Positions 1 to 33,153 of a stretch of 33,153 nt of DNA are shown here, piece after piece; within the stretch, counting starts at the first letter, position 1, and each line of letters starts with the position of its first letter. The notes under the pieces were generated by a model, which saw only the letters and a program-made list of their open reading frames with translations, was not told the DNA's origin and did no database searches. The position numbers were made by a program, and so were the translations under genes. The DNA comes from a virus (taxonomy: Duplodnaviria > Caudoviricetes). The stretch lies in the IMG/VR virus record IMGVR_UViG_3300011442_000019, positions 1 to 33,153 of that record; one strand, 5' to 3'.

Positions 1-140
1 ACCGCCGACCAAAAGACTCGCGGCAAACCTCAAAACTGGAATGCTGCTCGACCGGGCCGACACGAACCGCCTGCTCAAGAAACTCGAACGCATGGAATCT
101 GACGTGCCTGGCTGCGTCATCATGTGCGCGCAAATCCGCA

Positions 141-596
141 ATGTGCACCGGCGTGGCTGCTCCATCGAATTGTTCAGAGTCATCGGATTACGAAAGGTCT
201 CACTGCGATGTGCGCGGCTGCAAACAAAAAGACCGATGGCGCTGCTACGTCGCCGTCTTTCTTCCGGGAGAGGCGAAGCCGCTCTTCTCTCGATTCAAAG
301 ACTACGGATTCCGTAGTGTGTGCGACCTCCATCGCGAAACTCTCCGCCTGAAACCGCACCAAATAATCAAACTGGAGCATCTCCAATGGATCGCAAAAAG
401 CCGCACGAAGCCCAGTGAGCCAAGCTCGCAGAAGTTCAAGGTCGTGGTGGACTGGAGCATGGTGAGGGTGATGTGGAAACTCAACGGGTGGGAACAATCG
501 CAAGTAACGACCAAACGACAACAGAAAGAAAAACGACAACGCAAAGCCTTCCGAATGGAGGCGCAACTGTATGAACTCAAATCAAAACTTGGCTAA
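141..596 (+). CDS. Hypothetical cassette protein with Cys/His motifs (possible Zn-binding)
   Basis: 151-aa ORF that starts just inside attC0. Contains CDVRGC and CDLH motifs and overlaps the next ORF. Confidence 0.55.
   Translation: MCTGVAAPSNCSESSDYERSHCDVRGCKQKDRWRCYVAVFLPGEAKPLFSRFKDYGFRSVCDLHRETLRLKPHQIIKLEHLQWIAKSRTKPSEPSSQKFKVVVDWSMVRVMWKLNGWEQSQVTTKRQQKEKRQRKAFRMEAQLYELKSKLG
159..178 (-). mobile_element. Partial attC site (attC0), R''/L'' arm only
   Basis: Minus strand reads TCTGAAC-AATTC-GATGGAGC (R'', 5 nt, L''). Top 172-183 GTTCAGAGTCAT is the exact reverse complement of 1144-1155 ATGACTCTGAAC at the other end of the cassette. No matching second arm is visible. Confidence 0.6.
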
Positions 597-1131
597 AATA
601 TCTTCGGCTGCCGACTTGGCGCAACGCATCAAAAACGTCAGCAACGACCTGCTCGGAATCGCGCACGACTTGGTGCTCGCGCTCGACGCGAAGCCCGAAC
701 TGGCCGATGAACTCGAAGAAGTCGGCGTCAATCGTGAACTCATCCGGCGGCTCGAAAGGCTCGGGCGCGGCCAAATCCACCCGCAGCTTGTCTTCTCGAC
801 AACTCCGGGCGCGGAAAAACTGCTCACTGTCCCGCTCTCGGAACAGTCGCGCGCCTTGGAATCCGGCCTCGAAATAATGGACGATGACGAAACGACCTCG
901 CGGAATATCCCCATCAACGAACTCTCATCCGCGCAAGCGCAGCAGGCAATCAGCCGCGGTCGCATCCGCACGCTGGCCGAACAACGCACCTGGATACGGG
1001 ACAAGAAAAAGAAAGTCTCGCCGGTCTCGGCCAAGGAGGACTTCCGCATTTGCAGCGACCACGTAATCACGACGCGCCCCGGCAAATGGCCGAAGCGTCT
1101 CATTCTTCAATGGCTGATGGAGATGAGCTAA
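571..1131 (+). CDS. Hypothetical phage/cassette protein
   Basis: 186-aa ORF with protein-like helical composition that stops just before attC1. Confidence 0.75.
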   Translation: MNSNQNLAKISSAADLAQRIKNVSNDLLGIAHDLVLALDAKPELADELEEVGVNRELIRRLERLGRGQIHPQLVFSTTPGAEKLLTVPLSEQSRALESGLEIMDDDETTSRNIPINELSSAQAQQAISRGRIRTLAEQRTWIRDKKKKVSPVSAKEDFRICSDHVITTRPGKWPKRLILQWLMEMS

Positions 1132-1148
1132 CCGCGTGGGACTATGAC

Positions 1149-1247
1149 TCTGAACGCCAAACTGAGCGTATGACCACCGCGCCCGCGATGCCCGACTTTG
1201 CGAAAACCGTCAACGCGGTGGGCATTCGCTCCAGTGCTGGGTTGGAG
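1149..1247 (-). mobile_element. attC site 1
   Basis: Minus strand: CTCCAAC-CCAGC-ACTGGAGC-GAATGCCCACCGCG...CGCGGTGGTCATAC-GCTCAGT-TTGGC-GTTCAGA. An 8-nt L'' pairs with a 7-nt L', leaving an extrahelical base. Confidence 0.88.
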
Positions 1248-1364
1248 CGTCCTGTTCAAAACCTCAATAAAATCAAGGCTTCCGCCCTCCTAAAAATAAA
1301 TGTGATTTCGCTATTGACTACGGCAACCGCTTGCCGTAGTCTGTTTGCAGTTGAGGGCCAGTAA
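1170..1364 (+). CDS. Short ORF starting inside attC1 (may be non-functional)
   Basis: ATG at 1170 in the attC stem; 64 aa; runs across the promoter region. Confidence 0.3.
   Translation: MTTAPAMPDFAKTVNAVGIRSSAGLERPVQNLNKIKASALLKINVISLLTTATACRSLFAVEGQ
1314..1342 (+). promoter_or_regulatory. Sigma70-type promoter with overlapping palindromic operator
   Basis: TTGACT-17 bp-TAGTCT with an AT-rich upstream tract. A perfect 11-bp inverted repeat GACTACGGCAA-ccgc-TTGCCGTAGTC spans 1316-1341. Confidence 0.75.
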
Positions 1365-1383
1365 CCCGAGACAAAAAACGCGA

Positions 1384-1491
1384 ATGAAAACACTGACAAA
1401 GAAAGAAGCGGCAAAGACGGCGCACATGCTCACGAACAAAACCTGGCGCATCTTCGAGGCGGCGATCACGGGCGACAACACCGGCCTATGA
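1384..1491 (+). CDS. 35-aa peptide MKTLTKKEAAKTAHMLTNKTWRIFEAAITGDNTGL
   Basis: Read by hand because it is below the ORF-track cutoff. It follows the promoter and an A-rich leader and has an ATGA overlap with the next ORF. Confidence 0.6.
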   Translation: MKTLTKKEAAKTAHMLTNKTWRIFEAAITGDNTGL

Positions 1492-1694
1492 AAAATCGTG
1501 CCGCAGTCGCACTCGGAAAACTAGGTGGTCAAGCCGGGACTGGCGCTGCCAAAGCCCGCACGAGCAGCTTTACGAGCGCCAGCGCGAAGGCCGCGCTCGC
1601 CGCTCGATGGGCAAAAGCCAAACGCAAACCAAGGGCGTCCGTCCGGCGATCCAACGCGGAAGTGAGCCACGGCTCTGCCGCCAAAAACCTATGA
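1488..1694 (+). CDS. Small basic putative DNA-binding protein (KNxAAVALGxLGG...AARW type)
   Basis: Recognisable small basic motif. The C-terminus reads into attC2 and overlaps the next ATG. Confidence 0.7.
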   Translation: MKNRAAVALGKLGGQAGTGAAKARTSSFTSASAKAALAARWAKAKRKPRASVRRSNAEVSHGSAAKNL

Positions 1695-1747
1695 AAACAC
1701 AAAAACCGTCAACGGCAGAGCCGTTGGACTACACTGACTGGTTGGGC
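1649..1747 (-). mobile_element. attC site 2
   Basis: Minus strand: GCCCAAC-CAGTC-AGTGTAGT-CCAACGGCTCTGCCG...CGGCAGAGCCGTG-GCTCACT-TCCGC-GTTGGAT. L'' is slightly degenerate. Confidence 0.85.
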
Positions 1748-2077
1748 CGCGCCTCGAAAGTTGAGGTGTCGCTACTGCTGTTTCTGGAGACATGCGCCGT
1801 CGATAAGGGCGGCAAAATAGTGACGACTCACATGAACGCGGAAGACATGGAGATCGCGAAACGCTGGAATGAGGAGGGCTTCGTGAGCTTCGGACGAATC
1901 GCCTCCGAAGACATCAGCCAATACGGATCGCACTGGTGCAATCTAAGTGAGACGGCGTGGAAGTCGGTGGGGGCGGCTCGTCGAGCAAGAGCAATGCGTC
2001 AATGGGGAGCACGCAAATACACCACGACCGAAGAGAAACGCGAGCGGCCCAACGTGAAGTCCAGCGATGAGCGATAA
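1691..2077 (+). CDS. Hypothetical cassette protein (128 aa)
   Basis: ATG at 1691 in the attC2 loop after an A-rich tract; the stop codon lies inside attC3. Confidence 0.8.
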   Translation: MKTQKPSTAEPLDYTDWLGRASKVEVSLLLFLETCAVDKGGKIVTTHMNAEDMEIAKRWNEEGFVSFGRIASEDISQYGSHWCNLSETAWKSVGAARRARAMRQWGARKYTTTEEKRERPNVKSSDER

Positions 2078-2176
2078 ATGTCCAAACCACGTCCGCAGGC
2101 GGCGAGGGTGTCCGATCTGCGAGAGAATATCGGCGGCACTGGCGGAAAGCTCATTCGCTGCGACGCCTTGTTCACC
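2047..2176 (-). mobile_element. attC site 3
   Basis: Minus strand: GGTGAAC-AAGGC-GTCGCAGC-GAATGAGC...GCTCATC-GCTGGAC-TTCAC-GTTGGGC, with two extrahelical bases. Confidence 0.9.
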
Positions 2177-2333
2177 TGTAGCGGGCATCCTCTACGATGC
2201 AACCGCAGGCAACAACGACTGCAACGGCAAAATCGCTGTCACTACGGCGAACGACCCGATGCCAGACCTCAAGGAAGTGCTGCACGCCGACGACGTGGCA
2301 GCGGCAACAATCCCGGACTCGTCGAAAGCCTGA
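2067..2333 (+). CDS. Hypothetical cassette protein (88 aa, N-terminal CxxH/CxxC)
   Basis: ATG in the attC3 stem. An alternative frame (2078-2374) is also open, so the coding frame is uncertain. Confidence 0.5.
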   Translation: MSDKCPNHVRRRRGCPICERISAALAESSFAATPCSPVAGILYDATAGNNDCNGKIAVTTANDPMPDLKEVLHADDVAAATIPDSSKA

Positions 2334-2361
2334 CGATGTTCGGGCGCGGAGTGACTAAGCG

Positions 2362-2460
2362 CCCGAACGATTAGCTCTGCCATGAATGCCGCGCCCACAA
2401 CGCCCGCTCTCGCCAATGACGCCCAACGCGGCAGTCATTGGCAGCAGCGCATGGTTGGGC
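2362..2460 (-). mobile_element. attC site 4
   Basis: Minus strand: GCCCAAC-CATGC-GCTGCTGC-CAATGACTGCCGCG...CGCGGCATTCATG-GCAGAGC-TAATC-GTTCGGG. Confidence 0.9.
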
Positions 2461-3041
2461 GTCATTCGTGGTGCGTCCTGCATCATGCCGACTGTCTGGA
2501 CGTGCTGCCAATCACGGCTGACGCCGTAGTGACCGACCCGCCGTATGGCATCTACGCCTGCGGCGGAAAATGGGGAAAGAAGGCGCAACTCTACTGGGAC
2601 AAAGCCGCCGCTGAAATCTCCCCGCTGCTCGAACTCGCGCCGCTCGTGGCAATCTGGGGAGGCAACTACTTCGTGCTGCCGCCGTCGCGGGGCTGGCTCT
2701 CGTGGTGGAAACCTGACCGCGTGCCGAGTGCGGCTGACATGGAACTGTGCTGGACGAATCAGGACATGAACGCCCGCTCAATCAAATGGAGCATCGCGGC
2801 GACCAACGCCGAGCGCGTAGGACACCCGACGCAAAAGCCGGTGCGCGTGATGGCGTGGACGCTGGAACAACTCGGCGTCCCGAAAGGCGCAACCGTCCTC
2901 GACCCATACATGGGCAGCGGAAGCACCGCGATAGCCTGCATTCGCCTCGGCATGAATTTCATCGGCATCGAACGGGATGCCGCACACTACAAAACCGCGT
3001 GCGACCGTATCGCGCACGAACTAGATGGCGCGTTGCTATGA
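2382..3041 (+). CDS. Beta-class N6-adenine/N4-cytosine DNA methyltransferase (cassette)
   Basis: TDPPY catalytic motif, HPTQKP, and VLDPYMGSGST...FIGIE SAM-binding motifs. Confidence 0.93.
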   Translation: MNAAPTTPALANDAQRGSHWQQRMVGRHSWCVLHHADCLDVLPITADAVVTDPPYGIYACGGKWGKKAQLYWDKAAAEISPLLELAPLVAIWGGNYFVLPPSRGWLSWWKPDRVPSAADMELCWTNQDMNARSIKWSIAATNAERVGHPTQKPVRVMAWTLEQLGVPKGATVLDPYMGSGSTAIACIRLGMNFIGIERDAAHYKTACDRIAHELDGALL

Positions 3042-3043
3042 CG

Positions 3044-3073
3044 CCCGAACCATCTATAGGCAACTCCTGTTCG
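3044..3073 (-). mobile_element. Putative attI site
   Basis: GTT core (minus strand GTTCGGG) at the cassette boundary with no attC hairpin, directly upstream of intI. A similar sequence occurs at 29174-29203. Confidence 0.7.
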
Positions 3074-3076
3074 TAT

Positions 3077-4033
3077 ATGAAAACCCAAGAAGCCATCGAA
3101 AAACTCCGAGCCGTAATCCGGCGGAGACACTTCGCAGTTTCCACCGAGCAGAGCTACTGCGCCTGGCTTCCACGGTTCGCGCGCTTTGTCTCGGAACGCT
3201 GCCCCAGCGGATCGCCCGCGGAAAAAATGGAGGCCTTCTTGACGCAATTGGCCCGGCAAGACGTTTCCGCCTCCACGCAAAACCAAGCCTTCAATGCGCT
3301 GATTTTCTTCTACCGTGAAGTGCTGAAAGTGGAAGTCGGCAAAGTGGATTCGCTGCGCGCCAAAAAACCGGTCCATCTCCGCTATGCCCCGGAGCTCGGC
3401 GAGGTCCGGCAGTTGCTCGCCGCGCTCGAAGATGTCGGCGGCTACCCCACGCGGTTGATCGTGAAGTTGATTTATGGATGCGGCCTGCGCGTGACTGAGC
3501 CTTTGAACCTGCGCCTGAAAGATGTTTTGCTTTCGGAATCGAAGCTGATTCTGCGCGGCGCCAAAGGCGGCAAAGACCGCTTCGTTTCCATTCCCTGTTC
3601 GCTCACCGGCGAACTGGCCGCGCAAATGGAGTTCGGCAAATCCCTCGGCGAGCGTGACCGCCTCGCGCGGTTGCCAGTGGCGCTGCCGGGATTGCTCGCC
3701 AGCAAATATCCCCACTGGCAATTCTCGCCGAAATGGGCATGGCTGTTTCCGGCGCACCAACCCTGCGCGCACCCGCGCACGGGCGCGAGGGTCCGCTGGC
3801 GCTGTCACGAAGCCAACGTCCAGCGCTGCGTCCGCGCCGCCGCCCGGCCGATGGGCCTGGACATCACCCCGTATCATCTGAGGCACGCTTACGCGACGCA
3901 CTGCCTGAATGCCGGCCAGAATCCGCGCGCGATTCAACAGGCGATGGGGCATTCGCAACTGGAAACGACGATGGGCTATTTGCACGCCGAGGCGCTGGCC
4001 GTGCGCAGCCCGCTGGAATTTTCCACCGCCTGA
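3077..4033 (+). CDS. intI: Integron integrase (tyrosine recombinase), 318 aa
   Basis: N-terminal IRRRHFAVSTEQSY...VSASTQNQAFNALIFFY; catalytic motifs YGCGLR, KGGKDR, HLRH and GHSQLETTMGY; IntI-specific insertion WAWLFPA...HPRTGARVRWRCHE. ATG at 3077. Confidence 0.95.
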   Translation: MKTQEAIEKLRAVIRRRHFAVSTEQSYCAWLPRFARFVSERCPSGSPAEKMEAFLTQLARQDVSASTQNQAFNALIFFYREVLKVEVGKVDSLRAKKPVHLRYAPELGEVRQLLAALEDVGGYPTRLIVKLIYGCGLRVTEPLNLRLKDVLLSESKLILRGAKGGKDRFVSIPCSLTGELAAQMEFGKSLGERDRLARLPVALPGLLASKYPHWQFSPKWAWLFPAHQPCAHPRTGARVRWRCHEANVQRCVRAAARPMGLDITPYHLRHAYATHCLNAGQNPRAIQQAMGHSQLETTMGYLHAEALAVRSPLEFSTA

Positions 4034-4272
4034 TGCCCGCCCCGCAGCAAACCGAACTGCCCGCGCTGCCCTTCGAGAAATTGCTCTCGGCCAAGGAAGT
4101 CGCCGCCGAGTTTGGCGTGGATGAAGATTCCGTGTTGCGCTGGTGGCATGAGGGCCTGCCCACCGGCCGGGAAATTCCGCGCCGCTACATGCGCCGCCGC
4201 GGCTTCGCCGGCTACCTGTTTTTTCCCCAGGTCATCGAGTTCATCCGCGCCGAACAAAATTCCCTCGACTGA
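4033..4272 (+). CDS. MerR/excisionase-like helix-turn-helix protein (79 aa)
   Basis: LLSAKEVAAEFGVDEDSVLRWWHEG; TGATG overlap with the intI stop codon. Confidence 0.8.
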   Translation: MPAPQQTELPALPFEKLLSAKEVAAEFGVDEDSVLRWWHEGLPTGREIPRRYMRRRGFAGYLFFPQVIEFIRAEQNSLD

Positions 4273-4591
4273 CCGCTCCCTCACGGTCGCGGCTCCGTGG
4301 CATCCGCACCGTCCGTGTAACCCGTCTCTCCCGTCGTCTCCGCCTCAACCTTAGACGCTTTTGGGTTCCCCGTGGAACAATGCGCGTGCAATGAATGACA
4401 CGCGAATAATTTCCGGAGGGCCGGTGAGAAGTAACCTCCAACCGTTTCCTCCGGTGGGTCGTTCATTGCGCTCGCCGTCACCCTCCGCCTTTTCCCCTCG
4501 CCCCGGATCAGTGGGGTATTGGGTCAATGGATATTCCACCAATCCAACCCCTCCGGCCTCCGACCTCCGACCTCCGGTCTTGAGCAGTTGC

Positions 4592-5026
4592 ATGTCCTCC
4601 CGTCTTCCCTGCTTCGCGTCTTTGCTCCTTTGCGCCTTTGCGTTGAATTTCTCCGGCTGTTCGACCACGCCCGCCACGACCCAGCACCGCATCGAATCCA
4701 GTTGCAAGGTTGCTGCGTATCTCGGCACCGCCACCGCCCTGGCCGAGCATCCCGAATGGCGGGCCGGCTTCGTCACCGCCCGCGATCAACTCCACGTCCT
4801 CGAAACCGCCGACACCGTTGACTTCGTGACCCTGCTCGCCATCGTGCAGCAACTCCCGATCAAGGAATTGAAATCCCCCAACGCGCGCCTGGCCATCACC
4901 ACCGCCACGATCCTCTTGCAGGACTACGCGGGCGAACTCGCGCTCGACAATTTGCAGCAACTCAAACCCATCGCCGGGGCGCTCCGGGCCGGCATTGATC
5001 TCGGCCTGCTGCAAACGCCGCCCTGA
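4592..5026 (+). CDS. Putative lipoprotein (in the lysis-module position)
   Basis: Hydrophobic leader followed by an FSG-C lipobox-like motif; the start codon is uncertain. Confidence 0.65.
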   Translation: MSSRLPCFASLLLCAFALNFSGCSTTPATTQHRIESSCKVAAYLGTATALAEHPEWRAGFVTARDQLHVLETADTVDFVTLLAIVQQLPIKELKSPNARLAITTATILLQDYAGELALDNLQQLKPIAGALRAGIDLGLLQTPP

Positions 5027-5061
5027 CGCCTGACCCAAACTAAAACACCCAAAGGAACCTT

Positions 5062-5412
5062 ATGTTAACTCGCGGACCCATTATCGCCCCGACCGCCCGC
5101 CGCTGGTTTGACGCCGCCGGCCGCCCCAGTCCCGAACGGCTCGAAACCTCCACGGGCGTCGCCGAAGATTATAGCGACGTGGAAACCCTCATCACCGATC
5201 CAACGCAGGGACCCCTCGTCAAGCGCACGCCGGTCTTCGCGCCCGGCGAAATCGTAATCGTGCCCGTGCGCGTGCTGGGCCTGCCCGCCTTCGATGCGCC
5301 GGTGAACATTGACACCATCAAAGCCCCCGGCGCGGAGATGAGTTGCAAAGGCCCGATCACCGCGCTCGATGAAGGCAAACTGCCCGTGTTCTACCGCTCG
5401 GTGGCAGGTTGA
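5062..5412 (+). CDS. Hypothetical phage protein
   Basis: 116-aa ORF with an AAGGA/A-rich leader and phage-like codon usage. Confidence 0.7.
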   Translation: MLTRGPIIAPTARRWFDAAGRPSPERLETSTGVAEDYSDVETLITDPTQGPLVKRTPVFAPGEIVIVPVRVLGLPAFDAPVNIDTIKAPGAEMSCKGPITALDEGKLPVFYRSVAG

Positions 5413-5457
5413 GTCCGTCAGGGAGGGTAAAATCATTGGGCCGGGAACTGAAAAGCT

Positions 5458-5946
5458 ATGAACGACAAACCCACGACACGCAAGCCATCCACGCCGATCG
5501 CGAGACGGTCCGGATCATCCGCCAATTCATTGCCGGCTACGGCGGGCCGCGCAGCGCGGCGGAGCGTGATCGTCGCGCTCGCCATCGCCGTCGGCAGTTT
5601 ACTGCTCGGCAGCGCCCGCGCCCAGGCCGGCCAGCCGCCGCCGGAACCGCTCCTCAAGACCGCCTTTGAAGCCATCTGCCTTTCCGGGCACACGAACCAA
5701 CTCCGGCCCCTGACCGTGCGCGGCAACGGCGGACGCGCGATTCACGGCGGCATCGTCCGCGAAGTGACCCTCGGCTTCAAATGTCCCGATTGCCGCAAGA
5801 AATTTGAACAGGACGCGGAAGTGACCATTCCCAATTCCGCCATACGCCCCAAGGCGCGGATATTGAAGGCGGACAACCTGCCGCCCGCGCCGCCGCCGCC
5901 GCCGCTGCAATCCGCAATCCGCAATCCGCAATCCGCAATCCCGTGA
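5458..5946 (+). CDS. Hypothetical membrane or secreted protein with CxxC
   Basis: Hydrophobic segment and CPDC motif; the C-terminus is encoded by a CAATCCG tandem repeat. Confidence 0.55.
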   Translation: MNDKPTTRKPSTPIARRSGSSANSLPATAGRAARRSVIVALAIAVGSLLLGSARAQAGQPPPEPLLKTAFEAICLSGHTNQLRPLTVRGNGGRAIHGGIVREVTLGFKCPDCRKKFEQDAEVTIPNSAIRPKARILKADNLPPAPPPPPLQSAIRNPQSAIP

Positions 5947-6365
5947 TGTTCGCCCAAGCCCAACTCCCGGACCCGCACGCCTATGCCAGCATCGGCTGGG
6001 GCTGCGTCATCCTGGTCGCGATCATCATCGGCATCCGGCAGGGCATGGGCTTCATCCGCGATCTGAAAGACAAACCCTCGCCCGCGGAAGTGCTGCAAGC
6101 CGCCAGCGACCGCTTTGCCGAAAAGGAAATCCTCGAAGAACACATCGGCGAAACCAAACGCAGCTTCGTTGCCCTGCAGGAGGAGTTGAAACGGGACCGG
6201 CACGACAACCAGATTCACGCCTCCCAACGCAGCGCCGGCCTCTACAAGAAAATTGAGGAGACGCGCGAAAACCTCGAAGAGAAACTCGGCGATCTCGCCC
6301 GCGACGTGCAAAACGCCCCCGACCGCATCCTCGCCATTCTGCGCAATACGGGGAGGTTGAAATAA
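5943..6365 (+). CDS. Mu gp25-like membrane/coiled-coil protein
   Basis: N-terminal transmembrane helix plus coiled coil; lies directly before the gp26-like gene. Confidence 0.65.
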   Translation: MMFAQAQLPDPHAYASIGWGCVILVAIIIGIRQGMGFIRDLKDKPSPAEVLQAASDRFAEKEILEEHIGETKRSFVALQEELKRDRHDNQIHASQRSAGLYKKIEETRENLEEKLGDLARDVQNAPDRILAILRNTGRLK

Positions 6366-6638
6366 ATGAACCCGGCCGACCGCGAACACCTGCGTTTGAG
6401 TTTGCTCCGTTTCCTCGCGGAGAACCCCACGCGTTGGGGTTTCAACGCCGCGCTGCTTTTACAGATGGCCCGCAACGAAGGCCAGCGCGCCGCCAACCGC
6501 GAAGACATCGTGGCCGAACTCGAATACCTCGCGGACAAAAAGCTGGTCGCGCCGGTGCAAAAACAAATCAGCCCGGAGAACCGCGCCTGGCGCATCACCG
6601 CCGAGGGCCGCGATCACCTGGCGCAAATCGCCGAATGA
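6366..6638 (+). CDS. Mu gp26-like winged-helix protein
   Basis: RLSLLRFL...ELEYLADKKLV...RITAEGRD pattern and synteny. Confidence 0.85.
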   Translation: MNPADREHLRLSLLRFLAENPTRWGFNAALLLQMARNEGQRAANREDIVAELEYLADKKLVAPVQKQISPENRAWRITAEGRDHLAQIAE

Positions 6639-6646
6639 AACCCATG

Positions 6647-6719
6647 AAGCCTAAACTCAAAAACTCAAAAATCGCGACGGTGAACGGGCTTTCCTTTCTG
6701 AGTTTATGAGTTTCGGCTT
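6647..6719. repeat. Palindromic element, copy 1 (AGCC-AAACTCA...TGAGTT-GGCT)
   Basis: Inverted arms built from heptamer repeats; further copies at 20803 and 23582. Confidence 0.8.
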
Positions 6720-6734
6720 GATCTCCCCCGATGA

Positions 6735-7262
6735 ATGAGCGCCACCAAAAAACCCCGGGCCGACTCCGTGCTCAAGACGCTCCCGCCCGAACGCCAGGCG
6801 CAGATCGCGGACTACGCGCGCGATCATTCGCTCAAGGACACCCGCGCCTGGCTCGCGCTGGATTCCTTGACCACCTCCGAAGCCTCGTTGTCGGAATGGC
6901 TCTCCTGGCATTCGCTGCAACGGCAATTGCGCCGCAACGAATCCACGGTCGGAACGCTCCTGGAGAAACTGCAAGTCTCGCGCCCGGACTGGACCGCCGC
7001 GCAGATTCAATCGGTGGGCCAGAGCTTCTTCACCGCGCTGGCCCTGGAGCAACAGGACCCCAAGCAGTGGCTGATGATTCAGCAGACCTCGCTCAAGCGC
7101 GATCAGCTGGCCTTGGACAAAAACAAATTCGAGTTCGACGCCACCCGCGCGGCGCTGGCCAAGCTCCCGCAACTCAAAGCCATCTCGGCCAACTCCAAAC
7201 TGACGGAAGATCAGAAGCTCGAACAAGCCCGCCTCGAATTGTTCGGCGTGACTCCGGCCTGA
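6735..7262 (+). CDS. Mu gp27-like (DUF3486) putative small terminase
   Basis: S-x-L-x-x-LP N-terminus, HTH-like region and helical tail; precedes the large terminase. Confidence 0.75.
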   Translation: MSATKKPRADSVLKTLPPERQAQIADYARDHSLKDTRAWLALDSLTTSEASLSEWLSWHSLQRQLRRNESTVGTLLEKLQVSRPDWTAAQIQSVGQSFFTALALEQQDPKQWLMIQQTSLKRDQLALDKNKFEFDATRAALAKLPQLKAISANSKLTEDQKLEQARLELFGVTPA

Positions 7263-7342
7263 GCCATGAAAATCGCAAAGAACGCAGAGAACTCAGAGCG
7301 GAAATTTCTTTGCGCTCTTTGCGCTCTTTGCGGTTAAACCCC

Positions 7343-8809
7343 ATGCGCGCCGCCAAAATAAATTTCCGCCCGTTCCAACTCCCGATCTTCACCGATCGCG
7401 AGAGCGGCATCGTGTTGCTCCACTGGTCGCGCCAGATCGGTAAGAGCTACACCCTCGCCGCCTGGGCCGTGGACCGGTTGCTCACCCGTCCGGGCCGCCT
7501 CGTCACCGTCCTCTCCAATTCGCGCGACAATGGCGCGGAGTTCGCCGCCAAGTGCGGCGAAGTCGCCCGCGAACTCGGCCTCGTCTGCGAACAGATGGAC
7601 GGATCTCCCGACGCCCAATATGAAAACATGCGCTACGAAGTGCGCGTTACCGTCAAGGGAAAGACCGGGCGCATCAAGGTCCTCGCCGCCAATGCGCGCA
7701 CGGCTCGCGGCTTTTCTGGCGACCTTATTCTTGACGAGTTTGCCTTCCATGAAGACTCGAACGCGATTTGGGAAGCCGCGGAACCCATCCTCTCCAGCAA
7801 CCCCGATTTTCTGTGTCGCATCGCCAGCACCGGCAACGGCAAGCACAACATGTTCTATCGCATGTCCGCCGGAGCCGGACCCGATGATGGCCGGTTCTTC
7901 CAGTCACTCGCCGGTTTCAAAGTCTGCCGCGTCACGCGCACCGCGGCCTGGCTTCAGGGCGTCAAAGTCTATGACCCCAACACCCGGCAGCCGATCACAC
8001 CCGCCGAAGCTCGGACGAAAGCGTTAGACAAGCGCGCCTACGATCAGAACTACGAGTGCGCGTTTGCCGATGAGAACATGTGCCTCCTCACGCACGAACT
8101 CATTCAATCGGCGGAGCGCCCCGGCATCCCCATTGACGACCAGCATTGGTCCCTTCGGTCCCTCGCCGTCCTTTCGAGCGCCCAAGGCGAACTTTATTTC
8201 GGCCTCGATGTTGGCCGCAACCGCGACCTCAGCTTCCTGCCGGTCCTGGAAAAGCTCGGGCAGACCAAACGCATCATCGCGGCGCTGCGGATGCAGGGGA
8301 TGCGCCTGCCCGCGCAACAGACCCAACTCGATCTCGTTTGCGGCCTCCCGAAATTCCGCTGCGGTTGCGTGGACATGACCGGCCTCGGCCTCGGCCTCTG
8401 CGAATACGCGCAGGAACGCTGGGGCGACTACAAAGTCCGCGGCGTCAACTTCGGCACCAGCGAACCCACCAGCGACCGCATCCGCCAGGAAGGCCGCAAG
8501 GCCCAGACCGCGCGCGTCACGGAAATCATGGCCACGGATTTACTGGCCGCCTTCGAGGAACGCAGCATCGAGTTGCACATCGAACTCGATGCCGACGCCC
8601 GGGATGATTTGCGGAAGCCCGAGAAGATCACCAGCCCCGGCGGCCGGGTGAGCATCGCCGCCGTGCGCGACGAAGCCGGCCACGCCGATCACTTCTGGGG
8701 ACTGGCCCTCGCGGTGCGCGCGGCGGGTAATTCCCCTGGCCCCTTCGCCTGGAAATCCATCTCCACTTCCCGCGGCGCGGGCATCCGCACGAAAGGCGTG
8801 CCGCTGTGA
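7343..8809 (+). CDS. Terminase large subunit (Mu gp28-like)
   Basis: Walker A SRQIGKS, Walker B LILDE, STGNG, and nuclease motifs GLDVG, DMTGLG and HADHFW. ATG at 7343. Confidence 0.95.
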   Translation: MRAAKINFRPFQLPIFTDRESGIVLLHWSRQIGKSYTLAAWAVDRLLTRPGRLVTVLSNSRDNGAEFAAKCGEVARELGLVCEQMDGSPDAQYENMRYEVRVTVKGKTGRIKVLAANARTARGFSGDLILDEFAFHEDSNAIWEAAEPILSSNPDFLCRIASTGNGKHNMFYRMSAGAGPDDGRFFQSLAGFKVCRVTRTAAWLQGVKVYDPNTRQPITPAEARTKALDKRAYDQNYECAFADENMCLLTHELIQSAERPGIPIDDQHWSLRSLAVLSSAQGELYFGLDVGRNRDLSFLPVLEKLGQTKRIIAALRMQGMRLPAQQTQLDLVCGLPKFRCGCVDMTGLGLGLCEYAQERWGDYKVRGVNFGTSEPTSDRIRQEGRKAQTARVTEIMATDLLAAFEERSIELHIELDADARDDLRKPEKITSPGGRVSIAAVRDEAGHADHFWGLALAVRAAGNSPGPFAWKSISTSRGAGIRTKGVPL

Positions 8810-9153
8810 ACGCTAGAAGCCAGAGGTCAGAAGTCAGAAGTCAGAGGGCTGAAATCCGCCCTCCGGCCTCCGACCTCCGACCTCAGCCCTTTGCCGCCAC
8901 AGCGCCCGCGGCGACTCCTATGTGCCGGAGTGGCGGAAATCGCCCCCCGACGCGCCCTAGCCCCCTGCAAAACCCTGCAACCCCGCGAATTTTGCCTCCG
9001 CACCCAGGACGGCCTCGCTCCCGGAAGCCGTTTTTCCACCTTGGAGGTTTCCCGTGACTGAAACCCTTCCCAAGGCAGAGGTCAGAAGTCAGAGGTCAGA
9101 GGTCAGAAATCGGACCTCCGCCCTCCGCCTTCTGGCCTCCGTCCTTCTGGCCA

Positions 9154-10752
9154 TTGCCTTTTTTTTTGGAGGGTCCGCTGAATACTGAAGCCTCCATCAT
9201 TGACCCCGCCCGGATCGAGCGCGCCATCCAGCAGCGCTACTCGCCGTTCCCCGAACTGACGATGGAGCGGCTCTCCGCCCAGCTCAACCAGTTCCGCATC
9301 GGCGAACTGCGCGCCGCCGCGCGCACCTGGGAAATCATGCTGGAGCGCGATGGCGATCTGGCCGTGCCGGCGGACAAGCTCTTTGCCGACATCGCCCGCC
9401 TCCCCTGGGAAATCGAGAAGTCCGAGGAGTCCGCCGAGGCCGAGGCCCACTTCGCGGCCCTCACCTATTTCTACACGCATCTGAGCGCGACGAGCATCCT
9501 CGATGGCGACGAAACCGGCGGCCTGAATCTGCTGCTGCGCCAGATGATGACCGCGCACGCCATGCGCTATTCGGTTCACGAAATGATTTTGCAGATCAGC
9601 AGCGCCGGAAAAAAGGAAGTCACCGCGCAATTTCTCCACGCGCCGGTCTGGTTCTTTGAAGCGCGCAAGGGCCGGCTGGGATTTCTCAAACAGGAGTTCG
9701 CGGTCTATGGCGAGCCGCTCGCCCGCGGCGAATGGCTGCCCGCCCTCGGGCGCGGCATGATGCGCCAGTGCAGCGTGGCTTATCTCTGCAAATGGTCGCC
9801 GCTCACCTACTGGGCGCTTTTCTGTTACCGCTTCGGCGTCCCCGGCATTCACGGCCTGACCGACGCACAGGAAGGCAGTGACGAGTGGAACAAATTCACC
9901 GCCGCGCTCTCCGCCTTTGCGAATGACTGGGTGACCGCTACGAACCGCACGGCGGAAATCAAACTCATCGAAGCCGCCAAGGGCGGGACCGGCACCCTGC
10001 CCTTCCAGGAACTCGTCGAGCGCAGCGACCGGCTTTACGCCCGCGCCTTTCGCGGCGGCGATCTCAGCACCCAATCGCGCGGCGGCAGCGCCGGCGGTGG
10101 CGGCGAAGTGGCCGGCGCGAACCCGCAGGAATCCGAGAAGGAAATCGTGCTGCAGGACGGCGGCCAGTGGGCGACCGACGTGCTCAACTCGCGCGTCGAT
10201 GAACCGATCATTGAATACCTTTTCAACGCGCGCCCCAAGGCGTGGATTTGCATCCGCCCGCCTAAGCGCAGCGATGTGCGTTCCGAAATCGAGGCCACTG
10301 GCGTCGCGATTCGGGCCGGCGTCATCACTCCGAGCGAGGCCGATGAAATTCACATGCGCGACCGGTTGAGTCTGCCGCCGATGTCCAAAGACGTGATCCG
10401 CGAGTGGAAGAAACAAGGCGGTGCGCGTTTACCCATCACGCTCCAAGCGGAAGGCGCGCCGGCCGCTCCCAACAATTTCAACCGCCCGGCGCTCGCGAAC
10501 TCCGCCAACCTGCAAGACCAATTCGCCGCCGCCCTGGCGGACAAAACGGATCCTGTCGGCGCGTTGATAAACCGCATCGTCGAAATCAAAGACGACGAGC
10601 AAATGCTGTCGGCGCTCCAACAATTCCTCGCGCGCGCGGACGTGCTCAGCGGGCTGCTCGCCTCGGACGTGACCAAGTTGCAACGCGCCCTCGAACAAAT
10701 CACCGCCCCCGCCCTCGCCGCCGGGCTGGCGGGAAAGGCCACCGCCGCATGA
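9154..10752 (+). CDS. Portal protein (Mu gp29/DUF935-like)
   Basis: WALFCYRFGVP motif, size, and position after the terminase. The start is non-ATG and uncertain. Confidence 0.88.
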   Translation: MPFFLEGPLNTEASIIDPARIERAIQQRYSPFPELTMERLSAQLNQFRIGELRAAARTWEIMLERDGDLAVPADKLFADIARLPWEIEKSEESAEAEAHFAALTYFYTHLSATSILDGDETGGLNLLLRQMMTAHAMRYSVHEMILQISSAGKKEVTAQFLHAPVWFFEARKGRLGFLKQEFAVYGEPLARGEWLPALGRGMMRQCSVAYLCKWSPLTYWALFCYRFGVPGIHGLTDAQEGSDEWNKFTAALSAFANDWVTATNRTAEIKLIEAAKGGTGTLPFQELVERSDRLYARAFRGGDLSTQSRGGSAGGGGEVAGANPQESEKEIVLQDGGQWATDVLNSRVDEPIIEYLFNARPKAWICIRPPKRSDVRSEIEATGVAIRAGVITPSEADEIHMRDRLSLPPMSKDVIREWKKQGGARLPITLQAEGAPAAPNNFNRPALANSANLQDQFAAALADKTDPVGALINRIVEIKDDEQMLSALQQFLARADVLSGLLASDVTKLQRALEQITAPALAAGLAGKATAA

Positions 10753-12029
10753 AATTTTCCCATCCGCCATCTGCCCTCTGCCCTCTGCCATCGGTGCTCG
10801 CCCTCGCCAACTCCGCCGAGGAACTCGGCGACGTGCTCGCCCTGGAAAACGAACTCGCCCTCGACAACGACGGCTGGGCCTTGCTCGCCCCGTTCGGTGA
10901 GCACCGCAAGACGCGCACCATCCAGCGCGACGGCCGCGTCGTGCAGGAAACGTTTGTCCAGGTGTTCGACGAAGCGGCCGTGGACGCCGTGCTCGCCAAC
11001 GAAAACGGCGGCGTGTTCACCCGGCTCAAGCGCGCCTTCATCAAGCGCCCGATCTACAACGGCCATCCCGACATCAAACTTTACGCGCCGGAAACCGTAA
11101 CGCTGGCCAACGAGCGATTGATTCCCCTCGGGTTGAATCAGGCGTGCCGCAAAACCGCGCGCGGGTTGGAATTCCAACCGCTGCTGGTACCGGACGGCAA
11201 GAAAGCCGTGGAAGAGGACGGCTGCAAATATCCGAGCGGCCTTTTCCTGCTGAACAAAACCGGCGGGGTCCGCGCGGACGGCGCGATTGAAGTGCGCCCC
11301 TTCAAGCTCGCCAGCATCGGCCTCACCCCGCACCCCAACATTTCCGGCGTGGACTCCCTGGCGAACGCCAGAGCGAACCAACCCGCCGCGAGCGACAAAA
11401 CCAAAACCACAGACGACACCATGAAACAACTCCTCATCGGGTGGCTCGCGGCCCAGGGCATCGCCCTGGCAAACGATTCCACCGATCAATCCGTGTTCGA
11501 CGCCTTCAATAAAGAATGGCTCGCGCGCACCACGACCAGCACCGCGCTGGCCAACGACAAAACCAACTTGACGCAAACCGTCAACACGCTCACTGCCGAT
11601 CGGGACAAGGAAAAGACCCGCGCGGACCAGGCCGCCACCGCGCTGGCCAATGAACAAACCGCTTTCAAGGCCGAACGCCAGGCGCGCGTCGAAGCCTGCG
11701 TTGATCTCACGATCACCCAGGGCAAACTCGACGTGGCCGGCCGCGCCGCGAAAGTCACGGAACTGCTCGCCCTGGCCAACGACAAGTTGCCCGAGGCCCT
11801 CACCGTGCTGGAGAAACTCCCGGCCAAATTCAAGATCGCGAGCGCCCTCGGCAGCGACCGCAAGTCCGCCGCGACCGCTTCCGGCAGCGCGCAGCAGAAG
11901 ATTCTCACCCTGGCCAACGACGACGAAAAATACAAAGCCCTCCCGATGGACAAGGCGATGGCCGCCATCGAACGCGATTACCCCGCGCTCTTCGAGGAAC
12001 TCCGCCAACCCGCCACGACCGCGAAGTAA
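10749..12029 (+). CDS. Prohead protease with C-terminal scaffold (Mu gpI/gpZ-like)
   Basis: LAPFGE, PIYNGHPD, YPSGLF and LASIGLTPHPNI motifs followed by a helical tail; ATGA overlap with the portal gene. Confidence 0.88.
   Translation: MKFSHPPSALCPLPSVLALANSAEELGDVLALENELALDNDGWALLAPFGEHRKTRTIQRDGRVVQETFVQVFDEAAVDAVLANENGGVFTRLKRAFIKRPIYNGHPDIKLYAPETVTLANERLIPLGLNQACRKTARGLEFQPLLVPDGKKAVEEDGCKYPSGLFLLNKTGGVRADGAIEVRPFKLASIGLTPHPNISGVDSLANARANQPAASDKTKTTDDTMKQLLIGWLAAQGIALANDSTDQSVFDAFNKEWLARTTTSTALANDKTNLTQTVNTLTADRDKEKTRADQAATALANEQTAFKAERQARVEACVDLTITQGKLDVAGRAAKVTELLALANDKLPEALTVLEKLPAKFKIASALGSDRKSAATASGSAQQKILTLANDDEKYKALPMDKAMAAIERDYPALFEELRQPATTAK
11421..12029 (+). CDS. Probable internally initiated scaffolding protein
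   Basis: In-frame ATG after an A/C-rich leader like those at other gene starts here; analogous to Mu gpZ. Confidence 0.65.
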   Translation: MKQLLIGWLAAQGIALANDSTDQSVFDAFNKEWLARTTTSTALANDKTNLTQTVNTLTADRDKEKTRADQAATALANEQTAFKAERQARVEACVDLTITQGKLDVAGRAAKVTELLALANDKLPEALTVLEKLPAKFKIASALGSDRKSAATASGSAQQKILTLANDDEKYKALPMDKAMAAIERDYPALFEELRQPATTAK

Positions 12030-12072
12030 ACCAACTCCCCAAAAACCGACGCTCAACTCAAACCAAAATCCC

Positions 12073-12378
12073 ATGATGAAAAACAAACTCCGACTCCACC
12101 TCGCGATCTTCGCGGCCACGCTGTGCGCCGCGTTCCATCGCGCTACGCCCGGCGCGCTCGCCCTGGGCAACACCAAAACCGACCCGGCCGAGCCGCCCGT
12201 TGATCTCGCGGCGGAGAACGCTGCCCTCCGCAAGCAACTCGCCGCGCGCGATGGCGAAGCCCAACAGATCGCCGAACTCGTCAACCTTGGCCTCACCCAT
12301 CCCCAGGCCGTCGCCAACCTGAAACACAAGGCGGACTTCCGCGCCCGCGCCGCCACGGTCAAAGCCGCGAAGAAATAA
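12073..12378 (+). CDS. Small head-associated protein (101 aa)
   Basis: ATG at 12073 after an A/C-rich leader; N-terminus resembles that of the next gene. Confidence 0.75.
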   Translation: MMKNKLRLHLAIFAATLCAAFHRATPGALALGNTKTDPAEPPVDLAAENAALRKQLAARDGEAQQIAELVNLGLTHPQAVANLKHKADFRARAATVKAAKK

Positions 12379-12427
12379 CCGGCGAATCCAAAAATCCATT
12401 CATCCAAAAATCCAACGATCCAAAAAT

Positions 12428-12919
12428 ATGAACCGTTTCAAACTCACGCTCGCGCTCCTCTGCGCCGCCGCGGCCGCCCTGCTGCACCGCGTCAAACAAA
12501 ACGGCGTGGCCCTCGCCAACGCCATCCTCACGCATCCGCAATGCGGCGATACCGCCCTCGCGGATGAAGCCATCGGCCGCTTCAAACTCCTTAAGGCCGG
12601 CACGGACATTTATCACAAAGCGCTGTGCGACAAGAACGACATCCCGGAAGGCTTCACGCGCGATGCGTCCGCCGCCGCCGCCGAAGACCGCTTCGCGTTC
12701 GATTACCTCGGGCTGGCGCGCAAGGGCACGGAAGGCACCGCCAGCGGGACCTGCACCGCCGGCAACCTCTGCTGCCCCGGCGACAACGGCACCATCCGCG
12801 ACATCACCGCCGTCTCCAGCGAGACGGTTTACGTCTGCGGTAAACTCCTGACCACCGCGGCCACGACCGAGCAAGTCGTGTTCATCCCCTATCCCCCGGT
12901 CAAGTTGATCATCGCATAG
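12428..12919 (+). CDS. Putative capsid decoration/cement protein
   Basis: Size, beta-rich G/A/T pattern, and position between scaffold and capsid. Confidence 0.7.
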   Translation: MNRFKLTLALLCAAAAALLHRVKQNGVALANAILTHPQCGDTALADEAIGRFKLLKAGTDIYHKALCDKNDIPEGFTRDASAAAAEDRFAFDYLGLARKGTEGTASGTCTAGNLCCPGDNGTIRDITAVSSETVYVCGKLLTTAATTEQVVFIPYPPVKLIIA

Positions 12920-12959
12920 CCGGCCAACCATCCATCAATCCATTACTCCATCAATCCAA

Positions 12960-13982
12960 ATGAAAAACCTTGCCTCCCTCGCCACCGTGGCCCTCGCGAA
13001 TTCCATTTGCGCCCGGCTGCACATCCAGCCGCATGACAATTACGGCTCGCTTCCCCACGGCTCCGTCTGCCTCGCCAACGACAGCTTGTTTTCGCAGGCC
13101 ACGCTGCAAGTCGAACAAACCACCTACGGCATCGGCTATGCGGATCCCAACCGCAACAAGCTCGTGGACCTGCTCAATTCGCTCGCGCCCACGCGCTCGG
13201 GGCCGCGCAACGCCCGCATCACCGTCTATGACGAAACGGAACCGTTCGAGACCGTGGATTACAAGACGGTCAAACGCGCCGAACTCGGCGACTTCCGAGA
13301 AGTCAAACAGCGCACGTCCACCCGCGTTACGCGCGCCGTCCTCAATCGCGGCCTCACCTGCGTGCTCGATACCGACCAACTCATTGACAAACCCAACTGG
13401 CGCCAGATGCACACCGAATGGCTCATTGACCTCCTCTCGCGCGCTTCGATCCTGGAAGTCCTCGCCCTCTACGCCGCGATCGCCGCGACGGACACCTACA
13501 CCTGGAACGCGAACGCGAACCCGGACCTGGACCTGAAGAACCTCAACGTCTCCGTGCTCGCGCCGGCCACCGGCTTCAAGGCCAACCGCGCGGTCTTCGG
13601 CGAAGAGGCCACCCTCAAGCGCCAGATCGCTTACGAGCCGCAGAACAACGCCGGTGCTTATGCCGCCGCGCCGATCATGACCGATGAAGGCATCGCCGCG
13701 CGCATCGGCGTGGACCGCGTGCGCACGAACGTCGAGCGCTACAACACGGCCGGCGTGAAGAACACCTTCCTCGGCTCGAAAGTCCTGCTCTTCACCTCGC
13801 AGGATCAGGAGTCGCCGGAAGACGCCAGCAACATCGTCCGCCACACCGCCAACACCGGCGCGGGCGGGGCCTATGCGGTGTACGTCGAGGAGCGTTTGAA
13901 AAAGACGCTGATCACCGTGGAAAACTACGAACTGTTCGCCACCCAACACACCAGCGGCGTCGCCCTCATCACCATCAACTGA
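12960..13982 (+). CDS. Major capsid protein
   Basis: 340 aa, strong codon bias, expected position, followed by a hairpin. Confidence 0.8.
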   Translation: MKNLASLATVALANSICARLHIQPHDNYGSLPHGSVCLANDSLFSQATLQVEQTTYGIGYADPNRNKLVDLLNSLAPTRSGPRNARITVYDETEPFETVDYKTVKRAELGDFREVKQRTSTRVTRAVLNRGLTCVLDTDQLIDKPNWRQMHTEWLIDLLSRASILEVLALYAAIAATDTYTWNANANPDLDLKNLNVSVLAPATGFKANRAVFGEEATLKRQIAYEPQNNAGAYAAAPIMTDEGIAARIGVDRVRTNVERYNTAGVKNTFLGSKVLLFTSQDQESPEDASNIVRHTANTGAGGAYAVYVEERLKKTLITVENYELFATQHTSGVALITIN

Positions 13983-13988
13983 TCGCCT

Positions 13989-14019
13989 GGGAGCGCCGGC
14001 ATCCCTGCCGGCGCTTCCC
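13989..14019 (+). terminator. GC-rich hairpin or REP-like palindrome after the capsid gene
   Basis: GGGAGCGCCGGCA-TCCC-TGCCGGCGCTTCCC; no U-tract follows. Confidence 0.55.
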
Positions 14020-14058
14020 GCTCACTCAATCAAAAATCCACCCATCCAAAAATCCAAA

Positions 14059-14562
14059 ATGAAATTCCCGAAACTCAAATCCGCCCTCTGCCTTCTGGCC
14101 TCCGCCAGCTGCCTGGCCGCGCTCCCCGCATCGGCGCAACTGCTCGGCGGCAACCAGGTCAACATCTATGCGCCGGTCAGCACCGGCTTCAGCAATTGTC
14201 CCACCGTGATGATCGGCATCGCGGCCGGGGCCAGCCAGACCAACCTCACCGCCAGCTACACGAACGCCGTGCGTCTGCGGCCCGGCCGCGATCTGGGCCT
14301 GGCCGCGCAACTCACCGGCGGCTCGAACACCGTCGGCGGCCTGCTGTTCAACTTCGGCCTGGTCTATAACCGCACCAACACCTGCACGATCACCAACTTC
14401 ACCTGGACGGTGAACGTCAACGGCACCACGGCCGTCCGCAATTGGACGAACATCCCCAACAGCATCGTCGGCAACGCCGACGGCGTGTTCCTCCATAGCG
14501 TGTTGGACACCGGCACCAACTCGATCACGGGCATCAAACTGTTCGCCCAGCAGCAACCTTGA
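14059..14562 (+). CDS. Signal-peptide-bearing Asn/Thr-rich protein
   Basis: Basic-hydrophobic leader ending in ASA, followed by a beta-rich mature region. Confidence 0.75.
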   Translation: MKFPKLKSALCLLASASCLAALPASAQLLGGNQVNIYAPVSTGFSNCPTVMIGIAAGASQTNLTASYTNAVRLRPGRDLGLAAQLTGGSNTVGGLLFNFGLVYNRTNTCTITNFTWTVNVNGTTAVRNWTNIPNSIVGNADGVFLHSVLDTGTNSITGIKLFAQQQP

Positions 14563-14647
14563 GGCACCGCGCCGCCGTCGGTGCGTGAGGTCGCGTCGCG
14601 CGCCGCCGGCCTTTTAATAATCCGCAATCCGCAATCCGCAATCTGCA

Positions 14648-15100
14648 ATGGCCAATTGGATCCCCATCACGCTCGCCACGCTGAAAGAAGCGAAAGTCGC
14701 CGCGCTCATTGACGCCTGCGATTCCGCGGCGTTGGGCGAGGGCCAGGCGAACCGCAGCGCCGGCGTCATCCAGGGCGTCGTGGATGAAATCCGCAACGCC
14801 GTCGCCAGTTGCAAAACCAACCGCGTGGACAGCGACCTCACGAAAATCCCCAAAGGATTGCGCGACCTCGCGGTGGACCTCATCACCGCTCGCCTCAAGA
14901 AAGCGATCGAGCAACCGCTCACCGATGACGAGCGCACCGACGTGGCCGAGCGCCGCCGCCAACTCCGCGACATCGCCGCATGTGATTTGGTGGTGGACCA
15001 GCCGGATGATCCGGTTGAACCGGAAGTCGAGACCAACCTCGGGGTCGAACTGATCCGCCAACCCGGCGACAACCCGCTGAGCGGCCTCGGGATTACCTGA
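14648..15100 (+). CDS. Mu gp36-like (DUF1320) head-tail adaptor
   Basis: IP..LRDLAVDL...RL...LRDIA pattern and synteny. Confidence 0.75.
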   Translation: MANWIPITLATLKEAKVAALIDACDSAALGEGQANRSAGVIQGVVDEIRNAVASCKTNRVDSDLTKIPKGLRDLAVDLITARLKKAIEQPLTDDERTDVAERRRQLRDIAACDLVVDQPDDPVEPEVETNLGVELIRQPGDNPLSGLGIT

Positions 15101-15130
15101 CTCAAGACTTTAGACTTTAGACCCGAGACT

Positions 15131-15946
15131 ATGGACTTGTCCCTCATCGCCCCCTTCGAGGAAGCGCTCAAAGCGCTGGCCGCGCGCGACGTGCTGCCCA
15201 CCGCCCTGGACTCGCAGGGCCTCCGCCAATTGGGCGCGGGCTTTCATCGCCAGAACTTCACCAGCTCCCAAACGCTGCTCACCGATCTGCTCGACGAATA
15301 TAAAAGCGGCATCGAAGCGATCCTGAATCCCACCACCGGCGTTTCCAAAGATCGCGAGACCGCGCAGAATCCCGAGGGCTTCGTCACCGTCGGCCGCAAC
15401 GCCGCGCAAGTCCGCCTGGCCGCCAAACAGCTATTGCAGGACCTCGGCTACACCGCTGCACCGGGTGAGCAGGGCACCATCAAAGACCTTTCCTCGAATG
15501 CGCGCATCAACCTCGTCATCCAGACGAACAAGGATATTTCCCAAGGCGCGGGCTGGTTCATTCAATCGCAGGACCCCGCCGCGCTGGATGCCTTCCCCGC
15601 GCAGGAACTCGTGCGCATCGAAGGACGCAAAGAACCGCGCGACTGGCGGCTGCGTTGGGAGCAGGCCCTGGCCGCGGCCGGCGACGCGCCGGGCATCGCC
15701 GCGTTTCAGGCGTCGGGCCGCATGATCGCGCGCAAAGACTCCGGCGTGTGGCAGGCCCTGGGCGATGGCGCGGGCGGCTATGACGATTCGCTCGGCAATC
15801 CCTTTCCACCCTTCGCCTTCCAGAGCGGCATGGGCGTGCGCGACATCGGCTACGATGAAGCCCTCGCGCTGAACCTGATCCAAGCCGGCGAAGCCGTCCG
15901 CCCGCAACTGCCCGCCGACCTGGCCAGCCTGTTTGGAATGAACTGA
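15131..15946 (+). CDS. Mu gpF/gp30-like head morphogenesis protein
   Basis: RINLVIQTN...QGAG and PPFAFQSGMGV motifs. Confidence 0.7.
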   Translation: MDLSLIAPFEEALKALAARDVLPTALDSQGLRQLGAGFHRQNFTSSQTLLTDLLDEYKSGIEAILNPTTGVSKDRETAQNPEGFVTVGRNAAQVRLAAKQLLQDLGYTAAPGEQGTIKDLSSNARINLVIQTNKDISQGAGWFIQSQDPAALDAFPAQELVRIEGRKEPRDWRLRWEQALAAAGDAPGIAAFQASGRMIARKDSGVWQALGDGAGGYDDSLGNPFPPFAFQSGMGVRDIGYDEALALNLIQAGEAVRPQLPADLASLFGMN

Positions 15947-15947
15947 A

Positions 15948-16634
15948 ATGAGGCTTACCCTCAAAGTCCGCGAGAACCTCACCGCCACCACGGCGGCGCT
16001 GATCGCGGAGTTGCGCGGCCCCGGCACGGTGACGGCCGCCGCCGTCGGCGTGGCCAATGAAACGCGCGACTGGTTCGCCGGGCTGGAGCAGACGCGCCCG
16101 AACAAAATGGGTTTTCCCCGCTCGCATTTCTGGAGCGACGTGCGCGGCTCGGTCCAAAATCCGCAGCTCAGCGGCGACCAGGCCGCGACGGTGGCCATCA
16201 CGCACGTCGGCATCCGCCAGCGGCTCGAAGGCGGGAAAATTGTCCCGCTCAAAGGCGAATACCTTACGATCCCCGCCAACGCCCAGGCGTACAGCCATCT
16301 GGCGCGCGAGTTCCACAACCTCCATTTCGGCTTCGCGGAGAATCGTTACGGCGGCCTATCCCCGGCGCTGATTGAAAACACGTCGCAGGAGTTCACCGTC
16401 GGCCGCAAAAAGAAAGACGGCACCCGCACCGTGAAGCCCGGACGCGAGCGCGGCGGCGAAGTTTTCTTCTGGCTGGTCCGGCAAGTCTATCAGCCTGCCG
16501 ATCCGAGCGTGTTGCCGCCGGAGGAGCGTTTGGTCGGCGCGGTGGAAAAAGCCGTCGGCGGTTACGCCCGCAACCTCATCGCCCGCGCGAAAGGCGCGGC
16601 CGCATCGGTCGCCTCCGCCCCCGAGGTCCCATGA
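15948..16634 (+). CDS. Virion morphogenesis (gpG-like) protein
   Basis: GGKIVPLKGEYLTIP motif and position. Confidence 0.6.
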   Translation: MRLTLKVRENLTATTAALIAELRGPGTVTAAAVGVANETRDWFAGLEQTRPNKMGFPRSHFWSDVRGSVQNPQLSGDQAATVAITHVGIRQRLEGGKIVPLKGEYLTIPANAQAYSHLAREFHNLHFGFAENRYGGLSPALIENTSQEFTVGRKKKDGTRTVKPGRERGGEVFFWLVRQVYQPADPSVLPPEERLVGAVEKAVGGYARNLIARAKGAAASVASAPEVP

Positions 16635-17101
16635 GCAACCCCTTTCTCGATTTACAGGAAGCCACCGCCGCCCGGCTGCGCGCGCATGATTTTCTGAACG
16701 GCCTCGCCATCGTCACCGAAACCCTCGGCGACGTGACCAACCGCGTGAACGTCGCGCTCGTCAAGGGCGGCGTCGCGCAGAACGACTACAACAAAGCCGG
16801 CCTCGCGCTGCTCATCATCACGCCCAAAGGCCGCGGCGTCGAACCCTCGCGCGGCGCCGCGCAACTCATCACCGTGCGCGTCGCCGTCTTCGCGCGGCCC
16901 GTCATCAACGACGGCCCGAACGGAACTCAAAAACACCCGCTCGAAGTCCACTGGTCCGTGCAGCAGCAGTTGCTTTCCTGGCCGCGTGGCCGCGGCCAGG
17001 AATTCATCACGCTCGACGGTTGGGACAGCCGCGAAACTCCCGACGGCCAGCTCAGCTACTTCAGCGACTTCTATGTTCCCCTCGTCCTCGCCCTCACATG
17101 A
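16631..17101 (+). CDS. Putative tail terminator/completion protein
   Basis: 156 aa with ATGA couplings on both sides, in the neck region. Confidence 0.55.
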   Translation: MSNPFLDLQEATAARLRAHDFLNGLAIVTETLGDVTNRVNVALVKGGVAQNDYNKAGLALLIITPKGRGVEPSRGAAQLITVRVAVFARPVINDGPNGTQKHPLEVHWSVQQQLLSWPRGRGQEFITLDGWDSRETPDGQLSYFSDFYVPLVLALT

Positions 17102-19260
17102 AAAGTCTCGCGTCTAAAGTCTCGCGTCTAAAGTCTCGCATCATCCTGGCCCTGGGGGCCTGGGTCGCCTGGGTCACATTCGTCGCCTCCGCCGACGACT
17201 CCGCGCACGTCGTCGTCTCCACGCGCGACCTCGGCCTCGGCGTCCTCTCCCGCCGCGTGGTGATGCTGCTCCCGGTCCCGCCCTATCGCACCAGCCTGGG
17301 CACGAACATCTTCAGCCGCGACCCGCGCCGCCTCACCAACGATACCGCCGGCGTCTGCGTTTTTTCCAACACGCTGGCGGCGTATTACCAGTTGCAAATC
17401 GTCGGCAACCCGGCGCTGAACCAGCCCAACGTGACTTACACGATGAATCTGGGCACGAACCATAGCGGCCTGGTCAGCGCCGCCGCGCTCATCAGCAACC
17501 CGGAAGTTCCGCCACCCAACCCGAGCACGAATTACTATACCCAGGCGCAAGTGGACGCTTTGCTCGCCCCCCTCGCCATTCCCGAGAACCTCACCAACGT
17601 CACAATTTGGGGCGACTCGGAATTCATCACTGAGCCATTCCTTTCATTCGATGAAGACAACGCCAGCGCCGGCGGCCACTGGACGTTTCTCAATCCGATC
17701 TTCGGCACCTTCACCGGCGACGCGAGCGGCAGCAGCAACGCGGTGGACCTCATCGCGGGGAGCAACATTACGATCGTCACCAACTCGCCGCGCACCTTCA
17801 CCCTATCCAGCACCAGCGTCACGCCGACCAACACCACGGCGCTCGTCGGCGTGCTGGCGGACGGCGGGCGTTCGCTCGGCTCGAACCTCAGCACGCTCGT
17901 TTTAGCCGCCTCGCTGGGCGGCGCGGCCTACTCGAATGCGGGCGCGTTCCTGCTCTCCGCCACCGGCGTTTCCGCCGTGGCCGGCCCGCTGCTGACCTCC
18001 AACGGCGGGGCCAATTCCTGGAGCTACAACGGCAACCTCCTGACGAACCTGAACGCGACCAAGTTGGAGGCGGGACTCGTGCCGACCGCCCGGCTCGGGA
18101 TCGGCAGCGCCAGCTCATCCACCTTTCTGAATGGCGCTGCGACGTGGACTTCGGACTTCAGCAATGGGACCAACGCCAACGCGAGCATCTTGTTCGGCAG
18201 CGGCACCATTCCCACCGCGCGGCTGCCCGCATTCACCGGCGGCAGCATTACCGGCGCGAGCGGCGGCGTTGTGCTACTACATACCAATGCGGTTGCTGGA
18301 GGAACCTACCGCAGTGTCACGATCAGCAGCGACGGACATGTCACTGCGGGGAGTAACCCGACAACGTTTAGCGGTTACGGCCTGAGTGATGGCAGCGCGA
18401 ATCTGGCCGCCGCCCTGACCGATGAAACCGGCACTGGGGGCACCGTATTTTCCAACGCGCCAAACCTGAATAATCCGACGGTCAGCGGCACCATGACGCT
18501 GGGCGGCTTGACAATAAACCCTGCAAACGGCCAATACACGTTTAGTCAAACTTTCGCGATTTATTTGAGCTCGGCTAACGGGGTGCAACTGAGATCTGGC
18601 GCCAGCGACATTGTGGCGATCGGCAACTCTACGGACACGCCAGGCGTGGGATTCCTAAATTCAGGGAACGCGACCATTGCAACTTTGCGGGCCGTCAATA
18701 GTCTCACCGCTCTCACATGGCCGGGCCAAAGCTTTTGGACAAACGGACTGCGAGTGCTGAACAACGTCTCCACCACCCCGATCAAAGTCGGTGGCGTTTT
18801 GAAAACCGACACCACCGCCGTCGGAAACATCGGCGCCGGCACGGACACGCTCATCACCTACACCATTCCAGCCAGCACGCTCGGAGCGAACGGAGAAGCT
18901 TTGGAGTTCGATTGCTGGGGCTACTGCACCAACAACGCGAACACCAAGGATATCACCGTGAACTATGGCGGCACCGCTTTGATTGACACCACGGCGCTCG
19001 TGTTGAACGGAGTCAGTTGGCGCGCTCACGGCAGAATCGTCCGCACTGGAGCGGCGACGCAAACTGCGACGTGTGAGTTCACCGTTGGCGGCACCCTGCT
19101 CAGCGCCGTGAACGGGACGATTACCTTGACCACCGCCCCGGCAGAAACGCTTTCGGGCACGGTGGTATTCAAATGCACCGGCGCCAGCGCAATTTCCCCC
19201 AACGACAACGACATAGTTCAAAATGGGATGACCCTGAAATGGTTCCCGACCGGCAACTAA
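17098..19260 (+). CDS. Large T/N/G/S-rich fibre- or adhesin-like protein with a signal-like N-terminus (720 aa)
   Basis: Fibre-type motifs GTYRSVTISSDGHVTAG and SANLAAALTDETGTG; ATG at 17098. Confidence 0.7.
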   Translation: MKSLASKVSRLKSRIILALGAWVAWVTFVASADDSAHVVVSTRDLGLGVLSRRVVMLLPVPPYRTSLGTNIFSRDPRRLTNDTAGVCVFSNTLAAYYQLQIVGNPALNQPNVTYTMNLGTNHSGLVSAAALISNPEVPPPNPSTNYYTQAQVDALLAPLAIPENLTNVTIWGDSEFITEPFLSFDEDNASAGGHWTFLNPIFGTFTGDASGSSNAVDLIAGSNITIVTNSPRTFTLSSTSVTPTNTTALVGVLADGGRSLGSNLSTLVLAASLGGAAYSNAGAFLLSATGVSAVAGPLLTSNGGANSWSYNGNLLTNLNATKLEAGLVPTARLGIGSASSSTFLNGAATWTSDFSNGTNANASILFGSGTIPTARLPAFTGGSITGASGGVVLLHTNAVAGGTYRSVTISSDGHVTAGSNPTTFSGYGLSDGSANLAAALTDETGTGGTVFSNAPNLNNPTVSGTMTLGGLTINPANGQYTFSQTFAIYLSSANGVQLRSGASDIVAIGNSTDTPGVGFLNSGNATIATLRAVNSLTALTWPGQSFWTNGLRVLNNVSTTPIKVGGVLKTDTTAVGNIGAGTDTLITYTIPASTLGANGEALEFDCWGYCTNNANTKDITVNYGGTALIDTTALVLNGVSWRAHGRIVRTGAATQTATCEFTVGGTLLSAVNGTITLTTAPAETLSGTVVFKCTGASAISPNDNDIVQNGMTLKWFPTGN

Positions 19261-19271
19261 GCAAAACAAAC

Positions 19272-19736
19272 ATGAAAAAACTCATCGCTCCATTCGTCGC
19301 CTGCGTCCTATTCGCCGCATCAGCGTACGCCAGCCTCACCAATATCACCTACACCGCCCAAGTCGAAGTGGATGGCAAACTTGGAAAGGTCGAGACCCTC
19401 GAACTCCGGCAAGACGCCCGCGACCCCAGCCTGGCCGACGGCCTGATCTGGTACTTCGATCAATACGCCTCCACTAACCGCGGCGTCGGCACCAATGAAA
19501 CCCTGGAAGGCTGGCTGATCGTGGAGATCCGCGACCGCCTGCTCCCGCCCCACGCCGCCGAGAAAATCACCGCGGACAATGCCGCGCCGGAAAACGCCGC
19601 GCGCCTGGAAAAACTAAAAGCGGTCCAGGCCCAACTGGACGCCGCGGACAAAGCCGCGATCGATGCGATCCTGCTGAAATTCGGCAAGGCCGCGCCGCCG
19701 CCGCCGCCACCTGATTCCCAAAATCGTAAATCATAA
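19272..19736 (+). CDS. Signal-peptide-bearing hypothetical protein
   Basis: Leader MKKLIAPFVACVLFAASAYA; ATG at 19272. Confidence 0.75.
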   Translation: MKKLIAPFVACVLFAASAYASLTNITYTAQVEVDGKLGKVETLELRQDARDPSLADGLIWYFDQYASTNRGVGTNETLEGWLIVEIRDRLLPPHAAEKITADNAAPENAARLEKLKAVQAQLDAADKAAIDAILLKFGKAAPPPPPPDSQNRKS

Positions 19737-19757
19737 ATCGTAAATCCCCAATACCCT

Positions 19758-20795
19758 ATGACTCCCAAACGCTTCACTGACGCCATCCACATCGGCACCG
19801 GCGAATTCGCCTTCTGCCTCGGTGCCCGCACCATTGCCGACACGCGCCCGCCCAACGGTTTCCGCGACATCGGCAACGTTGATGTCTATCAACTCAAAGT
19901 TGAAAACGAAACCGTCCAGCGCGAAGGCGCCTACCGCGGCAAAAAATCCGTGGACGCCCAGTTCTCCATCAAGCAGGGCCTGGAGTATTTGTTCCGCTGC
20001 GATGAACTGACCAAGGACAACCTGCTCGTGCTCGCGATGGGCACGGACCTCGGCAACAACGCGCGCGGCGCCTACGCCGATACCGCCGCCGACGTGATGG
20101 CCTTCACCGCCCTCGCCCCGAGCGACACCCGCTACTGGTATGATCTGACGGTGAGCGACGTGGAAACCACGCACCTCACCAGCGCCATCCTCTTCGCCGG
20201 CACACCGGTCTCCGGCACCACGCAGGACACGGGCGACACGTTCACCAAAAACGCCCACGGCCTGGCCAACGGCGATCGCGTGATCCTGATCTCCCTCACC
20301 ACCACCACCGGCGCTTCACTCCTCACGCCCTATTTTGTGGTCGGCAGCACCACGAACACCTTTCAACTCTCCGCCACTGCCGGCGGCAGCGCCCTCGCGT
20401 TGACCACGAACGGTACGTTCACCTATCTCGCCGCGCTGGTTGAAGATACCGATTACGAACTCGATACCGAGATCGGCCGCGTCCGCACCCTCAGCGCCGT
20501 CGAGACGAACCTCTATGCGTTCCTCACCGCCGCCGCCATCACCAGCGCGGATGCCAGCTATATGAAATCCATCACGCCGCTCGAAGAGGCGAGCTTCGAG
20601 GGCATGGGCCGCTTCCTCATGTTCCACGCCGCCGACAACGCGCTCGCGTGGGATCATCGCAATTTCAGTTGCACGATCACCGGCACCAATTTCGGCGAGA
20701 GCACCGGCAAAGCCGTGACCACCTTTGATTTCATCGTGCGCGTGACCGACGTGCGCGGCGCCCTGTTCACCGCCAAACGCGCCATCAACGATTGA
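19758..20795 (+). CDS. Major tail tube protein with an inserted beta domain
   Basis: IGTGEF...FRDIGNV N-terminus and DYELDTEIGRV; precedes the chaperones and tape measure. Confidence 0.8.
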   Translation: MTPKRFTDAIHIGTGEFAFCLGARTIADTRPPNGFRDIGNVDVYQLKVENETVQREGAYRGKKSVDAQFSIKQGLEYLFRCDELTKDNLLVLAMGTDLGNNARGAYADTAADVMAFTALAPSDTRYWYDLTVSDVETTHLTSAILFAGTPVSGTTQDTGDTFTKNAHGLANGDRVILISLTTTTGASLLTPYFVVGSTTNTFQLSATAGGSALALTTNGTFTYLAALVEDTDYELDTEIGRVRTLSAVETNLYAFLTAAAITSADASYMKSITPLEEASFEGMGRFLMFHAADNALAWDHRNFSCTITGTNFGESTGKAVTTFDFIVRVTDVRGALFTAKRAIND

Positions 20796-20802
20796 GCAAC
20801 CA

Positions 20803-20854
20803 AGCCAAAACTCAGAAACTCAGAAACCCCTTTTTGAGTTTTTGAGTTCCGGCT
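20803..20854. repeat. Palindromic element, copy 2
   Basis: AGCCAAAACTCAGAAACTCAGAAA...TTTTGAGTTTTTGAGTTCCGGCT. Confidence 0.8.
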
Positions 20855-20861
20855 AAAAATT

Positions 20862-21353
20862 ATGATGCAAGACGCATCCAACCCGGAACTCTCCGCCGCG
20901 GAGATTCACGAAACCCTGTACGACGGCGCGGACACATCCGTCACCTACGTCGCCTCCGTCCCCTCCGGCGAGACCCGGACTGAGCTGGTCAAAGTCCGCA
21001 AACTCCCCCGCGAAGAATTCAGCGCCCTCGCCCTGATCATCGGCGATGAGAGCGAGAGCGCCGAACTTCGCGAAGCCGCCCTCTACTGCGGCCGTCCCGA
21101 GGAATGGGCGGCCACCCTGGAGGAAGCGTCATTGGATCGCGTGCTGGCGGAGGGCCAGCGGCTAAATTTTTCCAGCTACGCGCGCTGGTTCAAGCGCCGC
21201 GCGCGCCTCTTGGGCCTGATGGAGAACCAGACCCAACTTCTGGCGACGGCGACGCAAATGATCGAGCGTATGGAGCAGCGCAACAATACGAATGGCTGCT
21301 CACCCAAGGCCACCGCGACGCGGACCTCTGGCGCTACTCGTCCGACAAGTTAG
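20862..21353 (+). CDS. Tail assembly chaperone (G-like)
   Basis: Acidic ORF between the tail tube and tape measure genes. Confidence 0.75.
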   Translation: MMQDASNPELSAAEIHETLYDGADTSVTYVASVPSGETRTELVKVRKLPREEFSALALIIGDESESAELREAALYCGRPEEWAATLEEASLDRVLAEGQRLNFSSYARWFKRRARLLGLMENQTQLLATATQMIERMEQRNNTNGCSPKATATRTSGATRPTS

Positions 21354-21619
21354 CGTTGCTGGCGCGCCTGGCCGGCGAGCGCGTCGCTCGCGAGCAAGCC
21401 GCCGCGGACCTGCGGTCGCTCCGCAACCTGGCGGCCGTGATGGGTTTGGTGCATGGCCGCGAACCCGGCCGGAGAAACTTTGAAACGCTGCAAAATGAAT
21501 TGCTCGAAAAAATGGATGGTAGGCGACGACGTGAGGAGTCGGACTCCCCCCCTCCGCCCGCGCGTGGCCGCCGCCGCCGTTCCACCCTCGCCCCAGCGGA
21601 TGGGGAGAGGGCAGGGTGA
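21164..21619 (+). CDS. Tail chaperone T-like extension, probably reached by -1 frameshift
   Basis: The -1 frame is open from 21104 to 21619, and an in-frame slippery heptamer A AAT TTT lies at 21164-21170. Confidence 0.55.
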   Translation, partial: KFFQLRALVQAPRAPLGPDGEPDPTSGDGDANDRAYGAAQQYEWLLTQGHRDADLWRYSSDKLALLARLAGERVAREQAAADLRSLRNLAAVMGLVHGREPGRRNFETLQNELLEKMDGRRRREESDSPPPPARGRRRRSTLAPADGERAG

Positions 21620-21660
21620 GGGGCAAACTTTAGACTCCAGACTCCAGACGCCAGACTAAA

Positions 21661-23580
21661 ATGGGCCAAGCCAAAGTCGAAATCCTGATCCAAGCCATTG
21701 ACCAGGCCAGCGCCTCGGTCAAAGGCGTGAACGCCTCGGTCGCCGCCCTCGGCCAGACCGCCGCCGCCGCCAACGCGGCCACGCTGCCGCTCAACACCAC
21801 GCTGGGCAAGACCACGGCCAGCACCACGACCCTGACCTCCGGCGTCCATCGCGCGGCGGCCGGCATCAAGGTCCTGAAAGGCACCGCCGAACTCATCGGC
21901 CTGCAAACCTTCCCCCAGCTCACCATCGCCATTCACACCGCCGCCGCAGCGCTCAAAGCCTTGCACACCCAAGCGGCCGTAAGCGTGGCGACGTTGGCGC
22001 GGATTGCTGCTCCGGTCCTCCTCGTGGCGGGGGCCGCGCTGGTCGCCTATAAGGGCCTCAACAGCCTTTATGAAGCCCAGAACCGGCTGGCGCGCAACAG
22101 CGGAGCCGCGCTTCAATCTCGCCAACTCGCATCCGCGATCCAGGAACTGGGCGAGCGCGGCGAACTGACGGCCGCTCAGGTAAAAGTGTTCTCCGCCCAG
22201 GTCGCCCTGGCCGCGGGCGTGATGGAAAAGGAGCGTCCCGGCGTCATCGGCTTCTGGACGGATTTATTTTTTGGCAAAGAAAAAGCCGTTGCGGATAATG
22301 CCGAGGCCAAACTCAAATCCATCCGCGAGCAAATCCAGGCCATCGCCCATGCCAAGCCCCTCGCCGCGATTGCTGAGATCGAAGGCGGGATCGGCCGAAG
22401 CCAAAGCCGGGCCGATTTAGCGGCGGCCACTTCCGATCTCCGTCCGAAAGCCGGCATGTCGGTGCAGGTCAGCGAACTGGAGGCCGGCCGCGCGCGCGCA
22501 ATGGCCTTGTCGCGACAATACGAGGACCTCGCGACCGCGATCCAGGCCGCTCAAGCGGCGCTGAAACAAGAGATGGGGTTGACCGATGAGGCGGCCCTGA
22601 GCGATGAAAAATGGATCGCCCTGGAGCAGCGGCGACAAGATGCGATGGTCAAGTCCGCGCAGGTCAAGCGGCGGGTGCGCGACGAGAAACGCACGGCCAT
22701 CGAAGATGACTTCCGCCTGACCGATGCGCAAAAGTTCTCCCAGATCAAGGCGCTCGGCGGCGAACAAAAGGGACCCGATCCCGAGAGCTTGGTGCAAACC
22801 ATGCAGGCCGCCTTCGTCACTCTGCAAAATGATTTCGGCACGGTCGCCCAAAACATCGCCAAGGGCTTTACCGCCATCATCGGCGGCGCCGTCAATTCCA
22901 TCAGCGACGGCATCACCGGCTTGATCCTGCACACGAAGACCTGGGGCCAGGCCCTCAGGCAAATCGGCACCACGATTCTCACGACCATCATCGACGCGAT
23001 CGTGCAGATGGGCGTGCGCTGGGTGGCCACGCAAATTCTCACCGCCATCTCCGGCAAGGCGATCATGGCCGCCGGACTCGCCGCCAACGCCGCGATTGCC
23101 GTCGCGCAAAGCGCCATCTGGGCTACGCCCGCCACATTGGCGACCATCGCCAGTTACGGCGGCGCTGCCGCCGCCGCCCCCGGCCTGATCGCGCTGGCCG
23201 AAGGCATCACGCTGGCGGAATCCATCGCCGGCGGCGGCTTCGCCCGCGGCGGCTATACCGGCGCTGGCGGCAAGTACGAAGTTGCCGGCAAAGTTCATCG
23301 CGGGGAATTCGTATTTCCGGCCGAGCGCGTGCGCGAGATCGGTCTTTCATCGTTGTATAATTTAGCCTTCAAGCACGGCACCCCTTCCGAAATCGCCCGG
23401 CCGCAACTCCTGCCCAGCTATGCCGAGGGCGGCCTCGTCACCGGCGCTTCCACCGCCGCGCAGAACTTTAACTTCGCCCTCATTGACAACCGCCAGGACC
23501 GCCGCGACTGGGAGTCCCGCAAAGGCATGAAAGTTTTGCTCGGCGAACTCGCCCGCCGCGGCAACCGCATCTCCACCTGA
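21661..23580 (+). CDS. Tail tape measure protein
   Basis: 639-aa Ala-rich helical protein; N-terminal EILIQAIDQAS and C-terminal FARGGYTGAGGKYEVAGKVHRGEFV. Confidence 0.92.
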   Translation: MGQAKVEILIQAIDQASASVKGVNASVAALGQTAAAANAATLPLNTTLGKTTASTTTLTSGVHRAAAGIKVLKGTAELIGLQTFPQLTIAIHTAAAALKALHTQAAVSVATLARIAAPVLLVAGAALVAYKGLNSLYEAQNRLARNSGAALQSRQLASAIQELGERGELTAAQVKVFSAQVALAAGVMEKERPGVIGFWTDLFFGKEKAVADNAEAKLKSIREQIQAIAHAKPLAAIAEIEGGIGRSQSRADLAAATSDLRPKAGMSVQVSELEAGRARAMALSRQYEDLATAIQAAQAALKQEMGLTDEAALSDEKWIALEQRRQDAMVKSAQVKRRVRDEKRTAIEDDFRLTDAQKFSQIKALGGEQKGPDPESLVQTMQAAFVTLQNDFGTVAQNIAKGFTAIIGGAVNSISDGITGLILHTKTWGQALRQIGTTILTTIIDAIVQMGVRWVATQILTAISGKAIMAAGLAANAAIAVAQSAIWATPATLATIASYGGAAAAAPGLIALAEGITLAESIAGGGFARGGYTGAGGKYEVAGKVHRGEFVFPAERVREIGLSSLYNLAFKHGTPSEIARPQLLPSYAEGGLVTGASTAAQNFNFALIDNRQDRRDWESRKGMKVLLGELARRGNRIST

Positions 23581-23581
23581 T

Positions 23582-23657
23582 AGCCAAAACTCATAAACTC
23601 AAAAAAGAAAACACAACTCTCGCCGCAACTCCGTTTCTGAGTTTTTGAGTTTCGGCT
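23582..23657. repeat. Palindromic element, copy 3
   Basis: AGCCAAAACTCATAAACTCAAAAA...TTTCTGAGTTTTTGAGTTTCGGCT. Confidence 0.8.
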
Positions 23658-23672
23658 TCAACAATCCATCGT

Positions 23673-24590
23673 ATGCAATTCACCAAATACACCGGCACTT
23701 TAACCGGCCAGGTCGGCAGCCTGATCACCGCCCTCGATGCCATCCTCGTCACCGGCGAAGGCTGGACCAAAGTTTTTACCGGCACCAACAAAGCCGTGTA
23801 CCGCGCCCCGAGCGGCAACCGCCTTTACCTCCGCGTCGCCGACGACGCCGGCGCAGCGGGCGGCGCCAAAGAAGCGCAGATCACTGGCTACATAAACATG
23901 AGCGACGTGGACACCGGCACCGGCCCCTTCCCCACCGCCGCGCAAGGCGCCGGCGGCGTCGCCCAGGTCATCGCCTCGAAAAGTTTCACGGCCGATGGCA
24001 CCGCGCGGTCCTATCGTGCCTGGGCCGACGCGAGGAGTTTGTTGTTCTTTTCCCAGATAGCCTCGGATGGTAATTGGTTCGCTTTTTCCTTTGGTGAATT
24101 TAAAAGCTTTGGCTTGGGCGATTCCTATGGATCGGCAATCTGCGGTAGGATGGCGGTTAACAGTCCCAATACCACCGATGAGCGGCTGTGCATGGTGCAA
24201 GCGAACCTCGCCGCCGGGGATTATTTTGTCGCGCGCGGTTATCTTGGGTTAGGTGGTTCCGTCGCAATGGGCCGCCACGCCGAGCCAATAAAAATGGCCA
24301 GCACTGCCTTCCGCGGCGTCATTATCTATCCGAACTCAACCGATGGAGGACTATACCTCAGCCGCATCTGGCTGCATGACCCTGTGACCATCACACCGGT
24401 CACCCTCCGCGGTCGGGTACGGGGCCTTTGGACCCCGCTTCACATCCCCAGTTCATTTGCGGATGGCGATATATTTCAGGGCACCGGCGAACTCGCCGGC
24501 TACACCTTTGAAGCCGTCAAAACCGTCTTCGCTGCTGGTACTGACGGAGTCGCGATGATCGAAACCAGCAACACCCTGGAGACCAACTAA
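23673..24590 (+). CDS. Putative virion tail protein
   Basis: 305-aa G/T/aromatic beta-rich ORF after the tape measure gene. Confidence 0.7.
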   Translation: MQFTKYTGTLTGQVGSLITALDAILVTGEGWTKVFTGTNKAVYRAPSGNRLYLRVADDAGAAGGAKEAQITGYINMSDVDTGTGPFPTAAQGAGGVAQVIASKSFTADGTARSYRAWADARSLLFFSQIASDGNWFAFSFGEFKSFGLGDSYGSAICGRMAVNSPNTTDERLCMVQANLAAGDYFVARGYLGLGGSVAMGRHAEPIKMASTAFRGVIIYPNSTDGGLYLSRIWLHDPVTITPVTLRGRVRGLWTPLHIPSSFADGDIFQGTGELAGYTFEAVKTVFAAGTDGVAMIETSNTLETN

Positions 24591-25120
24591 TGTCAGACCT
24601 GGGTACCATTGGCCGGGAGTGTGCCATTGCCCAAAGATTGATAATCGCTGCGCCCTTGGGGACTTCAGGGACGGTCAGCGAATGCGCAATTGCGCTTCGG
24701 GCTCCGAATCAAGCTGACCCACTGGGCTTCCGCTGCCTCCAAGCCGGTGAACGTTATTGCGTGTTCGGCGGCAAAGAACTCACCGAAGGCACCGAACTGC
24801 CACCCTCCCTCCGCCTCGATGCCCGCGGCTTCTGGACCTTTCGCTGGCCCGTCGCCGCCGGCGATCGCGCGATCCTCATCAAAGTCAAACAAGCCGCCAA
24901 CCTCGAGCCCCGCCCCAGTATGCGCATCCGCGCCAACGCCGAGCTCGGCATCCTCGCCGACGTTTCCGGCGTCGCCCCGGCCGGCGCCGACTGGGTTTTC
25001 ATCGGCCCCCTCGCCGTCTCCCCCAACGCCGACGGCGCGCTGCTGGTGGAACTGTGGAATAATTTGGACACGCAAGTCTTCGCCACCCCCTGTTACTTCG
25101 ATTCGCTGGCAGCCGCCTGA
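24590..25120 (+). CDS. Hypothetical tail-region protein
   Basis: TAATG coupling to the upstream gene; 176 aa. Confidence 0.65.
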   Translation: MSDLGTIGRECAIAQRLIIAAPLGTSGTVSECAIALRAPNQADPLGFRCLQAGERYCVFGGKELTEGTELPPSLRLDARGFWTFRWPVAAGDRAILIKVKQAANLEPRPSMRIRANAELGILADVSGVAPAGADWVFIGPLAVSPNADGALLVELWNNLDTQVFATPCYFDSLAAA

Positions 25121-25151
25121 CCCCATTCGTCGCCTAGGTCCCATAAGTCCC

Positions 25152-27428
25152 ATGCAAGATGACCTCAACCATTTCCTCGGCAACGCCCCCGTCATGCGCT
25201 GGGATCGCGGCAACCTCTTCAACCACTGGCTCGGAGGCACCCCCGTCATCGGCTTCCGCCAGTCCGGCGTGCCGGAAGGCCCCACCAGCGCCTATCGCGT
25301 CCTCTCGCTGCGCCCGGATGCCGCCACGCCGCCGCGCTGGTCGAATCGTTATTCCACCACGATCACCGAGAGCCTCAACGGCACCGAAGAACGCCAGGCC
25401 CGGTTTCCCCGCGCGCTGTACGCGCTCAGCTTCCAGGTCACCTGCATCAACGCCGCCGAGACCGCCTACCTCCGCGCCATCCTCGAAGACTCCGATGCCG
25501 CCCCCGTCGCCTGCCCCCTCTGGCCGCTGGCCTGCAAACTCACCGCCGCCGCCGGCATCCTCGCCACCACCCTCGCCCTCGATGACACCGCCGATTGCCT
25601 CTTTGAAGTCTTCCAACAATTCGCCCTCCTCTGGGAAGACTTCGACCACTGGCAAGTCGTCGAACTCGCCACCGTAACCGCCAACGGCGCCACCCTCATT
25701 GCCGGCACCTTCAGCGCCTACCCCGCGAATGCGCTCCTCATCCCCCTCGCCTATGGCCACGCCCCGCGCGGCAACATAGATCAACTGACCGATCTCCACG
25801 GCCAATGGCGCTGTGACTTCTCGGAAACCTTCCATCGGCTCCACGATCAAAGCGTCGCGGAGGCATCCGTCCCCTTCGTCCCCTCCGTCTCATTCCGCGA
25901 GCTGGAAGTTTTCGACGTACGCCCGCACTACGCCGGCGTCGCCGCCGGGCAGATGGATGAGCTGGCGATCGAAGCCGGCGGCTACGGCCTGCACACGCCG
26001 TGGCGGCCCAGCAGCGCCATCCGCCGGATGCTCAAGCTCCCGCTGCTGCTGCACGGCCTGGAAGCCGTCGGCGAACTGCGCCGCTTCTGGGACCGCCACC
26101 GCGCCCGGCAGATTCCCTTTTGGGTACCCGCGTGGGTCAACGATTTGGAGCTGGTCGAAGATGCCGCCGCCAGCGCTACGGAAATCACGGTGGCCGGCCA
26201 CGGCTTCGAGCACAAGTACGCCCTCGGCGCTCAGTTCAAATTCATCGCCCTGCTCACTCGCGCCGGAAAGCTCGAATGTTACGGCGTCCTCGCGGTCGTG
26301 GAAGACGGCGACAACGACGTGCTCACGCTCTCCCGCGGCCTCGACACCGCGCTGGTCGCCACGGACACGCTGTGTTGCCCGTTGCTCCTGGCCCGGCCCA
26401 CCGTGGACGCCCTGGAATATGATTACCTCTCCGGCAACGTCGTGCGCGGGGAAATGTCCTTCGTCGAATGTCCCCGCGAATATCCCGGCCCGGCGGAAAG
26501 TTCCTCCGCGGCGGACAGCGCGCACCTTGGTACGCGCCCCGTATTTCTTTACCGCCTTACTGGCGGAGAGAATGTCCTCACCCTCGCGGATTACGGTGTG
26601 GACCTCGCGGCCGCGGCCCTGACCTGGCAGGCCGCCGACATCTCCGGCGAAGACCTCACCAGCACCCTCGACATGCTCGGCGATACGCTCACCGTCGTCC
26701 TCAAGACCGATGACCCCGCGCATCCACTGCTCGATTACCTGGACCGTTTGCAGGCGCGCAACTACACGCTGGAATTGTTCCTCGCCGACCTGGACGATCT
26801 CGGCGCGCTCGATCTGGACGCGCCCGAGCACATTGGCCGGCTCGAAAAAATCAGCTTCGATCAAAACCGGATCACGCTGGAAGTCTCCTCCCTCTTCCGC
26901 TTCGCCGAAATGCGGATTCCGAAAATCCAGTTGCAGCGCCTGGCCAACCGCAGCGTGTATGAGGTCGTTGACCCCGCCGATTTCACCACCACCGGCACCA
27001 TCAGCGAACTGGGCGAGGACCCACCCTATGTGGACGCCGCCGCCTTCGGCGACAAAGCCAGCTTGGAAGGCGACCCCAATTGGTTCGCGCTCGGCAAGGT
27101 AACGGCCGGCAGCGAAGTGCGCCTTTGCACCGGCCAGAGCGGCGCGCGGTTGTACCTCAACTATCCCTTCCGCCGCGCGCTCGTGCTCGATGCCATCAGC
27201 GCCGTCGCTGGCGACGACAAACGCGCCGCCACTTGGGATAACAAATTCAACGCGCTGGACGATTTCCTGGGCTTCCCCTACATCCCCGCGCGCAACCCGC
27301 AATTCAAGGCGTTGGAGACGCCGAAACAAAGCGGAGGGAAAAAGTGGGCGCCGCCTCGCCCGCCAGCAGCGCGCCGAAGATTCTCCCTCTCCCCGGGGGA
27401 GAGGGCCGGGGTGAGGGCGGGCGTTTAA
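25152..27428 (+). CDS. Tail-tip protein: apparent fusion of distal-tail-like and baseplate-hub-like domains
   Basis: GTEERQAR and FWDRHRARQIPFWVP in the N-terminal half; PVFLYR...FLGFPYIP in the C-terminal half. ATG at 25152. Confidence 0.75.
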   Translation: MQDDLNHFLGNAPVMRWDRGNLFNHWLGGTPVIGFRQSGVPEGPTSAYRVLSLRPDAATPPRWSNRYSTTITESLNGTEERQARFPRALYALSFQVTCINAAETAYLRAILEDSDAAPVACPLWPLACKLTAAAGILATTLALDDTADCLFEVFQQFALLWEDFDHWQVVELATVTANGATLIAGTFSAYPANALLIPLAYGHAPRGNIDQLTDLHGQWRCDFSETFHRLHDQSVAEASVPFVPSVSFRELEVFDVRPHYAGVAAGQMDELAIEAGGYGLHTPWRPSSAIRRMLKLPLLLHGLEAVGELRRFWDRHRARQIPFWVPAWVNDLELVEDAAASATEITVAGHGFEHKYALGAQFKFIALLTRAGKLECYGVLAVVEDGDNDVLTLSRGLDTALVATDTLCCPLLLARPTVDALEYDYLSGNVVRGEMSFVECPREYPGPAESSSAADSAHLGTRPVFLYRLTGGENVLTLADYGVDLAAAALTWQAADISGEDLTSTLDMLGDTLTVVLKTDDPAHPLLDYLDRLQARNYTLELFLADLDDLGALDLDAPEHIGRLEKISFDQNRITLEVSSLFRFAEMRIPKIQLQRLANRSVYEVVDPADFTTTGTISELGEDPPYVDAAAFGDKASLEGDPNWFALGKVTAGSEVRLCTGQSGARLYLNYPFRRALVLDAISAVAGDDKRAATWDNKFNALDDFLGFPYIPARNPQFKALETPKQSGGKKWAPPRPPAARRRFSLSPGERAGVRAGV

Positions 27429-27922
27429 CAAAACCATTTTTCTCTGCCCCCGGCCACGTCGCCCGCCTCCAGTCCCTCATCCCCCCCTGGCTCGGCACGC
27501 CCTTCCTGGAGAGCTGCGGCGGCCGCGCGAAACCCGGCGTCTCGGCGGACTGCTGCTGGATTGCCGTGCCCCTGCAACAATGCGGCGCGATCGGTGCCGT
27601 GCCGTGGCCGTCGCGCTACGTGAGCCGCGGCGGCGGCCCGGCGATGCTGGAAAAACTCCTGGAAATCCTCGACGGCACCGAACGCCTCATGTGCATCTGG
27701 TCGCGCCCAACCCACGGCCCTCTGACCTCTGACCTCCGACCTCTGGCCTTCCTCCCCGGCGACGTGCTCCTGTACACCACCGGCACCCGTCTCCACCACC
27801 TGGGCCTATTGATCAACGCCACCCAATTCGTGCATTCCTGGTCTGGCAAAATCCAGTTAGCCAGCGTCGCCGATCAGCGCGAGCGATTCCTGTTCGCCGT
27901 TTACCGCGCGTACGCGCCATGA
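27344..27922 (+). CDS. NlpC/P60-family tail-associated peptidase
   Basis: WLGTPF...ADC, PGDVLLY, HHLGL and FVHSW motifs. Confidence 0.85.
   Translation: MGAASPASSAPKILPLPGGEGRGEGGRLTKPFFSAPGHVARLQSLIPPWLGTPFLESCGGRAKPGVSADCCWIAVPLQQCGAIGAVPWPSRYVSRGGGPAMLEKLLEILDGTERLMCIWSRPTHGPLTSDLRPLAFLPGDVLLYTTGTRLHHLGLLINATQFVHSWSGKIQLASVADQRERFLFAVYRAYAP
27347..27427. repeat. REP-like palindromic insertion
   Basis: CCCTCTCCCC-GGGGGAGAGGG-CCGGGGTGAGGG; a related copy lies at about 21585-21622. Confidence 0.7.
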
Positions 27923-28299
27923 AAACGAAAACAGTAATCGAAGTGCAGGAATGGGATGCGCTCGTCGAGAAGACATACGGGCGCACTTACAAACTCCAGC
28001 AGCAGGATGGGTGTCGGAGTCGCGGAACGCTCGAAATCTCCGTGCCGGCACAGGCTGACGACTACGAGCGCGATGCCGTGCCGAAAGAAGTGAACAACGA
28101 GGCGATGGGAGTGAGCTTCAAATCGTGGCTGGCTCGTGACCCGAAGCAAAAACTCTCCGACCCGGAAGCACAGGAGGACTACTGCCTCGAACTCTGGTGG
28201 AAGCGTAACTTCTACCCCGACGTGCAAATGGTCGCAAACGACCTCCACGCCAAAGGACTTCTGTCGGCTGGAGAGCACACGATACTCATAGACTGGTAA
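27919..28299 (+). CDS. Hypothetical accessory protein (cassette-like)
   Basis: 126 aa with codon usage unlike the flanking tail genes; its TAA stop lies in the attC5 core GGTAAC. Confidence 0.8.
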   Translation: MKTKTVIEVQEWDALVEKTYGRTYKLQQQDGCRSRGTLEISVPAQADDYERDAVPKEVNNEAMGVSFKSWLARDPKQKLSDPEAQEDYCLELWWKRNFYPDVQMVANDLHAKGLLSAGEHTILIDW

Positions 28300-28421
28300 C
28301 GAAAAGCTCTGAGGCCGCCGTCAAAATGCCAACAACTCTACAACCGCCAGCGATGACCGCCGAAGCAGGTGACTCTCAAATCACCAGCGATAAGGCGGTT
28401 CTCAGCAGCGTCTTGTTACCC
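28294..28421 (-). mobile_element. attC site 5 (tail-module array)
   Basis: Minus strand: GGGTAAC-AAGAC-GCTGCTGA-GAACCGCC...GGCGGCC-TCAGAGC-TTTTC-GTTACCA. Confidence 0.85.
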
Positions 28422-29179
28422 AGCCCGTATTACAAAGACACTCTCATCGAAATCCATCATGGCGACTGCCGCGAAAAGCTGCGCGGAAAACTGGTGGACT
28501 GCATCTTCACGTCCCCGCCCTACAACGCCGCGAAAGAATACGCCGACCACGATGACGACATGACGGATGATGACTACTGGACGCTCATCAGTGACGTGGC
28601 GGAACTCTGCTACGAAATCGCCCGGCCCGGTGCGTATGCAATCTGGAACGTGCCGATGTGGATGGGCAACCGCCCAAAGAAATACGTCCCGGACCTGGTG
28701 CGCGTCCACGTCGGCGGTCAGGGCTGGGACTTCTGCGATGAAATCGTGTGGGTCAAAGGCTCGCTCGAAGGTGCGAACGCTGGCGGTAGCGCGTGGGGAA
28801 ACTACCCGACCAGTCCATCAATCCGAAACGCATCCGAGCCGCTGCTGATCTTCCGCAAGCCCGGCGGCAGTCCCCGGCCAATCTCTGACGTGACGTGGAA
28901 AGAATGGGCGCAACTCACCGTCGGCGTGTGGCCGATCCAATGCGAGATGAATCAGAAAGACCATCCCGCGAAATTCCCAATCGAACTGGCAAGGCGCGTC
29001 CTCAAGCTCTACTCCGCGCCGGGTGAAACCGTGTGCGACCCATTCTTGGGAAGTGGGACAACCGCACTCGCAGCAAACAACTGAACCGGAGAGCCGTGGG
29101 TGCGGACATCTCCAAAGAATACTGTGAACTGGCCGCTAATAACTGCGCGCAAGAAATGGCGTGGGGCTTGGCTGGGTAA
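28326..29179 (+). pseudogene. Beta-class N4-C/N6-A DNA methyltransferase cassette, frameshifted near 29077
   Basis: TSPPY, HPAKFP and DPFLGSGTT motifs. The ORF stops at 29084, but LNRRAVGADISKEYCELA... continues in the -1 frame to TAA at 29179. Confidence 0.85.
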
Positions 29180-29203
29180 CGATGATTATACGACTACAGT
29201 TCG
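29174..29203 (-). mobile_element. Second attI-like site
   Basis: Cassette boundary without a hairpin; 17 of 26 nt identical, without gaps, to 3048-3073. Confidence 0.6.
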
Positions 29204-29209
29204 CTGAAC

Positions 29210-29437
29210 ATGCCCGCCAACCCTGAACTCTCCGCCCGCCTCGGCGCGACCCCGCGCGGCGGCCCGGCCGTCAAACGTCCCGGCCTGAAAGTCCCCATCG
29301 AAGGGAAGTCGTTCAGCCAGGCCACGCAATCGGAGCCAATGCCCGTCGTCTGGGGCATCCAGAATCGCGCCGGCACCTATATCATCCCGGTCTTCGGCCT
29401 TCGCGCCGTCGCCGTCACGCAGAAAATTGGAAAGTGA
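29210..29437 (+). CDS. Small tail assembly protein
   Basis: EPMPVVWG motif typical of tail-tip assembly proteins. Confidence 0.7.
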   Translation: MPANPELSARLGATPRGGPAVKRPGLKVPIEGKSFSQATQSEPMPVVWGIQNRAGTYIIPVFGLRAVAVTQKIGK

Positions 29438-29532
29438 AAATCGGCCAGCAAAACACAAAGCTCCCTGCCTCAACTTTGAGACGGGGAGGCAACGCGCCTT
29501 CAGGCGGGAAGTACCCCAGCATCGGCAGGGAG

Positions 29533-29769
29533 CTAATCAAATTTGTCCGTGGCCCAATTGACTTCGTGAGCCATCAAAACCGCCAGAGGCACCTTCTGTG
29601 TTCCATCCCCAGGAGGAACGGAGTCGAAATAGTGTGGATTTTTGCACGGCAAACCATAACAGAGTTCTACGGTTTTAACTTCATCATAGCCATCACATTC
29701 ATTTGCGGTTGCGGCAATGGTCTGCGGTGGCAGTGTGTTCAAGAGTTGGATCAGGTCGTAAACGGTCAT
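29533..29769 (-). CDS. Reverse-strand moron-like hypothetical protein (78 aa)
   Basis: MTVYDLIQLLNTLP N-terminus, lower GC and an A-rich leader. Confidence 0.7.
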   Translation of the reverse strand: MTVYDLIQLLNTLPPQTIAATANECDGYDEVKTVELCYGLPCKNPHYFDSVPPGDGTQKVPLAVLMAHEVNWATDKFD

Positions 29770-29835
29770 AGTCGTTGCCTTTTTTGTTTGGTTTCCGGGT
29801 CTCAAACCGGGCCAACCATTTTGGTTGACAAAGAG

Positions 29836-29863
29836 ACTCTACCACAGCCCCAGAGCGCATCAA
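29836..29863 (-). promoter_or_regulatory. Candidate promoter for the moron
   Basis: Minus strand TTGATG-16 bp-TAGAGT with an extended -10 TGn. Confidence 0.4.
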
Positions 29864-29943
29864 CTCAATTTGGCGCACGGCTTTGTAACCCGCATCCGCA
29901 AATGAAAACTTTGAACTTTGGACTTTGGACTTTGGACTAAGCG

Positions 29944-32130
29944 ATGGGCAGCAGCAAAAAAACCACCGTCGGCTACAACTACTTCGGCAGTTTTGCCCAG
30001 GCGTTGGGCCTCGGCCCCGCCACGCGCCTCACCCGCATCACGAACGGCGAAACCGAAGTCTGGACCGGCGATCTGGACCCGAGCAGCGCGGATGGCGATG
30101 GGTTGACCCTGTTGACCACCACGCTCGGCACGCTCCGATTCTATTGGGGCACGGACACGCAAAATCCCGACACCCTCTTGCAGGCCGCGCAGATCGATTT
30201 CGGCGCGGGCCCCATATCCATTTACGTCCCCGCCTGGCGCGGCGTGATCTACTACGTCGCGGATGACATCGCCTTCGGCGGCCAGCCCGTCCCGCCCTCA
30301 CTCAAATTCGAGTTCGAGCGCCAGATGGACCTGTTGGACCTGACCTTCCATGCCGTCGAATCGGATGCCGTGATCCCCGAGGTCATCTATGAATTGCTCA
30401 GCTCCACTTTGTACGGCGCGGGCGTGCCCACCGCCGACCTGGCCACCACCGCCTTCGAGGCCGCCGCTGAAATCCTGATCGCCGAAGGCATCGCCGCCAG
30501 CCCCTTCCTCGACGAAAATTCCGACGTGCGCGAATTCATCGGCAAGTTGCTCGCCTACATTGACGGCTATCTGCGCTTCGCGGACGGCCAGATCAGCCTC
30601 GGCCTCATGCGCAAAGCCAGCACCGCCGGCCTCCAACTCATTGACGAAAGCCTGCTCGCCGACGAACCCCGGCCCATCAATGAAGGCTGGAAAAACACCT
30701 GGAACTTCACCCGCCTGATCTTCACCGATCGCGAAAACGAATGGGAAGCCGATGCCGTCGAGACGTATGAAGACATCGCCAACGCCGCGCTGCTCGGCGA
30801 ACGCACCGACGAGGAAATCAAACTGCCCTTCATCACGCGCCGCGCCGTCGCCAAACTATTGGCCAAACGCAAAGCCTTGAAGGGCGGCCTGCCGGCGATG
30901 ACCTGGGAACTCGAAACCCTGCCCTCCCTGCGGACCTTGCGCCCCGGCGATCGCGCCAAACTCACCTTCGCCAAGCGCGGCATTGATGAGCGCGTGGTCC
31001 GCATCCTGGAAGTCAACCGCTCCGCCCGCGATAACCGGCTGGTCAAGCTCACCGTCGAGGAAGAAATCACCCGCGACGAATCGCATGACTACGTACCACC
31101 AGCGGACGATTTTGGATCTTCGCCCGATGAATTTCAGTTGGCCGATACCACCCCACGCCTCTCCTGGCTCACCAGCGAGTTGAAAGAGGGGGCCGCCGAT
31201 GGCTTCCTCGTCGCCTGCCACCGGCCGCATCCGTTGCTCGAAGGTTTTCAAACATGGTTCACTTGGGACCCGCTGCTAAAAGCCTACGGCCAGATCGCCC
31301 TGGCCAGCGCCTTCCCCGCGGCCGGCGAAGTGGCTTGGTGGTGCCGCGCGCGCAACAATACCGGCTGGCTGCTGCGCATTGAATTTCAGACGGCAGCGGA
31401 TGCGCAGCGCGTCAGCACGCTCCTGGCAGAATCGGCGGACGTGTACGCCGCCGTCGGCCGCCGACTTTACAAAAGCGTCGGCAGTTCGGTGAACCAACAC
31501 CAGGTGGACGTGCTCTGGCTGCGCGCCGTGGGCGATGGCTACCTCGCCGCCATCAGCGCCACCGAACTGGTAATCGAGTTCGCCGGCGCGGCCTTCGGTT
31601 CCGTCTCGCCCGCGATGGAAACCCTCGCGGCCAACGGCGTTTACCCCACGCTGCAGGTGTACGCCGGACTGAAGACGGATTTCACTTTCATCCGCGGCGA
31701 AATGCAATTCGAGCGCAACGCCGGCAACGCGCCCGCCTTCCGCTGGGGATTCACCACCACCTCGCAAGACACCGACCTGAAGCGTTACGTCGCCGCGCCG
31801 ACGTACAATCTGCTGGAGGCCCAGGATGTCGCCGACGCCGGCGTCACGATCTACGATCGCAACGACACCACCATGTGCCCCGAGGGCACGTATGACAACG
31901 ATTGGGGAGCGCGCGTGGCCACGCTGGCGGAGTTGTTTGATTACGCCGGCATCGCCACCGTCTTCGGCGGCGTGCATCCCGGTCAGGCGGCAGTGGCCGA
32001 ACTGGATGCCGCCCTGTTCGCCCTCACATTCGGCATCGGCACCGCCGACGAAGCCCTCCTGGCCGAAGACACGAATGACATATTCGGCTACATGACCCTC
32101 ACCGGCGCTACTTGGTACAACAAAGCCTAA
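29944..32130 (+). CDS. Tail tip attachment / central tail protein (J-like)
   Basis: MGSSKKTTVGYNY...GPATRLTRI, PAWRGV and LRPGD motifs. Confidence 0.85.
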   Translation: MGSSKKTTVGYNYFGSFAQALGLGPATRLTRITNGETEVWTGDLDPSSADGDGLTLLTTTLGTLRFYWGTDTQNPDTLLQAAQIDFGAGPISIYVPAWRGVIYYVADDIAFGGQPVPPSLKFEFERQMDLLDLTFHAVESDAVIPEVIYELLSSTLYGAGVPTADLATTAFEAAAEILIAEGIAASPFLDENSDVREFIGKLLAYIDGYLRFADGQISLGLMRKASTAGLQLIDESLLADEPRPINEGWKNTWNFTRLIFTDRENEWEADAVETYEDIANAALLGERTDEEIKLPFITRRAVAKLLAKRKALKGGLPAMTWELETLPSLRTLRPGDRAKLTFAKRGIDERVVRILEVNRSARDNRLVKLTVEEEITRDESHDYVPPADDFGSSPDEFQLADTTPRLSWLTSELKEGAADGFLVACHRPHPLLEGFQTWFTWDPLLKAYGQIALASAFPAAGEVAWWCRARNNTGWLLRIEFQTAADAQRVSTLLAESADVYAAVGRRLYKSVGSSVNQHQVDVLWLRAVGDGYLAAISATELVIEFAGAAFGSVSPAMETLAANGVYPTLQVYAGLKTDFTFIRGEMQFERNAGNAPAFRWGFTTTSQDTDLKRYVAAPTYNLLEAQDVADAGVTIYDRNDTTMCPEGTYDNDWGARVATLAELFDYAGIATVFGGVHPGQAAVAELDAALFALTFGIGTADEALLAEDTNDIFGYMTLTGATWYNKA

Positions 32131-32167
32131 CCATGCGTACCATGCGGCGCAACAGTCCCATTCTATT

Positions 32168-33010
32168 ATGAGCAAACTCACCACCATCGTCCGCGAAATT
32201 TACGACCGCACCGTGCTCTCCAAAAGGGTGGCCGCCCTGACCGGCGGCCTGAACGCGGTGGAGTCCGTCGTCATCACGAATGGCGGCACTGGCTACACCT
32301 CCGCGCCCAGCGTCGGCTTCACGAGCGGCGGCGGCAGCGGCGCCGCCGCCACGGCCACCCTCCTCGATGGCGTGGTCGTCTCCATCACGATCACCAATCA
32401 CGGCTCGGGCTACACCTCCACGCCCACGGTAGGATTCACCAGCGGCGGCGGCAGTGGCGCAGCGGCCACCGCGCTCCTCGCCGCCACGACCCTCGACGCC
32501 ATCCCGACCCTCAGTGTCGAGGCCGGCAACCTGCAATTGAGCGTGGTGATCGGCGCGGTCCTGTACCATTACGATCTGATATCCGGCACCACCGCCGAGA
32601 GTTCCCCATCCGTCATCCGGCCCGACGATTACGCCAGCAGCACGAACGAAAAAATTTGGGTATTACTCGGCACCTACCTCAACACGGGGACGATCCTGGA
32701 CGGCGCCAACCTCGCGCTCGGCACCGTCACCGGCACCAAACTCGGCACCGCCACCAGCCAAAAGCTCGGCTTATGGAATGTGACGCCCGTGATCCAGCCT
32801 GCCGACGCCGCTCAAGCCGCGGTAGTTTTGGGCAACGCCGACAACGAGATCGGCGGCCTGAGTTTCAGCGGCGGCTACACGCAGGCCGAAGTCGAAGCTC
32901 TGCGGGACAAGGCTGAAGAACTGGCGGATGACGTTCGGGCCCTCAGCGCCCTGCTGCACGCCCTACGTATAGCCGGTGTCAACGTAGGACTGTGGAAAGG
33001 CGCCGCCTAA
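32168..33010 (+). CDS. Putative tail fibre / receptor-binding protein
   Basis: Two ITNxGxGYTSxPxVGFTSGGGSGAAATA repeats; last gene of the tail module. Confidence 0.7.
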   Translation: MSKLTTIVREIYDRTVLSKRVAALTGGLNAVESVVITNGGTGYTSAPSVGFTSGGGSGAAATATLLDGVVVSITITNHGSGYTSTPTVGFTSGGGSGAAATALLAATTLDAIPTLSVEAGNLQLSVVIGAVLYHYDLISGTTAESSPSVIRPDDYASSTNEKIWVLLGTYLNTGTILDGANLALGTVTGTKLGTATSQKLGLWNVTPVIQPADAAQAAVVLGNADNEIGGLSFSGGYTQAEVEALRDKAEELADDVRALSALLHALRIAGVNVGLWKGAA

Positions 33011-33153
33011 CCTGGCGCGGAATTAGTGGATTGGCGAGGCCGGCTCACTGCCGCCTTGCGCACCCTTTTCATGGTTGCGCTCGACCCTTTTCAGGCGTTG
33101 AAACTCACGACCGTTTTCTCCACTCCGTTCCTCAATCTCACTTCGCCGATGCA

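Follow-up and report, generated by a model that had tools for sequence, protein, structure and literature searches.

A complete integron with inverted cassette genes in the operon of a Mu-like phage

Integrons are regarded as bacterial devices and, recently, as anti-phage gene libraries, which raises the question of what a full set of integron parts is doing in a Mu-like phage from freshwater sediment. The window, by which we mean the whole analysed stretch of 33,153 nucleotides (IMG/VR record IMGVR_UViG_3300011442_000019), carries an integron integrase gene (intI), an attI site and an attC array near its left end. Mu-like transposable phages possess a variable early (semi-essential) region, and the first-pass annotation proposed that this phage uses the integron for the accessory genes of that region. 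Here we demonstrate the parts and their orientation, show that the layout extends through the family, and identify scars of past recombination at AA|C in relatives. With good confidence we read the locus as a complete integron in a Mu-like phage operon, with genes inverted relative to attC, whose integrase (IntI) probably excises and inserts cassettes and would thereby change the accessory gene set.

Orientation of the cassette array

The array and its junction with the phage operon comprise the following features.

141..596, plus strand: open reading frame (ORF) of the distal cassette K0, start at 141 or 210, no family (ORF call, family search)
159..183, minus strand: half attC site (one arm, 159-178 on the right, plus R box) at the distal array end (sequence)
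571..1131, plus strand: 186-aa ORF of K0, no family; look-alike clusters mostly viral (cluster search)
1149..1247, minus strand: attC1 (scanner; folding z -3.4; covariance model 25.2 bits)
1316..1341, no strand: perfect 11-bp inverted repeat over promoter-like spacing, in K1 (folding z -6.6)
1384..1694, plus strand: two small coupled ORFs of K1, 35 and 68 aa (ORF calls)
1649..1747, minus strand: attC2 (scanner; covariance model 33.2 bits)
1691..2077, plus strand: 128-aa gene of K2, phrog_15089, predicted winged-helix-like fold (profile match, fold prediction)
2047..2176, minus strand: attC3 (covariance model 33.1 bits); core 97% identical to a site in locus L005 that heads a different gene
2067..2333, plus strand: 88-aa ORF of K3 (ORF call)
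2362..2460, minus strand: attC4 (covariance model 28.3 bits)
2382..3041, plus strand: K4 N6/N4 DNA methyltransferase, start within attC4 (profile match)
3044..3071, minus strand: attI core (R box 3044-3050, L box 3056-3062) and adjoining short palindrome (conserved motif)
3077..4033, plus strand: IntI, 318 aa, Tyr266 at the box II His position (NCBIfam match, alignments)
4033..4272, plus strand: 79-aa HTH-like phage gene, TGATG-coupled to intI (weak match, E 1.8e-4)

The four full attC sites and one half site of the first-pass annotation were borne out. A scanner found four attC in positions 1-3100; 300 shuffles gave 0.13 on average and never more than 2. A covariance model trained on 26 bacterial attC sites and run over the whole 33 kb returned exactly the four array sites and one at 28294-28421, all on the minus strand with 25-35 bits. 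The half site received no score from this model; its positions 172-183 are the exact reverse complement of 1144-1155, at the other end of the same cassette (chance ~3e-5). Folding of single sites is a poor test of attC, as the z values of -0.6 and +0.6 for attC3 illustrate. Rfam returned no family anywhere in the window, and at none of 12 matches from a degenerate-pattern search did the scanner place an attC. The core site noted beside intI likewise held up: the attI core (3044-3062) matches a motif that 31 of 43 viral loci have upstream of intI, versus 3 of 43 control windows.

The window attC sites possess the R''-L''-L'-R' geometry with its extrahelical base, and the array is divergent from intI, with attI beside the intI start, as in standard integrons. 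The geometry had been given correctly at first pass, but it reads on the minus strand whereas all genes lie on the plus strand, and this point, missed at first pass, is the main feature of the locus: the cassette genes are inverted relative to attC and run with the phage operon. The attC sites keep their usual direction, away from intI, and every cassette gene has the opposite sense. Measured against the canonical arrangement, in which genes follow the attC direction and are expressed from the Pc promoter, all cassette genes of the window are inverted.

This orientation extends across the family and recurs in dozens of phage contigs that are unrelated to one another. With array genes called by a purpose-made simple model, all 31 viral loci with at least two attC were inverted, mostly with plus-strand genes (181 versus 5), whereas 9 of 10 bacterial loci from GTDB were canonical, with minus-strand genes (Fisher p 3e-8, viral versus GTDB). 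A chromosomal array, L064, has 15 of 15 genes canonical. By portal type, the integron phages have Mu-like, lambda-like, P22-like and T7-like heads. A single origin of inverted arrays did not emerge from a FastTree phylogeny, which placed 27 inverted rows in the window's clade and 8 elsewhere. Our search for a published description of inverted phage arrays found none.

Since intI is oriented with the phage operon, the array stands upstream of it, where a shared transcript can read genes only if they are inverted; carried on that transcript, they would not need an integron Pc promoter. A promoter scan found one site against 1.3 expected, calling none at the 1314-1342 spacing and nothing Pc-like at attI. 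The inverted repeat in K1 is likely an operator, to judge from its sequence. As 12 methyltransferases and 2 Mom-like proteins occur among 86 array proteins scanned (57 of the 86 without family), escape from host restriction is the likely benefit of cargo so rich in DNA-modifying genes, which plausibly counters host defence.

Crossover scars and coupling through attC

In the mechanism that we propose, the recombining (bottom) strand would be the plus strand, a cassette would run from one AA|C to the next with its own attC in front of its gene, and new cassettes would enter at attI directly upstream of intI. In 58 of 86 cassettes the four bases that follow GTT agree fully with the R box of the next site, compared with 8 of 86 for the site's own R box and 0 of 61 for that of the previous site. 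Exact AA|C-to-AA|C cassette duplicates, with one copy at attI, are present in L013 (254 bp) and L034 (305 bp), and genes shared between window and L058, L012 and L049, L045 and L058, and L007 and L011 stop at the crossover. End complementarity, duplications at attI and shared genes that end there show past recombination at AA|C in relatives, as read from their sequences. Scars in relatives and cassettes that the window shares thus place cassette boundaries at the G|TT crossover. The attC and gene of K4 are also found in phage locus L193 (74%).

Within the window, K3 and K4 lack full complementarity at their ends, with 1 and 0 contiguous bases, and K3 probably arose when a deletion fused two cassettes. 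Extended complementarity of cassette ends (5-9 bases) was dropped as a candidate phage trait, since L064 has the same. Assembled contigs from four runs, which cannot show absence, contained no cassette-excision joints.

Near-identical attC cores also accompany unrelated gene bodies, the sequences parting at the R'' GTT (L012/L029, 97%; L004/L005, 95%), and each gene body checked among these recurring-core cassettes retains its own complementary ends. Arrays may therefore record how new cassettes form, and core re-use offers a handle on cassette genesis, a long-standing question.

Within most phage attC sites the preceding gene terminates, and often the following gene begins there as well. A stop in the AAC frame is present in 133 of 137 phage attC, versus 83 and 79 in the other two frames, and 66 of 73 genes that cross AAC do so in this frame; in a bacterial attC control the three frames carried stops in 30, 29 and 31 of 46 sites. 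The bias is partly inherited, since the canonical L064 array also has it (15, 8 and 4 of 19, near-repeats). In the window, the second K1 ORF reads through the AAC of attC2 and stops within that site, and the K2 gene starts within attC2 and stops within attC3. The variable loop of attC likely gives a stop to any upstream gene and often a start to its own, which would preserve translational coupling in any cassette order. We lean, if only modestly, towards a broader reading in which phages possess an integron system of their own, formed by a widely distributed pool of inverted cassettes, separated by orientation from host arrays of the same enzyme family, with attC as an interchangeable translational coupler.

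A second, smaller unit lies in the tail operon.

27919..28299, plus strand: 126-aa gene, phrog_27943 (profile match)
28294..28421, minus strand: attC5 of the second mini-array (covariance model 34.5 bits)
28326..29179, plus strand: second DNA methyltransferase cassette gene, apparent frameshift near 29082 (profile match)
29174..29209, minus strand: second attI-like site with no intI behind it (attI motif)

The 126-aa gene is 78% identical in nucleotides to a gene of the L058 array, and in both the similarity stops at the AAC crossover. The cassette ends of the mini-array are complementary over 8 bases past the core triplet, and the whole attC-attI unit lies on one contig. When tail proteins were used to look for relatives with an empty second attI-like site, no relative was found.

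State of the integrase

The best NCBIfam match of IntI is the integron integrase family TIGR02249 (246.8 bits, under the cut-off of 265), and the protein aligns end to end with VchIntIA (PDB 2a3v; E 1.5e-42), integron-specific insertion included. It had been called intact, a description that needs a caveat: five of six catalytic residues are present, with R138, K163, R269, H292 and Y301 invariant in 52 of 52 aligned IntIs, but Tyr266 replaces the box II His found in the other 51. Among 120 scored proteins 118 have this His, the two Tyr rows being the window IntI and its cluster mate. The window IntI may therefore be impaired, and its activity is doubtful. Substitutions of H277 in IntI1 abolish attI1 binding (Messier and Roy 2001, as cited in PMC3146285). 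From its sequence, it is a toss-up whether Tyr266 has weakened the window enzyme; if so, a related IntI of the host could act in trans.

The foremost alternative keeps the architecture as described and makes this copy a decaying one, its IntI inactive and its array frozen or moved only by the IntI of a host or helper phage. We consider this a serious possibility, if somewhat less probable than not. It draws on the uniqueness of Tyr266, which both database entries of the protein carry, on the half attC, the fused K3, the frameshifted second methyltransferase and the second attI without intI, and on the lack of excision joints in what are contig data only. Against decay, the remaining catalytic residues and the reading frame are intact, and some tyrosine recombinases function with Tyr at the box II His position. 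Comparison with the four nearest loci (dN 0.14-0.16 against dS 1.6-2.9, the latter saturated) shows long purifying selection on intI.

Phage context and origin of the integron

The preferred reading, an integron built into the phage's own operon, also has to be weighed against explanations in which the array or the enzyme has another source or role. The phage was described at first pass as Mu-like, and two lines of evidence agree with this.

7343..15100, plus strand: Mu-type head module with terminase, Portal_Mu, Mu-like protease and gp36 (profile matches)

The head genes match Portal_Mu (E 3e-42), Mu-like_Pro (E 8.5e-9) and gp36 (E 1e-4, below cut-off), and the nearest terminase relatives (L139, L140, L147, L149, L151, L160 and L165) encode a Mu-type transposase and transposition ATPase. 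The phage's own early region, where a transposase would lie, and its promoter are off the contig. At the other junction, the TGATG coupling of intI to late-operon genes is real as an overlap at 4031-4035, but it joins only the one 79-aa gene, after which ~350 non-coding bases follow. A homologue of this gene is present in the Mu-like locus L138, itself without an integron.

A conserved intI position in related Mu-like phages is not borne out where the late modules are closest. An IntI is absent from all 54 terminase relatives (32 with at least 7 kb upstream, 18 of those at 55% identity or more), and the covariance model gave no attC match in the 27 such loci searched. The integron is not a fixed feature of the window's phage group and therefore represents a mobile module. 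An integron of the same kind follows the transposition genes in the Mu-like relatives L011, L017, L021, L032 and L039, and terminase genes then follow it in all of these except L017. This gene order fits, and lends support to, the proposed use for accessory genes of the semi-essential region.

A host origin of the array is largely refuted and in our estimate very improbable; on this view the phage would have acquired part of a chromosomal integron from its host, or the array would be host DNA adjoining a prophage, with the Vibrio and Shewanella phages in Qi et al. 2023 as precedents. The array does lie at the left contig end with the transposase out of view, close IntIs do occur in Verrucomicrobiota genomes with canonical arrays (L064, IntI 57% identical), and the terminase relatives lack integrons. 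Host arrays, however, are canonical and the window genes inverted; intI overlaps a phage gene with a homologue in a Mu-like relative; cargo clusters are mostly viral; the second attC-attI unit is inside the tail operon; and the nearest IntIs (74-82% identity) are all on viral contigs. The IntI family comprises 805 protein clusters at E 1e-100 or better, with genomic context seen for a minority.

Slightly less probable still is that IntI serves as the phage's lysogeny integrase, acting on attI or attC and host sites. A contig without a visible transposase would allow this, and IntI is reported to insert cassettes at non-att sites (bioRxiv 10.1101/2022.09.11.507474). The Mu-type head genes and the transposases of terminase relatives argue otherwise, as do phage-type cassettes at attI and relatives that combine IntI with a Mu transposase (L017, L032, L039) or a separate tyrosine integrase (L001, L045). 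An assembly chimera near 4.3 kb or chance hairpins can be dismissed as refuted: although this is a metagenomic contig of depth ~7 and source-run contigs break at 2125-2154 and 5914-5941, a single uniform contig spans 2125-5941 and covers methyltransferase, attI, intI and junction (depth 7.1, beside 7.4 and 7.8), a second study contains near-identical pieces throughout, from array and late genes alike, at roughly equal depth, and hairpins by chance are contradicted by the shuffle and covariance-model tests and by an identical layout in 30 other viral loci.

Among known systems, Qi et al. 2023 (PMC9892861) describe three complete phage integrons, namely a captured Vibrio chromosomal piece, class 1 integrons in P1 and, in a cryptic prophage, one of Shewanella type. 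They show that phage attC sites are IntI1 substrates, and they describe the cassettes as typical in structure. Their phage integrons and CALINs resemble ours in IntI, attI, attC arrays and methyltransferase cargo; the portion of that study covered here reports no systematic inversion, phage IntI group or operon coupling through attC. Sedentary chromosomal integrons (VchIntIA; the Verrucomicrobiota-type L064) share the IntI insertion, intI divergent from attC, one extra base in L'', the G|TT crossover and cassette-end complementarity, but their genes follow attC and need Pc, whereas those of the window are inverted, with intI in the phage operon and attC overlapping coding sequence. The inverted-integrase integrons of Treponema and others, as described by Cury et al. 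2016 (PMC4889954), also have intI and cassette genes in one direction; there intI is turned relative to attC and the genes are canonical, whereas in the window the cassette genes are turned and intI and attC keep the standard orientation. Virus Rctr41k (KX853513) appears to be of this known type by its sequence; it was the one inspected, and not of the inverted-cassette kind, among nine GenBank phage records with an IntI-like match, all below 38% identity. In class 1 integrons, sites likewise carry coupling starts and stops (ORF-11 at attI1 and short ORFs in attC; PMC8876359), there described as occasional and on the top strand; in phage arrays such signals are near-general, lie on the opposite strand and involve real genes that end and start within attC. 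With Mu-like phages the window shares the Mu-type portal, protease and gp36 and small accessory genes before the late genes, but here these take the form of integron cassettes served by a recombinase of their own.

Across several head types, phages carry integron machinery rewired for their own operons, a likely site-specific route for shuffling small accessory genes such as DNA methylases that may explain part of early-region mosaicism. The arrangement predicts that phage cassettes would be silent in host arrays and host cassettes silent in phage arrays. Contigs from the runs contained no flanking sequence. In a check for Mu-type ends, the right contig end reads CA, and two 10-base repeats lie 22 apart.

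An integron inside a Mu-like phage

The first-pass annotation placed a complete integron inside a Mu-like phage, and our analysis confirmed that this arrangement is real. The genome record analysed is a single 33,153-base contig identical to the window, which contains the following features:

159-178, minus strand: half attC site, closing the distal two-gene cassette (K0)
1149-1247, minus strand: attC1 (scanner and covariance model)
1649-1747, minus strand: attC2 (scanner and covariance model)
2047-2176, minus strand: attC3 (scanner and covariance model)
2362-2460, minus strand: attC4 (scanner and covariance model)
3044-3062, minus strand: attI core, a motif common to the intI-upstream regions of viral loci
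3077-4033, plus strand: intI, 318 aa, top match TIGR02249
28294-28421, minus strand: attC5, inside the tail operon (covariance model)
29174-29209, minus strand: second attI-like site, in the tail operon behind a methyltransferase cassette

Four full attC sites were found in the array region against 0.13 expected. A covariance model trained on 26 GTDB-locus sites, chosen from 40 scanner candidates, recovered these four and added attC5; over the 33 kb it returned attC1-attC5 only, every one on the minus strand. The half site is visible in the sequence itself. The extra attC base and the plus-strand AAC sit on different arms; by the rule in PMC5027507 this marks the plus strand as the bottom strand, the one that would recombine. 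Of 43 viral loci, 31 have the attI motif ahead of intI, compared with 3 of 43 control windows, and the window core is two bases off the strict viral motif. Adjoining attI at 3062-3071, just 5' of the intI start, is a small palindrome in which AAC and GTT flank four bases; it is also seen upstream of intI in comparison loci L059, L065, L069 and L019, and could be a repressor box or accessory IntI site. Within the attC4 loop, a 13-base copy at 2415-2427 is complementary to the right end of that site (2454-2466), so a different hairpin may be possible.

Alignment of the window IntI to VchIntIA (PDB 2a3v) extends through the integron-specific insertion, and across 52 aligned IntIs five of the six catalytic residues never vary. 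The description of this integrase as intact therefore holds for its full length, insertion and five catalytic positions but not for box II, where His is replaced by Tyr266 in the window IntI only among the 52. Across 121 proteins the box II residue is His in 118, Tyr in 2 (the window IntI and its cluster mate) and unmatched by the pattern in 1; the source-run contig is identical to the window at this position. Key residues of IntI1 include H277 (PMC9229058), substitutions of which lose attI1 binding, as cited in PMC3146285. Judged from sequence, the chances that the Tyr266 copy is still active are about even.

The window sequence is complete in one freshwater-sediment run, which may be its source, and partial in a run from a different study. 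Downstream of the integron the contig encodes a terminase, a portal of Mu type (E 3e-42), a Mu-like protease, a protein weakly matching gp36, and a tail of siphovirus type. In 11 of the 19 loci listed, intI overlaps the gene after it by 1-4 bases. The early region falls off the contig, and the window's terminase relatives possess Mu-type transposase and transposition ATPase genes, most of them on the strand that does not carry the late genes, with phrog_310 matched by 7 of 8 large candidate ORFs. The closest GTDB-genome IntIs are 50-58% identical and come chiefly from Verrucomicrobiota, which suggests a host in that phylum.

Inverted cassette genes

In the window, attC sites are on the minus strand while intI and all cassette genes are on the plus strand. 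The platform (attC versus intI orientation) is thus canonical, and the cassette genes are inverted, running opposite to the attC direction. A viral-contig search for IntI relatives gave 56 loci; when the window is counted with them, 41 carry one or more attC upstream of intI, with two or more sites in 31. All 31, including three near-duplicate pairs, have mostly plus-strand genes (181 versus 5). Among GTDB loci, 10 of 80 have at least two attC and nine of these are canonical, the exception being L058, whose cassettes are shared with phages. L064, on a 714-kb contig, encodes a 57% identical IntI beside 19 attC with canonical genes (15/15), which argues that inversion tracks phage context and not enzyme family. 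The L064 chromosomal array spans 127-9700, with at least 19 similar sites.

In a FastTree tree of 116 IntIs, which omits 8 near-duplicates as well as loci lacking a complete gene call (L064, L068 and L069 are among those omitted), the window clade has 39 rows (27 inverted, 0 canonical, 12 undetermined), and 8 inverted rows fall outside it. Among the carriers are Mu-like phages, alongside others whose portals are of lambda, P22 or T7 type. In loci L040 (579-1674) and L047 (2342-2988), extra attC clusters remote from intI lie on the other strand, still opposite to their own genes.

This is a complete integron and probably works as one, but its cassette genes depart from the canonical orientation. 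Qi et al. 2023 (PMC9892861) report 3 complete integrons and 17 CALINs among 10,705 phage genomes, derive the complete ones from integrons of the host or of class 1, and demonstrate phage attC sites as IntI1 substrates; their supplement may contain inverted CALINs. Cury et al. 2016 describe inverted integrases, an arrangement unlike the inverted cassette genes here. Literature searches, with subscription journals largely uncovered, found no publication on phage integrons with inverted cassettes; passages of PMC13366799, PMC13323075 and bioRxiv 10.64898/2026.09.14.751636 had no bearing on them. In the GenBank phage Virus Rctr41k (KX853513; L191), absent from the phage tables of Qi et al. that were compared, an IntI-like gene annotated xerD precedes about six attC-like sites with codirectional genes (4680-10101).

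Recombination traces and translation through attC

For 58 of 86 cassettes, the four bases that follow the attC GTT can pair with the R box of the neighbouring site on the intI side. They match their own site's R box in 8 of 86 cassettes, and that of the preceding site in 0 of 61. This complementarity played no part in choosing attC sites. Pairing with the next site places the crossover at AA|C. Contiguous complementarity at the window cassette ends, from distal to intI-proximal, is 9 (K0), 3 (K1), 7 (K2), 1 (K3) and 0 bases (K4), and 8 for K5 of the tail-operon mini-array. K4 ends match once one extra base is permitted; the likeliest reading of K3 is a fusion that joins the head of an L005-type to the tail of an L007/L049-type cassette. 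Exact duplicates of one cassette, AA|C to AA|C with one copy at attI, occur in L013 (7566-7819 and 9717-9970) and L034 (8863-9167 and 9543-9847). Genes shared between phages terminate at the crossover, including window 27919-28299 versus L058, and the K4 methyltransferase cassette with its attC has a 74% identical counterpart among different neighbours in L193. Runs comprising assembled contigs only yielded no cassette-excision joints. We consider it likely that an integron in a phage operon has its inverted cassettes exchanged by IntI.

Eleven attC-core pairs, 80-97% identical, precede unrelated sequence. L012:8161-8249 versus L029:9420-9508 and L004:7482-7616 versus L005:8537-8671 are 95-97% identical with unrelated genes behind, the sequence switching at GTT; top-strand recombination or a cassette-making process are possible sources of such re-used cores.

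Of 137 distinct phage attC, 133 contain a stop in the plus-strand AAC frame, whereas the two remaining frames have one in 83 and 79; counts by frame in bacterial attC (n=46) are 30, 29 and 31. The related, near-repetitive sites of canonical L064 give 15, 8 and 4 of 19, which speaks against a phage-only rule. Genes entering attC do so in the AAC frame in 66 of 73 cases, 65 of which terminate inside it, and 26 of 45 genes ending just ahead of attC use a TAA overlapping AAC. An in-frame ATG within attC is on offer to 67 of 118 downstream genes, and stop/start inside the site is seen directly at attC2, attC3, attC4 and attC5. Class 1 integrons are known to couple translation through att sites, on the other strand (PMC8876359).

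Genomic place, mobility and cargo

A conserved intI position in related Mu-like phages is not borne out for the nearest late modules: none of the window's 54 terminase relatives has the integron. In L011, L017, L021, L032 and L039 the integron lies 3' of transposition genes. All five loci have the transposition ATPase, with transposase identified in L017, L032 and L039; terminase genes follow the integron in L011, L021, L032 and L039, and the L017 contig ends first. The closest IntIs (74-82%) sit in phages with different head or replication genes which, together with the 0/54 count, argues for a module moving between phages.

The cargo scan covered 86 of 135 array proteins, shorter proteins and L056 being excluded, and found 12 DNA methyltransferases, 2 Mom-like proteins, 1 HNH and 1 PAPS reductase, with no family for 57; one of the 86 is a transposition ATPase (L054) included by the chain rule for arrays. 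A perfect 11-bp inverted repeat at 1316-1341 spans promoter-like spacing 5' of two small coupled ORFs, which may mark a self-regulated promoter cassette. The mini-array at 27919-29209 comprises a shared gene, attC, an apparently frameshifted methyltransferase and the attI-like site, without intI; a small ORF begins where intI would be expected, and the attI-like site and preceding methyltransferase cassette lie on a single unbroken contig. At 33062-33153 the contig terminates in CA, preceded by two 10-base repeats spaced 22 bases, and this segment may be the right transposition end of the phage.
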